A DNA stretch of 64,000 nucleotides from an uncultured bacterium (lineage in GTDB: Bacteria > Latescibacterota > UBA2968 > UBA8231), in the NCBI GenBank assembly GCA_964011675.1, contig CAXGPR010000006.1, positions 10,611 through 74,610 on the forward strand, in the 5' to 3' direction. This document shows positions 1 to 64,000 of the stretch, piece by piece. Every line of letters begins with the position of its first letter. Positions within the stretch are counted from its first letter, which is position 1. The notes below the pieces were generated by a model. That model worked only from the letters and a program-made list of their open reading frames with translations. It was not told where the DNA came from and made no database searches. Both the position numbers and the translations under genes were made by a program.

Positions 1-689
1 GGGGGGCTGCCAAAGTGCATGGCAACGGGTCGGTCAAGGCGATTGCGAATTTGTCCATTGCCCGCGACGTCGCCCTGCGGAATAGGCGTCTCGATCATGG
101 CCACTTGCTCATACTGCTCTAGCGTCGAGAGAAACTCAACGGCGCTGGCCGCGTTCCCCAACGTAGCGTTAAAGTCGAGGTCTAGCTTGAACTGCGGCGG
201 TACGACCTTGATGATAGCGCCAATGGCGTTGTGCAGATCGTACCAGGTGCGCGCCTTGAGCTTGGCCGTCATATAGCCGGCTTTTACGGCGTCAGCACAC
301 TGGCGTGCCCAGTCCTTTGAAGGCATGTCCATAGCCCACCAAGAGAGCGGACACCAGTCGCGCACTTTGTTGCCGAGCAGCCTATAGGCCGGCGTTCCCA
401 GCTTCTTGCCAACGGCGTCAAAAAGTGCCATTTGCACGCCGGCGCCTAGCGCGTCGTCCCAGAGCAGATCCGCGGCCGTCTTGCCGACGATGCGATCTTC
501 TATATCGGTTGGAACTTTGGACCAGGTGTAGTTGGGAATGGTTTCTCCCCAACCGACTGTGCCGTCGTCCATGGTGATCTTGCACAGCTGGACAATGCGC
601 CAGTGAGGCAGCCAAAACTTCATGTGGGCGTTGGTATGGTTGGTGAAGGGGACGTCGATATGAGTCAGTTGGACAGATTTTATTCGCAT
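1..689 (-). CDS. Mandelate racemase/muconate lactonizing (enolase superfamily) enzyme, 3' end runs off the window
   Basis: Not in the ORF track; translated by hand from the ATG at 689 (GAGAGG RBS upstream): MRIKSVQLTHIDVPF...GTVGWGE...GVQMALFDAVGK.LG.PAY.LLG..VRD...AKLKAR...LDLDFN...IETP...PVAMH. Has the capping-domain motifs, the KxK motif and the D/E metal ligands; open to position 1. Confidence 0.85.
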   Translation of the reverse strand, partial: MRIKSVQLTHIDVPFTNHTNAHMKFWLPHWRIVQLCKITMDDGTVGWGETIPNYTWSKVPTDIEDRIVGKTAADLLWDDALGAGVQMALFDAVGKKLGTPAYRLLGNKVRDWCPLSWWAMDMPSKDWARQCADAVKAGYMTAKLKARTWYDLHNAIGAIIKVVPPQFKLDLDFNATLGNAASAVEFLSTLEQYEQVAMIETPIPQGDVAGNGQIRNRLDRPVAMHFGSP

Positions 690-727
690 GGTAACCTCTC
701 TTTGGGGGAGTGCAACTTCAGGCGAAA

Positions 728-756
728 TAGATAGCTGAGTCCAGAGAGGTTGTCAA
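728..756 (-). promoter_or_regulatory. Candidate sigma70 promoter for the enolase-family gene
   Basis: Minus strand reads TTGACA-N17-TATCTA about 40 nt upstream of the ATG. The -35 is perfect and the -10 is weak. Confidence 0.35.
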
Positions 757-882
757 GAACGGAAGGAAAAATGTAACAATGCGGTGCGTGCCGTGCAGCC
801 TTGGCGTATGTTCAATATCTATCAATAAAAGGCCGCGTGCGTAGGTCGCACGGTACGCGGATTTATTCATAAATTAGGCCCT

Positions 883-3003
883 ATGCAAATACGAGAGCTG
901 GCAGAGCGGATCCTCTTTGGAGATCGCTGGGAAGATAAATTAGTCGCGTTGGACCGATATGAAGATTCGGTGCCTGGTACTGCGTTTGTCGTGCCAGAGC
1001 GGCCGGGACGGCCCGTGGGCTTGGGCTTAGACGAGTGGCACGGTCGTGAGAAAATGCGCTTTCGCGACGTGGGTAAGTTGCACTCGGAAAGAGAGCGCGG
1101 TCTGGTTTTACACTTTTTTGCCAACCACGAGCTGCTCGCCCTCGAGCTTATGGCGCTCGCATTGCTGAAGTTCCCCGATGCGCCGCAGAAATTTCGCCGC
1201 GGGGTAGTAAAAACGCTAAAGGACGAGCAGGAGCACGTGCGCATGTACCGGCGGCGCATGGACGAGATCGGCGTGGAGTTTGGGCAGATCCCGGTCAGCG
1301 ATTACTTCTGGAAAGCGATAGCACCGATGCGCAGTCCGAGCGACTTTGTCACTGGCTTGAGTTTGACGCTAGAGCAGGCTAACCTCGACTACGCCGTCCA
1401 CTACGCAGGGGTTTACGAGGGGCTTGGTGATGAATCGACGGCTGCGATTCTCAGACAGATTTACAAGGACGAAATAAGCCATGTTAAACACGGCTTGGTC
1501 TGGTTTGAGCGCTGGCGCAGCGCTGAACAGACGCAGTGGGATGCCTATCGAGAAGTCCTGCCCGAACCCCTGAGTCCAGCGCGTGCAAAGGGAATCGGCT
1601 TTAATCGCGAAGGGCGATGCAAGGTGGGCTTTGACCGTGCGTATATCGACGAGTTAGAGGTTTTTTCGCGCTCGCGTGGACGCTGTCCGAACGCGTTCTG
1701 GTTTAATCCAAACTGCGAGGGAGAAGTTGCTGCGGGTCGCCCGGGAGACTTGGCCTCCAAGCAGATCCGCCAGCTGGCGAAAGATCTGCGCGCGCTACCC
1801 ATGCTCTACTGTGCTCAGGACGATGTCGTGCTAGTAGAGCGTCGGCCGAGTATAGAATTTCTTCGCACCCTGCGCGCGCTGGGCTTTACCGTTCCCGAGT
1901 TTGTCGAGTGCGACAGTGGAACTATGGCATTGGAATCGCTCGTTGAACGCAAACTGCACGGAGTGCGTCCGTGGGGTTGGAGTCCACAGAGCGCAGCTTT
2001 TTTTGCACCGCTTGCGGATCAACTCGCAACGGGTGAAACGCTGGGCTGGCAGCCGGAGTGGCGCGCACTCTATTCAAAGGCGTGGAGCGCGGATCACCTG
2101 CGGAACTTTATGGATGAAGCCGGTGAAGATTGGATGTGTGGCACGGAAGTCATCGGAAACATTTGTCAGAGTGTAGATGGAGTCGAGTCCGCATTAGCGC
2201 ACTGGACGGATTGGGACGACGTGGTGATCAAAGCTGCAATCGAATCGTCGGGTCGCGGACAGATCCACGCACGCGGCGGACGATTGCGCAGCCAGCAGCG
2301 CGGTTGGTTAGAGAATGTGCTGGCGCGGCACGGGCAGGTTGTGGTGGAACCCTGGTTAGACAAGGTGCTCGATCTCTCACTGCACTTTGACATTGACGTA
2401 GATGGTCAGGTGCACGTAGCCGGATGGACACGTTTTTTTACCGATCAGCGCGGACAGTACCGCGGAACCTTTGTCGGCCAGATGGTAGCCGGTTTAGACG
2501 ATGAGACCAAAAAGTTTCTCTATGGCGACGGCCGCGATCCGAGCCGACTGCGCCGTTTGGGCGAGCAGCTGAGCGCCCACCTCGGGTCGTCGCTCGTTGA
2601 GGTGGGCTACGTCGGGCCCGTTTGCGTCGATGCTCTGGTCTATCGAAGTCGGGGAGGTCTACGTTTTAAACCCATCGTCGAGATCAATCCGCGCACCAGT
2701 ATGGGGCGCGTTGCGCTGTCGCTGCGGCAGCGCGTCAACTCGGCGCGCACGGCGCTCTGGCTCGTGGTTACGGCGCGCGAGGCCCAGGCCGCAGGCTACG
2801 CCAGTTTAGCCGAATGGGCCGCCGAATTTGAGACGGTCTGGCCGGCTCGTTTGGCAGATGACGGTGCTCAGGTTGGCGAGGGCGCACTCTTTGTTACAGA
2901 TCCTGCTCAGGCCGGTGCGTGCGCCGGCCTCTTACTCGTCGATCAGACCCTGTTGGGATGCCGTCAGCGCGCGTTGGAAGTGGGGCTGGATATCGGCGTT
3001 TAA
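883..3003 (+). CDS. DUF455-type ferritin-like diiron domain fused to a pre-ATP-grasp/ATP-grasp domain
   Basis: N-terminal ~260 aa has the ferritin-like ligand pattern NHELLALE (E83/E88), DEQEH (E115/H118), LEQ (E164), DEISH (E197/H200). C-terminal part has ATP-grasp-like motifs PWGWSP, VVIKAAIESSGRG, VVEPWLDKVLDLSLHF, GPVCVD and VEINPR. Confidence 0.75.
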   Translation: MQIRELAERILFGDRWEDKLVALDRYEDSVPGTAFVVPERPGRPVGLGLDEWHGREKMRFRDVGKLHSERERGLVLHFFANHELLALELMALALLKFPDAPQKFRRGVVKTLKDEQEHVRMYRRRMDEIGVEFGQIPVSDYFWKAIAPMRSPSDFVTGLSLTLEQANLDYAVHYAGVYEGLGDESTAAILRQIYKDEISHVKHGLVWFERWRSAEQTQWDAYREVLPEPLSPARAKGIGFNREGRCKVGFDRAYIDELEVFSRSRGRCPNAFWFNPNCEGEVAAGRPGDLASKQIRQLAKDLRALPMLYCAQDDVVLVERRPSIEFLRTLRALGFTVPEFVECDSGTMALESLVERKLHGVRPWGWSPQSAAFFAPLADQLATGETLGWQPEWRALYSKAWSADHLRNFMDEAGEDWMCGTEVIGNICQSVDGVESALAHWTDWDDVVIKAAIESSGRGQIHARGGRLRSQQRGWLENVLARHGQVVVEPWLDKVLDLSLHFDIDVDGQVHVAGWTRFFTDQRGQYRGTFVGQMVAGLDDETKKFLYGDGRDPSRLRRLGEQLSAHLGSSLVEVGYVGPVCVDALVYRSRGGLRFKPIVEINPRTSMGRVALSLRQRVNSARTALWLVVTAREAQAAGYASLAEWAAEFETVWPARLADDGAQVGEGALFVTDPAQAGACAGLLLVDQTLLGCRQRALEVGLDIGV

Positions 3004-3010
3004 AGCAGCC

Positions 3011-4138
3011 CTACTGTTCGGGCGGATGGTTTTTCTCTACGCGGTATACTCTGTCGACGTCTTCCCACCACTCGATTTGTGGCAGCGCTGCTCCATACAG
3101 AGTCGTTTGTCCAACGATGGGCGTGGCCACTTGGATGCCAGCAGTCTCGGCGGCTGTCTTCAGGCGCTGCATCGGCTCATACCAAGGATGGAGTGCCAGG
3201 TTTAACGTGCCCCAGTGTATGGGATGAAGCACGTCGCCGCGCAGGTCGAGGTGGGCCTGCACGCTTTCTTCGGGAAACATGTGCACGTAGCGCCAGCGCT
3301 CGTTGTAGGCACCGCACTCGACAAAGGTCATGTTGAAGGGGCCGTAGCGCCTCCCTATTTGTGCAAAGCCGTCAAAGTAACCCGAGTCTCCGCTGATGTA
3401 TATGCGGTGCTGCGGGCCTTCTACGACCCACGAAGTCCACAACGTCCTGTTGCGATCGGTTAGGCCGCGACCGGAAAAATGCTGAGCGGGCGTCGAGACG
3501 ATGTTGAGGCTGTCTCTTATCGACAGGCTTTCCCACCAGTCCAATTCGCGGATTTTTCCTCGCTCTACGCCCCATTGCGCCAAGCGATTGCCCACACCTA
3601 GACCCGTGATGAATAGCGAAGTTTTTTCGTCCAGTGCCTGGATCGAAGATTTGTTTAAATGGTCGTAGTGATCGTGTGAGATGAGCACGGCATCAACGGA
3701 AGGCAACTGCGCTATGGACAGGGGAACATCGCCGTTGTAGCGAGTAGGTCCCAGAGGAGATACGCGCTTGGCAAACACGGGATCGGAGAGCAGTCTAAAT
3801 CCATCGACATTGAGCAGGAGAGAAGAATGTCCTAGCCAGGTAGCGCTCAGGTGATTGGGGCCTGGGTGCAGGAACGCGCTCAGGTCGACCTGCTGTTTGG
3901 GCAGGGGTCTATTGGGTTCTCGTTCTTCACTGCTAAAGAGAAATTTGGGTATCATGGTGAGGCCGTCCTTCAGGGCGATCGGCGGTCTTTCTTCAGGATT
4001 ACTGAACGTGCCGTCGCTATACTGAGGAGATGTTTCCCACCGGGCTCTCTGCGCCTTCTCGCTCTGTGTCAGCCACGCAGAGCACGCTGTAAATAGGGCT
4101 ATAAACAGCAGACTCAAGGGTAGGAGTAGGCGCTTCAT
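3011..4138 (-). CDS. MBL-fold metallo-hydrolase, NAPE-PLD/RomA-like, with N-terminal signal or anchor
   Basis: TWLGHSS, SDPVF, ISHDHYDHL, PAQHFSGRG, SGDSGY, PIHWGT; hydrophobic N-terminus ending in LFTAC (possible lipobox). Confidence 0.85.
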   Translation of the reverse strand: MKRLLLPLSLLFIALFTACSAWLTQSEKAQRARWETSPQYSDGTFSNPEERPPIALKDGLTMIPKFLFSSEEREPNRPLPKQQVDLSAFLHPGPNHLSATWLGHSSLLLNVDGFRLLSDPVFAKRVSPLGPTRYNGDVPLSIAQLPSVDAVLISHDHYDHLNKSSIQALDEKTSLFITGLGVGNRLAQWGVERGKIRELDWWESLSIRDSLNIVSTPAQHFSGRGLTDRNRTLWTSWVVEGPQHRIYISGDSGYFDGFAQIGRRYGPFNMTFVECGAYNERWRYVHMFPEESVQAHLDLRGDVLHPIHWGTLNLALHPWYEPMQRLKTAAETAGIQVATPIVGQTTLYGAALPQIEWWEDVDRVYRVEKNHPPEQ

Positions 4139-4157
4139 ATTCCTATCTCGTTACCGT

Positions 4158-4559
4158 TTATGGGCAAAAGAGCGCATCGAGTTTAGCGGGAAAACCGGGC
4201 CGTCCATTGCTATTTAAGCAGGTGCCCACAAAGCGCCCTTGCAGAATTAGGGTGCCGTCGCCGCGGCGTATCTCCTGTGCGAAGACAAAGCGGACGCGTC
4301 CCTGGCGTTCGGCGCGCAGATAAACGGTGAATGCGTCCCCGCTGCGCAGGGGATGTTTGTAGTCGAGCTCGCAGCGCGTGATAACGAGATCGTGTCCTTC
4401 TCTGTGCAGTTGGGCAAAGTCGAATCCGCACGAGCGCAGAAATTGGTGGCGAGCGTGCTCGAGGTAGTTTTGATATACGGCGTTGTTGACGATGCCCTGC
4501 AGGTCGCACTCGTAGTCGCGGACGCTAAAATCGAGCGTAAAGGTGTGATTTGTAGTCAC
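4158..4559 (-). CDS. Hotdog-fold acyl-CoA thioesterase (4HBT/YbgC family)
   Basis: VRDYECDLQGIVNNAVYQNYLEHAR and LDYKHPLRSGD motifs; 133 aa. Confidence 0.9.
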   Translation of the reverse strand: MTTNHTFTLDFSVRDYECDLQGIVNNAVYQNYLEHARHQFLRSCGFDFAQLHREGHDLVITRCELDYKHPLRSGDAFTVYLRAERQGRVRFVFAQEIRRGDGTLILQGRFVGTCLNSNGRPGFPAKLDALFCP

Positions 4560-4571
4560 GTGAACCTCCGT

Positions 4572-5474
4572 TTAGAGCGGAATGTAGATCAATGCGTAAA
4601 GCGCAGCGAGTGCGAAAGAGACGGCCGGGGCGATGAGTAGACCCGTGAGCCACAGCGTGGCGCGTGCGGACTGATGGCTCGCTGGCAGGAGGAAAAGTGC
4701 GCCCGCCAAGGGCAATGCTGGCAGGTATAAGACTGCACGGGGCACGTCGCTCGTATAGAGAAAGAGATGCGTTAGCAGGCCGAGTGCGATGGCGATTGCG
4801 GCCGCTTTTGGCACGCCCCAAAGGGCGGCTAAGGTGCGTTTCCCCGCGCGCTGATCGGCCTCTGCATCGGGCAGGGTAAAGGCAATTGCTGCGGCGGTTT
4901 GTAAGTAAATGTATGCGGCTATTAGCGCAATGATAGACAGGGGGTTTTCGCCGGGGTGGAGTGCGGGAAGACGCCCCGTCTGTACGTAAAAGCCGGCTAC
5001 GGGTAAAATGCACCCGACGCCTAGCGCCTGTAGGATTTCGCCGCCGCCGCGGTAGTTCAGGCGCAGCGGTGGTAGGCTGTAGGACCAGAGCAGGAAAAGG
5101 CCACAGACAAAGAGAAAGGGCGCGAGCGGGCGGTCGTGCGCCGCGGCTAATAGCAGACCGAGTGCGAGCACGGCAACCCCGGAAAACAGTCCTGCGCGCA
5201 GTAAAGTAGTAGGCTCAATACGCCGTTCTACGAGCACGCGCGAGCCGCCAGAAAAGAGCGTCGGCGTCTCGTTGAGAGTATCGGCCTGCTTATCGGCCCA
5301 GTCGTTGAGGAATACGATAAAGAGCTGCATCGCCAAGCCGTATAGAGCTAGCAGCAGGCAGAGCTGTGCGGAGACGGCGCCATACATGGCGTAGGCAAGG
5401 GTCTGACCGAATAATAGCGGGAGCTGCAGATTGACAGCAGAGGGTAAACGCGCTGCCTGTAGCCAGGCGCGCAT
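4572..5474 (-). CDS. UbiA-family prenyltransferase, MenA-like
   Basis: NDWADKQAD...SGGSRVL and PDAEADQRAGKRTLA Asp-rich motifs, multiple TM helices. Start moved to the ATG at 5474, which overlaps the upstream TGA (TGATG). Confidence 0.75.
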   Translation of the reverse strand: MRAWLQAARLPSAVNLQLPLLFGQTLAYAMYGAVSAQLCLLLALYGLAMQLFIVFLNDWADKQADTLNETPTLFSGGSRVLVERRIEPTTLLRAGLFSGVAVLALGLLLAAAHDRPLAPFLFVCGLFLLWSYSLPPLRLNYRGGGEILQALGVGCILPVAGFYVQTGRLPALHPGENPLSIIALIAAYIYLQTAAAIAFTLPDAEADQRAGKRTLAALWGVPKAAAIAIALGLLTHLFLYTSDVPRAVLYLPALPLAGALFLLPASHQSARATLWLTGLLIAPAVSFALAALYALIYIPL

Positions 5475-6796
5475 CAGCGCAGGGTAAACCTGGAGAGCAC
5501 GGCGGCGTGGTCGCTGGGCCACTGAACGCGGTGTTGGCTGAGTACCTGTGCTTCTAGGGCGTGCAGGTGGGCCGATCGGTAGTACACGTAGTCAATGCGA
5601 TCTTGCCAGCTGTTTGGGTTGCGCGGCGTCCAGGTGTGGCCCGGCTCGGCAATGGGGTCGGGGTGGACCTGCCGATAAGCGTCTGTGAAGCCGGCCTTGG
5701 CCATATACGCACTGACGGGCCATTCCACCGCCATATTGCAGTGCAGTGAACTGGCAGACTGAGTCCAGTCCAGGTGTGAGGGGCTGTTGAAATCGCCCGC
5801 GATAATAAGCGGTTCGGCATCGTTTAGGTGGGGCTGTAACGCTTCGAGAATAGTCTGCATCTCGCTGGCCCGCGTTTCGTGCTCGGCCTCTATCAGGCCC
5901 TCGGGCGTTGCCTCGTCGCGCTGTACGTCGTTACAAAAGTCGGGTAGATAGTGGAGCCACAGGCTGAACAGCTTGAGGGTGCGTTCAGCGCCTAGCGCTA
6001 GCGTTGCACCCCCTAGGTTAAACGGGCGAAACAGGTCGTGGTGTCCTATAGCAGGATAGCGGCTGATAATGGATAGATTTGACGAACGCAGGTAAAGGTG
6101 ATAGCCGAGTGCATCGGCAATGCGCGGACCCGATCCGTAGGTCTCCTGCATCGCGACGATATCTGCTCCGCTGTCGCGGATGCATTCAACAACCCGTTCC
6201 ACGCCTTCGTCGATGCCATCTTCGCGTCCTCCGTTCCATATGTTCCATGCCAGAACGCGCAGCGGTTCGCCCGGGGCGTGGGTTGGATAGGAAGCGGCTT
6301 GGCGTCCGTCACACTGCTGGTAGCGTTGAGCGATTTCCTCGGGTGAGTGCACGGTATCCCACCGCTGGAACTCTTCTACGTGCAGGTCAGGTGAGTCCGA
6401 AGGTTTGACGGGAGCACCGTAGGTTGGCTCCAAGCCAGTCAGCGAATAGAGCGCAACCTGTCGCCCGTCAAAATAGAGGTGTGCTTGATCGGTGTTTGCA
6501 TCAACTGAAAAGGCGATCAGATGCCACGAGCCGTCGTCTATGCGCTGAGAAGTCGTTGGTTGGTAGTCGAGCCGGTGCTTTCCATCTCCGAGGTTCCACG
6601 CCCATGCCCCGTTGGGCTGTAGGGCAATCGCCCAGCCCGGCAGCTGTCCGCTCGTGCGCGAGAAGCCGTAGTTAGAGCGCTCCGTATAGTCGCGTATTTC
6701 TCCGCTGTACCAGTCTTTGTTGCTGGCGATGGTCGGATAGTCTGCCGCCGGTGCGTTGGCTCGCGCCCAGAGCGCTATGGTAAAACGCGTTTCCAT
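5474..6796 (-). CDS. Endonuclease/exonuclease/phosphatase (EEP) family protein with N-terminal LamG/ConA-like domain
   Basis: N-terminus FTIALWAR...DGSWHLIAFSVD...LYFDG (LamG); C-terminus LAWNIWNGG, DIVAMQE, IIAGDFNS, RIDYVY, PSDHAAV (EEP catalytic motifs). Confidence 0.85.
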   Translation of the reverse strand: METRFTIALWARANAPAADYPTIASNKDWYSGEIRDYTERSNYGFSRTSGQLPGWAIALQPNGAWAWNLGDGKHRLDYQPTTSQRIDDGSWHLIAFSVDANTDQAHLYFDGRQVALYSLTGLEPTYGAPVKPSDSPDLHVEEFQRWDTVHSPEEIAQRYQQCDGRQAASYPTHAPGEPLRVLAWNIWNGGREDGIDEGVERVVECIRDSGADIVAMQETYGSGPRIADALGYHLYLRSSNLSIISRYPAIGHHDLFRPFNLGGATLALGAERTLKLFSLWLHYLPDFCNDVQRDEATPEGLIEAEHETRASEMQTILEALQPHLNDAEPLIIAGDFNSPSHLDWTQSASSLHCNMAVEWPVSAYMAKAGFTDAYRQVHPDPIAEPGHTWTPRNPNSWQDRIDYVYYRSAHLHALEAQVLSQHRVQWPSDHAAVLSRFTLR

Positions 6797-6881
6797 AGGG
6801 GAAATAATACGTCGCTTGTTGGGTAAAGGCCAGTTGGCTATTTTGTGCCGCTCGTGCAGTGATTAAAAGAGAGGGGTTAGC

Positions 6882-7844
6882 ATGTTTAAGATTTCCGTAT
6901 GGCACGGCAATTTGTCTGAGGACTATTTGCGCTTTGTAACGCAGCTCGGCGTCGACTGTTTAGACTTTGGTCAGGGCGATTTTTTCCCCGGAGTTAAGGA
7001 ACAGGGATACCCCGATCTGGACGCGCTGCTGAAGATCAAAAAAAAGGTTCGCTCTTGGGGGCTGGATATCAATCGCGTCACGCTGCCCGATATGACCGAA
7101 TGCTTTATGAAGGGAGAAGATGGCGGCGAAATCGAACTGGAAAACGCTAGCAATGCGCTGCGCGTTTTTGCCGAAGCTGGCGTCCCCATTGCGCGCCAGC
7201 GCGTGGCTGGCGACGTATTTCCGTGGATGTCCAGACGGTGGAACGCACCGCACCGGGGTGGCTACCGCTATCGCTCGGAGAGCGTGGCGCTGGCCGAGGA
7301 GAACAAGGGACCGCCTTCGCCGGAAGAGCTAGATGAGTGGTGGCAGCGCTTTTGCACCCTTTATGAGCGGCTAGTGCCCATTGCTGAAGACGGCGATATC
7401 AAGTTGGCGATGCACCCTTCTGACGCCCCTTTTCCCGACACGCCTCTCGGTAGTCTGGGATATCACCGGGTGATCGATGCGTTTCCCAGTAAACAGGTCG
7501 GCTATCTCTACTGCTGCGGCACGCGTGCGCAGGCCGGCGGCTCGCCGCTAGTGTTAGATGAATTACATAACTACGGTCGCAAAGGTCGGCTCTTTATGAT
7601 TCACCTGCGCAACGTGCGTGGTTCGCTGGCCACGGCTGGAGGTTTTGAGGAAGTCTTGCTTGACGACGGCGATATGAATCCGGCCAAAATTCTGCTGGAA
7701 CTGCGGCGCGTGGGGTTTGATGGCTGTATTAATCCCGACCACATACCGACGCTGGAAGGCGACGAAGGCACACTGACAAAAGGCATGGCCTACAGCGTGG
7801 GCTATTTAAAGGCACTCTTTGCGGCCATGGCGGTAATCGAATGA
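6882..7844 (+). CDS. Mannonate dehydratase (UxuA)-like TIM-barrel protein
   Basis: LAMHPSDAP, IHLRNVRG, FEEVLLDDGDMN, GFDGCINPDHIP, AYSVGYLKAL. Confidence 0.75.
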   Translation: MFKISVWHGNLSEDYLRFVTQLGVDCLDFGQGDFFPGVKEQGYPDLDALLKIKKKVRSWGLDINRVTLPDMTECFMKGEDGGEIELENASNALRVFAEAGVPIARQRVAGDVFPWMSRRWNAPHRGGYRYRSESVALAEENKGPPSPEELDEWWQRFCTLYERLVPIAEDGDIKLAMHPSDAPFPDTPLGSLGYHRVIDAFPSKQVGYLYCCGTRAQAGGSPLVLDELHNYGRKGRLFMIHLRNVRGSLATAGGFEEVLLDDGDMNPAKILLELRRVGFDGCINPDHIPTLEGDEGTLTKGMAYSVGYLKALFAAMAVIE

Positions 7845-9043
7845 GTGAAAAGAAAAAGATTGCGGCAATCGTTACCGAATACCGTCCTCGTTCGCACGCC
7901 GACGTAATCGTTACCAAGTTTTTACACGGCTTTCCCACCGACGACGGATTGAAGGCTCCGCGCGTGGAGATCGCTTCGCTTTACCTAGACCAGATACCCG
8001 AAAATGACATAGGTGTTGAGATAGCCCAAACGCACGGCGTGCCCGTATACGACAGTATTAACGCAGCAATGTGTTTGGGTGAGGGGGCACTAGCCGTAGA
8101 CGGCGTGCTACTTATCGGTGAGCACGGGGACTACGCGTGGAACGAGAAGGAGCAGCACCTCTATCCGCGCCGCTATTTCATGGAGCAGATTTGCGGAGCG
8201 ATGGCAACGGCCGGGCGCGCCGTGCCTGTTTTTAACGACAAGCACCTGTCGTACAACTGGTCGGATGCCCAGTGGATGTATAATCGGGCCAGGGAGCTCA
8301 ATGCGCCTTTTATGGCCGGCTCGTCGCTGCCGGTGGGCTGGCGTTCGCCGTGGTTAGAACATCCGCTGGATAGTCCGCTAGAGGAATCAGTGGCCATTGG
8401 TTTTTCAGGCTTGGATATTTATGGATTTCACACGCTCGAGGTGCTGCAGTGCATGGCAGAGCGCCGTCGGGGCGGTGAGACGGGCGTGGCCGCGGTGACC
8501 TGCTTAGAGGGGGAAGCCGTATGGAAAGCCGCTGCCGACGGACTGTTTTCACTCAATCTGGCCGAGGCGGCCTGCGCTGAGATAGAAAACAAACCCGATG
8601 GAACGATGCAGAAACACTGCGAGAACCCCGCGCTCTTTTTGGTGGAATATCGCGATGGATTTAAAGGGTCGGTCCTCATGCTCAATGGCTACGTGACCGA
8701 TTTGGCCTATGCCGGACGGGTGGACGGTCAAATAGAGGCCTGTGAGTTTTATCTGCAGGGGCACGGCGGTGAGAGCGGTGCCTACGCACATTTCAGCTAT
8801 CTCTCGCTCAATGCCGAGGAAATGTTCGTTACCGACAAACCGCAGTATCCGGTCGAGCGCACGCTGTTGACCAGCGGAATACTGGAAGCAGCACTCGATT
8901 CTCGCTATCGCGGTCACGTGCGATTGGAGACGCCGTGGTTAGATACGTCCTATCGTTCGTACGACGATTTCACCTGGCGGCCGCGCGGCCAGCGCCCGGC
9001 TGGAGCCTGTCTCGACGACTTCCCTCCGACGGGAGGTGCCTAA
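7841..9043 (+). CDS. Conserved hypothetical protein, Gfo/Idh/MocA-like fold suspected
   Basis: IAAIVTEYRPRSHADVI, AVDGVLLIGEHGDY, VPVFNDKHLS, FMAGSSLP, IYGFHTLE; ATGA overlap with the upstream gene. Confidence 0.6.
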   Translation: MSEKKKIAAIVTEYRPRSHADVIVTKFLHGFPTDDGLKAPRVEIASLYLDQIPENDIGVEIAQTHGVPVYDSINAAMCLGEGALAVDGVLLIGEHGDYAWNEKEQHLYPRRYFMEQICGAMATAGRAVPVFNDKHLSYNWSDAQWMYNRARELNAPFMAGSSLPVGWRSPWLEHPLDSPLEESVAIGFSGLDIYGFHTLEVLQCMAERRRGGETGVAAVTCLEGEAVWKAAADGLFSLNLAEAACAEIENKPDGTMQKHCENPALFLVEYRDGFKGSVLMLNGYVTDLAYAGRVDGQIEACEFYLQGHGGESGAYAHFSYLSLNAEEMFVTDKPQYPVERTLLTSGILEAALDSRYRGHVRLETPWLDTSYRSYDDFTWRPRGQRPAGACLDDFPPTGGA

Positions 9044-9880
9044 GTGGGCGTTGTACTAACCGGGTTTGCCGATGAAATAGGTCCTGATCCGCAGCTGCAG
9101 ATTGATACGCTGAGTGCGGTGGACGTGCGCTTTCTCGAGCTGCGTGCGGTGGGAGGAAAGGGCGTGCTCGACTTGGATACGGACGAAGCTACCGCGTTTA
9201 AGTGCGCGCTTGATGCGGCGGATATTGGCGTGTCCTCTATTGGCTCTCCCATTGGCAAGGTCCAGGTGCGCAGCGACTTGGATGCTCATTTTGCACGGTT
9301 TCGGATCGCGGTTGAGAGCGCACAATTTTTTGGTGCGCGCTACGTGCGTGTCTTCTCGTTTTATCACGAAGGAGAAGAGGCGTCAGCCTGTCGCGAGGAG
9401 GTCATAGAATTTTTCCATCGCATGGTTGATGTTGCAGAGAGCGCAAACGTGGTGCTGCTACACGAAAACGAAAGCCATATTTACGGCGATGTCCCCACGC
9501 GCTGTGCGGATCTATTAGAAGTCCTGTCACGCCCCGCTTTACGCGCCGCCTTTGATCCGGCCAACTTTATTCAGGTCGGCGTTGATCCACTGCGGGATGC
9601 TTGGCCGCTGCTAAAAGACTGCACGGACTACTTTCATATAAAAGATGCGTTGGCCGAATCGCGCGCGGTCGTTCCGGCCGGCTACGGAGACGGCGGTCTT
9701 GAAGCGATATTGCGCGATGCGGTGGATTCGGGTTTTAGCGGCTTTCTGTCTTTGGAACCGCATCTCAAAGCCGAAGATCCGGTGCATGGAGGAGACGGCC
9801 CAGAGCGTTTTATCAAGTCTGTAACGGCGCTGCGGGAGGTGCTGGAACGCGCGGGGATAGAAGAAGTGTATCGTGTTTAA
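9044..9880 (+). CDS. Sugar phosphate isomerase/epimerase (AP endonuclease 2 TIM barrel)
   Basis: GFADEI, LLHENES, FDPANF, YFHIKDA, FLSLEPH metal-binding motifs. Confidence 0.85.
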   Translation: MGVVLTGFADEIGPDPQLQIDTLSAVDVRFLELRAVGGKGVLDLDTDEATAFKCALDAADIGVSSIGSPIGKVQVRSDLDAHFARFRIAVESAQFFGARYVRVFSFYHEGEEASACREEVIEFFHRMVDVAESANVVLLHENESHIYGDVPTRCADLLEVLSRPALRAAFDPANFIQVGVDPLRDAWPLLKDCTDYFHIKDALAESRAVVPAGYGDGGLEAILRDAVDSGFSGFLSLEPHLKAEDPVHGGDGPERFIKSVTALREVLERAGIEEVYRV

Positions 9881-10877
9881 GATTAGTAAGGGACTGGGTA
9901 ATGTAGCGGAGAGTACGCTGCGTTTCTTTGCTCAGATAGGCGTAGAAGAAGTCAGCATTCCGGCGCGCCTTAACGACGACGTGCAGCTGCGGCCGCTTGT
10001 GCCGTCACCTCAATTAAAGGCTCCCGGTTCGCTGCCCGCTATGTGGGACGAGGCAGAACTGCAGCGCATTGCTGAGCGCGTTCGCGCATTTGATCTAAAT
10101 CCCACGCTTATGGACCTGCCGCTTTCTGGACGCATTCTGCTAGGCCTTGAAGGCCGAGACGAGGACCTGCGCGACGTAGAAATGCGGGTGCAGATGGCCG
10201 CTCGCGTTGGGATCGGAGTCCTGACGTATAACTTTACGGCGCTGCGGGCTTCGGAAGGCTATGCCGCTTGTGAAGGAGCCGGGCGTGGCGGTGCGCATTT
10301 ACGCGACTTTGATTTTGCGCGGATTGAGAGACTGCCTCCCTTGGAGGATGTTGGCCAGCACAGCCAAGAGCAAATGTGGGAGCACCTAACGCTTTTCCTG
10401 CGCGCGATCGTGCCCGTGGCCGAGCGCGCGGGGCTGCGTTTGGCGCTGCATCCCAACGACCCGCCGGTGCCGGTCTATCGCGGCGTTGCACAGCCGCTGT
10501 GGAACTTGGATTCAATGAAACGTCTGGTGGATGTAATAGACAGTCGGGCTAATAGCGTATTCTTTGACACGGGCGTTACGACCGAATACGGCGAAGATGC
10601 GGCAGAGGCGATCCGCTACTTTGGCCGGCGAGATCGCATCGGCACGGTGCACTTTCGCAACGTGCGGGTCGAAGAACCTTACTATCGGTATACTGAGACT
10701 TTTGTCGACGAGGGCGATTGCGACATCGTCGCCTGTATGCGCGCTTTTACAGAGGTCGGCTACGAGGGGGGGATTGATCCAGATCATACCCCAAGGCTCA
10801 TAGACGACGCCCATTCTTCTATGGGCTGGGCCTATGCCATCGGGCAGCTGCGCGCGCTGCGCCTGGCCATATACTAG
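9873..10877 (+). CDS. Second mannonate dehydratase (UxuA)-like protein
   Basis: LTYNF, LALHPNDPP, VHFRNV, ETFVDEGDCD, GYEGGIDPDHTP, AYAIGQLRAL. Confidence 0.75.
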   Translation: MFKISKGLGNVAESTLRFFAQIGVEEVSIPARLNDDVQLRPLVPSPQLKAPGSLPAMWDEAELQRIAERVRAFDLNPTLMDLPLSGRILLGLEGRDEDLRDVEMRVQMAARVGIGVLTYNFTALRASEGYAACEGAGRGGAHLRDFDFARIERLPPLEDVGQHSQEQMWEHLTLFLRAIVPVAERAGLRLALHPNDPPVPVYRGVAQPLWNLDSMKRLVDVIDSRANSVFFDTGVTTEYGEDAAEAIRYFGRRDRIGTVHFRNVRVEEPYYRYTETFVDEGDCDIVACMRAFTEVGYEGGIDPDHTPRLIDDAHSSMGWAYAIGQLRALRLAIY

Positions 10878-10913
10878 TCAACTCCAGTCGTACTTGGCAG
10901 GGGCTACACGTGA

Positions 10914-11564
10914 CTATGCCTCTTTACCTGACAGTCTATCGAATGGGTTGACTACGCTAGAGGCCACATTGGAAAGATGTGCGCTGGTGCGGCGTAGGAA
11001 GCGCACAGCCAAGGCAAATGGGACGGCGTCATTGCTACGACCGTCGTCTTTTACAAGCTGCTCAACCAGCATGCTGCTTTGCTTTTTTATTTCTTCGTGC
11101 TGCCGCATTACGCGACGCGCTGCGTCCGTGTTGCTGTCGCGGAGTGCTTCTACCACCTGGGAAAAGAGTGGTGCAATTAAGATTTGCAGCGTGCGACAGG
11201 ATGCTGCATGGGCAGAATTGTTGTGATCTATATTCGCCCATTCACTCAATTCGATTAGGCTCTTGGCGTAGTCTCCGCTGCGTTCGATGTCGTGGACTAT
11301 GCTCAAGAGTGATAGGCTCGTCGGTAGATCCTGTTCGGGATTGAGCGTTAGATGCTCAAAAATCATGCGTCTGACAATCCGCTCACTGGCGTTGATGTCG
11401 TGATCTTCTTTCAGCACTTCAGTGCTGTTGTCGGCTGAATTCAACAGGTTGTTACAGGCTAAGTCAAACATACGTTCTGCCCGTTTGAGCATGTCTATCA
11501 CTTCGTTGATGGCGTCGTAGAGCAGAGACGTGCGTTTATCAGTTTCGATTATTTCTTTAAACAT
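10914..11564 (-). CDS. PhoU-domain protein
   Basis: Helical repeats DHDINASERIVRR, IVHDIERSGDYAKSL and FLRRTSAHLSNVASSV; 3 nt downstream of the Na/Pi transporter. Confidence 0.8.
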   Translation of the reverse strand: MFKEIIETDKRTSLLYDAINEVIDMLKRAERMFDLACNNLLNSADNSTEVLKEDHDINASERIVRRMIFEHLTLNPEQDLPTSLSLLSIVHDIERSGDYAKSLIELSEWANIDHNNSAHAASCRTLQILIAPLFSQVVEALRDSNTDAARRVMRQHEEIKKQSSMLVEQLVKDDGRSNDAVPFALAVRFLRRTSAHLSNVASSVVNPFDRLSGKEA

Positions 11565-11567
11565 GGC

Positions 11568-12662
11568 TTATCTCCAGACGAGAATGAGCAAAAGAGGTAT
11601 GATATAGAAAACGCAGCCAAGGTATATGAACGCATAGACTCTGGAACGGCTGGTCAATTCGGCCAGTCCGCGCGCCATTTTCAGTGGAATTTGGCGAATT
11701 TGTGCAATGGGATAGACGATGGCGATGCCCGTTATGTTGAAGAAAAGATGGGCAAAAGCAACGGTAACAGCGGCCACATTGCCCGTGGCAAGTGAGGCCA
11801 GCATGGCGGTTACCGTAGTGCCAATATTGGCACCGAGCGTGAAGGGAAAAACCTGTTCAAGCGTTAGGATTCCAGCGCCAATAAGCGGCACGATCATCGA
11901 GGTGGTAATAGACGAACTCTGGACCATGATAGTTAGCACGATGCCGAAGAGCATGGCGATGGGCGCTGCGCCGAAGAGGTAGCGATGTAAATAGCGTTCG
12001 GCGCGTTTGATTACGACGCCGCGGGCCAAATCAACCAAGAATTTAAGCGCGAGATACATAATTATGAGCGCTACGATAAGGCATAAAACGGGATTGGAAC
12101 CAAGTATTTCAATTAGCCATTTTACTGCAGGTGAAGTGAGCTGTTTGAGAGGGTTGGCAAACTTCATGCCGCCTATACCCTGAAACAGATCGGCCGTTCG
12201 CTCCGCTACATATTGCAGGTAGCCGGTGGCGATTTCCAACGGCAGTAAAATAAGCACGGCAATTAGGTTAAAGAAGTCGTGCACCGTAGCACCGGCCAGC
12301 GCTCGCTTGAACTCTTCTTTTCGAGTGATATGGCCCATAGATACTAGCGTATTGGTCACGCTGGTTCCCACGTTGGCGCCCATGATTACGGGAATGGCGC
12401 CCTCGATGGTTAAAGCGCCTCCAGCAACCATGCCGACGGCGATGGCCGTCGTAGTAGACGAACTCTGGGCAAGTGTCGTGCCCAAAATACCAGCGAAGAT
12501 GCCTACGAGTGGATTGGACGTCATCTCTATGATCTGTATCGCGAGCTCTTTGCCAAAAAGCTTAAACGATCCGCCGAGTAGGCCAATACTGACGAGAAAA
12601 ACGTAGAGAATTAACACCAAGCCCACTATCTGTAGCCAAAATTGTAACGTATCCCGTTTCAT
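11568..12662 (-). CDS. Na+/phosphate cotransporter (NptA/SLC34-like)
   Basis: Two QSSS repeats (LAQSSSTTT, MVQSSSITTS), GANVGTSVT / GANIGTTVT, AGATVHDFFN; likely ATG at 12662. Confidence 0.9.
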   Translation of the reverse strand: MKRDTLQFWLQIVGLVLILYVFLVSIGLLGGSFKLFGKELAIQIIEMTSNPLVGIFAGILGTTLAQSSSTTTAIAVGMVAGGALTIEGAIPVIMGANVGTSVTNTLVSMGHITRKEEFKRALAGATVHDFFNLIAVLILLPLEIATGYLQYVAERTADLFQGIGGMKFANPLKQLTSPAVKWLIEILGSNPVLCLIVALIIMYLALKFLVDLARGVVIKRAERYLHRYLFGAAPIAMLFGIVLTIMVQSSSITTSMIVPLIGAGILTLEQVFPFTLGANIGTTVTAMLASLATGNVAAVTVAFAHLFFNITGIAIVYPIAQIRQIPLKMARGLAELTSRSRVYAFIYLGCVFYIIPLLLILVWR

Positions 12663-12688
12663 GAGCCTCTTAAATGTGAAGTGTCTTT

Positions 12689-12706
12689 GTAACACAAAAT
12701 TAACAC
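12689..12706 (-). promoter_or_regulatory. 7-4-7 direct repeat resembling a Pho box
   Basis: Minus strand GTGTTAA-TTTT-GTGTTAC (11-bp period, AT-rich spacer) between the predicted promoter and the RBS of the Na/Pi-phoU operon. Confidence 0.45.
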
Positions 12707-12712
12707 TTTCGT

Positions 12713-12741
12713 AGTATATCTAAAGATATCAAGGCTGACAA
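12713..12741 (-). promoter_or_regulatory. sigma70 promoter of the Na/Pi-phoU operon
   Basis: Minus strand TTGTCA (12741-12736) - N17 - TATACT (12718-12713). Confidence 0.55.
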
Positions 12742-12892
12742 TACAGCCGCCTGTGAGTTAGATTTTTGTACTTTATTAGTGCACTCTCCACCTGAGTTAA
12801 GGGGAGTATATCTTTACTTATGACAGGTCTTTTTATACCTTCCCCATCCTGTTAAACCGTCTGTTTTATCCAGCCGATCGGGGCCCTAGGCG

Positions 12893-13630
12893 ATGCCAGT
12901 CCATCTACACATTGTCGAAGATGCGGTCGACGTGGCGCGCGCTGCATCCCAACACGTATGTGCACAGGTGCGCGAGCGTTCTGATGCCGTGTTGGGTCTG
13001 GCAACGGGCTCCACTCCGGAGGCAACCTATGCGGAGTTGGTCCAGTTGTATCGGGAGCGTGCGCTCTCTTTCGCACGCGTGCGCAGCGTCAACCTTGATG
13101 AGTACTGCGGCCTGGATGGAGCACACGAGCAGAGCTATCGCCACTACATGCAAACGCATCTTTTTGACTGGGTGGATATACGTCCTTGGAATACGCTGGT
13201 ACCGGACGGCCTCGCGGCTGATAGAGAAGCGGAATGTCGCGCTTATGAAGAGCGTATTCGCGCACTCGGTGGGGTGGACCTTTGGCTGCTCGGGATTGGT
13301 AGCAACGGACATATTGCCTTCAATGAACCAGGTTCGTCGCGCGATAGCCGAACCCGCTGCGTGCAGCTAACGGCTGAGACCATAGCCGACAACAGTCGAC
13401 AGTTCGCCGCGTCCACGGAGGTGCCTCGGCGTGCCTTTACTGTGGGAGTCGGAACGATATTAGAAGCGCGTCGCGTATTGCTTTTGGCTACGGGTGCACA
13501 CAAGGCGCGCGCTGTAGTTGCCGCATTGCAGGGAGATCCGGGAACGCACTGTCCCGCCAGTTTTTTGCGGGAACACGCGCACTGCACGTTCGTGATTGAT
13601 CGCCCAGCGGCGTCTATGTTGGAGAGGTGA
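12893..13630 (+). CDS. nagB: Glucosamine-6-phosphate deaminase
   Basis: GLATGSTP, NLDEYCGL, LGIGSNGHIAFNEPGS, TVGVGTIL. Confidence 0.92.
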   Translation: MPVHLHIVEDAVDVARAASQHVCAQVRERSDAVLGLATGSTPEATYAELVQLYRERALSFARVRSVNLDEYCGLDGAHEQSYRHYMQTHLFDWVDIRPWNTLVPDGLAADREAECRAYEERIRALGGVDLWLLGIGSNGHIAFNEPGSSRDSRTRCVQLTAETIADNSRQFAASTEVPRRAFTVGVGTILEARRVLLLATGAHKARAVVAALQGDPGTHCPASFLREHAHCTFVIDRPAASMLER

Positions 13631-13634
13631 GCAC

Positions 13635-14825
13635 GTGATTTTGGTGCTTAACTGCGGCTCTTCTTCGCTCAAGTTCTGCCTTTTTGACGAGCACGAAACG
13701 CCGCGTGCCCGCGGCGTGGTCGAGCGTTTGGGACAGCGCGAATCTACGCTGGTCTGCGAGCGGAACGGAGAGCAGATGCGTCGATCTCTACTCGCTGCGG
13801 ATCACCGTCGGGCGTTGGGTGCAGTGGTCGATGCGCTGAGCGAAGGGGGACTGGCAGCCGATGCATTGGAAGGGGTTGGACATCGCGTAGTGCACGGCGG
13901 AGAGCGAGTCGTTGAGGCCGTGCGGATTACGCCGGACATCGAAAAGCACATCGAGGCGTGCGTCCCCCTTGCTCCGCTGCACAACCCGGCTGCTCTAGAG
14001 GGCGTGCGCGCAGCTCGCTGCCTTTTTGTCGGAGTGCCTCAGGTGGGCGTTTTCGATACGGCTTTTCACCAAACTCTGCCCGCTCGTGCATTTCTCTACG
14101 CGCTGCCTCGTGCGCTCTATGCCGAGCAAGGGATTCGTCGCTACGGGTTCCACGGAACTTCGCACCGCTATGTGGCGATGCGAGCGGGGGAACTGCTGGG
14201 CGTTGCGCTGGAGAGGCTAAGCGTTATCACCTGCCATTTGGGCAACGGCGTCTCGCTTGCCGCCGTTGCGGGCGGGCGTTCTGTGGATACGACGATGGGA
14301 TTAACGCCGCTGGAGGGCATTCCCATGGGCACGCGTTCGGGCGATATTGACTCCGCGCTGGTGTTCCACCTGATGCGAGAGGGCAAGACGCTGGATGAGG
14401 TCGAGCACATGCTGCAGCATGAAAGCGGTCTGTTGGGGCTTTCTGGGCGGTCTCAGGACGTGCGTGAACTGGAGACGGCGGCTACGGATGGCGACGAGGT
14501 TGCCGCCGAGGCACTCGAAGTCTTTGCGTATCGGGTGCGCAAAGCGATCGGCTCGTACTGTGCGGTCTTAGGGCGCGTTAACGCGCTGGTATTTACTGGA
14601 GGCATTGGCCAGCACAGCGCTTTTATGCGCAGGCGTATTCTCGAAGGACTCCAGCACATGGGCATGCAGATTGATTCCGCGCGCAACCGAAATCACGCGG
14701 GCGATGAGGGCGAAGTGTCGCACGTCGACTCGCGAGTGAAAATATTAGTGGTTCCGACAAATGAAGAGCTCGTCATCGCGCGCGAGGTGCGCGAAGTATT
14801 GGCTAAGGCTAAGGATATTAGATGA
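13635..14825 (+). CDS. ackA: Acetate kinase
   Basis: ILVLNCGSSSLK, GHRVVHGG, APLHNP, VFDTAFH, RRYGFHGTSH, CHLGNG, TMGLTPLEG, GTRSGD, VFTGGIG, VVPTNEE; GTG start at 13635. Confidence 0.95.
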   Translation: MILVLNCGSSSLKFCLFDEHETPRARGVVERLGQRESTLVCERNGEQMRRSLLAADHRRALGAVVDALSEGGLAADALEGVGHRVVHGGERVVEAVRITPDIEKHIEACVPLAPLHNPAALEGVRAARCLFVGVPQVGVFDTAFHQTLPARAFLYALPRALYAEQGIRRYGFHGTSHRYVAMRAGELLGVALERLSVITCHLGNGVSLAAVAGGRSVDTTMGLTPLEGIPMGTRSGDIDSALVFHLMREGKTLDEVEHMLQHESGLLGLSGRSQDVRELETAATDGDEVAAEALEVFAYRVRKAIGSYCAVLGRVNALVFTGGIGQHSAFMRRRILEGLQHMGMQIDSARNRNHAGDEGEVSHVDSRVKILVVPTNEELVIAREVREVLAKAKDIR

Positions 14826-17170
14826 CAGGAAATACGCTAACTGCCGTTGAACGACACGCGCTCGAACAGTCCCCTCTTGGAGACCTGTATGTTCCAAGAG
14901 AAAAGATGCGAACGATTGTTGTAGACAACTTTCCCTCTCTGGGAAAGCTCGCAGCCATGCGCTTTATCGAATGGGTGCAGCACAACCCCGGCGGTGTTAT
15001 ATCGCTGCCCACTGGTAAAACCCCCGAGCACTTTATTCGCTGGGTGACGCATGTAATGAGCGCATGGGGCACGCCTGAAGTTGTGCGCGAACTGGAGGCC
15101 AACGGCATAGATCCAGGTGTGAAACCGGATATGGCCTCTCTGCACTTTGTGCAGATTGACGAATTTTATCCCATAGATCCGGGCCAGGGAAACAGTTTTT
15201 TTTCCTATGTGAATAAGTTTTACATCGAGGGGTTTGGCCTCTCGCCTGAGCGAGCGCTGCTGATGGACTGCAACGAGATCGGTCTACTGCCCGGTCAGAC
15301 GCTCTCCAGCGTTTGGGCAGATGGAGAGGTAGACCTGTCGCTGCGCAATCGAGCTGCGCAAACCGCGTTGGAGAGCACGCAGCAGCAGGCCCTGATGCGC
15401 ATTGACCAGTGGTGCCAGCAATACGAACAGCGCATACGCGACCTGGGCGGCATTGGCTTTTTTCTGGGTGGGATTGGTCCAGATGGGCACATAGGGTTCA
15501 ACGTGCGCGGGGCAGACCACTTTAGCACGACGCGTCTGACGGGGGTTAATTACGAGACGCAGGCCGCCGCCGCTGGGGACCTAGGCGGTATTGAGGTCGC
15601 GCGCAAGCGACTGGTGATCACGATAGGATTGGGCACGATTGCCTATAACCGAGAGGCCTGTGCGCTCGTTATAGCAGCAGGTGAGGCCAAGGCGGGGATT
15701 GTAGCCGATGCGGTGGAAAGCGATCCGGACGTCTCATATCCGGCAACCGCGCTGCACAGTTTGCCCGGTGCGCGGTTTTACATAACGCTGGGGGCTGCTA
15801 AGCTTCTGGAGCGTCGTCAGCTCGATTTACTAGCTCGACAGGAGCAGGTTGACGATGAGACGGTAGAAAAGATCGTAGTCGACTTGGCCGTTGACTGTAA
15901 TAAGCAGATTGATGCGTTAACAGAAGCTGATTTTGCTGATAGCGAATTCGCTGCAGCGCTCCTCGAGCGTCGCCCCGAGAGCGTAGGGGAGCTTACGCAA
16001 AGCGTGCGCAACAGGCTGATTTCCAAGATCGAGCGGGGTATGGATACGATGCAAGATACGCGTTTCTTGCACACGGAGCCCCATCACGACGATCTGATGC
16101 TTGGCTATTGGCCTTACATCGTTCGGCACACCAGGCCCGATAGCAACACGCACTATTTCGTCTGTTTGACTGGTGGGTTTACGGCGGTCACAAATCAGTT
16201 TATCTGTGACCATGTTGAACGACTGCGGCGCTTTCTCGACAGCGCTGACTGCGCTCTCCTCATGGACGAGGGTTACTTTGATCCGAGCAATAGTCAGGGA
16301 CGCAATCGCGACGTGTGGCAGTATCTTGACGGCGTAGCCGCTGACGATGAAGATCTGCGCAACGAGGGTATGGCGCGGCGCTTCCTGCGCAATCTGATTG
16401 ATTTGTATGGGTCGATGGACCGCGCGGCGCTTAAGGAGCGCATCGGAGCTTTGGAGGACTATTTTTCTGCGCATTATCCAGGTCAAAAAGACGAGTCCGA
16501 CATACAGCGCCTAAAGAGCATGTGCCGAGAATGGGAAGCCGAGTGCACTTGGGGCTATTTGGGGTGGAACTGCGAAAGCGTGCGGCATCTGCGACTCAGC
16601 TTCTACACGGGCGATATTTTTACCCGCGAACCTACCGTCGAAGGCGACGTCGTTCCGGTGATCAACCTACTTGAAGAGGTCAATCCAGATATTGTCAGCG
16701 TCGCGCTCGACCCGGAAGCAAGCGGCCCAGATACCCATTACAAAGTCCTACAGGCGATCACCGAGGCGCTGCGGCGCTACGAGGCGACGAGCGGACGCTC
16801 CGATATAAAGGTCTGGGGCTACCGGAACGTGTGGTTTCGCTTTCATCCCAGTGAAGCAGACATCTTTGTTCCGGTCTCACTCAATATGCTCTCTGTTATG
16901 CACAGTGCGTTTATGAACACCTTTATCTCTCAGCGCGATGCGTCATTTCCTAGCTACGAGCACGATGGTCCCTTTTCCGAACTGGCACGTAAGGTGCAGG
17001 TCGATCAGTATCAGAAACTCAAAACGTGCTTGGGACGGGCTTGGTTTCACGAGCACCCGAGTCCGCTTATTCGAGCGACGCGCGGTTTGGTTTATCTCAA
17101 GGAAATGCCGTTGGGCGAGTTTTACGAGCGCAGTCGCACGCTTATGTTGGCGGCGGAGAATCGTCAATAA
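14822..17170 (+). CDS. Glucosamine-6-phosphate deaminase domain fused to a PIG-L/LmbE-type deacetylase domain (long NagB)
   Basis: N-terminus SLPTGKTP, QIDEFYP, GGIGPDGHIGFN; C-terminus HTEPHHDDLMLG, CLTGG, GPDTHYK, WGYRNVW. Confidence 0.8.
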   Translation: MTGNTLTAVERHALEQSPLGDLYVPREKMRTIVVDNFPSLGKLAAMRFIEWVQHNPGGVISLPTGKTPEHFIRWVTHVMSAWGTPEVVRELEANGIDPGVKPDMASLHFVQIDEFYPIDPGQGNSFFSYVNKFYIEGFGLSPERALLMDCNEIGLLPGQTLSSVWADGEVDLSLRNRAAQTALESTQQQALMRIDQWCQQYEQRIRDLGGIGFFLGGIGPDGHIGFNVRGADHFSTTRLTGVNYETQAAAAGDLGGIEVARKRLVITIGLGTIAYNREACALVIAAGEAKAGIVADAVESDPDVSYPATALHSLPGARFYITLGAAKLLERRQLDLLARQEQVDDETVEKIVVDLAVDCNKQIDALTEADFADSEFAAALLERRPESVGELTQSVRNRLISKIERGMDTMQDTRFLHTEPHHDDLMLGYWPYIVRHTRPDSNTHYFVCLTGGFTAVTNQFICDHVERLRRFLDSADCALLMDEGYFDPSNSQGRNRDVWQYLDGVAADDEDLRNEGMARRFLRNLIDLYGSMDRAALKERIGALEDYFSAHYPGQKDESDIQRLKSMCREWEAECTWGYLGWNCESVRHLRLSFYTGDIFTREPTVEGDVVPVINLLEEVNPDIVSVALDPEASGPDTHYKVLQAITEALRRYEATSGRSDIKVWGYRNVWFRFHPSEADIFVPVSLNMLSVMHSAFMNTFISQRDASFPSYEHDGPFSELARKVQVDQYQKLKTCLGRAWFHEHPSPLIRATRGLVYLKEMPLGEFYERSRTLMLAAENRQ

Positions 17171-17215
17171 CGAGCATGCGCTAGCGCGTGTAAAACGCCT
17201 CCCGGAGGAGGAGAT

Positions 17216-18049
17216 ATGCATATTGCCGTTACAGGTGCAGCCGGTCGTATCGGTCGCTATGTCGTACGCGATTTGCTGGCGGCTGGCCACAGCGTGCAGG
17301 GCATTGATGCGGTCGCGGGGAGCGGTCTACAGGTCGACCTGACGGACGCGGGCCAAGTGTATGACGCGTTTGCTGGAGCCGATGCCGTGGTGCATATGGG
17401 TGCATGGGCCAATGCGGGTATGGTTCCAGATGTGCGGACGTATGGCGATAATACTGCCGGCACGTATAACGTCTTCCAGGCGTGCGCCGACTTGGGTGTG
17501 CGGCGCGTCGTGTCGGCTTCCAGCAACCAGGTTTACGGGTTTTTTTCTGCACCTCCTCTCTATGCGCCGATAGACGAGGCGCACCCAACGCGCCCGGTCA
17601 ACAGCTATGCCCTGTCTAAGCTCGCCGGAGAGCAAGCGGCCGAATACTTTTCTCGCACGCGGGGTATGGAGATTCTTTCCTTCCGCATTATGGGCGCGCG
17701 TGTCCCGTCTGAACTGCCCGGTGATATAGCGCAAATCAAGTCGGACGAGGGCGCGGCTACCAAGCTGCTGTGGACGCGCAGTGATGCACGCGACATTGCG
17801 CTAGCGTGTCGATTGGCTGTAGAGGTCGAAAGGGTGGAGTCGGGCGCGTATAATATCACCGGACCGCGCGTTGTGCTCGAAGTGGAGACGCGCGAACTGC
17901 TGGCGCGCTACTGCCCTTCCACGGCAGTGCGCGAGGGATTGGTAGGGGCAGCCGCTCCGCTGAGCTGCCAAAAAGCCCAGCGCGCTTTCGGATACCAACC
18001 GCGCTATGCGTGGTCAGAATACACGTATCACCTGGAGGATAACGAGTGA
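17216..18049 (+). CDS. NAD-dependent epimerase/dehydratase (extended SDR)
   Basis: VTGAAGRIG, ASS, YALSK. Confidence 0.85.
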   Translation: MHIAVTGAAGRIGRYVVRDLLAAGHSVQGIDAVAGSGLQVDLTDAGQVYDAFAGADAVVHMGAWANAGMVPDVRTYGDNTAGTYNVFQACADLGVRRVVSASSNQVYGFFSAPPLYAPIDEAHPTRPVNSYALSKLAGEQAAEYFSRTRGMEILSFRIMGARVPSELPGDIAQIKSDEGAATKLLWTRSDARDIALACRLAVEVERVESGAYNITGPRVVLEVETRELLARYCPSTAVREGLVGAAAPLSCQKAQRAFGYQPRYAWSEYTYHLEDNE

Positions 18050-19269
18050 GCAAGTTGGCTATCGACGGAGGGGAACCGCTGCACACCAAGCCGTGGCGCA
18101 CAGGGGCTTTCCACGTGCGAGAAGAGCTCCGCGTACTGAGCGACGTGCTGTCCGGCCCCGCGCTGCCGATGGCGCGTGGACCGCGTGTCATGAAACTGCG
18201 CGAGGACCTGCAGGCCTGCTACGGCATGCGCTATGCGGTGCCGGTTTCTTCTGGCAGTGCTGCTATTCACGTTGCGCTCTTCGCTGCAGGAGTTGGTGCG
18301 GGAGACGAGGTTATTGTCAGTCCGCTCACGGACTACGGCAGCATCATCGGGATCTTTCAGCTCAATGCAATTCCCGTTTTTTCCGACGTGCTGCCCGACA
18401 GTATTTTGATGGACGTCGCCGATGTGAAGAAAAAGATAACGCGCCGTACCAAAGCGATTATGCCGGTGCACAACGGGGGATACGCCGTTGACATGCGCGC
18501 GCTCAATCGCCTCGCTAAAGCGCACGATCTCAAAGTAGTGGAAGACTGTGCACAGGCGCACCTAGCGGCGCTGGGTAAGAAGCACCTGGGTCAGTACGGC
18601 GATATCTCGGCTTGGAGCTTTAACGAGAGCAAGCACATGAAGGCGGGAGAGGGGGGATTTGTGCTGACCAACAAAAAAGCGCTGGCCGAAGCGGCGGACC
18701 TCTTTTCCGACAAGTGTTATCCGCGATTTCCGGGCGCTCCTCCCACGCCGGCTTTTCCCGCCCTCAACGTTCGCCTCGACGAAATTAGCGCTGCGCTGGC
18801 CTCAGTGCAGCTGAAATATCTGCCGGGGTGGATTGAGAAACGCCGTCGCTTTGCCGATGCCTTTCACGGGGAAATAGACGGCGTGCCCGGCATCTGTCCC
18901 GAGGCGCAGCCCCGGGGTGCGCGACCCAGCTATTGGTGGGTGAGTTTCGCCGTAGACAGAGAGCAGTTGGGTATTGATGCAAAACAGTTTTGTAACATGT
19001 TAAGCGCAGAGGGGATTCCGGCCGGGGCGCGCATTCAGCAGTATGTTCCCGGTTGGCAGGTGTTTCGCACGCTAAACGAAAATCCGGCCGCTTTTGCCAG
19101 CTACTGTCCGCAGCGGCTCGAAAAGGGATCTTTTCCGCTCGACGTAGCTCCCGTTGCTCAGCGGGCCGAATGGGTGATTGGTGCCGTGCGCATGACGCAG
19201 CACAACACGCCGGCCGAAGCGCGCGCAGCGGGGCGGGCGATTAAGAAAATTGTGAAGGCACTGATGTGA
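18046..19269 (+). CDS. DegT/DnrJ/EryC1/StrS PLP-dependent aminotransferase
   Basis: SSGSAAIH, GDEVIV, VVEDCAQAH, SFNESKHMKAGEGG (PLP lysine). Confidence 0.9.
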   Translation: MSKLAIDGGEPLHTKPWRTGAFHVREELRVLSDVLSGPALPMARGPRVMKLREDLQACYGMRYAVPVSSGSAAIHVALFAAGVGAGDEVIVSPLTDYGSIIGIFQLNAIPVFSDVLPDSILMDVADVKKKITRRTKAIMPVHNGGYAVDMRALNRLAKAHDLKVVEDCAQAHLAALGKKHLGQYGDISAWSFNESKHMKAGEGGFVLTNKKALAEAADLFSDKCYPRFPGAPPTPAFPALNVRLDEISAALASVQLKYLPGWIEKRRRFADAFHGEIDGVPGICPEAQPRGARPSYWWVSFAVDREQLGIDAKQFCNMLSAEGIPAGARIQQYVPGWQVFRTLNENPAAFASYCPQRLEKGSFPLDVAPVAQRAEWVIGAVRMTQHNTPAEARAAGRAIKKIVKALM

Positions 19270-20834
19270 AAACGGACATACTGATTGTTGGGGGAGGAAC
19301 TGGCGGCGTTGCGGCGGCTCTGAGCGCAGCGGCGCGTGGAAAGCGCGTAGTACTGACGGAAGAGACGGACTGGATCGGCGGACAGCTCACCTCGCAGGGC
19401 GTGCCGCCCGATGAACACCCGTGGATAGAATCGTTTGGCTGCACGGCCCGCTATCGCCTTTTTCGCCAGCGCGTGCGACAGTACTACCAGCAGTTCTATC
19501 CACTCCGTCCCGAGGCCCGCGCCAATTCTCGGCTCAATCCGGGCGACGGTAGCGTTTCACGTCTGTGCGCCGAGCCAAGCGTTTATTTGTCTGCGCTGAA
19601 GAGTATGATGGCCTACGACGTAGCGCGCGGGATGCTGGAGGTGCGTTTGCGCACAAGGGCTACTGCTGTAGAGGTAGACGGCGACCGCATCCGTGCCGTT
19701 CGCGTGCTCGACATGAATACGGGGCGCGAGGAGACGATTGAGGCCGCCTACATGCTCGATGCAACCGAGTTGGGTGATCTGATTGAAATGGCAGGCGTAG
19801 AATACGTTTCCGGTGCCGAATCGCAGGGGCAAACGGGTGAACTACACGCCAGCGCTAAGGCCGATGCAGAGAACGTACAGGCGCTCACATGGTGTTTTGC
19901 AATGGGCTACGATCCCGATGGCGAACACGTTATTGATCGGCCGGGTGCCTACGGTCGTTGGCGAGATTACGATCCAGGTTTGACGCCTGCGTGGCCTGGG
20001 AAAATGCTCGACTGGACTTACACCCATCCTATTTCGCTGGATCCGATTACGGCGACCTTTGATCCAGCGCGCGGGGAGGGGTCGCTGTGGCGCTATCGTC
20101 GTCTGATAGGTCGCGCTCACTACGCTGTTGGCTGTGAGCCGCACGAGGTCGCGCTGGTAAACTGGCCGCAGAATGACTATCTCGAGGGAAACATAATTGA
20201 CAAGCCGCCTGAAGAGGTTGTGCATCATTTGCAGCAGGCGCGCGAGTTATCGCTCTGCCTGTTTTACTGGATGCAAACAGAAGCGCCGCGCGCCGATGGC
20301 GGCGTGGGTTTTCCCGGACTGTATCTGAGGCCCGACGTAATGGGAACCGACGACGGTCTGGCCAAAGCACCCTACATCCGCGAGGCGCGGCGCATACGCG
20401 CCCGCTTTACGGTCACGGAAGAGCACGTGGGGCGGGAAGCGCGCGGCAGCGATCAGGCGGCATCGTTTGGAGACAGCGTTGGCGTAGGCTGCTACCGCAT
20501 CGATCTGCATCCGAGCACGGGCCGCGATAATTATATCGACGTATCGTCTCTGCCTTTTCAGATTCCGCTGGGTGCACTTGTGCCGGAGCGGATAGAGAAT
20601 TTACTGCCCGCCTGCAAGAATATTGGCAGCACGCACATCAGCAATGGCTGCTATCGTCTACACCCGGTAGAGTGGAATATTGGCGAAGCAGCCGGAGCAC
20701 TCGCCGCTTTCTGTATCGATGGTGGCCATGTGCCGCAGCAGGTGCACGAGAGCGAGGCGCTGATAGAACGCGTTCAGAATGTGCTCCGCACTGACGGCTT
20801 TGAGCTAGAGTGGCCACAGGTCCATCCCGTGTAA
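19266..20834 (+). CDS. FAD-dependent oxidoreductase (FAD_oxidored/PF12831-like)
   Basis: IVGGGTGGVAAA, IGGQLTSQG, DATELGDL, PYIREARR, FQIPLGALVP, YRLHPVEWNIGEAAG. Confidence 0.85.
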   Translation: MKTDILIVGGGTGGVAAALSAAARGKRVVLTEETDWIGGQLTSQGVPPDEHPWIESFGCTARYRLFRQRVRQYYQQFYPLRPEARANSRLNPGDGSVSRLCAEPSVYLSALKSMMAYDVARGMLEVRLRTRATAVEVDGDRIRAVRVLDMNTGREETIEAAYMLDATELGDLIEMAGVEYVSGAESQGQTGELHASAKADAENVQALTWCFAMGYDPDGEHVIDRPGAYGRWRDYDPGLTPAWPGKMLDWTYTHPISLDPITATFDPARGEGSLWRYRRLIGRAHYAVGCEPHEVALVNWPQNDYLEGNIIDKPPEEVVHHLQQARELSLCLFYWMQTEAPRADGGVGFPGLYLRPDVMGTDDGLAKAPYIREARRIRARFTVTEEHVGREARGSDQAASFGDSVGVGCYRIDLHPSTGRDNYIDVSSLPFQIPLGALVPERIENLLPACKNIGSTHISNGCYRLHPVEWNIGEAAGALAAFCIDGGHVPQQVHESEALIERVQNVLRTDGFELEWPQVHPV

Positions 20835-20848
20835 TTAAGGAGCGCTAA

Positions 20849-21847
20849 GTGGAAAAAATGAAATTCGGTATTATCGGCTGCGGTGATATCGCCGCAAGTT
20901 CCTTCGCACCTAGCTTGCTTCAGTCGGAGCATGCCGAACTCGTTGCCGTATGCCGTCGAGATCTGGACGGAGCGCGCGCATTTGCGGAGAAATTTGGCGG
21001 CTGTGCCGCCTATGCTTCCGCCGAAGAGCTGTTTGCGGAGAGCGGCGTTGAGGCGGTAATCGTATCGACGCCGACAGATACTCACTGTGCCTACACAACG
21101 CTGGCAGCTCGAAGGGGCGTGCACGTGCTCTGTGAGAAGCCTATGGCCCATAATCGAGACGAGTGCCGTCAAATGGTTGAGGTTTGCCGAGAGCACGAGG
21201 TGGCGCTGGGCGTGGCCTATCGCCGTAGACTCTTTCCACAGGTATTGAAAGCAAAGGAGCTGATAGCCGACGGTCGAATTGGTCGCGTCGTATGCGTGCG
21301 CACTCACTACAGCGGTTGGATGGGAATCGAGCCCGGCGCTTGGCGACTGAGTCTGGGTATTGGCGGTGCAATGATGGAAATGGCTGTGCACCGGCTCGAA
21401 GTGCTCCTAAACTTTGCTGCCGCGCCCGTCGAGGTGAGTGCGTTCGTAGAGACCGTCGAGCACGATTGGCCCGTAGATGACACGGATGCGATACTCCTCA
21501 AATTTGCCGACGGTACGGTCGGTCTACATTCGACGCTTCTGTGTTCGAATCCGCGCCGCGATATGGCGCATATAGACGGCACAAAAGGGCGCATTATGAT
21601 CGACGCGCTCGAGTTTAGCTCGCCCGTGCTCCGGTTGGAAACGGATAGTGGCGTTGAAGAAATCAGCGTAGATCCGCTGCAGGCGCCCTATTTTGACCTG
21701 CCGATGATTGACGATTTTATAGGAGCAGCCCGTCAGGGCCGCATGCCGGTGTGTGACGGCTTGACGGGATACGGGGTGCAGGCCGTAGCGGATGCAGCCT
21801 TTGAAGCTGCTCGGACTAAACGCACCGTTGAGGTCGAACCCTTTTAA
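20849..21847 (+). CDS. Gfo/Idh/MocA family oxidoreductase
   Basis: GIIGCGDIA, HVLCEKPMA, GGAMMEMAVH. Confidence 0.9.
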   Translation: MEKMKFGIIGCGDIAASSFAPSLLQSEHAELVAVCRRDLDGARAFAEKFGGCAAYASAEELFAESGVEAVIVSTPTDTHCAYTTLAARRGVHVLCEKPMAHNRDECRQMVEVCREHEVALGVAYRRRLFPQVLKAKELIADGRIGRVVCVRTHYSGWMGIEPGAWRLSLGIGGAMMEMAVHRLEVLLNFAAAPVEVSAFVETVEHDWPVDDTDAILLKFADGTVGLHSTLLCSNPRRDMAHIDGTKGRIMIDALEFSSPVLRLETDSGVEEISVDPLQAPYFDLPMIDDFIGAARQGRMPVCDGLTGYGVQAVADAAFEAARTKRTVEVEPF

Positions 21848-21898
21848 CGCCGTTGACGTCTGCTGGTTAGGGGTGCTTCGCAGCTTGCGATAGAGGAT

Positions 21899-22624
21899 GT
21901 GCACATGGGCATACCGGACTCACTGGAATACTTCTTCTTAGCCGTTGTGCTGGGTGTGATTGCCCTCACTGGGCTGGCCATTCGCGCTAGTGACTCAGAG
22001 GGTGGTTCCGCTCACCTGCTCGTGGTTCGTTCCCTACTGCTCTGCGTTCTCTGGTTGGCAGTAGCGGGCCAGATGGCCCACGAGGGATGGCTGCGCGACT
22101 TTAGCGGTGCGTGGCCTGCGTTTGCCCTGCTTGGTCTCTGCGCGGTTGGACTCGTGTTTGCCCTGGCTTTTTCACCGCTTGGTCGACGACTGCTGGAAGG
22201 CGTTGGGCCAGCGCTCCTCGTTGCATTCCAGGCAATTCGCGTGCCGATAGAAGCGTTTGTCCACCAGCTGTATCAGGCCGGCTATGCGCCCGTGCAAGTG
22301 ACCTATGCGGGCCTAAACTTCGATATTTTTTCCGGCCTGACAGCGCCGGCTATGGGCTGGCTTGTATGGAGGAACAAGGTGGGACGCGTTACGCTCTTAT
22401 CTTGGAATGTATTTTGCCTGTTGTTGCTGTTTAATTCGCTCAGCCTCATGGCTCTTTCGATGCCGACACCGCTGCGACTCTTTGCCAACGAACCAACGTA
22501 CATAGCCCTTACCTATCCACCCTTTGTGTGGTTGCCTACTTTTCTGCTGCCGGTGTCTCTGTTGGGACACTTGCTCGTTTTTCGCTGGATATGGTGGCAA
22601 CGACGGGGACCGACGAGTGTATGA
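21899..22624 (+). CDS. Uncharacterised integral membrane protein (6-7 TM)
   Basis: Alternating hydrophobic segments; FQAIRVPIE, TYAGLNFDIFSG, PFVWLPTFLLP. Confidence 0.65.
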   Translation: MHMGIPDSLEYFFLAVVLGVIALTGLAIRASDSEGGSAHLLVVRSLLLCVLWLAVAGQMAHEGWLRDFSGAWPAFALLGLCAVGLVFALAFSPLGRRLLEGVGPALLVAFQAIRVPIEAFVHQLYQAGYAPVQVTYAGLNFDIFSGLTAPAMGWLVWRNKVGRVTLLSWNVFCLLLLFNSLSLMALSMPTPLRLFANEPTYIALTYPPFVWLPTFLLPVSLLGHLLVFRWIWWQRRGPTSV

Positions 22625-24015
22625 GTGACAAAATGAATATTGTGTTTATTCTGAGTGATGATCAGGGCATTTGGGCCAATGGCTGCTACGGCAATCCAGA
22701 GATCCGCACGTCTCATATCGACCGTTTGGCCGCTACCGGTATGCGCTTTGATAATTTCTTTGTCGCTACGCCCGTTTGTTCGCCGAGCCGCGCTACGTTT
22801 CTAACGGGTCGCATTTCATCGCAGCACGGCGTGCACGATTGGATACGCGAAGGCAATACCGGAGCCGATGCGGCGCTCTACCTAGAAGATGAAGTCGCCT
22901 ATACGGACGTGCTGGCCGAGCACGGTTGGCGCTGTGGTCTGAGCGGAAAGTGGCACCTCGGATACAGTCAGATCGCTCAACACGGATTTGATCATTGGTT
23001 TGTGCACCAGAGCGGCGGCGGGGAATACAACGACGCGCCGATGATCCGCGACGGGGAATTGATTAAGGCGCCCGGCTATGTGACTACGGCTATTACCGAC
23101 GATGCACTCGAATATATAGATCGCTCCGCAGAGCGTGCTGAGCCGTTCTATTTGAGCGTGCACTACACCGCTCCGCACAGCCCGTGGACGGGTCATCCGC
23201 AGGACATCGTCGACTCGTATGACGACTGTGCGTTTGACTCGTGCCCGCAGGAAGACATGCATCCGTGGGCCGTAGGCCATCCGCTCAGCGAGGGTTGCTT
23301 AGGCAATCGAGAGATGCTCAAAGGGTATTTTGCCGCCGTGACGGCGATGGATTTGGAGATCGGTCGTCTGCTGGATAGGCTGGAAGAGAAAGGGCTGCGA
23401 GAGCAAACCTTAGTTGTCTTTACCAGCGATAACGGCTTTAGCTGCGGCCAGCACGGTTTTTGGGGCAAGGGCAACGGCACGTATCCGCCCAATATGTATG
23501 AAAACTCGGTTAAGGTCCCTTTTGTGATAAGCCTGCCGGGTGCCATTGAACAAGGGGTCGTGCAACGCGAGATGGTCAGCGCATACGACTTTATGCCGAC
23601 GCTGCTCGATTACGCAGGGCTGCCACTGCCGACGGGCCGCAATTTGCCGGGGCAGAGCTTTGCGCCGCTGCTGCGCGGCGAAGGACTCGGGCGGGATGAA
23701 GTGGTCGTATATGACGAGTACGGCGGCACGCGCATGCTGCGCACGCGCGAATGGAAGTATGTGCATCGCTATCCGGATGGTCCCTGCGAGCTCTACGATT
23801 TAGTCAACGACCCGGACGAACGCGTAAACAGAGCAGACGATGCGAGTCAGGTAGAACGCATCGGGGCGCTGCGCGGTCAATTAGAAGCGTGGTTTGCCCG
23901 CTATGTCGTTCCGGAAAGAGACGGACGCGATGCCCCGGTGCGCGGTTCTGGTCAGCTGCGTCCCATCGGTGGAAAGTGGAAAGACGATCCACGTGCGGCT
24001 TTTGCAGAGAGATAG
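22621..24015 (+). CDS. Sulfatase (Cys-type, formylglycine-dependent)
   Basis: ILSDDQG, CSPSRATFLTG, GKWHLG, FTSDNG, YDLVNDPDE; ATG at 22621 overlaps the upstream TGA. Confidence 0.93.
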   Translation: MSDKMNIVFILSDDQGIWANGCYGNPEIRTSHIDRLAATGMRFDNFFVATPVCSPSRATFLTGRISSQHGVHDWIREGNTGADAALYLEDEVAYTDVLAEHGWRCGLSGKWHLGYSQIAQHGFDHWFVHQSGGGEYNDAPMIRDGELIKAPGYVTTAITDDALEYIDRSAERAEPFYLSVHYTAPHSPWTGHPQDIVDSYDDCAFDSCPQEDMHPWAVGHPLSEGCLGNREMLKGYFAAVTAMDLEIGRLLDRLEEKGLREQTLVVFTSDNGFSCGQHGFWGKGNGTYPPNMYENSVKVPFVISLPGAIEQGVVQREMVSAYDFMPTLLDYAGLPLPTGRNLPGQSFAPLLRGEGLGRDEVVVYDEYGGTRMLRTREWKYVHRYPDGPCELYDLVNDPDERVNRADDASQVERIGALRGQLEAWFARYVVPERDGRDAPVRGSGQLRPIGGKWKDDPRAAFAER

Positions 24016-24030
24016 TTCACTGAGGAGAAT

Positions 24031-24864
24031 GTGGCGATGGCTCGCATAGATGCCCATGTGCATGTTTGGACAGATGACGTCGAGAAATACCCGCTGGCTG
24101 ATGGATTTGTGCGTGCGGAGATGCAGCCGCCGACGTTCTTTCCCGAAGATATACTCGCACACGCCCGACCCTGCGGCGTCGAGCGCGTGGTGTTGGTGCA
24201 GATGAGCCATTACGGCTTTGATAATAGCTACATGCTCGACGTCATGAATACCTATGCGGGTGTTTTTTCGGGTATTGCCGTTATCGATATACAGGCTGAG
24301 CGACCGGATGACGAGATGCGTCGCTTGGCAACGCTCGGCGTGCGCGGCTTTCGCGTGCAGCCGCGCGGAGATATAGCGAGTTGGTTAGACGGTGCCGGAT
24401 ACGAACGCGCTTTCCGTTACGGCGCCGACGAGAAGCTGGCCATTTGTCCGCTGATTAACCCCGATGCGCTGCCGGCGCTAGGGCGCATGTGCGAACGATT
24501 TCCCAATACGCCGGTGATCGTCGATCACCTGTGTCGCATTGGGGCAAGCAATCCCATTCGAGAGGAAGACGTGGAGGCCCTCTGTGCGCTGGCGCGCTAT
24601 CCGCAGGTCATGGTCAAGGTGTCGGCCTTTTATGCGCTGGGCGAAAAGAGGGAACCCTATGTAGACCTGATGCCGCTTATTGAACGAGTTTATCGGTCAT
24701 TTGGCGCCGACCGTCTGATGTGGGCTAGCGACTGTCCCTATCAGGTGCAGGGTGCATACACGTATGCCGCGAGCATTGCGCTGATAGAAGAGCATATGAA
24801 CTTTCTCTCTAACGCAGATCAGGCACAGATACTAGGCGGGACGGCGGAGCACTTTTTCTTCTAA
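24031..24864 (+). CDS. Amidohydrolase_2 family protein (sugar lactonase-like)
   Basis: IDAHVHVW, VIVDHL, VKVSAF, RLMWASDCP. Confidence 0.85.
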   Translation: MAMARIDAHVHVWTDDVEKYPLADGFVRAEMQPPTFFPEDILAHARPCGVERVVLVQMSHYGFDNSYMLDVMNTYAGVFSGIAVIDIQAERPDDEMRRLATLGVRGFRVQPRGDIASWLDGAGYERAFRYGADEKLAICPLINPDALPALGRMCERFPNTPVIVDHLCRIGASNPIREEDVEALCALARYPQVMVKVSAFYALGEKREPYVDLMPLIERVYRSFGADRLMWASDCPYQVQGAYTYAASIALIEEHMNFLSNADQAQILGGTAEHFFF

Positions 24865-24883
24865 GAAAGTGCGGCCTATGCCT

Positions 24884-26392
24884 TTAGTCGCCCATTTGCT
24901 GCTCATCTAGGAAGTCCATTTCTGGACGCAAGTCCCAGCGGCACACATCGGGGGGCTGCACGGTGCGCCCCCAGCCTGCCAGCACCTTGCTCTCTTCGCG
25001 CCACTGGGCTAGGCGCGCCGAAATGTTCTCTGGGTTCCAGCCGTTGAGTACCTCGGCCGTCAGCTCGGCCACGACTTCTTGGCACGCAGGATCGTTGGCG
25101 CGATCCTGCGTCTCGCGCGGATCTTCCCATAGGTTAAACAGTTGCGACGGCAGGCCGTGATAGTAGACGAGCTTCCACGGTCCGCGTCGAATCATGCGCT
25201 GGAAGGTGCCCTCGATTGGAAAGGGTCCACCGGCACCGGCCGCGTCGTAGCACAGTTCGGAAAACGCAACGTCGTCCCACGCCGTCATCTCGCCGCGCAG
25301 CAGCGGCAGCAGGCTGCGTCCGCGCGAAGCGGGCAGGGGCGGGCATTCCAGTGCATCGAGCATTGTGGCATTCAAATCAAGTGAGGAAATGACGCGTTCA
25401 CTGCGGACGCCGGCCGGCAGCTGTCCTGGCCAAGAGAGTATGGCCGGCACTTTTACTGAGTCTTCGTAAAAGGTCTGTTTCCACCACAGGCCGTGTTCGC
25501 CAACCTGTTCACCGTGGTCTGAGGTATACACGATGAGGGTATTGTCTGTTAGGTCGTTTTCGCGCAGGGCAGCTAATATTTGGCCAATAAAGACGTCCAT
25601 GCGCTCGACCAACGCCCAGTAGGCGGCGCGGGCACGCCGCATTTCTTCTTCGCTTACCGCTTCGATACCGCAATCTGAACGCCAGGCTTTGATATGGGGA
25701 TGCAAGTGATCGCCAAAAGGCTCGAGCGTTTTCGGTGGAAACATGTTTTTATAGTAGTATTCGTAATCGGCTCGCCGTGCGACAAAAGGTTGATGGGGTA
25801 GCATAAACCCGACCGAAAGCGAGAAGGGTTTGGCTTGCCGACCCGCGCGTTTTTGCACGCCGAGTCTATTGAAAAAGTCTACGGTTGCAGCGGTCACATC
25901 TTCGTCGTGTACTTGATATGCGCTCTGACCGTGCCCTGCTTTTTCCAGGCTAATGCGCCCGGGCCCGGCCGTGCCAGAGAGGAAGCCGTGGTCCACGGCG
26001 CGCCCGCCCATTTGGTTGGGGCCGTGATCCCCGACGAGCCGTTCGGCATAGCCGCGTAGCTGGTCAGGGCCGTTGGAGTGCATGCGCCCGACAAGGACGG
26101 GGTGGTAGCCACCGGCTCCCATGGCATGGGCTAACGTGGGAATGCTTGAGTCGAGTATCTGGCTGTTGGTCCAAACTCCATTTTCGTGCGGGTATCGGCC
26201 CGATAGCATGGACATGCGTGACGGCACGCAGATGGGAGAGGGACAGTAGGTATGGTCTAATACGACGCCTTGGGCGGCGAGTGCATCGAGATGGGGTGTC
26301 CGCACGAGTGTGTCTCCATAGCACCCATTTACATAGGGGCTGTGCTGATCCGAGTGGATATAAAGTAAGTTGGTCTGCGGTGTGCTAGTCAT
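24884..26392 (-). CDS. Sulfatase (choline-sulfatase-like)
   Basis: IHSDQH, SPICVPSRMSMLSG, VGRMH, LPHQPF, YTSDHGE, QLFNLWEDPRE; likely ATG at 26392. Confidence 0.9.
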   Translation of the reverse strand: MTSTPQTNLLYIHSDQHSPYVNGCYGDTLVRTPHLDALAAQGVVLDHTYCPSPICVPSRMSMLSGRYPHENGVWTNSQILDSSIPTLAHAMGAGGYHPVLVGRMHSNGPDQLRGYAERLVGDHGPNQMGGRAVDHGFLSGTAGPGRISLEKAGHGQSAYQVHDEDVTAATVDFFNRLGVQKRAGRQAKPFSLSVGFMLPHQPFVARRADYEYYYKNMFPPKTLEPFGDHLHPHIKAWRSDCGIEAVSEEEMRRARAAYWALVERMDVFIGQILAALRENDLTDNTLIVYTSDHGEQVGEHGLWWKQTFYEDSVKVPAILSWPGQLPAGVRSERVISSLDLNATMLDALECPPLPASRGRSLLPLLRGEMTAWDDVAFSELCYDAAGAGGPFPIEGTFQRMIRRGPWKLVYYHGLPSQLFNLWEDPRETQDRANDPACQEVVAELTAEVLNGWNPENISARLAQWREESKVLAGWGRTVQPPDVCRWDLRPEMDFLDEQQMGD

Positions 26393-26501
26393 GGCGCTTC
26401 GTTTTCTTTTCCTGTTGGAACGTCTATTGTTGGGCACTTAGAAGCGGAGTGTTACATTTATCTACGCATTCCTCGATGCGGCTTCTACCCAAGGTTTGCT
26501 T

Positions 26502-26530
26502 AAATTAGGATGGTGAAAAAAGAGGGTCAA
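26502..26530 (-). promoter_or_regulatory. Candidate sigma70 promoter for the minus-strand sulfatase
   Basis: Minus strand TTGACC-N17-TAATTT. Confidence 0.35.
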
Positions 26531-26602
26531 GATAGCGTCGCTGTGGAATTTTCTACAATTAATCTTACGACGGATTAAAAAATGCATAGGTGAGTATTAC
26601 AC

Positions 26603-27361
26603 ATGGATAGAATACAACGAGTCGGTATTACTGGAGCTAACGGTTCAATCGGTCGCGTTCTCATGGCCGGACTTGCGGATCGGTATGAACTCAAGGCGTT
26701 TTCGCGCCGCGAGGTAGATTTTTCCACGACGCTCGTGCACTTTGATCAGCCGGTTCAAGTGCAGGGCGCATTTGAGGACCTAGATGCCGTCATTCACTTG
26801 GCAGCGGATCCGAGTCCGATGGCGTCCTGGGCGAGCGTGCGCGAGCACAACATAGAGGCGATGTACCAGGTGATGGAAGAATGCGTCCGTGCGGGTGTAA
26901 AGAGAATGGTCTTTGCTTCGACCAACCACACAATGCACGGCAACAGCATACTGAGCACACCCGAGACGCTCGATCCCCAAAAGTCGATGGCGATGAAGCT
27001 TGGTGACGCACCGAATCCAGATTCGCTCTATGCCGTCTCTAAGCTGTTTGGAGAGCATTTGGGTAAACTCTACAGCGAACAACGCGGACTGTCTTTCATC
27101 GGACTGCGCATTGGGTGGACTATTCCAGAGAACGATCCGACCGTGATGCGCGGCACCTCGGCCGAAGAGTATATGCGTGCCATGTTTCTCAGCCACCGAG
27201 ACTGCGTGCAGGCACATCGGAGGGCGCTGGAGGTAGACGCGCGCTATATGCTCGCGTACGTCGTCAGTGATAATGGTCGTCGCGTGTTTGATTTGGACGA
27301 GACGCGTGCGTTGTTGGGCTACGAGCCGCAGGACGATGCGGAGGCGTTCTTTTCGCGATGA
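26603..27361 (+). CDS. NAD-dependent epimerase/dehydrogenase, uronate dehydrogenase-like
   Basis: ITGANGSIG, FASTNH, YAVSK, LRIGW, FLSHRDC. Confidence 0.8.
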   Translation: MDRIQRVGITGANGSIGRVLMAGLADRYELKAFSRREVDFSTTLVHFDQPVQVQGAFEDLDAVIHLAADPSPMASWASVREHNIEAMYQVMEECVRAGVKRMVFASTNHTMHGNSILSTPETLDPQKSMAMKLGDAPNPDSLYAVSKLFGEHLGKLYSEQRGLSFIGLRIGWTIPENDPTVMRGTSAEEYMRAMFLSHRDCVQAHRRALEVDARYMLAYVVSDNGRRVFDLDETRALLGYEPQDDAEAFFSR

Positions 27362-28107
27362 ACGCTCGGCGCAATTACGCTCAGCTTTTGGAACGCGTAA
27401 ACCAAACATTGGGCCCGGATTGCTGCCTGCATACGCTTGTAGAGATCGCGTGTTATCCAATTGTATTAGTGCGCCGGTCTTTGCGTGAAGACGTGCCAAC
27501 CGCCCTGCTCACTGGAGGCACGCACGGAGATGAGCCGGCCGGTGTCGAGGCCGCTCTAACCTTTTTGCAGCGAGACGTTGCCGATTGGCTAGCGCATCTT
27601 AGTTTTGAAGTTCTCATTTGTCTGAATGCCCACGGCTATGTGCACAATACCTTACATAATGCACAGGACGTAGACGTTAACTGGGCGTGGAGTCGAGACG
27701 ACGTGACCGAAGTGCGGGTTATCAAAGATTGGGTGCGAGACCAGCGCTTTGAGTTTGTTTGCGATTTTCACGAGGACTGGGAGAGCCCGGGCTTCTACCT
27801 ATACGAAATGCGCCGCGGTGCACCGCTTATAGGCACCGATGTCGTCGATGCGGTAGAGAGAGTTTGTCCCCTTAATTTGTGCGATCGGATAGAGGGTTTG
27901 TCGGCGGTTCGAGGTGTTGTTCTTAACGATGAATAGCGGGCAAACGAGCTGAGGGGTGAGGGTGTTCCTATTGAGCTATATAACGGTTATACGGACCATT
28001 TTCTAACCGTAGAATCGTCCACGGAGCGACGGATGGACATGCGGGTTGCCGCCCATATGGCCGCGCTTGATGTCGTGGTAGCGGCTCACTTGCCGCCTCG
28101 GACTTAA
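27358..28107 (+). pseudogene. M14 zinc carboxypeptidase/AstE-AspA family gene interrupted by an in-frame TAG (27934-27936)
   Basis: GGTHGDEPAG and CDFHED zinc motifs precede the TAG. The same frame continues RANELRGEGVPIELYNGYTDHFLTVESSTERRMDMRVAAHMAALD to TAA at 28105-28107 (250 codons in total). Confidence 0.7.
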
Positions 28108-28191
28108 GCGGGTGTTTATTATGGATAGAGCCCGCACCTACGTGCGATATATATTCCCATTCTCTAAAAAACTCTATCGGGTATTTTTTCG

Positions 28192-29835
28192 ATGAAAAAG
28201 AGCCGCCGAAAAGAAAAAAAGCCGGTTGGCGAACCAGCTACTGCTTCGGATGCCAATCAGTCTCTCATAAATGGATCCAACGCATTTTCCGACGGTGTGC
28301 AGGGGCGTCGTCTCATACCTGTATTTATTGCCCTGTGCGCGCTGTTGGTTGGGATTTGGACATTCGACCCGAAACTCTCGCTCAGCGGGGACAACACCGA
28401 GTTTATCACGTTGGCGCGGAGTCTTGCCCAGGGGGAGGGATTGGTTCATCTCAACGATCCCAATCCACAGCCAGCGACGAAATATCCCTTCGGCTTTCCT
28501 CTTTTGCTCGCGCCGGTTGAGCTTTTATTCCCCGGAGAGTGGACGCCAATGAAGGCGTGGGTGCTACTTTTATTTTCAGTGGGTATGGGCATGCTCTATC
28601 TGCTGATGCGCGACAGAATGGGTGCGCTGCCATCGATTGCGGTCGTGGGGCTGAGCGTGACGGCGGGACAGAGCTATCTGACGACAGATGCCAGCGGCCA
28701 TCACTTTGGGCCGCTGCTGCTTCACTTCTCGCATCAGGTCATGTCTGAGGCTCCCTTCCTCACCGTGTCGTTGGCTGCGCTATGGCTGCTGCAGCGCGGC
28801 GTTCAGCGAGAGGGCATACGAGGCAATCGCGAACTTCTGGCCGGCTTTGTTCTCGCTGTGTTCGCCTATTACATTCGCAGCGTTGGAATTACTCTGCTCG
28901 GGGCGATCATTGTGTACCTATTTTTGCAGCGCGATATACGTCGAGGTCTCATTTTTTCTGCGGCGTCTCTCTTGGCCTGGCTGCCGTGGACACTGCGCAA
29001 TCGCGCCGTGGGTGGCGGGGGCGTCTATTTTCAACAGCTCATACAGGTCAATCCATACTATCCCGACCAAGGGTTGCTCGACGTTGTTGGCTTTTTCGGG
29101 CGACTGACGGGGAATGGAGCAGCCTATCTCAACGTAGAATTGCCGCGCTTGCTGTGGCCTTTCTTCTCTGGCGACGGAGCATTTGGCCCCGTTTCCGTTT
29201 TCATAATATTACTCGCGGCCTATACGCTCATGCAGGCACTGCGTTTTCGCCGCGACGTGCTTTTAGTGCTCTATACCGCGTTTACGATCGGCGTAGCGCT
29301 GCTGTGGTTTTGGGTAGATGCGCGCTTTCTTTTTGGCGTAGTGCCACTGTTTATTTACTTCGCCGTCCGCGCGGTCAATGATCTAGCCGATGGGATTTCA
29401 GCCCACGGCGGTCCGTGGACGGGACGCGCGCTGCGCTGGGGTCTGCTGGTAGCCGTTGTTTGGGGGCAGATCCCGGGCGTATCGCGCCTAGCCGAGTACA
29501 GCCGCGCAGACTATCCGCCGGCGTGGAGTCGTTATTATCAGGCCGGACAGTGGCTCAAAGAGCACACCGACGAGAGCGCAATCGTGCTGTGTCGAAAGGG
29601 CTACTGGATGTATATCGTATCCGGACGCCGTGCCGTGGGATTCCCCTTTGAAGACCCCAGCGTTATTATGGCACATATGGAGCAGCAAGCAGTAGATTAT
29701 GTCGTGTTAGAGAGTCTTGGATTTGCGCAAACGGCCAGGTATTTAGCACCGGCCGTTAACGAGCACATGGATCGCTTTAGCATTGCGTGGAAAGATGAGA
29801 ACGTGCCCACGTATGTGTTGAAACTCGACAACTGA
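28192..29835 (+). CDS. GT-C fold membrane glycosyltransferase (ArnT/PMT-like)
   Basis: SGDNTEFITLARSL, KYPFGFPLLL, VMSEAPF, RFLFGVVP; many TM helices and a C-terminal soluble domain. Confidence 0.75.
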   Translation: MKKSRRKEKKPVGEPATASDANQSLINGSNAFSDGVQGRRLIPVFIALCALLVGIWTFDPKLSLSGDNTEFITLARSLAQGEGLVHLNDPNPQPATKYPFGFPLLLAPVELLFPGEWTPMKAWVLLLFSVGMGMLYLLMRDRMGALPSIAVVGLSVTAGQSYLTTDASGHHFGPLLLHFSHQVMSEAPFLTVSLAALWLLQRGVQREGIRGNRELLAGFVLAVFAYYIRSVGITLLGAIIVYLFLQRDIRRGLIFSAASLLAWLPWTLRNRAVGGGGVYFQQLIQVNPYYPDQGLLDVVGFFGRLTGNGAAYLNVELPRLLWPFFSGDGAFGPVSVFIILLAAYTLMQALRFRRDVLLVLYTAFTIGVALLWFWVDARFLFGVVPLFIYFAVRAVNDLADGISAHGGPWTGRALRWGLLVAVVWGQIPGVSRLAEYSRADYPPAWSRYYQAGQWLKEHTDESAIVLCRKGYWMYIVSGRRAVGFPFEDPSVIMAHMEQQAVDYVVLESLGFAQTARYLAPAVNEHMDRFSIAWKDENVPTYVLKLDN

Positions 29836-29927
29836 CGCGGCTGCTGAACACGTTTGCTCCGATTGCAAATCGAACGCTATATTGGGAAAACTGCAGCCGT
29901 TCACACCATTCAACAAGTCGATCGTAC

Positions 29928-31823
29928 GTGTCTAACCGCCTCGGCCAACTCTGGCCTCTACTATCCTACGCACTGCTGAGTCTTCTCTTTACGTATCCTC
30001 TGGTTACTCAATTAGATACGCACGTGCCCGGGCGGCTCGAAGGCGACATTCCCGTATACATCTGGAATCTGTGGTGGATGAAGCAGTCGTTGCTGGAGTG
30101 GCATTCGCCGCTGTTTAGCGAACACATCTTTGCCCCCTATGGCGTCTCGCTTGCCTTTCACGCATTTGTATTTTTGAAGTCGTTTATAGCGGTTCCACTG
30201 CAGGCCTTTATGTCTGCTTGGACTGCGTATAACCTGCTTATACTGAGCACGTTCACGATGGCTGGCTTCGCGATGTTCCTCTTGGCGCGACACTTAACGC
30301 GAGATGTGTTTGCCGCTTGGGTTGCAGGCGTTGCCTATGCCTTCAGTCCCTACATGCTCACCCGTGGTTTGGGTCACTTGAACTATCTCAGCAGTGAGTG
30401 GATGCCCCTCTACATATTGTGCCTCCTAAAACTGGTCGATTCTTCCGAGAGGCGGTGGTCGCTAGGGGGGAGCGCTTTCCTACTCTTGACGGCCTACTGT
30501 GAATACTACTACTTAATTTATCTGGCACTCTTCACGGCCATCTACTTAGTCTGGTCTTATATACACCGTCCTGATCAGATTCTCTGCGGCGACTTTGTTC
30601 GTAACTTTTTGCTTATGGGGGCTCTTGCCGCACTGGGTTTTGCTCCGATTCTAAGCATGCTGTTGGGAACAGAGCAGAGCGACTACCTCTACGGTGGATG
30701 GGGTGCTACGGCGAAATTGGGAGCAGATGCTCTGGCTTTTGTTGTGCCCCCTCCAGGATCGCTGCTGTACGGCGATATAGGATCTTCTCTCTACGACGTA
30801 TTCTCGGGCGGCAATGCCATAGAAGGCACGGTCTTTGTCGGATTTGTAGCGCTGGCTCTCGTGCTCTTTGTGTCTGTGCGCCTGCGCACCGATAAGGCAA
30901 TTCAGTTTTGGCTTTGGGGCGCGCTCGTATTTTTCCTGCTTTCGCTAGGGCCTCTACTACATGTGGGAGGAGACTTTGTCTTTGGCGGAGGCCCCGTGCG
31001 CTTTGCGGTGCCCTTGCCCTACGTGGGGCTGCGCTTTATTCCATTAGTGAAAGGCGCGCGCGTACCGGCGCGTTTCGACATTATGGTGGCGCTGTGCGTG
31101 GCGGTGCTTATCGCCTATGCGCTGTGGCATATGCGCGGTCGCTGGCGGCATGCCAATCGCTGGACGGTCCTCGTTGCCATTCTTCTGTGCCTGGAGTATC
31201 TTAGACTGCCCTATCCGACAGCACCCGTTCACATTCCCATTGCCTACCGTGAAGTAGCGGCGGACCCGCGCGACGTCGCCGTGTTGGACGTGCCGCTGGG
31301 TTGGCGCACCGGGTGGGGTGATACCGGCCGGACGTTTGATCGCCAGCAGCTCTATCAGATCGTGCACGGCAAGCGGCTGATCGGGGGGTTTGCTTCGCGG
31401 GTTCCCGAACGTGAGCTCGAACGCATTCTGTCTTTGCCGGGCATTGGCACCTTGCTGGAATTGCAGCAGGATTTGCCCAAACCTATCGGACCGACGGCGG
31501 CGCGGCGCGGTGCAATACGGACGCAATTAGTAGAGCTATTGGAGCACCTGCCCGACTCCGTTAGGGAACAAATCGAACGCGATCCTTCAGTGGCTAACTT
31601 TATAGCCAACACATCTGCTGAGCGCGAGCGCGTGCTGTCCACTTCACGCGTGGGACAGCTAGGCGATTTGGTGGAGAGCGTGCAGTTGGGATACGTGTTC
31701 TTGCATCCTCCCTATAGCACTCACTTGCCTATTCGCACTTATATGGAGACTCAGCTGCCCGTAGAGGTGTTTTACGAGCGCGACGGATTAATAGGTTATC
31801 GCGTCGTAGAAATCAACCGTTGA
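29928..31823 (+). CDS. GT-C/YfhO-like membrane glycosyltransferase
   Basis: GDIPVYIWNLWW, AYAFSPY, LLSLGP, RVPARF, VLDVP, QIVHGKRLIGG. Confidence 0.65.
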   Translation: MSNRLGQLWPLLSYALLSLLFTYPLVTQLDTHVPGRLEGDIPVYIWNLWWMKQSLLEWHSPLFSEHIFAPYGVSLAFHAFVFLKSFIAVPLQAFMSAWTAYNLLILSTFTMAGFAMFLLARHLTRDVFAAWVAGVAYAFSPYMLTRGLGHLNYLSSEWMPLYILCLLKLVDSSERRWSLGGSAFLLLTAYCEYYYLIYLALFTAIYLVWSYIHRPDQILCGDFVRNFLLMGALAALGFAPILSMLLGTEQSDYLYGGWGATAKLGADALAFVVPPPGSLLYGDIGSSLYDVFSGGNAIEGTVFVGFVALALVLFVSVRLRTDKAIQFWLWGALVFFLLSLGPLLHVGGDFVFGGGPVRFAVPLPYVGLRFIPLVKGARVPARFDIMVALCVAVLIAYALWHMRGRWRHANRWTVLVAILLCLEYLRLPYPTAPVHIPIAYREVAADPRDVAVLDVPLGWRTGWGDTGRTFDRQQLYQIVHGKRLIGGFASRVPERELERILSLPGIGTLLELQQDLPKPIGPTAARRGAIRTQLVELLEHLPDSVREQIERDPSVANFIANTSAERERVLSTSRVGQLGDLVESVQLGYVFLHPPYSTHLPIRTYMETQLPVEVFYERDGLIGYRVVEINR

Positions 31824-31830
31824 GGATATC

Positions 31831-32559
31831 TTGGAGACTGAAGAAGACAAAAATCCCACGCTGTTTGTCGTTATTCCAGCGCTTAACGAAGAAGACAATA
31901 TCGTGCGCACGCTGGAGCAGATCGAGGCCGTTGTCGACTGGCCCCACGAGATTATCGTCGTTAATGACCACTCGACAGATAGCACAGAAGAGGTCGTCCA
32001 GAACTTTGGACGAGAGTGTGGTAATGTGCGCGTTGTTAACAACGAAGGGGATCGGGGATTTAGCAATGCGTTAAAAGTTGGATATGCAGCGGCGGGCGAG
32101 GGAGCTATCGTAACGATGATGGCCGACCTATGCGACGATCCTCGCACGCTGCGTTATATGTACGACAAGATTCTCGAAGGGTATGACGTGGTATGTGGGT
32201 CTCGCTATATGCCAGGCGGAGGCAAAGAGCGAGAGGACAGCGAAGTGAAAGGCGCCCTGTCGCGCTTTGTCGGTTTGTCTCTTCGCAAACTGGTCGGCGT
32301 GCCGACGCATGATGCGACCAACGCTTTCAAGATGTACCGCAGTGAAATCATCAAGAGTATACCTATCGAGGAAGCGGGCTTTGCTTGCTCAATGGAAATC
32401 ACTGTGAAAGCGTTTTTGCGCGGGGCGCGCATTGCGGAAGTGCCGACGGTGTGGCAGGGGCGCACGGCCGGCAAGTCTAAGTTTAGTATGCTAAAAGGCG
32501 GCAAGGACTACATACGCTGGTACATGTGGGCCGTCTTGTTGCGCAAGCACAAGTTTTAG
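31831..32559 (+). CDS. GT2 polyprenol-phosphate glycosyltransferase (GtrB/DPM1-like)
   Basis: VIPALNEE, VVNDHSTD, MMADLCDDP, GSRYMPGG, DATNAFK. Confidence 0.88.
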   Translation: METEEDKNPTLFVVIPALNEEDNIVRTLEQIEAVVDWPHEIIVVNDHSTDSTEEVVQNFGRECGNVRVVNNEGDRGFSNALKVGYAAAGEGAIVTMMADLCDDPRTLRYMYDKILEGYDVVCGSRYMPGGGKEREDSEVKGALSRFVGLSLRKLVGVPTHDATNAFKMYRSEIIKSIPIEEAGFACSMEITVKAFLRGARIAEVPTVWQGRTAGKSKFSMLKGGKDYIRWYMWAVLLRKHKF

Positions 32560-32571
32560 CGTTCCGACCTT

Positions 32572-33639
32572 CTACGCGTCCTCTTTCTCCTGCGTAGCTG
32601 CTACAATTTCTTCTAAAATTCGTTCCATATCGTATGCGTATTGCCAATTGGGGTAGTGCGTCTGGAATTTGCGCACGTCACTAATCCACCAGATGTGGTC
32701 GCCAGAACGCGCGTCGTCAGAGAGCGAATAAGAGAGCTCTTTCCCCGCTAGGCGCTGAGCGGTATGAATGGCTTCTAACATAGAGCAATTGCTGTGGCGT
32801 CCGCCGCCTATATTATAGACCTCGCCGCAGCGCGGTTCGCAGACAAAATGCCAGAATGCATTTACCAAGTCGTGGCTGTGAATATTGTCGCGGACCTGTT
32901 TGCCCTTATAGCCAAAGATGGTGTAGGGACGGCCGGTGACGATGCACTTGACTAGGTAGGCAAGGAAACCGTGTAGCTCGGCTGCAGAATGAGCAGGGCC
33001 CGTCAGACAGCCGCCGCGAAAGGCCGCTGTTTTGATGCCAAAATAGCGGCCGTATTCCTGTACGAGTACGTCGGCTGCCACCTTGGATGCGCCGAATAGG
33101 CTGTGCTTTGACTGATCAATACGCAGCGTCTCGTCAATGCCGTGCTCGTAGTAGGCGTGATTCTCAGCGATTTCCCAGCGCGTTTCCCGTTCGACTAAGG
33201 GAAGTTCGTTGGGAGCGTCTCCGTACACTTTGTTGGTGCTGGTAAAAACGAATGCGGCTTCGGGGCAGTGCGTTCGCGTGGCCTCCAGCAAGTTGAGCGT
33301 ACCGTTGGCGTTGACGCTGAAATCGGTCAGCGGTTCGCGTGCCGCCCAGTCGTGCGACGGCTGCGCGGCCGTGTGTATGACGACGGATATGCTGCGGCCG
33401 TATTCGGCGAAAAGCTGGTCGATTGCAGATGCATCGCGAATATCTATGGCACAGTGCCGGTAGTTTGTTAACGTCGATTCAAGAGCCTCTCGATTCCACT
33501 GCGTTGAGCCGTCTTCTCCAAAGAAATAGGCGCGCATATTATTGTCTATACCGACAATCTCCAACCCTTTCTCGTGGAAGATTTTGCATGATTCGCTGCC
33601 TATTAATCCTGCCGAACCCGTGATTAAGGCAATACTCAA
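32572..33639 (-). CDS. CDP-paratose 2-epimerase (RfbE)-like extended SDR, catalytic Tyr replaced by Phe
   Basis: [42 protein letters not shown]. Confidence 0.75.
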
Positions 33640-33650
33640 GGATAGCCCTC

Positions 33651-34718
33651 CTACGTGAATACGGTGCTGACTAAGTCGTGGTTTTTAGCTAGCCAAGCGT
33701 AGATGTCATCAACTATAGTGCGCGGCGTCTTTTGGGGGTGCCAACCAAAGGTGTGCGTGGTCTTTGTGCTGTCGGTCACGTAGTACGGCACGTCGAGTTG
33801 GCGCGTTTCTGAGACGGAACCAATATCTATCTTCTGGCCCGTGACCTCTTCGCAGAGAGCGGTGTATTCCAAGAGAGAAGTCGAACCTGGCAGCCCGCCC
33901 CCTGCGTTAAACACGGAGCCTGCATGTTGCTCTATGAGCGGGACCTGTGCTTCTAAAAGTGCAAAGAGGTCGTAGGGGTGCATCAAGTCGCGCACCTGCT
34001 TGCCGGTTCCCCCAAAGCCCGTGTAGCTCAGCTGCTGGCCAAAATAGTGGGCAGCAACCCACAGCGTATAGACGCCCTGATCGACTTTGCCCCACTGGCC
34101 GGGGCCCGCAATTACACCGCATCGATTGATCAATGCGCGCAGGTTATACATCGCGCAGTACTCTTGCACAAAGAGCTCAGATGCCAGCTTTGTCGCACCG
34201 TATATGGAGCGGAATTGCGCCGTGTCAAACGTCTCAGATATACCGTTTTCAGATAGCCCTTCAGGGAGCGTTGCAGCTGTGTCAATGGACAAACGCGTTG
34301 GTTCTTCGAGTAGGGGAATTGCGCGCTGTGCGGGGACCGAATACACGCGCGACGTGGAAAGGAATATCATATTCCCACAGCGTTTACGCGCAAATTCTAA
34401 GCTGTTGAGCGTCCCTACGAGATTTGTGTCTAGCACGTAGTGCGGTGATGAGTCAGCGCCTGCATGCGCAGAGGGTTCTGCTGCAGCATCTATAAACAGA
34501 TCGAACTCGCCCTGGACTTCACTGAAATCATTTGCCGCGCGAATGTCACCGTGAACAAACTCAATATCCAGATCTTTGAATGCGCGCAAGTTGAGTTCAG
34601 AGCCGCGCCGTCTCAGGTTGTCAAAGGCGACGATGCGCCGCGTGGGATATTTCTCCCGATAGCGCCGCGCTAGGCTCGATCCCACAAAGCCCGCTCCCCC
34701 GCTGATAAATATGCTCAA
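33651..34718 (-). CDS. RfbE-like extended SDR epimerase
   Basis: [44 protein letters not shown]. Confidence 0.8.
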
Positions 34719-35713
34719 TGGCTTGCCTCGGGGAGGGTAGCGCTCTCGTGCACCAAGCTTTCAGCGCGTAGATCATCCCAGAACGCCGAGGGAATCTCAT
34801 CTATCAGCAGGTTAAAGTTTTCCTCGACGCGTGCGGGTTGGCGCGTGCCGGGGATGATACAAGTAATGGCTGGATGTGCAAAGACAAACTGCGAGGCGGC
34901 CGCCTTTACGTCGACACCGTGGCGTTCGGCTACGGCTTCGATGGCCTGGGCCTTCTGCATAATATCTGCCGGTGCCTCCCCGTAATTATAGGTGGCGCCG
35001 GGCTTGGCTCCCTTGGCGAGAATGCCGCTGTTGTAGGTGCCGCCTGCCATAATACCAATGTTTTTCTCTGTGCAAAGCGGTAAGAGTTCGTCCAGCGCGC
35101 TTTGGTCTAGCAAACTGTAGCGACCGGCCAGCAGGAAACAGTCAAAGTCTCCTTCGCGTGCAAAGCGCGCCAGCATCTCCCACTGATTCATGCCGGCGCT
35201 GACGGCGCTAATAACGCCCTCGGCGCGGAGTCGCTCGAGGGCTGGGTAGGCGCCTTCTATGGCTTCTTTCCAGTGGGCATCTGGGTCGTGGATATGCAGG
35301 ATATCAATCCGGTCTACGCCCAGGCGTTTGAGGCTCTCTTCCAAGGAGCGCATGACGCCGTCGTAGCTGAAGTCGAATACTGGTTTGAACGGGGGCGGAT
35401 TGTCAAAGATGGATCCATCGCGCTGGCCGTCGTCGCTGGCGACCAACAGGCGACCCACCTTAGAGGCTAGAACATACGAGTCCCGCGGAACGTCGCGCAG
35501 GGCGCGTCCCAATCGCTCCTCGCTCTTTCCCGAACCGTATAGCGGTGCCGTATCGAATAGATTGAGGCCGAGATCGAGTGCTTTGTGCACTACCTGCGTC
35601 GCCTGATCGTCGGGTATATCGCCGTAGAGGCCACCAATGGCGGCACAGCCCAGGCCCAGGCGAGTTACTTGGAGACCGCTGCGGCCCAAAGCCGCTTTTT
35701 CTAAGGGATGCAT
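34715..35713 (-). CDS. Aldo/keto reductase (D-threo-aldose/L-fucose 1-dehydrogenase-like)
   Basis: LGLGCAAIGGLY, FDTAPLYG, SKVGR, FDFSYDG, LHIHDP, LLAGRYSLLDQ. Confidence 0.85.
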   Translation of the reverse strand: MHPLEKAALGRSGLQVTRLGLGCAAIGGLYGDIPDDQATQVVHKALDLGLNLFDTAPLYGSGKSEERLGRALRDVPRDSYVLASKVGRLLVASDDGQRDGSIFDNPPPFKPVFDFSYDGVMRSLEESLKRLGVDRIDILHIHDPDAHWKEAIEGAYPALERLRAEGVISAVSAGMNQWEMLARFAREGDFDCFLLAGRYSLLDQSALDELLPLCTEKNIGIMAGGTYNSGILAKGAKPGATYNYGEAPADIMQKAQAIEAVAERHGVDVKAAASQFVFAHPAITCIIPGTRQPARVEENFNLLIDEIPSAFWDDLRAESLVHESATLPEASH

Positions 35714-35926
35714 AGCCCCTCTCCCTGTTGTTGTATTTGAGGCAGAAGGCTAATATAGCAGAGATTGGATAGCGAGGTAAAGTCACATTCGTCCTGCTTG
35801 ACGTTGGTTGGGGCAACACGTAGATTTGGCAAAGTTTTTTATATGATGTCGGAAATAGTTGAATATAAATGAGATGCGAAGTATTGGTGTCTTCTTCGTC
35901 GGGACTTTCACGCGCGCTTTTTTGAG

Positions 35927-37408
35927 ATGAAATGGCTGATTCTGATCCTCTCACTCTGCGCGTGTGCGCCGCGGGAAGAGTCGCTCCCTCCGCAGGTAGA
36001 GGAGCCTCGGTCCGATACCGCTGCTGCGCCGCCCAGCGGGGCGGCGTACGTGTGGCAAGACGAGGCGCTGACGTGGCATGCATGGGAAGAGGTTGAGGCG
36101 GTCATCGGACGCGCCCAGCGCCCGCTGCTTTTTTACGTGGCTGGACCCGGATGTGAGGGGTTATTCGCTGCCCCCTCTTCGCTGCTGAAGGAACTAGTGG
36201 AAAAACGCTACTGGGGGGTGCGGGTCGATCCCTTTCTGTGGCCCGACGCAGTGCGCTACCTGCGGACCAGCGGGTGTCCGTCGTTGGTCATCGCCAGACC
36301 TGATGGGCAAATCGTTGCCCGTGCTACGGATATTCCGCCGCGTCACGTAGAATCGTACTTATTGCGCATCTTGAATGCCTTTGACCGCGCCGGCGACGAG
36401 ATCAGTTCGATAGGGCCTGCCGCAGAGGCTCCACTTGCGGTTGATTTGGCCGATGTTCGCGCGGGTTTGCTGTCTGCTGCCGACCCGCGTCACGGGGGGC
36501 TATTTGGTCCGCAGAAATACGTGCACGGGCAGGCCCTGCGCTTTCTCTGGCACTACGCGTCCGCGTCGGATGGCGCTCAGTCGCGCTCTGTGGTAGAAAA
36601 GGCGGTAACGGCGTTTCTGCGTTCGCCGCTGCGCGATCGTTCCAGCGGCGCTTTTGCACTCTACTCCTATACGCCTGATTGGTTACAGCCCGTAGGAGAT
36701 AGAGACGTGCTCAATCAGGCAGAGACCGTGCAGCTGCTGGTAGACCTAGGTCGGCACGCGCCGGTGGATGCATGGGTAAGGTATGTAGAGCGCGAATTAC
36801 TCGATCCCGTTACGGGTGCGCTGCGCGGCAGGCAGGTTCGGCTGAATGACGGGCGTTGGTGGACCGATGAACGCCTCTATGCCGATCGGGTTGCCAGCGC
36901 GGTGATCGCGCTTATGCGGATTGCGGAGCAGAGAGATCGGGCGGTTTCTACCGATATAGCAGAGAACGCCGTCGATTTCCTGCTGGCACACTGCATTGGT
37001 GAAGAGGGGGAAGTTCGGCATGCCTGCAGAGCTGAGGGACCGCAGGGACTGTTGGTCGACCAAGCGTTAGTGGCCCTTGCCCTACAGGCTGTGCAGTATC
37101 GGTTTGAGCAGCCTGCTGTCGGGGACGCGATGCGACGGGTAGTCGAATTTGCCGAGAGTCAGCTTTACGCGGAAGAGCGGGGAACATTTTCTGCCGGATG
37201 GCGCTGGCCCGTTGCAGAAGACTTTTCTGTTGCCGACGACGGATATCCAGTGGGAAACGCGCTGATGGCAGAGTGGTACTACAGACAGAACGATCGCGCG
37301 CGCGCCGAAGCGTTGGTAGAGCGGGCGCGTTTTCTGGACGGCCAGTACAGAGTCGCCGCACACTGGTCGCTGCTGCAGGTTGCATACGGAGAGTCCGAAC
37401 GACAATGA
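35927..37408 (+). CDS. Lipoprotein with degenerate thioredoxin-like domain and YyaL/SSP411-like alpha-barrel
   Basis: Lipobox LSLCAC; AQRPLLFYV...GCEG...VRVD...WPD...GCPSLV thioredoxin-like segment; DPRHGGLFGPQK, SGAFALYS, DERLYAD and DDGYPVGNALMA resemble YyaL. Confidence 0.6.
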   Translation: MKWLILILSLCACAPREESLPPQVEEPRSDTAAAPPSGAAYVWQDEALTWHAWEEVEAVIGRAQRPLLFYVAGPGCEGLFAAPSSLLKELVEKRYWGVRVDPFLWPDAVRYLRTSGCPSLVIARPDGQIVARATDIPPRHVESYLLRILNAFDRAGDEISSIGPAAEAPLAVDLADVRAGLLSAADPRHGGLFGPQKYVHGQALRFLWHYASASDGAQSRSVVEKAVTAFLRSPLRDRSSGAFALYSYTPDWLQPVGDRDVLNQAETVQLLVDLGRHAPVDAWVRYVERELLDPVTGALRGRQVRLNDGRWWTDERLYADRVASAVIALMRIAEQRDRAVSTDIAENAVDFLLAHCIGEEGEVRHACRAEGPQGLLVDQALVALALQAVQYRFEQPAVGDAMRRVVEFAESQLYAEERGTFSAGWRWPVAEDFSVADDGYPVGNALMAEWYYRQNDRARAEALVERARFLDGQYRVAAHWSLLQVAYGESERQ

Positions 37409-38322
37409 AAATAATTGTTACGGGTGCATACGGCTTCTTAGGACGCTGTATGCTGGGCATGGGGGGAGAACACGAGTGGATCGGATGGTCTCGCTCAAAG
37501 GGTGCCGTAGGAGATGTACCCTGTATAGCCGTTGACCTCGCCGATCGCGCTCTGCTGACTGGGCTTTTGCAAGAGCACCGGCCGGATTGGGTAATCAATA
37601 CGGCTGCGATAACGAACGTCGATGGCTGCGAGTTGGATCCAGTCGATGCGCGCAGGGTCAACGTGGGCATGGTCGAAAACCTCGTCGCGGCTTGCCAGGC
37701 TGCAGACGTAGGACTTGCACACGTGTCCACGGACTACGTATTTGACGGAAAAAATGGGCCGTATGGAGAGGAGGATCCCACGGGACCGCTGTCCACGTAC
37801 GGCGCTCTGAAGCTGGAGAGCGAGGGGGTTGTGCTCGGCGGTTTGAAGCGTGGTATTGTCGTGCGCACGATGTGGCTATATGGCTACGTCACCGGGACGC
37901 GTCCCAATATGTTGACGTGGCCGCTGCAGACGCTGGCGCGCGGCGAAACGTTGCGCATCGTCGCCGATCAGTGGGGAAATCCAACGTATGCAGCGGATCT
38001 AGCGCGTGCGCTGGTTGATCTGTGTGCGTTGGACAGTGTCGGTTTATGGCACGTTGGGGGCGGTAGTTTTATGACGCGCTACGAACAGGTCGTGCAGTTG
38101 GCCCTATTTTTTGGCTTGGATCCCGACCGCGTCGCGCAGGGATTAACTGCAGACCTTGCGCAACCGGCTCGGCGGCCTCTGCGCTCGGGGCTTTCGACGG
38201 ATGCATTGCGGCGTCATTTGGGGTGGGAACCCATGAGTTTTTCGCAGAGTTTAGAAGACGTATTGCACAACGGAGACTTTTGTCGTGACTTCAGCTCTAT
38301 TATCAATGCGAGAAATGTATGA
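37405..38322 (+). CDS. rfbD: dTDP-4-dehydrorhamnose reductase
   Basis: VTGAYGFLG, NTAAITNVDGCE, HVSTDYVFDG, YGALKLESE, DQWGNPT; ATG at 37405 (ATGA overlap). Confidence 0.88.
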   Translation: MKIIVTGAYGFLGRCMLGMGGEHEWIGWSRSKGAVGDVPCIAVDLADRALLTGLLQEHRPDWVINTAAITNVDGCELDPVDARRVNVGMVENLVAACQAADVGLAHVSTDYVFDGKNGPYGEEDPTGPLSTYGALKLESEGVVLGGLKRGIVVRTMWLYGYVTGTRPNMLTWPLQTLARGETLRIVADQWGNPTYAADLARALVDLCALDSVGLWHVGGGSFMTRYEQVVQLALFFGLDPDRVAQGLTADLAQPARRPLRSGLSTDALRRHLGWEPMSFSQSLEDVLHNGDFCRDFSSIINARNV

Positions 38323-39026
38323 CGGATAACATGCTGCGCGTTTCGCTCATAACGCCGACCTACAATGAGCGCGAGAACATACCTATCCTCGCCGAGGAAA
38401 TCTTCTCTGTAATAGGATCCGAGCCCGATATTGATGTGGAGTTAATCGTCGTAGACGACAATTCTCCTGATGGCACCGGCGAGGTGGCAGAAGGACTCAA
38501 AGAAACCTACCCTCTGCAGGTGGTGCATCGCGCTGGCAAACTCGGGCTGGGATCGGCTGTAATGGAGGGCTTTGCTCTTTCGGATCGCGAATACATTGGC
38601 GTTATAGACGCCGACTTGAGCCACGATCCTTCCATACTGCCCCAACTGATTCACGGCCTGAGAGAATACGATATTACCATAGGGAGTCGCTTTGGTGAGA
38701 CGAGCAAGGTTGAAAAGTGGGCCTTACACCGCCGGCTTACCTCGCTGACGGGCGTTGGATTCGCTCGCCTCTTAACGGGTGTCGAAGATCCCCTATCGGG
38801 GTACTTTTTCCTGCACAGAGGAGGACTCGGCGACCTAGAGTTGACCTCTTCTGGGTATAAGATCCTGTTGGAAATCCTGGTGAAGGGGCAGGTTAAGACG
38901 CATATGTCCGTGCCGTTTATCTTTCGCAATAGGCAGTTTAGCCAGAGCAAGCTCAACGCCAAAGAATACGTGCTCTTTGCCAAACAGCTACTCTACTTTA
39001 CCGCGTATAAATTGTTTAAATCTTAG
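38319..39026 (+). CDS. Polyprenol monophosphomannose synthase-like GT2
   Basis: PTYNEREN, VDDNSPDGTG, KLGLGSA, IDADLSHDP, DPLSGYF, GYKILLE. Confidence 0.88.
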   Translation: MTDNMLRVSLITPTYNERENIPILAEEIFSVIGSEPDIDVELIVVDDNSPDGTGEVAEGLKETYPLQVVHRAGKLGLGSAVMEGFALSDREYIGVIDADLSHDPSILPQLIHGLREYDITIGSRFGETSKVEKWALHRRLTSLTGVGFARLLTGVEDPLSGYFFLHRGGLGDLELTSSGYKILLEILVKGQVKTHMSVPFIFRNRQFSQSKLNAKEYVLFAKQLLYFTAYKLFKS

Positions 39027-39044
39027 CGAAGACCGTGATGCAGT

Positions 39045-40730
39045 ATGGAACTTAGCGTCGTCCTCCTCAGCTACAACACGTGTGACCTTACAGAGCAGGC
39101 TTTGCATTCGGTTCGCGCTGCTATCGAAGGTATTGAGGCCGAGATTTTTGTAGTCGATAATGCCTCGCACGACGGTAGCGCCGACATGGTCGAACGCGCC
39201 TTCCCCGACGTTCACCTGCTGAGAAATACGTCTAATACGGGATTTGCAGCCGGTAATAACGTGGCACTGCGCCAAGTGCGGGGCCGCTACGTGCTGCTGC
39301 TCAACACAGATACAATTGTGCGCGTTGATACGTTCCGTCATTTAGTCGATTTTATGGACAGACACCCAGAAGCCGGGGCGGCGGGCTGTAAGATCCTAAA
39401 TCCAGACGGCACGTTGCAGCTGGACAGCCGCCGCGGCTTTCCTACGCCGCTGGCCGCGTTTTGCAAGATGTCCGGCCTCAGTCGCTTTTTTCCCAACCAT
39501 CCGACTATAGCTCGTTACAACATGACGTTTCTCGATCCGGAAGAGTGCGCTGAAGTCGACGTGCTCTCAGGGTCGTGTATGCTCGTGCGTAAAGAGGCGA
39601 TGGACGAGGTTGGACTCCTAGATGAAGACTACTTCATGTATGGAGAAGATATAGACTGGTGCTATCGGATACACCGAGCGGGTTGGAAGATATTTTACAC
39701 GCCGAGCACGGAGATTGTGCACTTTCGCGGTGAGAGCGGGCGCGGCGTGCCGCTGCGGATCCTCTATCGCAAGAGTAAGGCGATGTCGATTTTTGTCGAC
39801 AAGCATATGAAAGAGCGCTACCGTTTTTTTCCCCCTTGGATTTTGCACATTGGCATCGCGCTCTATGGAATGCTTCGCTTCTTGGCCAAGGGTGTTCAGG
39901 CGCTTTTCCTGCCGTTTTTAGATGGGCTGCTGATATTTTTCGGATTAAAGCTGGGCCTGGCCGTCCGCTATCACGAAGCCCTAGCTCCGATCATGCACCA
40001 GATAGAGCGAATCAGCGGGCAAGTTGGCCTAGAGGCCGAGCCGACGCGCTGGCTCTCGCTGCCGCCGTATTCAGACGAACAGTGGCTGATGGTATATGTC
40101 GTTTCAGCGCTGGTATGGCTCCTCACCTTTGCTGCGTTGGGCATGTACGGTCGTCGTCGCTATTCCCCTGTGTGGGCTGTGGTTGGCGTATCGTTGGGCT
40201 TCGCCATTATTCTGACGCTCGTATTTTTCTTCAAGGCGTATAACTTTTCTCGTTTGGCTGCCGGCGCTGCCTGGGCGTGTAACGTCGTTCTGTTGGCCGG
40301 CTGGCGTTTCGGCGTTCGCTGGCTAGGGCGCAAGCGGAGTGCCGTCGGAGATCGCGAGCGAACGCTCTTGGTTGGGGTCGACTCGCAGGCGGAGTTTTTT
40401 ATAGAAAAGTGGAATCAGTACGGCTTTACCGCGAGCGATCTGGTCGGCGTTGTGGACCCCGGCGATGCGACTGGTCCGTCTCTGTTTGCAGGGCGTCCCG
40501 TCGTGGGCAATCACAGCCAGCTCGGCGAACTGCTCGCGTCTTTTCGTATTGATACGCTGATCTTTGTGCCGGGCACGCTTTCGCTGGCACTTGATCACGG
40601 ACAGGAGCGATGGGGGAGGGAAAAGTTGCGCGTATGCATGGTGCCCGTGGGGTTTGCTGAAATGCACGAGGATGAGCACGAGGCGTCGGGCTCCATGCCG
40701 TTGGTTGAGATTACTTCATCAGATAGCTGA
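39045..40730 (+). CDS. GT2 (WbbL-like) fused to a WcaJ/WbaP-type membrane plus Rossmann N-terminal module
   Basis: VVDNASHDGS, LLLNTD, LSGSCM, YFMYGEDIDWC; then TM helices and RTLLVG...LVGVVD...IDTLIF; no Bac_transf catalytic domain. Confidence 0.75.
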   Translation: MELSVVLLSYNTCDLTEQALHSVRAAIEGIEAEIFVVDNASHDGSADMVERAFPDVHLLRNTSNTGFAAGNNVALRQVRGRYVLLLNTDTIVRVDTFRHLVDFMDRHPEAGAAGCKILNPDGTLQLDSRRGFPTPLAAFCKMSGLSRFFPNHPTIARYNMTFLDPEECAEVDVLSGSCMLVRKEAMDEVGLLDEDYFMYGEDIDWCYRIHRAGWKIFYTPSTEIVHFRGESGRGVPLRILYRKSKAMSIFVDKHMKERYRFFPPWILHIGIALYGMLRFLAKGVQALFLPFLDGLLIFFGLKLGLAVRYHEALAPIMHQIERISGQVGLEAEPTRWLSLPPYSDEQWLMVYVVSALVWLLTFAALGMYGRRRYSPVWAVVGVSLGFAIILTLVFFFKAYNFSRLAAGAAWACNVVLLAGWRFGVRWLGRKRSAVGDRERTLLVGVDSQAEFFIEKWNQYGFTASDLVGVVDPGDATGPSLFAGRPVVGNHSQLGELLASFRIDTLIFVPGTLSLALDHGQERWGREKLRVCMVPVGFAEMHEDEHEASGSMPLVEITSSDS

Positions 40731-40745
40731 GAAAACTAGGAGCGC

Positions 40746-42500
40746 GTGGCTAGGAGAGAAGGGGTATTGCTGTCGAGCGGTTTGCTGTTTGTAGCGGTCT
40801 TCGCCGTCGTCTATGTGTTTTCCGACCTGCGCTATGGCACGGCGCGAGAGGGAGGTGAAGACATGTCGCTGGTATTTGAGGTGCGGGAGCGAATTCACAG
40901 CGATTACGTCGACCAAGTTGACAGCCTGCGCGTCATAGACGCAGGTATCGACGGTATGCTGGACGTGCTTTCTGAAGATGACGCCCTCTCGCTTGAGCAG
41001 GATTGGGAAGCAGACCGCTCCGGAGATCGTGCACAGCGCCAGCGTTTAATCGAGGCGTTCAAACTGCTGGAATCATCTCTTAGGGAAACCGTCTCGCCCG
41101 ATTCTCTCGTGCGCGGTTCGATATGGGGTATGCTCGCCGCGCTCGATCCTCACTCCAGCTATTTGGGACCGTCCGACTACGAAGATATGGTCGAGCGTTT
41201 TCGCGGTGACTTTGAGGGAATTGGCATCTACTTTGAAGTCCGCGATGGCAGGCTTCTGGTTATTGCTCCGATTTTTGGATCTCCTTCCCATGGTAAGCTA
41301 CGTGCGGGTGATCACATTGCCGAGATCGAGGGGGTTTCCACGCTGGGTATCAGCGACGAAGAAGTGATGGATAAACTGCGCGGTGCGCGTGGCTCCCTAG
41401 TGCGCGTTGGAGTCGCCCGCCAGGGGCGCGAAGGGTTGCTGCACTACGAGATTCGCCGGGATCGGGTAACCATTCGCAGCGTGCCCTATGCCTATATGCT
41501 GACTCCCGACGTCGGCTATGTCCGCATGGTGCGCTTTGGTGAGACGACGGCAGACGAACTGGATGAGGCCCTAAATGCGCTGCGCGATCAGGGTATGCGT
41601 TCGCTTGTTCTGGATTTGCGTGACAACGGGGGCGGTCTACTGGATCAAGCCGTTGAAGTTGCCGACTTTTTCTTAGACGCAGGCCAACTGATCGTCTATA
41701 CGGAAGGGCGCAAAGGAAATCGCGAGGAATATCGTGCACGCAAGGGGTTAGGTGCATCGTTACCTCTGGTTGTACTGATCAACCGCGGGAGCGCCAGCGC
41801 TTCGGAGATCGTGGCCGGTGCGGTCCAAGATTTAGACATGGGCCTCGTCGCTGGTGAGACGAGCTTTGGCAAGGGGCTAGTACAGGGTCAGTTTCCCTTG
41901 CGCAGGAACGGCGGTTTGCTCTTGCTGACGGTGGCGCGCTATTACACGCCGCTTGGCAGGCTGATTCAGCGTCCCTATACCGACGATGTGCACGCCTACT
42001 ATGAGGAAGGTATCAAAGGGATCGACCCCAGTAGCGTGGATAGCCTGCACGTAGGTAAGTCCGTGTTTTACACTGCGCTGGGCAGGCGCGTATATGGAGG
42101 GGGAGGGATCACGCCGGACGTCATGCTGCCCGCCGAGGAATACAGTGAGTTTGCCGTTGAAATCCTTTCTCAGGGCTATTTGGCTGATTTTTGCGGCTAC
42201 TGGTTGGGTATGCACAGCGATTGGCCGGCTGCATTTTCGGATTATCTGTCGGGGTATGAGGTCGATGGAGAAACGGTTCAGGCGTGGGAGGATTTCGTCT
42301 TTGATAAGATGCCCACGACGAGCGATTCTACGCTCGCAGTACATCGGACTTTCGTGCGCGACCAGCTAAAGGCTGGATTTGCTCGCGTGCTGTGGGGAGA
42401 AGAGGAATATTACCGGGTTTATCTACAGACCGACAAGCAGCTTGAAGCGGCCCTTGCGCATATGGCTGAAGCGGCGGAATTAGTCGCCAGGCGCTATTGA
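40746..42500 (+). CDS. S41A C-terminal processing protease (CtpA/Prc-like)
   Basis: LDPHSSY, FEGIGI (PDZ), LDLRDNGGGLL, GSASASEIVAGA, SFGKGLVQ, TVARYYTP, GGITPD. Confidence 0.92.
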   Translation: MARREGVLLSSGLLFVAVFAVVYVFSDLRYGTAREGGEDMSLVFEVRERIHSDYVDQVDSLRVIDAGIDGMLDVLSEDDALSLEQDWEADRSGDRAQRQRLIEAFKLLESSLRETVSPDSLVRGSIWGMLAALDPHSSYLGPSDYEDMVERFRGDFEGIGIYFEVRDGRLLVIAPIFGSPSHGKLRAGDHIAEIEGVSTLGISDEEVMDKLRGARGSLVRVGVARQGREGLLHYEIRRDRVTIRSVPYAYMLTPDVGYVRMVRFGETTADELDEALNALRDQGMRSLVLDLRDNGGGLLDQAVEVADFFLDAGQLIVYTEGRKGNREEYRARKGLGASLPLVVLINRGSASASEIVAGAVQDLDMGLVAGETSFGKGLVQGQFPLRRNGGLLLLTVARYYTPLGRLIQRPYTDDVHAYYEEGIKGIDPSSVDSLHVGKSVFYTALGRRVYGGGGITPDVMLPAEEYSEFAVEILSQGYLADFCGYWLGMHSDWPAAFSDYLSGYEVDGETVQAWEDFVFDKMPTTSDSTLAVHRTFVRDQLKAGFARVLWGEEEYYRVYLQTDKQLEAALAHMAEAAELVARRY

Positions 42501-42557
42501 TTTTTGCTCGACTTATGCGTATTGTGAACGCTGGTTATTATTCGGAGATTACTACCT

Positions 42558-43259
42558 ATGTCAGGAATTGAAGTTGCAGGGGGCAGGAAGATTATTCTGC
42601 CGATGAGTCGCGCGGTAGAAATTAGCTTGCGCAGCCTTAAAATCCGCTTTGGTCGATCGTTGATTACAACCAGCGGCGTCGTGTTGGCTATCGCATTTCT
42701 AATGTCTGTCTGGAGCAGCAACGAGATCGTTTCAAGTTTACGCGACGTGAACAAGAGCGAAATTAACCTACTGCTGCAAAAGAAGGGCGTAGAAACCGGG
42801 CTCACCGATGGTGGAGCTGAATCGGAGGAGGCCAAGGCGCGCCTGCAGGAAGAGCAGTCTAAGCAGATGTGGCTTATCGGCCTTTCGCTCTTGGTATGCG
42901 TCGTCGGTATCGCCAACGCCATGTTGATGTCGGTAACGGAGCGCTTTCGCGAGATTGGTACGATGAAGTGTCTGGGAGCACTAGACTCGTTTATTGTAAA
43001 ACTGTTCCTGCTCGAGTCGACTTTTCAGGGGGTCGCGGGCACGGCCGCTGGCATTGCCATCGGTTTTCTACTCACGCTTGGATTGGCGCTGCTTGACTAC
43101 GGGGGCTTTGTTATCGACTACTTTCCCGCGGCTGGGATCGTGCAGTCCGCTTTGTATGCGCTGGTCGCCGGCACGCTACTCTCGCTTATTGGCGCTCTGC
43201 TACCCGCCTATCGCGCAGCGAAGATGGAACCCGTTGAAGCAATGCGTTCCGATACTTAA
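42558..43259 (+). CDS. Short FtsX/MacB-like ABC permease
   Basis: RSLITTSGVVLAIAF, GIANAMLMSVTERFREIGTMKCLGA, PAYRAAKMEPVEAMR. Confidence 0.85.
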   Translation: MSGIEVAGGRKIILPMSRAVEISLRSLKIRFGRSLITTSGVVLAIAFLMSVWSSNEIVSSLRDVNKSEINLLLQKKGVETGLTDGGAESEEAKARLQEEQSKQMWLIGLSLLVCVVGIANAMLMSVTERFREIGTMKCLGALDSFIVKLFLLESTFQGVAGTAAGIAIGFLLTLGLALLDYGGFVIDYFPAAGIVQSALYALVAGTLLSLIGALLPAYRAAKMEPVEAMRSDT

Positions 43260-43277
43260 TACAAGAGGAAACCACTG

Positions 43278-44051
43278 ATGAGCCAGGCGCAAGAACAAGC
43301 GGGCACGACGGTTGAGATGGAAGAACAGCGGACCGTTGTGCGAACGCAGCAGGTGAAGAAGTTGTACAAGATGGGTGAGATTGAAGTGCACGCTCTGCGC
43401 GGTGTAGATATGGAAATCTATACGGGCGAGTATTTGTCAATCATGGGGCCTTCTGGATCGGGTAAGAGCACGTTTTTCAACATGGTGGGTGGCCTAGACA
43501 AGCCGTCTGAAGGTAAAGTCTACATAGATGAGGTCGACGTAGCTCAGCTCGACGCCTACGAGCTTGCGTGGCTGCGCTGTAGAAAAATTGGCTATATCTT
43601 CCAATCATTCAACCTGATACCGGTTATGACGGCGCTAGAAAATGTCACGCTGCCGATGGTGTTTGCGGGATTGACGAGCGACGAAGCGCGCGACAAGGGG
43701 ATGGAGTTGTTGGGGAAAGTGGGTCTGGCAGAGCGATACGCGCACAAACCAAACGAGCTGTCCGGTGGACAGCAGCAGCGCGTGGCCGTGGCGCGTGCGT
43801 TGGCCAACGATCCGGCCGTTGTGCTGGCCGACGAGCCTACGGCTAACCTCGACTTGCGCACGGGCACGGAAATAATCGAACTGCTGCGCGAGATGAACAA
43901 GGATTCTGGCGTTACGATCATTTCGGCGACCCATGATCACAAGATGCTGAGCGTATCTGATCGCGTTGTGTGGGTCAAAGACGGTCAAGTAGATCGAGTA
44001 GCAAACCGCGAAGACCTTGATATTGAGGTGACGCACGTAGAAGGGGAGTAG
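43278..44051 (+). CDS. ABC ATP-binding protein, LolD/MacB-like
   Basis: GPSGSGKST, FQSFNL, LSGGQQQRVAVARAL, LADEPTANLD, ATHD. Confidence 0.93.
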   Translation: MSQAQEQAGTTVEMEEQRTVVRTQQVKKLYKMGEIEVHALRGVDMEIYTGEYLSIMGPSGSGKSTFFNMVGGLDKPSEGKVYIDEVDVAQLDAYELAWLRCRKIGYIFQSFNLIPVMTALENVTLPMVFAGLTSDEARDKGMELLGKVGLAERYAHKPNELSGGQQQRVAVARALANDPAVVLADEPTANLDLRTGTEIIELLREMNKDSGVTIISATHDHKMLSVSDRVVWVKDGQVDRVANREDLDIEVTHVEGE

Positions 44052-44833
44052 TGCTTCCAGCTTATTCGGCTGAAGTTTGGGCCTGCGCTATTTGCGCAGT
44101 GCTGTTGATGGGGGTGGCCAAGGCGGGGTTCGGCGGGGGTATTGGCATTATAGCCACGCCGCTTTTAGCGCTTGCCATGCCCGTTGCTGATGCGGCTGCA
44201 CTAATGCTTCCCTTGCTCATTGCCTGCGACGTTTTCGCGATACGACACTATCGCGAAAATTACGACCGTAAGAGCATCAAGAGGCTTCTGCCCGGCGCCT
44301 GTATAGGCATAGGAGCAGGGGCCTTCTTTTTTGGCTATTTCAGCCAGCACGAACGCATCTTGGAAGTGGGCTTAGGGGCTTTGGCGCTCGTATTTGTCCT
44401 TTTTCAGGTTGGGCGTTCCTTTGTGTTGGGTGCGGCACAGAAGCGCCATCCCGGCCCGGCCGAGGGCGTTCTGATGGGGGCTTTTTCTGGCTTTACTTCT
44501 ACGATCGCGCACGCTGGTGCACCGCCCGTAGTCGTGTATTTACTGCCGCAGCAGCTGCCGCGGCAGCAGTTTGTCGGTACGACGGTTGTGTTTTTTGCAG
44601 CGCTCAATCTCATAAAAGTCCCTCCTTATTGGGGATTGGGTCTTTTTCACTACGACATTTTTAAGATGACCCTTTTGCTTGCGCCCCTGGCCTATGCAGG
44701 CGTTAAATTGGGCGTATTTCTCAACGCACATTGCACGGATTTATGGTTCAACCGAGTGGTGTATGGCGTGCTCGTTCTGACGGCTGTTCAGCTGATGACA
44801 GGTTCCAGTTTACTCGAGCTGCTACGCCCGTGA
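44051..44833 (+). CDS. TauE/SafE family anion exporter
   Basis: MGVAKAGFGGG, HAGAPP, FVGT, NLIKVPPY; about 8 TM helices. Confidence 0.85.
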   Translation: MLPAYSAEVWACAICAVLLMGVAKAGFGGGIGIIATPLLALAMPVADAAALMLPLLIACDVFAIRHYRENYDRKSIKRLLPGACIGIGAGAFFFGYFSQHERILEVGLGALALVFVLFQVGRSFVLGAAQKRHPGPAEGVLMGAFSGFTSTIAHAGAPPVVVYLLPQQLPRQQFVGTTVVFFAALNLIKVPPYWGLGLFHYDIFKMTLLLAPLAYAGVKLGVFLNAHCTDLWFNRVVYGVLVLTAVQLMTGSSLLELLRP

Positions 44834-44880
44834 GGTTTGAACATCATCTATTGGTTTAAGCCGATCCTAGAGGAGACGAT

Positions 44881-46335
44881 ATGCGAATAGCCGTGGCGGG
44901 ATTTGCTCATGAGTCAAATACCTTTTATTCACAGCCCACTCGACTGGGAGATTTTGGCGTGTGTGAGGGAGAGGCCATTCTATCACACTATGCCAGTACG
45001 TTTCATGAGATTGCCGGATACATAGCCGGAGCCGAGCAGTTCGGGTATGATATCTTCCCGATAGTGGCTGCAGGAGCGACGCCTGCTGCTGCGGTCGAAT
45101 GGGAGGCCTATGAGCACTTTGTGGGGCGGATACTCGACGGCCTGCAAGAAGGGCCTCGAGTAGACGGCATACTACTAGCGTTGCACGGGGCTATGGTAGC
45201 TGAGGCGTATCCACACGGAGATGCTGAAACCGTGCGTAGAGTGCGTGAGTTAGTCGGAGACGATGTGCCGATTGCCGTTACACACGACTACCACGCCAAC
45301 GTGCCTCCCGAACTAGTCGAGGCCGCTGATGCGCTTGTGATTTATAAAACGAACCCGCATATCGACCAGCGCGAGTGCGGTTTGCAGGCGGCTTCTATTC
45401 TTGCGCGTACGATCCGCGGCGAGATCAAGCCGACTATGGCGTTGGCCAAGCCCGAGGTGCTGTTCAATATATATCACCACAACACGAGTGTGGCTCCCAT
45501 GCAGCCGCTAATGCAGAAGGCCATAGAACTCGAGGGACAGGAAGGTATACTCGCCTGCAGCATTGCCGCGGGATATCAGTATGCCGACGTGCCGCATATG
45601 GGCCCCTCTGTGGTTGTTATTACCGATGGCGATGAGGAGCGCGCCCAGCGCGAAGCGCGTACGATTGAGCAGGCGATATGGGACGTGCGTGAGCAGCTCA
45701 AGCCGCAGGTGGCTAATCCTCAGCAGGCCGTGCAGCAGGCAATAGAAGGCAGTGAGTTTCCCGTGTGTTTGCTCGACTTCGGCGATAATATAGGCGGAGG
45801 GTCTTCGGGGGACTCGACGTTTGTGCTTGAGGAACTCGTGCGTCAGCAGGCTGAAAAATGGGTGTGCACTCTCTGGGATCCAGAGAGCGTGCAGGCCTGC
45901 TTCGAGGCTGGAATAGGCGCCGAAGTCGCTTTGCGTGTCGGGGGTAAAACCGACGACGTGCACGGTTCTACGCTGTCAATTGAGGGCCGCGTCCGGACGC
46001 TGCATGACGGCTCGTATGAAGAGACCGAGCGCCGGCACGGCGGCGGCCGGTTTTTTAATCAGGGGCTCACCGCGGTGGTCGACGTGCAGGGCAAGGGACT
46101 CCTCGTGCTCAACAGCAGTCGGTCTTCGCCCAATAGCATACATCAGATCACCTGCGTGGGTATCCAACCTTCTCAGCAAAAGATTTTGGTTGCCAAAGGA
46201 GCGGTTGCTCCGCGCGCTGCCTATGAGCCCGTCAGTGCGCGTTTGATTGAGGTTGCTTCGGGCGGCGCTACGGCTATTCTCCGCTCATCGGAGGAATACG
46301 CGCAGGCGCGCAAGACGCTTTACGAATGGCAGTAA
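44881..46335 (+). CDS. M81 (MlrC-like) metallopeptidase
   Basis: FAHESNTF, LALHGAM, DYHANV, YKTNPHID, DFGDNIGGG, LVAKGA. Confidence 0.9.
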   Translation: MRIAVAGFAHESNTFYSQPTRLGDFGVCEGEAILSHYASTFHEIAGYIAGAEQFGYDIFPIVAAGATPAAAVEWEAYEHFVGRILDGLQEGPRVDGILLALHGAMVAEAYPHGDAETVRRVRELVGDDVPIAVTHDYHANVPPELVEAADALVIYKTNPHIDQRECGLQAASILARTIRGEIKPTMALAKPEVLFNIYHHNTSVAPMQPLMQKAIELEGQEGILACSIAAGYQYADVPHMGPSVVVITDGDEERAQREARTIEQAIWDVREQLKPQVANPQQAVQQAIEGSEFPVCLLDFGDNIGGGSSGDSTFVLEELVRQQAEKWVCTLWDPESVQACFEAGIGAEVALRVGGKTDDVHGSTLSIEGRVRTLHDGSYEETERRHGGGRFFNQGLTAVVDVQGKGLLVLNSSRSSPNSIHQITCVGIQPSQQKILVAKGAVAPRAAYEPVSARLIEVASGGATAILRSSEEYAQARKTLYEWQ

Positions 46336-46357
46336 TTTTACATACAAGGAGTCTATC

Positions 46358-47401
46358 GTGACGCTTCGAATTGGTATCATCGGTGCGGGTGCCAATACCC
46401 GCCTTCAGCATATTCCCGGCTTTCGCTCTATTCCAGACGTTGAGATTACGGCCGTGTGTAACCGCTCCCTCACCTCGAGTCAGCGTGCAGCAGAGGAGCT
46501 GGATATTCCGCATGCATTTGAAGATTGGAAGGCGCTGGTACATTCCGACAGCGTTGACGCGGTGTGTATTGGAACATGGCCCTACATGCACTGTCCCATT
46601 TCGCTAGAAGCTTTATCAGCGGGTAAGCACGTGCTGACGGAAGCGCGTATGTGTATGAATCTGGCCGAAGCTAGGCAAATGCAGGCGGCGGCCGTCGCTA
46701 GCGACGGCGTTGCGATGATTGTTCCAGCGCCGATGTATTTGGCGGCAGAGCCGCTCTTACTAAAGATGTTAGAAGACGGTTTCTTCGGTGATCTCATCGA
46801 AATCGAAGTGCGCGGTTTGGGGGGCGTCTACAATCCAGACACTCCGTTGCACTGGCGTCAGCGGCGGGATTTTTCGGGGCAAAACATAATGACCTTGGGC
46901 ATTCTCAACGAGACGGTGCGTCGCTATGCCGGCCACGAAAAGCACGTGCTAGCCAATAGCGCGACGTTTACAGCGGAGCGCGTGGACTCAGAGTATGGAT
47001 TGGTGCGTCCAGTCGATGTGCCCGATAGCTTGGGCGTTTTGGCAGAGCTGGAAAACGGCGCCCAGGCGGTTTATCATCTTAGCAGCGTTGCTCGCTTGGG
47101 AGATGGTTCGACGTTTGAATTTTACGGGACAAAAGGCAGCTTCAAAATGGAGGGTGGATCTGCCATTGAACCTGGGCGCGTGTGGATCGCCGGCTCAGAC
47201 GACGCTTCCTATCGTCCGTTGGAAGTGCCCGAACTGCCGCGCAATGCTTGGCGTGTGGAGGAAGATTTTATCGATGCGATTTTACAGGGGCGTGCGGTAA
47301 CGCATACTCATTTCGACGACGGCGTGCGCTACATGCAGTTTACGGAAGCCGTTCAGGTCAGTCTAGCCGAGGGCCGCAAGGTGGCGCTAGATGAGCTCTA
47401 G
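46358..47401 (+). CDS. Gfo/Idh/MocA family oxidoreductase
   Basis: IGIIGAGANT, DAVCIGTWPYMH, GKHVLTEARM; GTG start at 46358 after an AAGGAG RBS. Confidence 0.85.
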   Translation: MTLRIGIIGAGANTRLQHIPGFRSIPDVEITAVCNRSLTSSQRAAEELDIPHAFEDWKALVHSDSVDAVCIGTWPYMHCPISLEALSAGKHVLTEARMCMNLAEARQMQAAAVASDGVAMIVPAPMYLAAEPLLLKMLEDGFFGDLIEIEVRGLGGVYNPDTPLHWRQRRDFSGQNIMTLGILNETVRRYAGHEKHVLANSATFTAERVDSEYGLVRPVDVPDSLGVLAELENGAQAVYHLSSVARLGDGSTFEFYGTKGSFKMEGGSAIEPGRVWIAGSDDASYRPLEVPELPRNAWRVEEDFIDAILQGRAVTHTHFDDGVRYMQFTEAVQVSLAEGRKVALDEL

Positions 47402-48392
47402 TCGCGCGGAGCAGGTAAGATTGACGTCAATCCATTGCTGGGCCCTATTCATCGTCCTCCACCTGGCGTCTTTTTCCTCTGTCGCCGAGACGGTTGACCC
47501 TCGTCTGGTCGCCAATCCCGAGAAAGGGGAATGGACGCTTTTCGTCATTCCCGATACCCAGCACTATTCACAGGACAGAAGCAACGCCCCTATCGCCTAT
47601 ATGCACTCGGCTTTTGACTGGTTGGTGGCAACGCGCGATCAGCTCAACATAAAGTTTGTGCAGGGACTGGGTGATATTGTGGAGAGCGGCAGCTTTTTTG
47701 CCGAGTGGGATAGGGCAAGCGTCGCCTGGAACAAACTCTACGGCCAGATTCCGTTTGTGGTCAATCAGGGCAACCACGACAGTATTAGCTCAATTAATAA
47801 ATACTTCCCGGTCGCCAACTTTGAGAGCGAGCCCTGGTGGGGTGGAAGTTACGAAGGTATTCACAATTCTTATCAGGTATTCAATTTCTACGGCGAGGAT
47901 TTCCTGTTTATAAATGTTCAGTCGCACGATCCTTGGGGCACGGATAATCCGGGTGCGCGAGCCTGGGCTAATGGAGTCATCGCCGCCCACCCCGAGCACA
48001 AGGTGTTGCTCGGCACCCACGACACCTTAGAGACGAGTACGATCAAGAGGGATATTCTAACTCAGCACGATAATATTGTCCTGTCCAACGCAGGACACAG
48101 CTGCGCACGGGAGACGCGTTTTCTGACCTTCGGTCCGGACGGCGGTGTGGCACAAAACTTTGTCGTCGATTATCAATGCGACAAACAGGAAATTATGCTG
48201 CTGCGATATTACGTGTTTAGACCGCTCGAAGACAGGGTCGACTACTACACCTACTCGCCGATTGCCGATATCTTCGAGGAGGATACAAATTCTCAGGGCT
48301 CTTTCGATCTGGAAATGCGCGACGATATCGACACGGCCGTAGTGAATTCACCTTGGAGTTGGATTAAAGCGAAGCTCAGACCGAGCCGTTGA
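47391..48392 (+). CDS. Secreted calcineurin-like metallophosphoesterase
   Basis: Signal-like N-terminus; IPDTQHY, LGDIVE, QGNHD, THD, AGH; ends DTAVVNSPWSWIKAKLRPSR. Confidence 0.8.
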   Translation: MSSSRAEQVRLTSIHCWALFIVLHLASFSSVAETVDPRLVANPEKGEWTLFVIPDTQHYSQDRSNAPIAYMHSAFDWLVATRDQLNIKFVQGLGDIVESGSFFAEWDRASVAWNKLYGQIPFVVNQGNHDSISSINKYFPVANFESEPWWGGSYEGIHNSYQVFNFYGEDFLFINVQSHDPWGTDNPGARAWANGVIAAHPEHKVLLGTHDTLETSTIKRDILTQHDNIVLSNAGHSCARETRFLTFGPDGGVAQNFVVDYQCDKQEIMLLRYYVFRPLEDRVDYYTYSPIADIFEEDTNSQGSFDLEMRDDIDTAVVNSPWSWIKAKLRPSR

Positions 48393-48407
48393 TGGCCCAG
48401 TCCGACT

Positions 48408-49199
48408 TTATAGCGGTTCTCCACAGTGGGGACAGTGTGTGAGTTCGTCCTCTTTGTTTTGACGCATCTTCTCTAATTCTTCTGTAAATCCTGCACCCAA
48501 TATGCCGGCTGGTAGAGCAAACATGCCTATGCCAAGGATAGCAATAATCGCCCCTATCGTTTGTCCCAGAGGGGTTATCGGATAGGCATCTCCGTAGCCG
48601 ACCGTAGTCAGCGTGACAATGCCCCACCACATGGTAGTTGGAATACTGGAAAACACTTTGGGTTGCACACTGTGCTCGGCAAAGAACATGAGAGAGGAAG
48701 AAATAATGAGCAGCGTCAACAAGACAAAGAATATGCTCAACAACTCTTCTTTGCGTTGGTGCACGACGTGGCCTAGGAGGCGTAAGGCACGCGAGTAGCG
48801 CGCGAGCTTTACGATGCGAAAAATGCGCAGTATGCGCACGGTGCGTACGAAGCGTAAGTCGACACCGAAAAAGGGTAGAAAAAAGGGTAGTATAGCCAGG
48901 AGGTCGATTATGCCTAGAGGAGATACAATAAAGCGCAGGCGTCCAGAGAGGGGATGGGCATATCGGGTATTCGTGGTGCAGGACCAGATACGCAAGATGT
49001 ATTCAATGGAGAAGACGGCAATGGAAATGTATTCAAACGCAGCGAAGGCGGCTTGATGGGCGCTATAGACCGATTCTACAGTCTCTAGAATAAGGGCTAC
49101 GACGTTGAGAAAGATCAAAACGATAATGGCGACGTCGATGGCTCGTCCCGTATCGTCACCCGGTTCTAAAAAGTAGTAGACGTGTTCTCTGATATGCAT
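48408..49199 (-). CDS. Voltage-gated potassium channel (Ion_trans, 6 TM) with C-terminal zinc ribbon
   Basis: IIDLLAILPF, S4 LRFVRTVRILRIFRIVKLARY, MWWGIVTLTTVGYGD filter, CPHCG. Confidence 0.92.
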   Translation of the reverse strand: MHIREHVYYFLEPGDDTGRAIDVAIIVLIFLNVVALILETVESVYSAHQAAFAAFEYISIAVFSIEYILRIWSCTTNTRYAHPLSGRLRFIVSPLGIIDLLAILPFFLPFFGVDLRFVRTVRILRIFRIVKLARYSRALRLLGHVVHQRKEELLSIFFVLLTLLIISSSLMFFAEHSVQPKVFSSIPTTMWWGIVTLTTVGYGDAYPITPLGQTIGAIIAILGIGMFALPAGILGAGFTEELEKMRQNKEDELTHCPHCGEPL

Positions 49200-49269
49200 T
49201 ATCGCCTTCCTTTAAGTGCACGCATTGCGAACTGCGTCTTCTATCGGGTGCGCATCATTTGGGGATCAA

Positions 49270-50400
49270 TCAAGTCCAGCTGGCAAAAACTTCTTCCGCA
49301 AGACCGAACGACGTGCTCATGCCAGCACCTCCCACGCCGTTGACGATGCGTACGCCGGGTGCGGGGGCTGCGACAAAGTCGGCATCGGTTGGATGTTTGG
49401 CATATAGGCCACTCCATCGTTGTGCTATGTGAAGCGTTGGGGCCGTTAGGAAGGTTTGTAGATATGCCATAACAAGCTGGTCGATTTCTGGTTTGTCAAA
49501 AGGATCTGGATGCCAATCGTATTCGTGTGAATCGCCGATGGTGATCTCTCCCAACCCGTTTTGCGAAGCCATGACGTGAATACCCCACTGGTCGAACTCC
49601 GGATTTTCGCGGCTGACTCGTGCGGAATACGATGCCAAAGAAGTACACTGCCTAAACGCGGCGTAGTGGCGCAGAGTCAGGCCTGCTGCTAGCATGGGGC
49701 CCAATTGCCAGCTGTCGGGTTGAGGAACCGTGCGCATCATCTGCAGCTTACAGCGAGTTAGGCCGCTCGATTGGTAAATAGAGGGATAGAGGCTCTCGAA
49801 GTCGACCCCGCTACATACGACAGCTCGTTCGGCGCGCCAAGTGGTTGAAGGCGTGTATATGTTAGGCAGGTCAAGGGCCTGGACGGGCGTGGAGAAACAC
49901 AGCTCAACCCCGTATTCGCGAGCGAGAAAGTTCGGTAGTTCTGCAATGGCTTGACGAGGGTCGACGCATGCCTCGCTTGTACTCCATATGCCGCCCCTGA
50001 GCCCGTCGGGGCGCACTGCATTACTGCGGCTTTGAACTTCCTGCGAACTGAGGAGTTCAACGTTGTATCCCAGTGCTGGCGCCTGCTGTGCGAACTCGGA
50101 CAGGACGGCCATTTCGTCCTCTGCATAGGCTAGATGGAGCGATCCGGTGGGCTGATACCATATGCCTGCAGCCGGTGCGATATCTGCCCAAATATCTCGG
50201 GTGCGCAGTGCGCGTTGATGGATTGCTCCGGGCGCCTGTCCAATGGGCCAAATCATGCCGAAGTTGCGTATCGAGGCACCCGCAGCTTGCGGTGAACGCT
50301 CAAATAGTACAACGGATAGCCCGTTTTGTGCTGCTGTAAGGGCGTGTGCTATGCCTACGATACCTCCGCCTATAACGGCAATATCTTTCTTTTTTTTCAA
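49270..50400 (-). CDS. FAD-dependent oxidoreductase, TIGR03364 (HpnW-like; DAO family)
   Basis: VIGGGIVGIAHA, GASIRNFGMIWPIGQ, RCKLQMMRT, ITIGDSHEY, GVGGAGMSTSFGLAEE. Confidence 0.8.
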   Translation of the reverse strand: MKKKKDIAVIGGGIVGIAHALTAAQNGLSVVLFERSPQAAGASIRNFGMIWPIGQAPGAIHQRALRTRDIWADIAPAAGIWYQPTGSLHLAYAEDEMAVLSEFAQQAPALGYNVELLSSQEVQSRSNAVRPDGLRGGIWSTSEACVDPRQAIAELPNFLAREYGVELCFSTPVQALDLPNIYTPSTTWRAERAVVCSGVDFESLYPSIYQSSGLTRCKLQMMRTVPQPDSWQLGPMLAAGLTLRHYAAFRQCTSLASYSARVSRENPEFDQWGIHVMASQNGLGEITIGDSHEYDWHPDPFDKPEIDQLVMAYLQTFLTAPTLHIAQRWSGLYAKHPTDADFVAAPAPGVRIVNGVGGAGMSTSFGLAEEVFASWT

Positions 50401-50410
50401 GGAAATACCC

Positions 50411-51451
50411 TTACGACAGAATGAGCGAAACGCGGGAAAATCGCTGGGATTGGGCCAGCTCTATGGCGCGATCCAACTCGCTCAGCGGGATGGGTGGACT
50501 GACGAGCTCATCGTACGGATTGAGTGACGCTGTGCGCGATAGAAATGCGACTGCGGAATTGAGATGACGTGGGCTGTAGTTGTGCACTCCGCGCATGGTG
50601 ACGCATTTGCGGATGATTTGTTCGCCCGTCAGGTCGATCTGTGTGTCGGGGTGCACCATGCCTACTAGGATGTAGAATCCTCCGGGCCGCAGGGCCTCCA
50701 AACCGTCCTTGAGTAGCACGGACGCCCCCGCTAGCTCAAAAACCGCATCTACTCCCTCTTTTTCACGCACCAGCACGTCCTGTACGTGCTCTACAGGGAT
50801 TGCGCCGAAGTCGGCGCTGTGTCGGCGACGCTCGACGTGAAGGTCCATGCAGTATATGCGTTTGATGCCGCGTTCTGCCAGCAGAGCACAGCAGTACAAG
50901 CCGAGAAGGCCGGCTCCTTGTATTAGCACGGAATCGCATCGACCGGGAAGCGTTTCTGCTGCGTTGACTACAGTGGCTAACGCACAGTTGGCCGGTGCGA
51001 CCGTTGCGTCTGCGAGCCTATCGGGTAGCGTGACAATATGCGTTCCCTGACGCAGGAGTATGTGCGATGCATAACAGCCATTGAGGCCGCTACCATCGTC
51101 GAGCGGAGCATGACCATATTTAAACAAGTCTGCACATTTTTCAGGCAGGTTGTAATCGCTACATGCCAAACACGATCCGCAGCTGTCGGCGATACTCCAC
51201 GTGATCCGGTCGCCCATGCGCAGATCGGGTCGCCCACTGCCCACAGCGACGACGTGTCCGACCGCTTCGTGGCCCAGAATACACGGCGTTCGCTCCGGCC
51301 GATGTCCAGAGAGGGTGTGAAGGTCTGACCCGCAGATGGTTGCCAGAGCAATTTCGACTAGGACTTCTCCCGCCTGTAGTGAAGAAGGCAGGGGTACGTC
51401 GCATGCCTTTAGGGGGTGGTCTGGTCCGTAAAAAACCTGGGCATACGCCAT
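50411..51451 (-). CDS. Zinc-binding alcohol dehydrogenase, TIGR03366 (HpnZ-like)
   Basis: TICGSDLHT, LGHEAVG, SCGSCLAC...LPEKC..LFKYGH, NCALATV, GAGLLGL, GVHNY; likely ATG at 51451. Confidence 0.75.
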   Translation of the reverse strand: MAYAQVFYGPDHPLKACDVPLPSSLQAGEVLVEIALATICGSDLHTLSGHRPERTPCILGHEAVGHVVAVGSGRPDLRMGDRITWSIADSCGSCLACSDYNLPEKCADLFKYGHAPLDDGSGLNGCYASHILLRQGTHIVTLPDRLADATVAPANCALATVVNAAETLPGRCDSVLIQGAGLLGLYCCALLAERGIKRIYCMDLHVERRRHSADFGAIPVEHVQDVLVREKEGVDAVFELAGASVLLKDGLEALRPGGFYILVGMVHPDTQIDLTGEQIIRKCVTMRGVHNYSPRHLNSAVAFLSRTASLNPYDELVSPPIPLSELDRAIELAQSQRFSRVSLILS

Positions 51452-51455
51452 GATA

Positions 51456-52190
51456 TTAGTCTGCCCGTGTACGCCAGTAGCCTTCGAGTGTGTCATGGGG
51501 CTTCCACCCTAGAAGACTCCGTGCTTTATGGTTGTGATAGCGACCGTGTGGCGTATCAGTTGTGATGTGAAATATTTCACAGCGAGAGGGCAGAACTTTC
51601 AGATTTACCTCTAAGCATTTGCGCAGGGCGCGTGCTGCGTCGGCAAAGGTAACGGAAAAGGGATTCGTATCTTTGCCTTGCTGGCCTTCGGGTGGCTCGG
51701 CATCGCGGAAGCTCAGAAAGAGCGTCGTGAGAACGTGCAGGGGATAGTTCGCACTAAAGACGCGGCAGATTTCCTGACCAATTGACTTGCTGTGTGCGTA
51801 GAGGTTAAGGCCCGAGTGGAGCGGGACCTCCTCACTGATGTCAAAGTCGTAGTGTTCGTAGCTCGGGCCGACCTGTGTGAAATGTGGACCGGTGTTAATA
51901 AAGCGAGTGTGCCCCATTTCTGCGGCAACACGCACGGCGTTGTAGGTGCCGGTCGTATTCACGTCAAAAGCGACTTTGCGGTCGGGGCGCAGCACGGAGC
52001 AGTTGACGATTACATCGGTTCCTCGTGCTGCTTCGCGAACCTGGGCTAAGTTACTTACGTCCACGCGCATCGTTTCATGTTCACTGTCGATTTCCACTAT
52101 ATCCGTGATACGTAAATCGTAGGCGCCTTCGAGCTCTTTCACCACGTGTGGACCGAGAAAGCCGTTGCCGCCTAGTAAAAGAACTTTCAT
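51456..52190 (-). CDS. NAD-dependent epimerase/dehydratase (extended SDR)
   Basis: LLGGNGFLG, VNTTGTYN, LYAHSKSIGQE. Confidence 0.8.
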   Translation of the reverse strand: MKVLLLGGNGFLGPHVVKELEGAYDLRITDIVEIDSEHETMRVDVSNLAQVREAARGTDVIVNCSVLRPDRKVAFDVNTTGTYNAVRVAAEMGHTRFINTGPHFTQVGPSYEHYDFDISEEVPLHSGLNLYAHSKSIGQEICRVFSANYPLHVLTTLFLSFRDAEPPEGQQGKDTNPFSVTFADAARALRKCLEVNLKVLPSRCEIFHITTDTPHGRYHNHKARSLLGWKPHDTLEGYWRTRAD

Positions 52191-52906
52191 ATGCGATCCT
52201 CAAAGGTATACTGAGGTTGGAACTTAAGCGCATTGCAAATGCGCTCCGAAGAGAAGCGAGCCCGGTCAGATACGGACTGTAAATGAAGGACGTGATAGGA
52301 CCGAGGTCGACGCGGATCCAGCGTCTTCCGCTTTTGCAGAAGGAGACCAACGGCGCGAGCCGCATCGCGTTGGTCAACCCACATGGGATCGTACTTTTGT
52401 TCGGTAACATCTTCCGATAGGACCACGTGCCCGAGGCGGAGTACAGCGACGTCGAGTGCATTGCTGTGGGCAAACTCACGCGCGGTGAATTCCGCTAGGT
52501 GCGCCCCGAGTTGGGCCGGGCTAGTGTTGGGCTGCGGCTGCCAGTGTTCTCCCACCGTCATTTCAACATCGTAGGGTTGGAATAGATCCAGCGTGCTGAT
52601 GACCAGTGCGAAAGACACGTCGGCCTCCGATGCGGCCAGCAGCAAATTGTAGTGGCGGCGAGAATTGATATCGAGCCACTCGTTTTCTCCGTCGTTTGGA
52701 CGGGGTGCATGGGCCAGATGGACGATGGCATCGATGCCTTGAACGAGCGCGTCCGTCGCTTCATCATGTCCTAGGTCACTCCGCACAAACTCCAAGTCTG
52801 TAGAGATTTCTTCTCTATCGGTCAGACGAACCTGATGATCGGTGCGCAAAGAGTCTGCTATAGCTATAGCTAGCGGGCTGGCGGCACCAGTAATAAGAAC
52901 TCTCAT
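52187..52906 (-). CDS. Extended-SDR-fold protein with degenerate catalytic motifs
   Basis: ITGAASPLA, DAIVHLA, SPAQLGAHLAE in place of YxxxKxxxE, WVDQRDAARA; ATG at 52906. Confidence 0.65.
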   Translation of the reverse strand: MRVLITGAASPLAIAIADSLRTDHQVRLTDREEISTDLEFVRSDLGHDEATDALVQGIDAIVHLAHAPRPNDGENEWLDINSRRHYNLLLAASEADVSFALVISTLDLFQPYDVEMTVGEHWQPQPNTSPAQLGAHLAEFTAREFAHSNALDVAVLRLGHVVLSEDVTEQKYDPMWVDQRDAARAVGLLLQKRKTLDPRRPRSYHVLHLQSVSDRARFSSERICNALKFQPQYTFEDRI

Positions 52907-52917
52907 GTGATGACCTC

Positions 52918-54399
52918 TCAGAGAATTTGTTGGTCTACGTTCATCGGGACAATGTCGTGTATCTTGCTGTCCATCAGAGCAGATGGGGACTGCATCTCGA
53001 GAACTGCATCGGCGTGTAGGCTGTCTATTGTGCTGCATCCGGCCGTCGCCAATGTGGCTCGTAGCATTTGCACGACCGTGGGCAATTTGTCAAAGATGGA
53101 GCCCACATGGGGCACATAGCCGGAAATGCCTTCCTCAAAAAAGTTTTCTTTGGTTTGCGCGTAGCGCCGCATATTATGGGCCCGCATGCTTCCTTCCATC
53201 CAGTATTCCTTGACGATCTCACCCGCGGCATTGCGCATGAGGCTGCCTTGGCTCTCGGTGTAGCGAGCGAAGAAATTGCCCATCATGATGGCGTTAGCGC
53301 CTAGGGCTAAGCCAATCGACATTTCTGCCGGTCCGGAGATGCCGCCGTCGGCAACGAGCGGGATATACGAGCCCGTATCTTTTTGCCATTGGTCACGCGT
53401 CGCTCCCACCTCCATAAGCGTCGTGCCCTGACCACGTCCAGTGGCCTTTACTTCTTGCGTGGTGCAACCGGAACCGATGCCCATGCCTACTTTGACCGCG
53501 TCTGCACCGGCTTCGGCCAAGAAGCGAAATCCGTCCGACGTAACAATATTGCCGCCAATGACGGGTGTATCGCACTGCTGTTTCACGTACTGAATCATCT
53601 CGCGCTGATACTCGGTGTGCCCATCGGATGCGTCTATTACGAGCACATCGACGTCGTGTTCAACAAGGGCCTGCACGCGTTCTCGGTCTTCGGGATGCGT
53701 GGAAATGGCTGCACCAACCAGGAGCCGCTTTTGACTGTCAATCGATTCGTTTGGGTGACGTAGATGCTTATCGAGGTCTTTTTTAAATACGACGGTTTGC
53801 AGGATGCCATCTTTGGATAGGATGGGCAGAAAGCCCCGCCCATAGCGAATCATCAGTTCGTTGGCCGACCGCAGTTCAGTCACCTCTGTGCCCGACTGCA
53901 CGTCTGTCTTCATGCGCTCCTCTACGGTGCATTCCAAGTCGCGTCGTTCGTCAAAATCCTTGTCCGTTAAAATGCCGATAAGCTTGTCGTGGAACTGGCC
54001 ACTTTGGGTAACGGGAAAGGTCGTGTAACCCGTATTGCGAATGATGCGGGCTACTTCGGAAATGGACTGTTGGGGAGCCAGCGTAACAATATTGGTTTGG
54101 AATCCCGCTTTGAAGCGCTTTACTTGGCCCACCTTGGCACACTGCTCGTCTATTGGCTGACTGACGGGCAAAATGCCAATCCCGCCTAGCTGCGCGAGTG
54201 ATATGGACATCTCTACGCCTGTTACTGCCTGCATCGCAGCGCTCAGAAAGGGTGTATTGAGGTAAACAAAATCATCCCCCTTTCGGCACAGACGCGTTTT
54301 TAGCTCGACTTTGGGTGCATTGCCATCGGTAGGCGTATAGCCGGGCAGGATGCGAAATTCTTTGAGGCTGTGCGAAGGGTTTGGCAAAACCTTGGCCAT
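52918..54399 (-). CDS. guaB: Inosine-5'-monophosphate dehydrogenase with CBS domains
   Basis: [13 protein letters not shown] pair, [25 protein letters not shown] (catalytic Cys), ADGGI, flap [12 protein letters not shown]. Confidence 0.88.
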
Positions 54400-54569
54400 G
54401 GGCGCGCTTTCTCCGGGGCTTGGAGATGATTAAATGGCAAGATAAAGGTGCATTGAAAATAAAAAAATAGGGTCTAGGAGTATTTTCTTCAATAGGTATC
54501 GGATGCACTTTTCCCGTAAAGTGCGTTATTTTAGATGACGAGTGTTTATACTCTAACAAAGGAACAGAG

Positions 54570-54818
54570 ATGGGATATCAGCGATTTTATCCGCAACAGA
54601 GAGAATCGACAGGCATTGGCGCATTCTTGGCAGGCCTGGGGTTGGGCGTTCTAATTGGCGCGGCCATGGGCATGCTGTCTGCTCCGCATCGAGGTGATGT
54701 GACGCGCCGTAAAATTGTGCGTCAGGCCGGCGTAGCGCGCGATCAGGTTGTCGATGCCGTAGAGGATTTCGTCGAGCGTCGCGCCGAGGGAGACGAGCTA
54801 GAAAACGGCGAGGCGTAG
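54570..54818 (+). CDS. YtxH-domain small membrane protein
   Basis: FLAGLGLGVLIGAAMGMLSAPHRGDVTRRKI. Confidence 0.85.
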   Translation: MGYQRFYPQQRESTGIGAFLAGLGLGVLIGAAMGMLSAPHRGDVTRRKIVRQAGVARDQVVDAVEDFVERRAEGDELENGEA

Positions 54819-54819
54819 T

Positions 54820-56616
54820 CTATTCTCGCCCCGCCGCGCCGTCGTAGTTGAGCTGGTGCAGGCGCGCGTAAATGCCGCCCTGTTGAATGAGCTCGTCGTG
54901 CTTGCCCCGCTCGCGCACTTGGCCGTGGTGGAGAACGAGTATTTGATCTGCACTGCGGATAGTCGATAGGCGATGTGCTATGACGATGGAAGTGCGGTCG
55001 TGCATCAGCTTGGCAATGGCGTCTTGAATAAGCTGCTCGGTCTCGGTGTCGATTGATGAGGTCGCCTCGTCTAAGACGAGTACCTCCGGGTTGAAAGCTA
55101 GTGCACGAGCAAAGGAGAGCAGCTGTCGCTGGCCGGAGGAAAGAGTCGATCCTCCTTCGGCCACGACCTGCTCGTATCCGTTGGGCAGCTTCTCAATAAA
55201 GCGGTCGGCGTTCACAAAGCGGGCAGACTCCTCTATGCGCTTTTGGTCTATGCGCTTGTATCCGAGCCGAATATTGTCGCGCACGGTGCCAGAAAACAGG
55301 AACACGTCCTGCTGCACAATGCTGATCCGCTCGCGCAATTCCTCTGCGTTCCACTCCTTTATTTCTACTCCATCTACAAATATTTCACCGCGTTGGATGG
55401 GATAAAAACGGCACAGTAAATTGACAATCGTCGTCTTACCCGAGCCGGTGGCTCCAACCAAGGCCAAGCTCTGGCCAGCTTCAACGCGAAACGATACGTC
55501 ATTTAAGATCCAATCTTTTGCCTGTTCGTCGTATTTAAAGTGGACATTCCTGAATTCAATTGTGCCACCGCGCTGCTGAAGCGCTCTGTCTCTCCGCGGG
55601 CCTCCTTTGTCTTCCGGTGGCGTCTCCAGCAACTCGAAAATGCGTTCGGATGAGGCCATGGCACTCTGCAGCAGGGCGTAGCGGTCGCTGATGTCCATGA
55701 TAGGGCGAAAAAAGCGACGGATGTACTGGAGAAAGGCCACTAGCACGCCGAAGGCTACCCGCTCCGAAAGCACGGCGGATGAACCGAACCATATGACGGC
55801 GGCCATGCCCAAAGTGCCCACTAGCTCTGTGAAGGGGAAAAAGATCGCGTAGTAGAAGATCTCGTGCTCTTCGGCGCGGCGGTAGGGGAGGTGCTCGCGA
55901 TCAAAATCCCGCAAATTGCGCTCTTCTCTGCTAAAGAGCTGGACCACTTCCATACCGGTAATATTTTCTTGAAGGTAGGCGTTGAGGCGCGCCAGTCGCG
56001 TTCGGATTTCGCGGTAGGCGACCATGGCTTGGTTCTGTAGATAAAAAGTAGAGATGGCCAGCACTGGAACCACGAGACAGCAAATGAGCGTCAGTTCGGG
56101 ATCAATGGAGACCATAAAGATCAGGATGGCCACGAGGGTAAACAAGTCCATAAAGACCGAAACGATGCCTTCACTAAAGAAATCGCTTAGTGCTTCTACA
56201 TCGTTGGTCGTGCGCGTCATGATGCGCCCGAGCGGCGTGTGGTCAAAATAGCGCAGCGGAAGTTTCTGCAGGTGAGCAAAGATGTCGCGGCGTATATCGA
56301 GCATGACGTGCTGCCCCATGATTTCGGTGACCAGCGTTTGTGCATACTGCGATACGTACTGAACGAAGATGCTGGCAAAGAAAGCAGCGATAACCCACTT
56401 GAGGCCCTCGTAGTCGCCCTGGGCAATGTGATCGTCTACGGCAATCTTTGTGAGCCAGGGACCCACTTGGCTAGAAAAGGCGGAGAAGGCAATGGTCACA
56501 AAGGCCAGAGTAACGCGTCCTTTGTGCGGCTTGAGATAGGTCAGCAGCTTGCCCAATAGACGTGGGTTAAATGGGCGATGCTGGATCTCCTCTTCCTTGT
56601 TGAGCTCTTCGCTCAC
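54820..56616 (-). CDS. ABC exporter half-transporter (MdlB/BmrD-like)
   Basis: TMD plus NBD; GATGSGKT, degenerate signature LSSGQRQ, LDEATSSID, IAHRLST. Confidence 0.92.
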   Translation of the reverse strand: MSEELNKEEEIQHRPFNPRLLGKLLTYLKPHKGRVTLAFVTIAFSAFSSQVGPWLTKIAVDDHIAQGDYEGLKWVIAAFFASIFVQYVSQYAQTLVTEIMGQHVMLDIRRDIFAHLQKLPLRYFDHTPLGRIMTRTTNDVEALSDFFSEGIVSVFMDLFTLVAILIFMVSIDPELTLICCLVVPVLAISTFYLQNQAMVAYREIRTRLARLNAYLQENITGMEVVQLFSREERNLRDFDREHLPYRRAEEHEIFYYAIFFPFTELVGTLGMAAVIWFGSSAVLSERVAFGVLVAFLQYIRRFFRPIMDISDRYALLQSAMASSERIFELLETPPEDKGGPRRDRALQQRGGTIEFRNVHFKYDEQAKDWILNDVSFRVEAGQSLALVGATGSGKTTIVNLLCRFYPIQRGEIFVDGVEIKEWNAEELRERISIVQQDVFLFSGTVRDNIRLGYKRIDQKRIEESARFVNADRFIEKLPNGYEQVVAEGGSTLSSGQRQLLSFARALAFNPEVLVLDEATSSIDTETEQLIQDAIAKLMHDRTSIVIAHRLSTIRSADQILVLHHGQVRERGKHDELIQQGGIYARLHQLNYDGAAGRE

Positions 56617-58361
56617 AGCGTCTCCAGTTCGGCAGCCAGCTGCTGTCGTGTGTGTAGATCGGCATAGAAACCGCCGTGCTTTAAGAGCTTTTCGTGGGTT
56701 CCCTGTTCGGCGATGCGTCCCTCATCTAAGACAATAACGTGATCGCAGTGGCGCAGGGTCGATATGCGATGGGCAATAATCAGCGTAGTTCGCCCTTTCA
56801 TTAGGCTACTCAGATGACCGAGCACGGCCTCTTCCGTATGGGTGTCCACGGCGGAAAGTGAGTCGTCTAGGATGAGAATCTGCGGCTGGCGCAGGAGTGC
56901 GCGTGCCAACGTAGAGCGTTGTTTCTGTCCGCCGGAAAGGGTCACGCCGCGCTCGCCAATAAGTGTCTCGAATCCACTGTCGAACTCGATCACGTCCTTG
57001 CGCAATTGGGCCCACTCGGCCGCCTGATGGATTTCTGCATCGGAGGCTGAATGAACTCCGTAGGAGATATTGTCAGAAATGGTATTGGAGAACAGGAAGG
57101 GATTTTGCGATACGTAGCCAATGGCACTGCGGAGCTGGGAGAGCGGCCACTTTTCTATGGGCACACCGTCGATAAAGAGCTGGTTTGATCCAGACTGAAT
57201 AAGGCGCGGTATGAGGCGAGCTAGAGTCGTTTTTCCCGAACCGACGCGTCCCATGATACCCACTGTGGTGCCAGCTCGAATCCTGAGGTTCACGTCGTTG
57301 AGGACGGGCGCGTTGTCGCCGTAGGCAAACGTCAGCGAGCGAAACTCAATCTCCCCGCGCGCGGAGTGGGCTATGGGCTGCGTATTGTGGTCGCGTATCT
57401 CGGGTTCGACGTCCATCACCTCGTTGATACGGCGTATGGCGACTAGTGCGCGTTGGAAGCGATCAATCACCCATGCAGAGTACATGATTGGGCGGATGAG
57501 TTGGGTCAAATAGGCGTTGAAGGCGACAAAAGCTCCCAGCGAAAAATTACCCTCAATAACGGCTTTTCCTCCCAGCCATAGGTTGATGCCTAGACAAACA
57601 GAAGCAACCAAGTGCGTAAGGGGCCGATACGAAGCACGCGTTTGAATAAGCCGGCGATTCTTCTCCAAATACTCGTTGTTAAGCTCGCTGAACGTTTCGT
57701 TTTGAGCAGGACCTTGCACATAGGCTTTGATGACGCGAGATCCGGCTAGGTTTTCTTGGACGTAGTTGCTCATCTCGCCAAAGAAATCCTGTATGACGCG
57801 AAATCGGTTGTGAACTAGTGTGGCCATGCGCGTCAGCAGTACCACAAATATGGGAACCGGCGCAAAGATAATGAGGGCTAAACGCCAGTCTAAGTAACAC
57901 ATCCAGCCTATGCTAAAGAGAAAGATGAGGCTGGACTCCACGATGCCCCGCACGCCGTAGGTGAAGAAAATGCGGACGGAGTCCAGGTCGTTGGTTGCCC
58001 GGGACATGAGGTCACCGGTGTGCTGTGTTTGATAGTAGGAAAGGGGTTGTTTGAGCAGATGGGCGAAGTAGGCCGTTCTTATATCGTATTCTATGCGGGC
58101 CGAGACGTGGCCTAGCAGAATACGCATCATGTAGCTACACAGGGCAACGAGCAGAGCCAGTAAGACAATTTTTAGAACATCCGTTTGAATGTCTTGGAAG
58201 CGCATAGCTTCGGACACATACTGTTTCTGCAGCGTATCGATAGCCTCTTTGACGACCATGGGGATGTAGTTGCTGGCAGCCTGGGCGACGCCGATGGCCA
58301 AAACGCCCAGCAGTAGCCGGATTCTGTAGGGACGGACGTATGAAGAAAAAGGACCAAACAT
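56613..58361 (-). CDS. ABC exporter half-transporter (MdlA/BmrC-like)
   Basis: GDLMSRATND, GRVGSGKT, LSGGQKQR, degenerate Walker B LDDSLSAVD. Confidence 0.92.
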   Translation of the reverse strand: MFGPFSSYVRPYRIRLLLGVLAIGVAQAASNYIPMVVKEAIDTLQKQYVSEAMRFQDIQTDVLKIVLLALLVALCSYMMRILLGHVSARIEYDIRTAYFAHLLKQPLSYYQTQHTGDLMSRATNDLDSVRIFFTYGVRGIVESSLIFLFSIGWMCYLDWRLALIIFAPVPIFVVLLTRMATLVHNRFRVIQDFFGEMSNYVQENLAGSRVIKAYVQGPAQNETFSELNNEYLEKNRRLIQTRASYRPLTHLVASVCLGINLWLGGKAVIEGNFSLGAFVAFNAYLTQLIRPIMYSAWVIDRFQRALVAIRRINEVMDVEPEIRDHNTQPIAHSARGEIEFRSLTFAYGDNAPVLNDVNLRIRAGTTVGIMGRVGSGKTTLARLIPRLIQSGSNQLFIDGVPIEKWPLSQLRSAIGYVSQNPFLFSNTISDNISYGVHSASDAEIHQAAEWAQLRKDVIEFDSGFETLIGERGVTLSGGQKQRSTLARALLRQPQILILDDSLSAVDTHTEEAVLGHLSSLMKGRTTLIIAHRISTLRHCDHVIVLDEGRIAEQGTHEKLLKHGGFYADLHTRQQLAAELETL

Positions 58362-58477
58362 TAAACGCGTTGCTCACCTCTCGAAGGCGCGAAGTTGAAT
58401 TTCAATCGATGATATGGAGGGAAATGCGTTTAAAAATATAGGGGGCGGTTTCTGGCGCAACAAGGTGCGAGATCGAT

Positions 58478-59119
58478 TCAGAGGGCTAGCTCGGGAAAGG
58501 TCTGCTGAAGTGCGGGGTAAACTGCCTCTAGGGCCTTTGCGCGATGGCTAAGGGCGTTTTTTTGCTGTGCAGCCATCTCGGCCATCGTGCAATCGTGCTC
58601 TGGGAGAAAAAAGATTGGATCATAGCCAAAACCTTGCTGGCCGCTTGGCGCGTGGGCAATTCTACCTTCGCACGTGCCTGCCGCTTGGCACGTGCGGCCA
58701 TCAGGCGCCGCCACAAAGAGGGTGCAGCAGAAGCGCGCAGTGCGCTGCTGTGGATCGGGAAAAGCTTCCATGTGCTCAAGCAGTAAGCGGTAGCGCCCGA
58801 CGTCGTCTAAGCCGGTGCCGCCGTACCGAGCCGAGAAAACGCCCGGAGCGCCGTCCAGTGCATCAACCTGTAAGCCGCTGTCATCGGCTAGGGAGATTAG
58901 GCCCGTCTCAGAGGCAAAAGCGCGCGCTTTTAGAGCGGCGTTAGCGACAAAGGTTGAGCCGGTCTCTTCAACATCTAAGTGAAGGTTGAGATCGTCTGGA
59001 CACACGACCTCCACGCCGTTTAGCAGAGCGCGAATTTCGCGTATTTTGCCCCCGTTGTTGCTTGCTACCAACAGGCGTGTGCCGCTAGGGCTGTTGGTTT
59101 GCTCGATCAATTTCTTCAA
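58478..59119 (-). CDS. rdgB: dITP/XTP pyrophosphatase (RdgB/HAM1)
   Basis: ASNNGGKIRE, EETGSTFVANAALKA, ADDSGL, GAPGVFSARY, GFGYDPIF, KNALSHR; exact start uncertain (overlaps the TPR gene). Confidence 0.93.
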   Translation of the reverse strand: MKKLIEQTNSPSGTRLLVASNNGGKIREIRALLNGVEVVCPDDLNLHLDVEETGSTFVANAALKARAFASETGLISLADDSGLQVDALDGAPGVFSARYGGTGLDDVGRYRLLLEHMEAFPDPQQRTARFCCTLFVAAPDGRTCQAAGTCEGRIAHAPSGQQGFGYDPIFFLPEHDCTMAEMAAQQKNALSHRAKALEAVYPALQQTFPELAL

Positions 59120-60152
59120 TTTGGTGCGCTACGTAATCCTTAAACCGGCTGTCTTCCTGCGCGCGGGCGTAGTGCGTGCGCGCTTGGCGCATTTGCCCCA
59201 GTTTAAAGTAGGCATCGCCTAAGAGAGCCTGCGCCGCAGCCAGATTTCTATCGTGGCGGATGGCGGATTGTCCGGACTCAATGGCTTTTTGGTATGCACC
59301 CAAGCCGTAGTGTGCTTCGCCGAGGCGGAAATGCGCATCGGCATTTTTCTTGTCCAATTCCGTAGCACGCTTCAATGGTTCAATCGCTTCGTGCTGCCGT
59401 CCGAGTTGGTTGAGCGCTGTGCCGAGAAAGAGATAGCCTTCGGCATACTTGGCATCTGCCTCAAGAGCTGTTTGCATGAGCTCTAAGACGCCTTCAACGT
59501 CTTGCGTAGCAAATTTGACGCGGGCGAGTCCTCCGTAGGCCGCCATGTATTTGGAGTCGGCATCGATTGCCTTCTGATAGGTTATCGATGCAGGACCGTA
59601 ATCGCGCCGACGGCGCTGCATGTCTGCCAGTTGATAATAGGCTTTGGCGTGTTCAGGGTCTGCCTTGACTGCGCCTTCGAAGGCATTTTGCGCCTTCGCC
59701 TCATCGCGGTTTCCGCTGTGGGACAGGCCTAAAGCATAGAGTGTTTTCGCATTGTTGGGGTCCAATTGAAGTGCCTGTTCAAAGCGAACTACGGCCTCTC
59801 TATATTTGCGCTGCTGCAAACTGGCAATGGCTGATTTGTTATACAGCTTGCCCAGCGCACTTGCACATTTTTCCGGGCGGATACCGAGCTCACGTGCTTT
59901 CTCGTAGGCGCTTATTGCCTTTTCGTATTCGTTGAGCACGTTGTAGGCTTGGGCGAGTAAGTAGTGCGCCTCGCCGTATGCAGGATTGGCGTTAACGGCC
60001 TGCTCAAACTCGATGGCGGCGTTGCGAAAATTGCGCTTTGTGAGTAGTTCATATCCAGCTCTGTAATGTCCTTCGGCCTTTTCATTCTCCTGGGCGTTGA
60101 CCCCTGATGCGACAATGAAAATCGCGCACAAGCAAAGGGAAATGCGTAGCAT
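59085..60152 (-). CDS. Secreted tetratricopeptide repeat protein
   Basis: Signal peptide MLRISLCLCAIFIVASGVNA (ATG at 60152, GGAG RBS); about 9 tandem TPR-like repeats. Confidence 0.85.
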   Translation of the reverse strand: MLRISLCLCAIFIVASGVNAQENEKAEGHYRAGYELLTKRNFRNAAIEFEQAVNANPAYGEAHYLLAQAYNVLNEYEKAISAYEKARELGIRPEKCASALGKLYNKSAIASLQQRKYREAVVRFEQALQLDPNNAKTLYALGLSHSGNRDEAKAQNAFEGAVKADPEHAKAYYQLADMQRRRRDYGPASITYQKAIDADSKYMAAYGGLARVKFATQDVEGVLELMQTALEADAKYAEGYLFLGTALNQLGRQHEAIEPLKRATELDKKNADAHFRLGEAHYGLGAYQKAIESGQSAIRHDRNLAAAQALLGDAYFKLGQMRQARTHYARAQEDSRFKDYVAHQIEEIDRANQQP

Positions 60153-60244
60153 GCGGGTTGTCTCCAAGGAAGGCAGTGGCAGCTTATAAGTCCCCGTTGG
60201 CACTGCCTTTTGTTTTTGCTGTGCCAAGCGGGTCTCGTCCCGTG

Positions 60245-60475
60245 TTATCGGGTGTCGATGAGTGACTTTATTTCTGTGAAATCGGGATATCTTTTCTCAG
60301 CGAGCTTTGAATAGATGAGCACGTCGTCTAGTTCGATTTCAAAGCGCCCTCCATCAGATGGAACAAGGGCGAACTCGCTGACGTCTTTTTTGTAATGCTT
60401 TAGTAGTTGTTCCGCCAAACTGACGGCTTCGGGTTCGTAGCCTCAGGAAGAACAATAGGTTAGGCGCAGTTTCAT
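60245..60475 (-). CDS. SelW/SelT/SelH (Rdx family) selenoprotein, 76 aa, Sec at codon 11
   Basis: Not in the ORF track. ATG at 60475, in-frame TGA at 60445-60443, TAA at 60247-60245: MKLRLTYCSSUGYEPEAVSLAEQLLKHYKKDVSEFALVPSDGGRFEIELDDVLIYSKLAEKRYPDFTEIKSLIDTR. Has the Rdx motifs YCxxU.Y, GG.FEI and YSK....YP. Confidence 0.92.
60412..60426 (-). promoter_or_regulatory. Candidate bacterial SECIS hairpin
   Basis: mRNA CCGUCA-GUU-UGGCGG (6 bp, two G-U pairs) beginning 17 nt after the UGA; apical loop starts with G. Confidence 0.55.
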
Positions 60476-60522
60476 GACGAAAATCCTTCGGTTATATTGT
60501 TGAATGATTATTATAACGGGGT

Positions 60523-63519
60523 GTGAGCCTGTTGTCAAAGCGCGTAGCAGTCGGCGCGCGCGACCTATTTTCTCGACATTTCTCATCTGAAAGACGGTCG
60601 GTCATCACTTATCAGTGGGTAGTTATTTTAAGTCTGACCCTTCTCTACGCGCCATTTGCTGAACCGCAGAAGTCAGATGCGTTCCCCTACAAACTGCGGT
60701 GGAAATATTTGGTTCCCAATCCGTTGCAGTCGGCGGTGTCCGAAGGGGATTCGCTGTATTTTGTCGCGAGTATGGAAGGACGCCTCTCGGCGTTGCGCAA
60801 AAGCGACGGTGTGCGGATTTGGCGACGGCGCGATCTGGGACCGGTATGGGCTTCCCCTGTCGTGTGGGAAGGGCAGGTGATTGTGGCCGATGCGTGGGGT
60901 CTGGTCCGTTCGCTGCGGACGGATACGGGAGATGAAAACTGGTCCTTTCAGCGCACGGGTGGAGGCCGCTGCGTTCTTGTTCAAGCGGATGATCTGCTGT
61001 ATGTGTCCGCAGCGGACGGCTGGCTGTATGCGCTTGAGTCCGATGGACGGGAGCAGTGGCGTGTGCGCACTGGAAAGGGCGGGGCGCTCGGCGTTGCTGT
61101 GCGCGCCGGCAGAGTGTACACGCGTTCGAGTAGCGGGTGGCTGTCGCTCGATAGCGCTACCGGTCGGCGTATTTTCGAACGGGATCTGGGCGCCCTCGCG
61201 ACGACTCCGCCGAGCGTAATCGAAGGACGGCTTATAGTGGCGACAGGCGATGGATACGTGCGATCTCACGCGCTGGACGATGGCGAGTCGAGTTGGCGTG
61301 CGTGGCTGGGCGCCCGGTTGGTATCGCCGCCCGTCAGAGCGGCCCATTACCTGATGTGCGCCGCAGACAACGGCTATTTGTATGCGCTGTCTTCCAAAGA
61401 CGGACAGATTGCTTGGCGAAGGCGCGTTCAGGGTGGCACCGACGGGGGCGCGGTGATGGGAGCGTGGGGCGAAATTGTCGTGGCTTCAGGGTCTGGAGAG
61501 ATGACGGGATTTGATCCAATGTCGGGTGATGTATGGTGGTCTGTCCGGTTGGGGCGTGAGAAGGGCACGCGCGTATACGCTACGCAGTCTGGATTATGGG
61601 CCTTGTCTGATGATGGGTACGCCCATGTTTTTACTCCACTGAGTCGAGACCACCGGCCTGATAAATCCGGGATGGTATCGTGGTGGGAGATATTTGTCGA
61701 CGGTAAAAAGACGGGTTATCGCTACGAACGAGTGCTCTCACGGCCGCAGGGCGGATGGGAAATTGAGGTGCGGGAAGTAGATTGGCGCGGGGGCTATCGT
61801 CGCAGCGAACGCGGTATGAGCGTGCGGGATGATTTTCGTCCGATCAGCGCCTGGGCAGCGCAGGCCGATGGGAATCAGGTGGTCAGAGAGCGTGCGCGGT
61901 GGCAGGGCGACGTTGTGAGAGTGGAGCAGACGTTGGCAGGGTATGCGCAGAGAGACAGCGCTGTAGCAGACGAAAGTGCGGTCGATAGGAGCGTGATATG
62001 GCGAAAGCTCGTTGGAGAAAGGCGCCTGCTGCCCGACCGGAGCGACTCGCTGCGCGTATTCGACTGGACGACTCGGCAGAGCTACTGGATCCACTTGCTT
62101 ATGGGGGCAGAGGAAATTGTGCGGGGAGAAAGAGCTCTTCGAATCGACGTAGTGCAGAAGGGGCATGAGGCCTACGCAACGACGTTCTGGGTGAATAGAG
62201 CGGGGCGTGTTGTGCGCGTCTGGCAACCGGCGCGGAGGGTGGAGCAACGCTTGACGGATCGGATCCATGCCGAACGCTGGTCGCCCCCGGCTGCGGATGA
62301 GGCCATCGTTTTGGATCGACCGATCAAGCGTCGGTCGGACTTAGACTGGCTGGTCGTCGAACTGCCAGATGACGCATCCAATCCGGATCTATGGCTAGCG
62401 GAAGATCCTTGGCAGAGGGTCTTCCGGGACACGACGGGGCGATTATTGCTCCGTCTGGAGCGCCGACAGGCGTCTCCCGAACCGGCACAATCGCTTTTGG
62501 ATAGTGCGGCATTGCACCCGTATCTATCCCCTTCTTTGTATGTCCATCCCAGCGATCCGCGCGTGCACGCGATCGTCGCTCAGTTGCAGGGGCGCGGCGA
62601 CCGAGACGCTTGGTCCATGGCGATGCGCATCCGCCGTTGGGTGTATGATCACATGGTGCCGCGGAGCACAAATGTGCGTTTTAAATCATCCTCAGAAGTG
62701 CTGGAAAATATGGAGGGGACTTGTAGTGAATACGCGGTGCTTTACATGGCGTTGTGTCGGGCAGCTGGCATACCTGTGCGCGCGAGCGCTGGTTGGGTTG
62801 TTGGTGATGCAGGAGAACTGATGTTGCACATATGGTGTCAGTTCTACGCCGGCTCGTGGATAGACGTCGATCCCACGCAGGACGCCGAAGCGATTGGAGC
62901 CGGATATATCAAAACAGGCAGTGGCTTGCTGACGCCGCATGGGCTACGTCAGTTGAGTGCGCCGCTAAGCCGCTGGATGGCGGCCGTAGATACGCTTTGG
63001 GTTGCCGAATACGGGGTCGAAAGTCGTCGATATGCCCGACGCGCTGCCGAGCTATTTGCCCGCGCAGGCGAGGCCGAACGAAATTTTGAGGATGCGCGCG
63101 CCATCGCCTTGTATCATCAGGTTGACAGGCTGCCTTGGAACGACCACAGTGCAAAAGCGCTGATACAGATCGCGCGCTATCGGCTACGGCGAGAGGAGTG
63201 GGACGATGCGCATTGGGCACTGGATCGGATTATGCGCCAGCTGCCGCGCGGTGACCAAGTTGATGACGCCTTATTTTATCGGGCCAAGCTGGCCGAAGCG
63301 CAGGGTGATAGTGTGGCTGCCGTGCGAGACTGGCAGGCCTTAGTGCGAGAATTTGCCGACTCTGAATTCGCCGATGATGCGCTTGGTCAACTCGCTGCCA
63401 GAGCCGAACAACGCGATGGTTGTGTTGCTGCGCTGCGATACTACGAGCAGCTGCGCGAGCAGTATAGTCGAACTGGATGGGCTGCGGTTGCGCGCTCTGC
63501 GATAGAGCGCTGCAGGTAA
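60523..63519 (+). CDS. Exported multidomain protein: PQQ-like beta-propeller + beta-sheet domain + transglutaminase-like core + TPR
   Basis: Repeats such as LYVSAADGWLYAL..DG...WR and CAADNGYLYAL...DG...WR; WWEIFVDGKKTGY; triad GTCSEY (C734), LHIW (H769), DVDPT (D783); C-terminal DDALFY...LVREFADSEFADDAL TPRs. Start codon uncertain. Confidence 0.8.
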   Translation: MSLLSKRVAVGARDLFSRHFSSERRSVITYQWVVILSLTLLYAPFAEPQKSDAFPYKLRWKYLVPNPLQSAVSEGDSLYFVASMEGRLSALRKSDGVRIWRRRDLGPVWASPVVWEGQVIVADAWGLVRSLRTDTGDENWSFQRTGGGRCVLVQADDLLYVSAADGWLYALESDGREQWRVRTGKGGALGVAVRAGRVYTRSSSGWLSLDSATGRRIFERDLGALATTPPSVIEGRLIVATGDGYVRSHALDDGESSWRAWLGARLVSPPVRAAHYLMCAADNGYLYALSSKDGQIAWRRRVQGGTDGGAVMGAWGEIVVASGSGEMTGFDPMSGDVWWSVRLGREKGTRVYATQSGLWALSDDGYAHVFTPLSRDHRPDKSGMVSWWEIFVDGKKTGYRYERVLSRPQGGWEIEVREVDWRGGYRRSERGMSVRDDFRPISAWAAQADGNQVVRERARWQGDVVRVEQTLAGYAQRDSAVADESAVDRSVIWRKLVGERRLLPDRSDSLRVFDWTTRQSYWIHLLMGAEEIVRGERALRIDVVQKGHEAYATTFWVNRAGRVVRVWQPARRVEQRLTDRIHAERWSPPAADEAIVLDRPIKRRSDLDWLVVELPDDASNPDLWLAEDPWQRVFRDTTGRLLLRLERRQASPEPAQSLLDSAALHPYLSPSLYVHPSDPRVHAIVAQLQGRGDRDAWSMAMRIRRWVYDHMVPRSTNVRFKSSSEVLENMEGTCSEYAVLYMALCRAAGIPVRASAGWVVGDAGELMLHIWCQFYAGSWIDVDPTQDAEAIGAGYIKTGSGLLTPHGLRQLSAPLSRWMAAVDTLWVAEYGVESRRYARRAAELFARAGEAERNFEDARAIALYHQVDRLPWNDHSAKALIQIARYRLRREEWDDAHWALDRIMRQLPRGDQVDDALFYRAKLAEAQGDSVAAVRDWQALVREFADSEFADDALGQLAARAEQRDGCVAALRYYEQLREQYSRTGWAAVARSAIERCR

Positions 63520-63596
63520 GCGTCTGTTACTAAACGTGGACTACGGGCTTGGCAATGCTTATTTTTTTTGTTTTATCAGCATACGTGAGGTGTGCT

Positions 63597-64000
63597 TTGT
63601 GTTTTCGTAGAAGGCCTGATGAGAGAGCCCGTGTAGCCAGCTACGTCCTATGGCTGCTCGTGCCGCTATCACTCGCTCAATGTGGCCAGGCACCAGAGAC
63701 GTATATAGACCAGCTAAAAAGCTTACAGGAAAGCAAACGCGTCAAAGCGGCCAACAGACTCATTCGGTTTGATGCCGATGAGGTTGTGCCGCTGCTCATC
63801 GACGAAGCGGAGTCGGGCTATATTCGGGTTCGCTTTGAGGTAGTTGGTCTGTTGGGACGATTTAAAGACCCGCGTGGCATACCTACGCTCATAAACGCGT
63901 TGGACGATAAATCGCCCAACGTGGCCGCGCGTGCCGCCTTGGGTTTGGCGCAGCTGCGCGCAGTGGAGGCCCTGCCTAGACTGCTGCACTATGCGCGCGA
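63597..64000 (+). CDS. HEAT-repeat lipoprotein, 3' end runs off the window
   Basis: Not in the ORF track. TTG at 63597 after GAGG; ...VLWLLVPLSLAQC (lipobox), then KRVKAANRL...VVPLLI, RVRFEVVGLLGRFKDPRGIPTLINALDDKSPNVAARAALGLAQL HEAT repeats. Confidence 0.75.
   Translation, partial: MCFRRRPDERARVASYVLWLLVPLSLAQCGQAPETYIDQLKSLQESKRVKAANRLIRFDADEVVPLLIDEAESGYIRVRFEVVGLLGRFKDPRGIPTLINALDDKSPNVAARAALGLAQLRAVEALPRLLHYAR

Follow-up and report, generated by a model that had tools for sequence, protein, structure and literature searches.

The closest described relative of the protein analyzed here is the ~650-aa NagB + PIG-L fusion of model NF002557 (PRK02122, glucosamine-6-phosphate deaminase-like protein), common in Bacteroidota. 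In the literature searched, neither this type nor the ~780-aa type described below has been characterized, and no enzyme assay was found; expression of the F. johnsoniae ChiUL NagB, of whichever type, failed (PMC5127042). A nagB-PIGL fusion of anaerobic ciliates, which may be of the 650-aa or the 780-aa type, has been listed beside NamZ, AnmK, and MurQ as a route of peptidoglycan degradation, as a prediction only (PMC13198582). Zinc deacetylases of the LmbE/PIG-L type include BshB/BC1534 (2IXD), archaeal diacetylchitobiose deacetylase (3WE7, 8BGN), and MshB, and their defining motif is HXD1D2 plus a distal H (PMC4101496). A substrate-binding histidine (His144 in MshB), located three residues ahead of the distal zinc ligand, is typical and lies outside the defining motif; the MshB H144A variant has at most 1% activity left (PMC4101496). 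In NagB, Glu148 is the partner of His143 (PMC3234256, PMC4008608).

In the 64,000-nucleotide stretch of DNA that we analyzed (the window), a canonical nagB, an intact ackA, and a gene for a 782-aa NagB-like + PIG-L/LmbE-fold fusion form a genuine triad, tightly linked on the same strand (Table 1). The GTG start of ackA lies 4 nt past the nagB stop, with a GGAGAGG ribosome site upstream, and the fusion start overlaps the ackA stop via ATGA. These coordinates agree with the tight linkage reported in a first-pass annotation of the window, and the linkage exceeds chance, the same gene order recurring in many relatives. A longer ackA starting at TTG 13596, present in the ORF list, would overlap nagB and is unlikely. 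A scan for promoters and terminators gave nothing above chance (5 versus 2.6 +/- 1.8).

Table 1. Coordinates of the triad and of the domains and motifs of the fusion within the window.
Feature	Position	Strand	Details
nagB	12893-13630	+	245 aa; TIGR00502 265.3 bits, cut-off 236.9
ackA	13635-14825	+	396 aa, GTG start; PF00871 E 5e-140; TIGR00016 450.2 bits, cut-off 293.4
NagB-like + linker + PIG-L/LmbE-like fusion	14822-17170	+	782 aa, ~780-aa family
Fusion NagB-fold domain	14903-15826	+	about residues 28-335; Foldseek, alignments
Fusion PIG-L/LmbE-fold domain	16052-17167	+	about residues 411-782; VIA + Foldseek
Fusion H421-H422-D423-D424 (HXD1D2 zinc + general-base motif)	16082-16093	+	alignments
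Fusion G635-P-D-T-H639 (third zinc ligand H639)	16724-16738	+	alignments

Judged by sequence, the short nagB product is a canonical monomeric-type glucosamine-6-phosphate deaminase. In addition to exceeding the TIGR00502 cut-off, it retains Asp72, His143, and Glu148, carries the motifs TGSTP, DEY, and NGHIAFNEP, and has B. subtilis NagB as its best PDB match (2bkv, E 2.8e-62). It does not qualify as an AgaI galactosamine-6-phosphate isomerase, scoring 146.3 bits against the NF007291 cut-off of 271.

The fusion belongs to a large ~780-aa family, comprising thousands of sequence clusters annotated as plain deaminase, with members in Latescibacterota, Planctomycetota, KSB1, and Calditrichota as well as in at least one alga-like eukaryote. 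The 782-aa protein has zero Pfam family matches, falling short of the PF02585 gathering score and being missed by a PF02585 search of the genome, and its two domains were assigned by structure comparison and profile alignment. It shares with NF002557 the order NagB, linker, PIG-L, the loss of the Arg172 equivalent, and a related C-terminal half (28% identity, hhalign probability 99.2). However, it scores only 210 bits against that model's cut-off of 384, is about 130 aa longer, and has FNV in place of FNE (the loss of Glu148), PHHDD in place of PHPDD, and GPDTH in place of PHGTH.

The C-terminal half adopts the Rossmann-like PIG-L fold: its model (pLDDT 94) matched seven LmbE-fold chains with Z of 14.9-20.4, the next unrelated chain scoring 8.7. 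By VIA, Z was 20.4 to BshB/BC1534 (2ixd), 19.7 to chitobiose deacetylase (3we7), and 14.9 to MshB, and GalB, a hydratase, has the same fold (Z 18.8). By sequence, the domain is nearest to chitobiose deacetylases. The zinc motif that defines these deacetylases is conserved among fusion homologs (H421 in 72/79, D423 in 76/79, D424 in 78/79, and distal H639 in 70/79), and the surrounding PHHDD and GPDTH are near-invariant in the fusion family (84/84 and 83/84 sequences). The fusion differs from BshB/BC1534, diacetylchitobiose deacetylase, and MshB in its low identity (14-17%), a large helical insertion, the attached NagB fold, and two substitutions at the active site: H422 stands where relatives have Pro, and Pro636 (67/79 homologs; hhalign-aligned) occupies the position of MshB His144, replacing the initial His of the typical HxxH. 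The first-pass annotation had proposed a PIG-L half keeping HHDD and a later DTH; both the fold and the motifs (residues 421-424 and 637-639) are borne out, and deacetylation itself is a prediction.

The N-terminal half has the NagB fold (Foldseek match to NagB with E 5.8e-15 and a TM by target as high as 0.90) and, like the E. coli and B. subtilis enzymes, keeps a phosphate loop (TGKTP) and the equivalents of Asp72 (D113), Asp141 (D221), and His143 (H223), all three conserved among fusion homologs, as well as K290. It departs from those enzymes in its insertions, in a Lys/Arg within the TGxTP loop, and in lacking both Glu148 and Arg172: V228 (nt 15503-15505) occupies the Glu148 position, at which none of 84 fusion-family sequences has Glu, and G252 the Arg172 position. 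Its TIGR00502 score is 79.3 bits, against a cut-off of 236.9. Given the missing Glu148, we put at about even odds whether this domain works as a slower deaminase or serves as a module that binds sugar phosphate. The proposal that the two deaminases divide GlcN and GalN substrates between them finds no support: the short NagB misses the AgaI model, and the NagB half of the fusion is without Glu148 in every homolog examined.

The host genome, 94% complete, was searched for other amino-sugar genes. The absence of nagA from the window extends to the whole genome, where the best TIGR00221 score is 25 bits (cut-off 225.65). The genome encodes MurQ and two other PIG-L proteins, a generic LmbE protein and one whose HAAD motif resembles that of GalB; no ROK-family GlcNAc kinase was found in it. 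It also has murA and no glmS, an absence overlooked in the first-pass annotation, and this pattern is common to its clade. Loss of glmS with murA retained in the host and clade is a new observation, and it suggests, from gene content, dependence on salvaged GlcNAc. Akkermansia muciniphila similarly has no glmS, has NagB and wall synthesis genes, and was predicted to need external GlcNAc; its amino-sugar dependence is demonstrated by growth (PMC5902328), whereas ours is inferred from MAGs only. A protein with an MCGIVG motif on contig C55 was considered as GlmS and is instead an asparagine synthase-type amidotransferase. A search for a SIS-type deaminase as a hidden substitute returned no strong candidate in the host or four relatives, and the same search also missed the host MurQ.

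NagA (TIGR00221) converts GlcNAc-6-P to GlcN-6-P and acetate, the reaction that we propose for the fusion. NagA has an amidohydrolase fold unrelated to that of the fusion, so a replacement would be a non-orthologous displacement. The two are complementary in the host's clade: a nagA-like gene occurs in 8/10 fusion-less genomes of this glmS-less clade versus 13/54 fusion-bearing genomes of the family, counted over MAGs that are non-independent where related and with most nagA-like genes scoring below the TIGR00221 cut-off. In three genomes (G159, G166, G167), the fusion is cleanly gone from an otherwise intact operon and a nagA-like gene is found elsewhere; two others (G154, G096) have further deletions. 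In a distant homolog's chitin/GlcNAc operon (L143: GH18 chitinase, ROK regulator, fusion, SSF transporter, ROK kinase), the nagA and nagB slots have no candidate other than the fusion. Other distant homologs lie with NamZ, GH18, and an AmiA-like gene, with GH94, or with a hexokinase or SSF gene upstream. Of 50 fusion-bearing genomes reached via other loci, 12 have the fusion with glmS or nagB and no nagA-like match.

We favor, with a probability of roughly 0.58, the explanation that the locus is a unit for GlcNAc-6-phosphate salvage and catabolism where a zinc hydrolase of the PIG-L fold takes the place of NagA; the fusion is probably a GlcNAc-6-P deacetylase that has displaced NagA. Its C-terminal domain would deacetylate GlcNAc-6-P derived from recycled wall sugar (MurQ) or imported GlcNAc, with zinc held by H421, D424, and H639, D423 as the base, and H422 possibly substituting for the lost substrate-binding His. 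The short NagB, whose family assignment is clear, would then turn GlcN-6-P into Fru-6-P and ammonia. As murA is present and glmS absent in the host, the unit would probably also act as a valve deciding whether scavenged amino sugar is used for the wall or burned. Counting against this explanation are the coexistence of the fusion with nagA, nagB, and glmS elsewhere, the Pro at the His144 equivalent, the sharing of the fold by the hydratase GalB, the sub-cut-off nagA-like genes, and the missing ROK kinase of the host. If it is correct, a Pfam-invisible ~780-aa family would be a GlcNAc-6-P deacetylase unrelated to NagA, with a rearranged zinc site, closing a gap in reconstructions of chitin and peptidoglycan turnover. 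The external GlcNAc need predicted by the glmS and murA pattern is a practical lead for cultivating this uncultured group. The ackA link by itself adds little.

The first-pass annotation had read the triad as a self-contained N-acetylhexosamine pathway that recovers its own acetate. The fold, the zinc motif, the genome-wide nagA absence, and comparative genomics fit a NagA-displacing GlcNAc-6-P deacetylase; the case for acetate recovery by this operon is weak. AckA is intact (nine motifs, including the catalytic ones) and may phosphorylate acetate, and the host genome also encodes an AMP-forming acetyl-CoA synthetase (Acs) available for acetate capture. No classical Pta (PF01515) is found in the host, whose PduL phosphotransacylase is located in a microcompartment locus, or in any of 7/7 genomes of its genus, and no phosphoketolase was found as a source of acetyl-phosphate. 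All 20 relatives with this AckA type have it adjoining the fusion or its remnant, and five planctomycete loci, which fall on another branch of the FastTree phylogeny, have pta and/or ackA as neighbors of the fusion; 34/53 fusion-bearing relatives are without this AckA, which weakens the case for acetate recovery. The host block is what survives of an ancestral nagB-acp-HMGL-like-pta-ackA-fusion-ftn operon, and the ackA link is left over from its pta-ackA block; since this operon also included acp and genes for an HMGL-like synthase and ferritin, neighboring genes need not be coupled in function. Neither deaminase bears a GalN-specific mark. Overall, it is quite unlikely that ackA was selected beside the fusion for acetate recovery and that the deaminases split GlcN-6-P and GalN-6-P. 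A second ackA lies elsewhere in the host genome.

The 50 fusion-bearing genomes reached via other loci belong mostly to Planctomycetota, and one of them, G168, probably represents a relative. In this set, nagA exceeds the cut-off in 26, nagB is present in 40, and 45 have a glmS match, so the ~780-aa family is often not the sole route, and neither NagA nor GlmS replacement holds as a family-wide rule. This coexistence leaves room for an additional enzyme, alongside the NagA/NagB route, that acts on another N-acylated sugar (GalNAc-6-P, ManNAc-6-P, free GlcNAc, or chitobiose) or performs GalB-type non-amidase chemistry, as would the family-wide alteration of both active sites, the chitobiose deacetylase matches, and the GalB fold. 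We nonetheless regard it as somewhat unlikely, considering the repeated in-operon loss of the fusion paired with nagA-like genes, the slots that it alone could fill in L143, and a host with MurQ and no other clear GlcNAc-6-P deacetylase. An anabolic role, in which the fusion replaces GlmS in the clade, is highly improbable. The NagB fold would aminate Fru-6-P with ammonia and a rewired PIG-L domain would acetylate GlcN-6-P using acetyl-phosphate from AckA, pulling the unfavorable amination, and GlcNAc-6-P would reach the wall via the clade's GlmU-like protein, which ends before the acetyltransferase C-terminus and whose distribution tracks the clade. Consistent with this, AckA is retained without Pta in the genus, glmS occurs in 1/54 fusion-bearing versus 11/22 other genomes of the family, and in 20/31 genomes of one genus the fusion is the sole NagB-family match, nagA-like genes and glmS both being absent; the four of these that were tested have murA. 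However, most of these fusion-only genomes lack a linked AckA, and we know of no PIG-L transferase. Reverse NagB is not physiological in glmS-less Akkermansia (PMC5902328). The glmS matches in 45/50 genomes also speak against it, sister families f3 and f4 are mostly without glmS yet have no fusion, and the genomes that lost the fusion, which also lack glmS, pair this GlmU-like protein with NagA-like hydrolases.

The nagB-ackA-fusion triad was confirmed exactly as described in the first-pass annotation, including its coordinates and both gene junctions (see table). Of 80 related loci, six carry the divergent transporter pair upstream, and these six all come from close relatives; the ferritin gene that usually follows the fusion in relatives is missing before the downstream genes. 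The claim that nagA is absent from the window could be extended, as a search of the whole 4.07 Mb, 94% complete host genome (G000) found none; no classical Pta and no phosphoketolase were detected there either. The host encodes MurQ, a source of GlcNAc-6-P, AMP-forming acetyl-CoA synthetase (Acs), PduL within a microcompartment locus, and a second, distinct AckA on another contig (locus L010, contig C80). A separate PIG-L protein with an HAAD motif adjoins an enolase-superfamily gene, and looks GalB-like rather than like a deacetylase.

Features of the triad, its surroundings and related loci
Feature	Location	Strand	Remarks
Na/Pi cotransporter + PhoU-like gene	window 10914-12695	-	divergent from nagB
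nagB	window 12893-13630		short NagB; over curated cut-off, motifs kept
ackA	window 13635-14825		GTG start, 4-nt gap after nagB; over curated cut-off, motifs kept
fusion gene	window 14822-17170	+	782 aa; ATGA overlap with ackA
epimerase/dehydrogenase, DegT-type aminotransferase, FAD oxidoreductase, Gfo/Idh/MocA genes	window 17216-21847	+	after fusion, same strand
microcompartment locus	L005 (G000 C2:20867-24388)		aldehyde dehydrogenase, PduL, shell proteins
PIG-L protein, HAAD motif	L006:1468-2229 (G000 C38)
GlmU-like protein	L125:520-2055 (G000 C81)	-	511 aa
nucleotidyltransferase, GHMP kinase, N-acylglucosamine 2-epimerase	L157:4699-8594 (G000 C39)	-	consecutive
fusion homolog	L140:7711-10056		781 aa, uninterrupted; marine contig
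DUF4954 + DUF6819 protein	L095:13137-15086; L149:3172-5121		divergent from nagB
HMGL-like enzyme	L095:10548-11936	-	462 aa

The fusion protein has no Pfam match and scores 210 bits against NF002557, a ~650-aa NagB + PIG-L fusion type, below the cut-off of 384. Its family comprises up to 6790 clusters (E <= 1e-20), with 304 matches among species-representative genomes; the closest relatives are MAGs, most of them submitted under the names Ca. Latescibacterota or Gemmatimonadota, so the host probably belongs to Latescibacterota, and the family extends to Planctomycetota, KSB1, Calditrichota, Ignavibacteria and Spirochaetes. The L140 homolog probably derives from an alga, because its contig carries the eukaryotic photosynthesis gene PsaD and mitochondrial carrier genes.

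In structure comparisons, the predicted model (pLDDT 95.7) matched NagB in its N-terminal half and, in its C-terminal half, the LmbE/PIG-L enzymes BshB/BC1534 (Z 20.4) and chitobiose deacetylase (19.7) as well as the hydratase GalB (18.8). The defining LmbE/PIG-L zinc motif, HXD1D2 plus a histidine (PMC4101496), is intact (H421, D423, D424, H639) and conserved among homologs, which suggests from sequence that this half is not dead. Compared with the NF002557 type, the family has HHDD for HPDD and GPDTH at HxxH, with proline at the MshB His144 position; the loss of one histidine and gain of another may be compensatory. The NagB half retains the equivalents of Asp72, Asp141 and His143 and holds Lys or Arg in its phosphate loop; like an NF002557-type example, it lacks Arg172, which binds phosphate in NagB. 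Unlike that type, it also lacks Glu148 (0 of 84 sequences), one of the NagB catalytic residues and in contact with His143 (PMC3234256, PMC4008608).

The fusion is present in 54 of the 76 genomes of the host's family, and just 13 of these 54 also carry a nagA-like gene. Within the glmS-less clade that contains the host, a nagA-like gene was found in 8 of 10 genomes without the fusion, the other two being 73% and 81% complete. One genus is split five against five between fusion and nagA-like gene. Three of its nagA-bearing members were examined, and in each the operon is intact except that the fusion is cleanly gone; two further genera show additional operon deletions with nagA-like genes present. 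The ten fusion-free genomes amount to just three or four events, and the nagA-like genes concerned score under the curated cut-off. Distant homologs occur in amino-sugar settings. One locus encodes a chitinase, ROK regulator, fusion, SSF transporter and ROK kinase, and that stretch lacks a separate nagA or nagB; another has NamZ, GH18 and an amidase-like gene, a third has GH94 nearby, and others have a hexokinase or SSF transporter immediately upstream. From these observations we infer, with a probability of roughly 0.58, a PIG-L-fold GlcNAc-6-P deacetylase that has displaced NagA, fused to an altered NagB domain and encoded next to a canonical NagB and an AckA that is a relic; the first-pass interpretation is partly supported. 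One genus has 31 genomes, and in 20 of these, including nine single-contig chromosomes, the fusion is the sole NagB-family match and no nagA-like gene was found, which fits a bifunctional deacetylase-deaminase and also cells that save GlcN-6-P for wall synthesis instead of deaminating it.

NagA replacement is, however, not a simple rule: of 50 fusion-bearing genomes, mostly Planctomycetota, that were reached via other loci, nagA exceeds the cut-off in 26 and nagB is present in 40. The fusion might instead act on another substrate or by other chemistry, which we regard as unlikely but the most serious competitor to NagA displacement. A further reading was prompted by a missing glmS. Genome searches found murA but no glmS in the host; across its family, one of 54 genomes with the fusion has glmS, versus 11 of 22 others. 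This glmS loss is new here, as are the GPDTH/HHDD motif swap and the in-operon displacement pattern. The clade's short GlmU-like protein, divergent, with insertions and ending before the acetyltransferase C-terminus, occurs in 60 of 76 family genomes; most glmS-bearing genera lack it. Both features could point to an anabolic bypass of GlmS by the fusion, but this is very improbable given that 45 of 50 outside fusion-bearing genomes have a glmS match, that most genomes of the sister families (f3, f4) lack glmS yet have ordinary nagA-like and nagB genes, and that the fusion seems exchangeable for a hydrolase. A simpler reading would be dependence on scavenged GlcNAc, as demonstrated in Akkermansia (PMC5902328), and a need for external amino sugar may extend across much of the class. 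ROK kinases have zero matches in the host; the L157 genes are a candidate entry route for hexosamine-1-phosphate salvage.

The first-pass annotation had also proposed acetate recovery by AckA and a GlcN/GalN split between the deaminases. The ackA adjacency is real: 14 of 80 loci have an ackA no more than 6 kb from the fusion, and the window's AckA type, absent from 34 of 53 fusion-bearing relatives, adjoins the fusion or a fusion remnant in all 20 relatives that have it. The most complete version of the operon runs DUF4954 (divergent), nagB, acp, HMGL-like synthase, pta, ackA, fusion, ferritin, and the window triad is what remained once acp, pta and the synthase had been lost. On a separate branch, five planctomycete loci have pta and/or ackA neighbouring the fusion, and this adjacency requires six changes on the FastTree tree, four of them forced; the two linkages may share an origin, because one planctomycete locus also has acp and DUF4954. 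Genes for acetate handling would suit a deacetylase, and the released acetate could have been assimilated by the ancestral pta-ackA pair. With Pta lost from the host's genus and Acs available, acetate coupling to the fusion is weak, and selection for acetate recovery together with substrate splitting is improbable.

Many family members have the DUF4954 + DUF6819 gene in divergent orientation to nagB; it adjoins nagB in two further loci (L075, L102) and is absent from the host. The HMGL-like enzyme falls below all NCBIfam cut-offs, and its N-terminus presumably resembles Re-citrate synthase.

Follow-up and report, generated by a model that had tools for sequence, protein, structure and literature searches.

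A truncated database entry conceals a probable SelW-like selenoprotein gene with an in-frame UGA codon and a SECIS-type hairpin

The gene, its database record and its expression signals

A short gene of the SelW-like (Rdx) family lies on the minus strand of the 64-kb stretch of DNA analysed here, referred to below as the window, and runs from ATG (60475-60473) through an in-frame TGA (60445-60443) to TAA (60247-60245). Its features are collected in Table 1. The 5' end reads ATG AAA CTG CGC CTA ACC TAT TGT TCT TCC TGA GGC TAC and, when TGA is translated as selenocysteine (Sec, U), the product is MKLRLTYCSSUGYEPEAVSLAEQLLKHYKKDVSEFALVPSDGGRFEIELDDVLIYSKLAEKRYPDFTEIKSLIDTR, 76 residues in length, followed by TAA. 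A preliminary description of this DNA had given the limits of the gene exactly but had not named its strand, and the 65 codons which it counted past the TGA were all present in the minus-strand reading, as were the GGRFEI, IYSK and RYP motifs. A plus-strand reading of 60245-60475 was discarded, as stops occur throughout it and it contains no ORF.

Table 1. Coordinates of the SelW-like gene and associated features in the window
Feature	Position	Strand	Basis or remark
SelW-like (Rdx family) gene, probable selenoprotein	60245..60475	-	76 codons + TAA, predicted Sec at codon 11
In-frame UGA, almost certainly read as selenocysteine codon	60443..60445	-	TGA kept in 61/61 relatives
Redox motif C8-S9-S10-U11 (TGT TCT TCC TGA)	60443..60454	-	CxxC alignment with PDB 3dex, 2fa8
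Bacterial SECIS-type hairpin CCGUCA-GUU-UGGCGG (predicted)	60412..60426	-	Starts 16 nt 3' of UGA; RNAalifold consensus
57-residue fragment of standard-code ORF callers	60245..60418	-	TTG start inside SECIS hairpin
Ribosome-binding site GAAGGA	60484..60489	-	8 nt 5' of ATG, read from sequence
Sigma-70-type promoter TTGACA-17 nt-TATAAT	60510..60538	-	12/12 consensus, a sequence match only; transcription start predicted

The preliminary description had also stated that the ORF caller missed this gene. This held for the N-terminal 19 residues, the CxxU centre among them, which were lost, but not for the gene as a whole, from which a 57-residue piece was called. This fragment is present in a public protein collection as entry P0003, the product of the window itself, and since it was both called and deposited, the gene was truncated by the caller rather than missed outright. 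The false start, TTG at 60418, straddles the loop-stem junction of the hairpin described below: its first T is the third base of the loop, and its other two bases open the 3' arm. A word-index protein search returned ten relatives, eight of which were N-terminally truncated calls and two of which were 76-residue calls with W at position 11. Entries P0005-P0009 of the same collection were truncated like P0003, and the two 76-residue entries, P0002 and P0004, matched only when the DNA was translated with TGA=W. Each of P0002 and P0004-P0009 is either a 57-residue fragment starting in the SECIS hairpin or a full-length protein with Trp in the place of Sec. The full-length Trp entries derive from short contigs on which a code with TGA=Trp had been applied. 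Truncation and Trp substitution together make up a systematic annotation artefact for this SelW-like family.

With respect to upstream signals, AGGA- or GGAG-like motifs were found in the same place upstream of the gene in relatives. Both promoter hexamers were kept in relative L009, and the same boxes were found upstream in L012, L001 and L005. The -35 box of this promoter falls inside the first codons of a divergent 998-residue ORF as listed (60523-63519, start GTG 60523), so that the ORF may in truth start downstream of the listed GTG.

Contigs from four metatranscriptome runs covered the gene; these were assembled contigs of low depth which may contain DNA. Metatranscriptome contigs covering 60101-60354, again of low depth and from variant strains, bridged the stop of the SelW-like gene and the start of the downstream gene for a TPR protein. 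No terminator-like site was found 3' of the SelW-like gene, and the observations together suggest co-transcription of the two genes. The runs in which the locus was found were marine or seawater metagenomes.

Family, conservation of the UGA codon and the hairpin

The 76-residue reading matched the Pfam Rdx family (PF10262) with 75.6 bits (cut-off 22.6, E=3.5e-21), residues 3-74 corresponding to positions 2-73 of the 74-position model, and NCBIfam TIGR02174 (CXXU_selWTH) with 65 bits (cut-off 34.2, E=5.7e-18). The best-scoring NCBIfam model was the Campylobacter-type SelT/SelW/SelH model NF041051 (SelTWH_Campy), yet its score of 81.6 bits lies below the curated cut-off of 88, and membership of that equivalog was ruled out. 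Sequence matches in the PDB were to the bacterial SelW-related structures 3dex, 2fa8, 2obk, 2oka, 2p0g and 2ojl (E 2.6e-10 to 3.2e-06). In the two of these matches which were printed residue by residue, 3dex and 2fa8, U11 fell on the second Cys of the CxxC motif, and both C8 and position 11 were invariant among 23 aligned relatives. An AlphaFold model built on these 23 relatives (pLDDT 97.2) showed the order strand, helix, three strands, helices, with the CSSU motif directly after the first beta strand (residues 2-8 of the model). When this model was compared with known structures by Foldseek, the top matches were 2obk, 2fa8 and 3dex (TM 0.90-0.93, rmsd 0.9-1.1 A); mouse SelW and MIEN1 were farther away (TM 0.67-0.78), and thioredoxins gave a TM of about 0.6. 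The earlier assignment to the Rdx/SelW family is thus borne out by both curated cut-offs, by the PDB matches and by the fold, and the alignment of the TGA with a Cys or Sec position, which had been proposed as a check, was obtained.

For comparison of the UGA codon between genomes we used the DNA of the relatives from the word-index protein search together with 53 loci from species-representative genomes. TGA was present at the aligned codon in 61/61 related loci, every one of them in a CxxU context. The preliminary description had named TGC or TGT in homologues as a sign of sequencing error or pseudogene; neither codon occurs in this place among the 61. These loci come from at least eight labelled phyla, the labels including Latescibacterota, Gemmatimonadota, Planctomycetota, Binatia, Chloroflexota, Verrucomicrobiales, Actinomarina, Fonsibacter and Thermodesulfobacteriota, and the best match to the window locus among species-representative genomes was 88% identical. 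Logan contigs from three marine metagenome samples (two studies), one of which may be the source of the assembly, showed no variant at 60443-60445. A contig of a variant strain from a metatranscriptome run also spanned the codon and kept TGA; codon 10 was changed from TCC to GCT, giving CSAU as found in relatives. A codon-anchored alignment was made of 54 distinct sequences. Across the four codons aligned 5' of the TGA, third positions had entropies of 0.69-1.79 bits while the amino acids were fixed, a pattern which shows that translation of this part shares its frame with the part 3' of the codon.

The RNAalifold consensus of the same 54 distinct sequences contained a hairpin, CCGUCA-GUY-UGRCGG, in which alignment columns 32-37 pair with columns 41-46. 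The stem in the window consists of CCGUC/GGCGG (5 bp) with an A-U closing pair, so that the loop can be counted as 3 nt (GUU) or 5 nt (AGUUU), and the loop bases G38 and U39 were invariant in 54/54 sequences. Pair 33-45 was C-G in 51 sequences, G-U in two and A-U in one; pair 34-44 was G-C in 52, A-U in one and G-U in one; pair 35-43 alternated between U-G (28) and U-A (26). Compensatory changes were found at two pairs of the six-pair structure named here, and at three of the six pairs in the RNAalifold structure. None of 500 shuffled controls reached the observed hairpin values, and controls in which the pairing partner was slid along the alignment were 10-59% paired, against 85.8% observed.

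Conservation over the hairpin extended to synonymous sites. The codons GCC GUC AGU YUG RCG, which lie 5-9 codons past the UGA, were almost invariant in their nucleotides, with third-position entropies of 0.36, 0.13, 0, 0 and 0.31 bits as compared with 0.95-1.96 bits in neighbouring codons. As these codons are frozen at the nucleotide level, the highly conserved peptide YEPEAVSL which follows Sec owes its conservation largely to the RNA element. The 16-nt core GCCGUCAGUYUGRCGG was almost letter-for-letter the same in SelW-like genes from at least eight labelled phyla.

In the published model of the bacterial SECIS (bSECIS), the apical loop has 3-9 nt and the upper stem 4-16 bp, a G occupies either of the first two loop positions and is usually followed by G or U, the distance from UGA to the apical loop is 16-37 nt, and the free energy is at or below -7.5 kcal/mol (PMC13188914). 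The loop size, the stem length and the loop G and U found here are all within these bounds, as is the distance from UGA to the loop of 21-22 nt (alignment columns 16 to 36/37). By itself the hairpin had a calculated energy of -7.2 kcal/mol; a small adjacent 5' helix brought this to -7.5 kcal/mol, which is exactly the threshold of the model. In loop, stem and spacing the predicted hairpin thus agrees with the bacterial SECIS model. No SECIS or other relevant Rfam family matched the locus at E<=10, and the 54-sequence alignment, which provides a covariation-supported SECIS of the SelW-like type with no matching Rfam model, could seed a covariance model.

When the window sequence was folded by itself, the minimum free energy structure (-13.3 kcal/mol, z = -1.1), more stable than the hairpin above, took the UGA into its pairing. 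Across the relatives this fold had no compensatory change and many broken pairs, and shuffled controls were equal to it, for which reasons it was rejected as a functional element.

Genetic code, gene neighbourhood and lineage

TGA is the stop codon of 22/53 genes in the window, many of which have full-length Pfam matches, and a search for further genes interrupted by an in-frame TGA gave 105 mechanical candidates in the window, of which none contained a redox motif or lay in a credible context for coding. Together these results indicate that the organism uses the standard code, and the UGA of the SelW-like gene would be a local recoding event. The statement of the preliminary description that no Sec machinery is encoded in the window held over the parts covered: the 64-kb window held no tRNA and no Rfam family at gathering threshold, and no SelA, SelB or SelD domain was found by Pfam in the 40 of 54 large ORFs checked, which included every one of suitable size.

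Six large ORFs of 333-782 residues (7841-9043, 14822-17170, 28192-29835, 29928-31823, 35927-37408 and 47391-48392) had no Pfam match at E<=1e-5. The window also contains two sulfatase genes on opposite strands, at 22528-24015 (plus) and 24884-26437 (minus), and is rich in genes for sugar epimerases or dehydratases and glycosyltransferases. The sulfatase, sugar and glycosyltransferase genes fit a polysaccharide-degrading, envelope-rich lifestyle.

Within the close clade the gene order was a divergent gene for a PQQ-propeller/transglutaminase protein, the SelW-like gene, and genes for a secreted TPR protein, Ham1/RdgB and two ABC transporters. This order was kept only in the close clade, Binatia and more distant relatives having other neighbours, and the context therefore gives no clue to the function of the SelW-like gene. 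In Binatia and their allies (L014-L053) two conserved genes were observed on the other strand about 1.5 kb 5' of the SelW-like gene, one for a protein of about 435-498 residues (35 loci) and one for a thioredoxin-like protein with a CHWC motif (31 loci).

The IMP dehydrogenase encoded in the window was 91-93% identical to that of three metagenome-assembled genomes (MAGs) labelled Gemmatimonadota, and 63-81% identical to those of dozens of MAGs labelled Candidatus Latescibacterota. The earlier guess of a candidate phylum agrees with these nearest labels, and by its sequence the organism is a marine member or close relative of the Latescibacterota (WS3).

An association of SelW-like genes with selD was seen elsewhere. 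In an Isosphaeraceae MAG (L050:3001-4369, the same place as L142), a SelW-like CxxU gene is followed 80 nt downstream by selD, the product of which matched TIGR00476 with 362.7 bits and has an in-frame TGA of its own (GUAGK). A SelW-like CxxU gene also lies directly upstream of selD in L153, L156, L158, L160 and L161, mostly Gemmatales or Gemmataceae. This arrangement hints at a link of SelW-like proteins with selenium metabolism in Planctomycetota. Among the scorable loci listed, the SelD active-site position was Sec in 54/74 and Cys in 20/74. When the SelD of L050 was used as query, the best 80 matches came from Planctomycetota, Acidobacteriota and others, and none of these was from Latescibacterota.

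Interpretation and comparison with known systems

We consider it very probable that this is a true Sec-decoded SelW-like gene, and the UGA at its eleventh codon almost certainly encodes selenocysteine. From the conservation of the codon and its surroundings we infer that the host organism is capable of Sec decoding. Translation would start at the ATG at 60475. In bacterial Sec decoding, the hairpin is bound by SelB carrying GTP and Sec-tRNA(Sec), which delivers Sec when the UGA occupies the A site (PMC13188914). By the same route SelB would be expected to bind the hairpin in this message and to deliver Sec-tRNA(Sec), so that UGA would be read as selenocysteine and not as a stop. The product would be a small cytoplasmic oxidoreductase of the SelW/Rdx family with a thioredoxin-like fold, its active centre Cys8-x-x-Sec11 placed in the loop that joins strand 1 to helix 1. 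By analogy with the family, Cys8 and Sec11 may alternate between the selenol/thiol state and a reversible selenenylsulfide, and the protein, as a putative thiol-disulfide oxidoreductase, would reduce a thiol or disulfide substrate. We know of no biochemical function for any bacterial SelW-like member.

A Sec-decoded gene predicts that selA, selB, selD and tRNA-Sec are encoded elsewhere in the genome. None of the four was found in the 64-kb window within the coverage given above, as would be the case if the gene were intact in an organism which had lost the Sec machinery or had never possessed it, where the UGA would terminate translation and the locus would be a silent remnant or would yield a C-terminal fragment only. 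However, the codons of the N-terminus are intact, along with the UGA and the SECIS hairpin, both here and in population variants and close relatives (72-97% identity), which is not expected of a relic; the promoter and ribosome-binding site are also intact, and the gene is found in RNA runs. We therefore regard a loss of decoding as improbable.

Less probable still, and by a wide measure doubtful, is that the true product is the 57-residue protein starting from TTG 60418, with the upstream part serving as a leader or untranslated region. An ORF at 60418-60245 does exist under translation table 11, and 57-residue entries are present in public databases. Such a fragment would nevertheless be without strand 1 and the CxxU centre, both of which are invariant in the family, and the TTG sits within the conserved hairpin without a ribosome-binding site of its own. 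Moreover, the codon pattern of evolution continues 5' of the UGA in the same frame, and the Rdx profile spans nearly the whole of the 76-residue reading.

Since CxxC forms of the family exist, and include all solved bacterial structures, the TGA might be taken for an artefact of sequencing or assembly, or else for a Cys codon recently mutated to a stop, which would make the locus a pseudogene. This reading is effectively refuted, and we give it next to no weight, because the TGA recurs in all related loci and is the same in the contigs of three samples and in the RNA-run contig of one variant strain. A genetic code with UGA as a sense codon for Trp or Gly, to which the W-bearing entries P0002 and P0004 might point, is equally negligible given the use of TGA as a stop across the window, the lack of any other credible in-frame TGA there and the alignment of the position with the catalytic Cys of homologues rather than with Trp.

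Taken as Sec-decoded, the gene adds one more, mis-annotated member to a known family and comes from a lineage that has received little study. The result is an annotation correction and not a discovery; it leaves knowledge of selenoproteins unchanged. Standard callers yield a 57-residue fragment without the active site, or place Trp at the UGA on short contigs, and a correct record credits with Sec decoding a marine candidate-phylum lineage of which little is known. A full-text search of the open-access literature found no papers linking Latescibacteria with selenoproteins, which is weak evidence of novelty. The SECIS core shared across phyla would suggest either that SelB recognition of this family is unusually strict and universal or that the gene has moved between phyla together with its SECIS. 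We advance only tentatively, as a joint claim somewhat more likely to fail than to hold, that the gene is the first recorded sign of UGA used as Sec in a marine Latescibacterota-related lineage and in addition reflects such a strict SelB site or such cross-phylum movement.

Mouse SelW (2npb) and MIEN1 (2ljk) belong to the same Rdx superfamily and share the thioredoxin-like fold and a CxxU or CxxC motif with the present protein, but are much more distant from it, as their TM values given above indicate. In eukaryotes the SECIS is located in the 3' UTR and acts through SBP2 and eEFSec, in contrast to the coding-region hairpin bound by SelB. The Cys-form bacterial SelW-related structures (2obk, 2fa8, 3dex, 2oka, 2p0g and 2ojl) are closer, with the same fold, the redox motif in the same place and 25-32% identity; they differ in having CxxC, with Cys for Sec, and in being about 25 residues longer (103-108 as deposited).

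With respect to the RNA element, the SECIS of E. coli fdhF is an experimentally characterised bacterial example (PMC13188914). As in fdhF, the hairpin of the present gene lies in the coding sequence just 3' of the UGA and would expose a G and a U in a small apical loop, although its stem is of a different sequence and is short (5-6 bp). The GU loop is presumably about one codon farther from the UGA than in fdhF.

The closest known system is that of the prokaryotic SelW-like selenoproteins, which are known from bacterial genomes and from the Sargasso Sea and GOS metagenomes (PMC1088965, PMC2398784). Such CxxU proteins have counted among the described prokaryotic selenoproteins for two decades, are the most abundant marine prokaryotic selenoprotein family (PMC2398784), and are listed in a 2026 review (SelW-like, PF10262, CxxU) as 'predicted with high confidence' (PMC13188914). 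The present gene resembles them in length class, N-terminal CxxU motif and marine habitat, in having an in-frame UGA with a SECIS hairpin after it in the coding region, and in profile scores above the cut-offs. It differs from them in nothing essential, the copy in the window being one from a marine Latescibacterota-related lineage.

Follow-up and report, generated by a model that had tools for sequence, protein, structure and literature searches.

The 998-aa protein encoded at positions 60523 to 63519 of the window (the whole 64,000-nucleotide stretch of DNA analysed here) is a real, conserved and exported protein of marine Latescibacterota-type bacteria. It consists of five segments, in the order Sec-type signal, propeller, beta-spiral, Transglut_core domain and TPRs; the beta-spiral and transglutaminase pair is an old, widespread and uncharacterised module, to which the Latescibacterota lineage added the propeller and the TPRs. 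Because this module was already widespread, the novelty of the protein resides in its two added scaffolds. We propose, as what we regard as an even bet, that the protein is a periplasmic thiol enzyme that acts on amide bonds and recruits protein partners via these scaffolds, a hydrolase being more likely than a cross-linker. The features concerned and the two adjacent genes are the following.

59085..60227, minus strand: divergent gene for an exported TPR protein of ~360-380 aa, upstream neighbour of the 998-aa ORF
60523..63519, plus strand: whole ORF, 998 aa plus stop, the sole long frame there
60523..60660, plus strand: N-terminal export signal, read from the sequence and its homologues
60682..61641, plus strand: 8-bladed PQQ/BamB-type beta-propeller, about residues 54-373 (PQQ_2, AF2 strands, Foldseek)
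61669..62472, plus strand: DUF3108/EipB-like beta-spiral with C-terminal beta extension, about residues 383-650 (Foldseek, transitive BLASTP)
62500..63027, plus strand: transglutaminase-like (papain-fold) catalytic domain, about residues 660-835 (Transglut_core, Foldseek)
62722..62724, plus strand: TGT codon of Cys734, the predicted nucleophile, in EGTCSEY
62827..62829, plus strand: CAC codon of His769, in LHIWCQ
62869..62871, plus strand: GAT codon of Asp783, in IDVDP
63031..63516, plus strand: C-terminal TPR domain of BamD/YbgF type, nine helices, about residues 837-998 (PF13525, Foldseek)
63421-63423 and 63511-63513, plus strand: Cys967 and Cys997
63549..64000, plus strand: downstream HEAT-repeat gene with a lipoprotein-type N-terminus, cut by the window end (HEAT_2, E 3.6e-15)

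The start of the ORF is uncertain by a few codons, lying either at GTG 60523, which gives the 998-aa product, or at TTG 60532, whose spacing from the GGGG at 60518-60521 is better; a 99% identical protein (P0002) was called with the same length. That the ORF is an artefact, either because the assembly is chimeric or because adjacent genes were fused, was a concern raised with the original prediction and can for practical purposes be dismissed. Proteins of full length, at 26% to 99% identity, come from many independent assemblies, and ~25 clusters at 50% identity retain the whole architecture. In three marine metagenomes the depth is even and free of joints and indels, and every domain junction is bridged by contig pieces. 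Some entries of one 90% cluster are split (525, 264 and 112 aa), as a fusion would lead one to expect, but they represent one pseudogene lineage and not separate genes. In this lineage (loci L006 and L007), the gene lies in pieces of 57, 525, 264 and 112 aa and differs from the intact 999-aa P0045 by a frameshift, two nonsense codons and three deletions, with in-frame TAA and TAG at Glu/Gly positions. We take these changes as evidence against both separate genes and stop-codon recoding and read the copy as a decaying pseudogene of one close lineage. The existence of a multiply broken copy in a related lineage implies that the gene is not indispensable and can be lost.

All MAGs in which the architecture was found are of Latescibacterota type, among them Handelsmanbacteria and some that carry a Gemmatimonadota label; a word-index search for the module in other architectures within the 549-1746 aa range returned only the present one. 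This domain combination was not found in any structure, curated family model or paper, in agreement with the expectation that the four-part architecture was undescribed, and no paper was found to link Latescibacteria with transglutaminase. The placement of the catalytic domain between two protein-interaction scaffolds also stands, as the propeller and the TPRs flank the module. For the C-terminal three domains, the model is confident (pLDDT 90.5, pTM 0.84), which implies that beta-spiral, catalytic domain and TPR are fixed relative to one another.

The hydrophobic N-terminal segment that had been taken as a sign of export covers residues 26-46 (mean Kyte-Doolittle 1.4-1.6) and is preceded by the basic n-region RHFSSERRS; YAPFA|EP lies directly before a motif, FPYxLxWK, that is conserved. 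The Sec signal peptides of homologues are of the classic type and stop just short of the same motif, so that both the segment here and its counterparts in relatives support export. The signal region of the 998-aa protein has no lipobox Cys, and its location is presumably periplasmic.

Both scaffolds resemble envelope-assembly proteins in fold type and part from them in identity. The propeller, predicted from about eight PQQ-type repeats, matches Pfam PQQ_2 (E 2.7e-24), and the AF2 model places 31 strands at residues 56-372, consistent with eight four-stranded blades; Foldseek aligns it with BamB (8orr) at TM(target) 0.80 and rmsd 3.4 Å. Thus "BamB-like" holds for the 8-bladed fold, but the curated equivalog cut-offs were missed (TIGR03300, 120.9 versus 285.2 bits; NF008351, 72.8 versus 423), and BamB is a ~390-aa outer-membrane lipoprotein, whereas the protein described here is 998 aa long, lacks the lipobox Cys and is fused to an enzyme. 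The cut-offs and the missing lipobox rule out a true BamB. A PQQ dehydrogenase is ruled out by the subfamily cut-off of TIGR03075 (32.7 versus 480 bits), and the propeller belongs to the non-catalytic BamB/YxaL type. Similarly, the predicted C-terminal TPRs match PF13525 at 28.1 bits, against a cut-off of 25, when scanned alone (22.4 on the whole protein), a match that shows TPR subtype and not orthology, and they align with BamD (3q5m) and, at TM(target) 0.81, with YbgF (2xev). "BamD/YbgF-like" therefore applies to the fold and the TPR_6/YfiO-type repeats shared with BamD and CpoB/YbgF, but not further: the BamD (TIGR03302, 26.6 versus 81.4) and CpoB/YbgF (TIGR02795, 38.3 versus 90.1 bits) equivalog cut-offs were missed widely, and the protein does not have the coiled coil of CpoB. 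With the lipobox also missing, a true BamD or CpoB is ruled out.

The predicted beta-rich domain is present, with its start at W387 (WWEIFVDGKKTGY), and the model has high confidence in it (pLDDT ~90). It is not an orphan, and probably belongs to the beta-spirals of the DUF3108/EipB type. Foldseek matches it to EipB (6ntr, DUF1849; E 1e-6, TM(target) 0.56-0.59), and a collinear BLASTP alignment over residues 387-799 connects the protein with P0144 (E 5e-27), whose residues 41-230 match Pfam DUF3108 (E 2.9e-12), so that this link is transitive. Direct Pfam assignment of residues 380-656 gave no match even at E<=10, and neither DUF3108 (PF11306) nor DUF1849 appeared among the top families of 29 members. 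In Brucella abortus, EipB resides in the periplasm, where it supports the integrity of the envelope; its spiral is LolA-like, and it shows a genetic interaction with a TPR protein of the periplasm (bioRxiv 10.1101/551135). It shares with the middle domain the spiral-like open beta-barrel, at fold level only (~10% identity, no Pfam DUF1849 match), and unlike the 998-aa protein it is a stand-alone alphaproteobacterial protein of ~280 aa without an enzyme domain.

The beta-spiral and transglutaminase pair occurs in thousands of ~500-aa proteins of Planctomycetota, Desulfobacterota and other phyla. These DUF3108 plus Transglut_core proteins (~470-670 aa, e.g. P0144) are collinear with the middle of the 998-aa protein through beta-spiral, linker and catalytic domain, have the same triad, and carry hydrophobic N-termini that suggest export; in contrast, they have neither the N-terminal propeller nor the C-terminal TPR, and identity is only ~25-30%. 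In Desulfobacterota, their genes lie in an M50 peptidase/ABC transporter operon, unlike the context found here.

The catalytic domain matches Transglut_core (PF01841) at residues 692-784 with 58.6 bits against a cut-off of 23 (E 8.6e-16), as do all 29 family members. The original prediction of an intact triad is borne out: Cys734, His769 and Asp783 are invariant in a 12-sequence alignment and in 29 relatives down to 26% identity, and they align with the Cys, His and Asp of 3isr and TgpA (6g49). In the model, according to DSSP, Cys734 is the first residue of helix 734-747, His769 lies in strand 765-775 and Asp783 directly follows strand 779-782, a predicted placement that matches the papain-like fold, with the nucleophile at a helix N-terminus and His/Asp on adjacent strands. 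The triad is probably catalytically competent. Conservation is highest in the catalytic and TPR domains, whose mean identities are 63.5% and 62.5% compared with 45-50% for the other domains.

The best structural and sequence matches of the catalytic domain are a putative cysteine protease of Cytophaga hutchinsonii (3isr; Foldseek E 9.5e-9, family profile 7e-14) and BDI_1141 (3kd4), in which beta domains flank the transglutaminase core, as here; both are structural-genomics entries, much shorter and without propeller or TPR. Foldseek also matches TgpA (6g4h), for which the family profile gives 3.5e-6. Judged by sequence, TgpA (PA2873) of Pseudomonas aeruginosa is the closest characterised relative, sharing the Transglut_core fold, the aligned Cys/His/Asp and the periplasmic location (PMC3507681), but it is polytopic in the inner membrane and has neither propeller nor beta-spiral nor TPR, and the sequence match extends over only ~60 residues around the triad. 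The periplasmic domain of TgpA was active as a transglutaminase, that is in transfer, in vitro (PMC3507681). As PMC10318531 relates in citing Makarova et al. 1999, bacterial Transglut_core proteins were first predicted to be proteases.

The gene always sits between the divergent exported TPR gene, which adjoins it in every related locus examined with an upstream flank, and hisG. Loci down to 32-36% identity retain the block IMPDH-YtxH-ABCx2-Ham1-TPR, followed by the gene itself and (HEAT)-hisGDB-GT4-YfhO-like-flippase. This block looks like vertically inherited synteny beside hisGDB, a reading that follows from its mixture of housekeeping genes; the neighbourhood gives no pointer to function. 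The HEAT gene starts 30 nt after the stop of the 998-aa ORF and is probably co-transcribed with it, and its homologues share a conserved ...GC lipobox. Its absence from four of the ten related loci (L011 and L014 to L016) rules out this lipoprotein as an obligate partner. A role in anti-phage defence or another conflict system was also rejected, as the protein matched 0 PADLOC families at E<=0.01, has a signal peptide and has no NTPase domain.

Propellers and TPRs of the BamD/CpoB type are typical periplasmic protein-binding platforms, and multidomain fusions of periplasmic scaffolds and enzymes are common. The fusion of the module to two such scaffolds suggests that it acts on proteins held in place. 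The proposed hydrolase would be a Sec-exported periplasmic enzyme of ~105 kDa, with a catalytic unit formed by the DUF3108/EipB-like beta-spiral and the succeeding transglutaminase-fold domain bearing Cys734-His769-Asp783. Its scaffolds, and perhaps also the cavity of the beta-spiral, would keep a partner, either a protein or a lipoprotein, in place in the envelope while Cys734 attacked an amide bond to form a thioester; if water then resolved the thioester, the enzyme would act as a peptidase, isopeptidase, amidase or deamidase. We infer that the substrate is a protein and that hydrolysis prevails over transfer. The in vitro transfer activity of TgpA (PMC3507681), the uninformative neighbourhood and the loss of the gene in one lineage were counted against this explanation. 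For the maturation of S-layer or outer-membrane proteins, which had been suggested as an example of the role of the enzyme, no evidence points in that direction.

If instead an amine took the place of water in resolving the thioester on Cys734, for example that of a Lys side chain or of a diamino acid in peptidoglycan, the protein would be a true transglutaminase (transamidase) that covalently cross-links envelope proteins or lipoproteins to one another or to the wall, the two partners being selected by propeller and TPR. We consider this possible but doubtful. It draws on the same triad and fold evidence as hydrolysis and on the TgpA precedent in vitro (PMC3507681); a two-substrate reaction would suit two separate scaffolds, and a lipoprotein gene follows in most loci. 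However, no residue-level feature examined separates transfer from hydrolysis, the thousands of single-module relatives have neither scaffold, and the HEAT lipoprotein is not always present.

Two further readings are unlikely. In one of them, the enzyme would be specific to the lineage and would tether or mature envelope proteins: the acyl chains of a lipoprotein, perhaps the HEAT lipoprotein encoded downstream, would sit in the LolA/EipB-like spiral, docking to peptidoglycan synthases or to the machinery of outer-membrane assembly would fall to the propeller and TPR, and Cys-His-Asp would covalently attach, or release, that lipoprotein or an outer-membrane protein. Were this so, it would constitute a transglutaminase-based counterpart of the tethering of Lpp or outer-membrane proteins to peptidoglycan that L,D-transpeptidases carry out elsewhere. 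The other, to which we assign the same low standing, holds that the amide is not in a protein; the enzyme might, for instance, deamidate or trim an amidated surface-polysaccharide sugar, or act on an intermediate that is lipid-linked and sits in the LolA/EipB-like beta-spiral, while the scaffolds would dock the enzyme to the export machinery. The resemblance of the beta-spiral to the lipid-binding proteins LolA and LolB (10.1101/551135) would fit, as would the GT4, YfhO-like and flippase genes located a few genes downstream in related loci, but hisGDB separates these glycan genes from the 998-aa gene, the synteny is probably unrelated, and proteins are the normal ligands of propellers and TPRs.

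Still less probable is a mainly structural role, in which the protein would assist either outer-membrane protein assembly, in the manner of BamB and BamD, or the Tol-Pal/PBP machinery, its transglutaminase domain being only a binding module. The fold matches to BamB, BamD and YbgF and the weak matches to their NCBIfam models point this way; the missed equivalog cut-offs (120.9, 26.6 and 38.3 bits), the lack of a lipobox and the pseudogene in one lineage speak against it, and the strict invariance of the three catalytic residues in 29 sequences favours catalysis.

To our knowledge, there has been almost no work on the cell envelopes of Latescibacterota and other uncultured phyla of the FCB group. 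A well-conserved and probably catalytic protein of the periplasm, whose gene keeps its genomic position throughout the lineage, offers a concrete handle on them, and it draws attention to a very large uncharacterised module, a DUF3108-type beta-spiral with a transglutaminase core, present in several phyla. Practical value will be modest until a substrate is found, and all of the parts are familiar folds. Within the TPR domain, Cys967 and Cys997 are likewise invariant in the 12-sequence alignment and likely form a disulfide.

The propeller-transglutaminase protein is encoded by a single gene, the ORF at 60523–63519 (+), which is the sole long frame at that place and runs for 998 codons from a GTG start. 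All the listed elements of the exported propeller-transglutaminase-TPR protein that had been predicted are present (the frame itself, hydrophobic residues 26–46, PQQ_2, Transglut_core, the triad and the TPRs), and the assembly chimera that the original prediction named as a refuting case was not found. A word-index search returned 15 clusters of 927–1014 aa (93–100% query coverage, 36–99% identity), while an exhaustive HMMER search of 1.84 billion representatives, with residues 380–998 only as the query, returned about 25 clusters at 50% identity, 870–1032 aa long, that match this whole query at identities down to 28% and extend about 350 aa beyond it at the N-terminus. The organism was found in marine metagenomes, three of which contain the stretch at even depth (about 14–25x, 10–19x and mostly 4–12x, the third falling below 1x at 62432–62679), with no joints or indels across it, and contig pieces cross the propeller/beta-spiral, beta-spiral/transglutaminase and transglutaminase/TPR junctions. 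The ORF region has a GC content of 55–64% and a steadily positive GC skew, and its flanks are similar. A marine metatranscriptome that shares its sample with one of these DNA metagenomes yielded a single contig, of 163 nt, that maps at 61748–61907 inside the gene with 3 mismatches and gives only a hint of transcription. A GGGG run at 60518–60521 lies just 1 nt 5′ of the annotated GTG; TTG 60532 (codon 4) has a more usual spacing and may be the true start, three codons downstream, a doubt that leaves the other conclusions on the ORF untouched.

Residues 26–46, preceded by a basic segment, form the sole strongly hydrophobic stretch, and homologues begin with typical Sec signal peptides that stop directly before a conserved FPYxLxWK; because few of them have a Cys before this motif, the family is not one of lipoproteins. 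Pfam detects PQQ_2 (E 2.7e-24, whole protein), Transglut_core at residues 692–784 (E 8.6e-16, 58.6 bits vs a cut-off of 23) and a YfiO-type TPR, which falls just below the cut-off with the whole protein and scores 28.1 vs 25 with the last 169 residues alone. AF2 modelled the full-length protein with moderate confidence (pLDDT 78, pTM 0.53); residues 56 to 372 contain 31 strands, consistent with eight propeller blades, and the top Foldseek match of the propeller is BamB 8orr (TMt 0.80, 3.4 A, 19% identity). Residues 380–998, modelled from a 29-sequence alignment, gave a confident model (pLDDT 90.5, pTM 0.84), so that the three C-terminal domains would pack against one another in a defined way. 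The catalytic domain of this model matches 3isr (a Cytophaga putative cysteine protease, E 9.5e-9), TgpA 6g4h and 3kd4, and the TPR domain matches BamD structures and YbgF 2xev (TMt 0.81). The beta-rich middle domain has no direct Pfam match. Since residues 387–799 are collinear (BLASTP 5e-27) with P0144, a related protein whose residues 41–230 are Pfam DUF3108, this domain is probably a beta-spiral of the DUF3108/EipB type; residues 383–650 match 6ntr (Brucella EipB, DUF1849; E 1e-6, TMt 0.56–0.59). EipB is a periplasmic 14-stranded spiral, LolA- and LolB-like; the integrity of the envelope depends on it, and it shows synthetic lethality with a periplasmic TPR protein (bioRxiv 10.1101/551135).

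C734, H769 and D783 occupy canonical GTCSEY, HIW and DVDP motifs, are invariant in a 12-sequence set and in a set of 29 whose identity falls to 26%, and align with the triads of 3isr and TgpA in a catalytic-domain profile. Cys734 is modelled as the first residue of a helix, and the two strands that follow carry the His and Asp or end just before them, a placement that corresponds to the papain/transglutaminase arrangement. Conservation is highest in the catalytic and TPR domains (mean identity to the query 63.5% and 62.5%) and lower in the propeller (50%) and beta-spiral (45%). In the 12-sequence alignment C967 and C997 never vary; their positions, at the start and the end of adjacent helices, make a disulfide likely, and this would suit an oxidising compartment.

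We propose that the protein is a periplasmic thiol enzyme targeting amide bonds, in which the beta-spiral, catalytic domain and TPR would form a rigid unit, the propeller would be attached more loosely, and the two together would hold protein partners. Several characterised relatives (WbmE, PNGase and the pseudomurein endoisopeptidases) hydrolyse amide bonds. For this reason, and because the protease prediction for bacterial Transglut_core proteins came first, according to PMC10318531, hydrolysis (by a peptidase, isopeptidase, amidase or deamidase) is our first choice of predicted activity, with about an even chance of being correct. Transamidation or cross-linking, which gains from the transglutaminase activity of TgpA in vitro (PMC3507681), is a serious rival, if a rather unlikely one; a glycan- or lipid-linked amide as the substrate is improbable, and a purely structural role slightly more so. 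The envelope enzyme originally envisaged is supported in part, by the Sec signals, the invariant triad and the two scaffolds. The NCBIfam equivalog cut-offs for BamB, BamD and YbgF were all missed by wide margins, so that these identities were rejected. A PQQ dehydrogenase was likewise rejected, the NCBIfam models being missed, and PADLOC models gave no match.

The beta-spiral and transglutaminase module is already known and very common, though unstudied; what is new is its joining, within one phylum, to two scaffolds, a combination for which we found neither a solved structure nor a curated family nor a paper, and whose members bear generic, automated source names. When each GTDB species is represented by a single genome, the full-length protein is matched in about ten MAGs, whose labels are Candidatus Latescibacterota, Candidatus Handelsmanbacteria, Gemmatimonadota/Gemmatimonadaceae or 'uncultured bacterium'; one member is attributed to Latescibacterota by source name. 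Other matches are limited to residues about 380–830 (Planctomycetota, Desulfobacterota, Myxococcota and others), in agreement with thousands of 470–670-aa proteins in the HMMER search. In Desulfobacterota-type MAGs, relatives of about 495 aa belong to another operon, compact and on a single strand (M50 peptidase, transglutaminase module, ABC ATPase, PF16949 ABC_tran_2 permease), pointing to a system for processing or export in that branch of the family:

L023, 2888–7874, one strand: M50-transglutaminase-ABC operon
L051, 2378–7395, one strand: M50-transglutaminase-ABC operon
L026, 1268–5220, one strand: M50-transglutaminase-ABC operon

The propeller-transglutaminase protein is a good candidate for studying the envelope of an uncultured phylum and opens a way into a large uncharacterised family, its importance being limited by familiar parts, a context without functional clue and dispensability in at least one lineage. 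In that lineage, which is widespread (at least 24 contigs, represented by L006 and L007, 5798–8739), split entries of 525, 264 and 112 aa fall within one 90% cluster. They were rejected as separate genes: relative to P0045, an intact 999-aa relative, the copy has one frameshift, a TAA and a TAG in frame, and three deletions (6, 3 and 5 aa) that keep the frame, with otherwise about 96% identity. It reads as a young pseudogene, indicating recent loss of the orthologue under relaxed selection, and the gene can thus be lost.

Gene order in the window (about 52900–64000) and in four related loci (L001, L003–L005) is kept as far as each reaches: IMPDH-YtxH-ABCx2-Ham1-TPR (divergent), the propeller-transglutaminase gene, then HEAT-hisG-hisD-hisB-GT4-YfhO-like-flippase. 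The propeller-transglutaminase proteins are only 36–53% identical between these loci. The exported TPR gene and hisG border the gene wherever a locus reaches that far, and HisG is 71–93% identical where the propeller-transglutaminase protein is 32–76%. We read the block as inherited synteny rather than a functional operon, with one possible exception, a gene that may be co-transcribed:

Window, 63549–64000, +: HEAT-repeat gene, about 300 aa, 30 nt downstream of the propeller-transglutaminase gene
L001, 11023–11940: the corresponding HEAT-repeat gene

Its homologues have a conserved lipobox (..VGC, ..LAC, ..SGC, ..GGC; LAQC in the window), and it is missing between the propeller-transglutaminase gene and hisG in four of ten species-level loci (L011, L014–L016). 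On the other side, between the TPR and propeller-transglutaminase genes, lies a small Rdx/SelW-like ORF (60245–60475, −), so that the two divergent starts are just 47 bp apart. In this ORF, CSS is directly followed by an in-frame TGA (MKLRLTYCSS*GYEP...GGRFEI...IYSK), past which the frame runs on; the ORF is conserved at 59–88% identity in L008–L010, and the gene call at its position in L006 is a 60-aa Rdx gene (PF10262).
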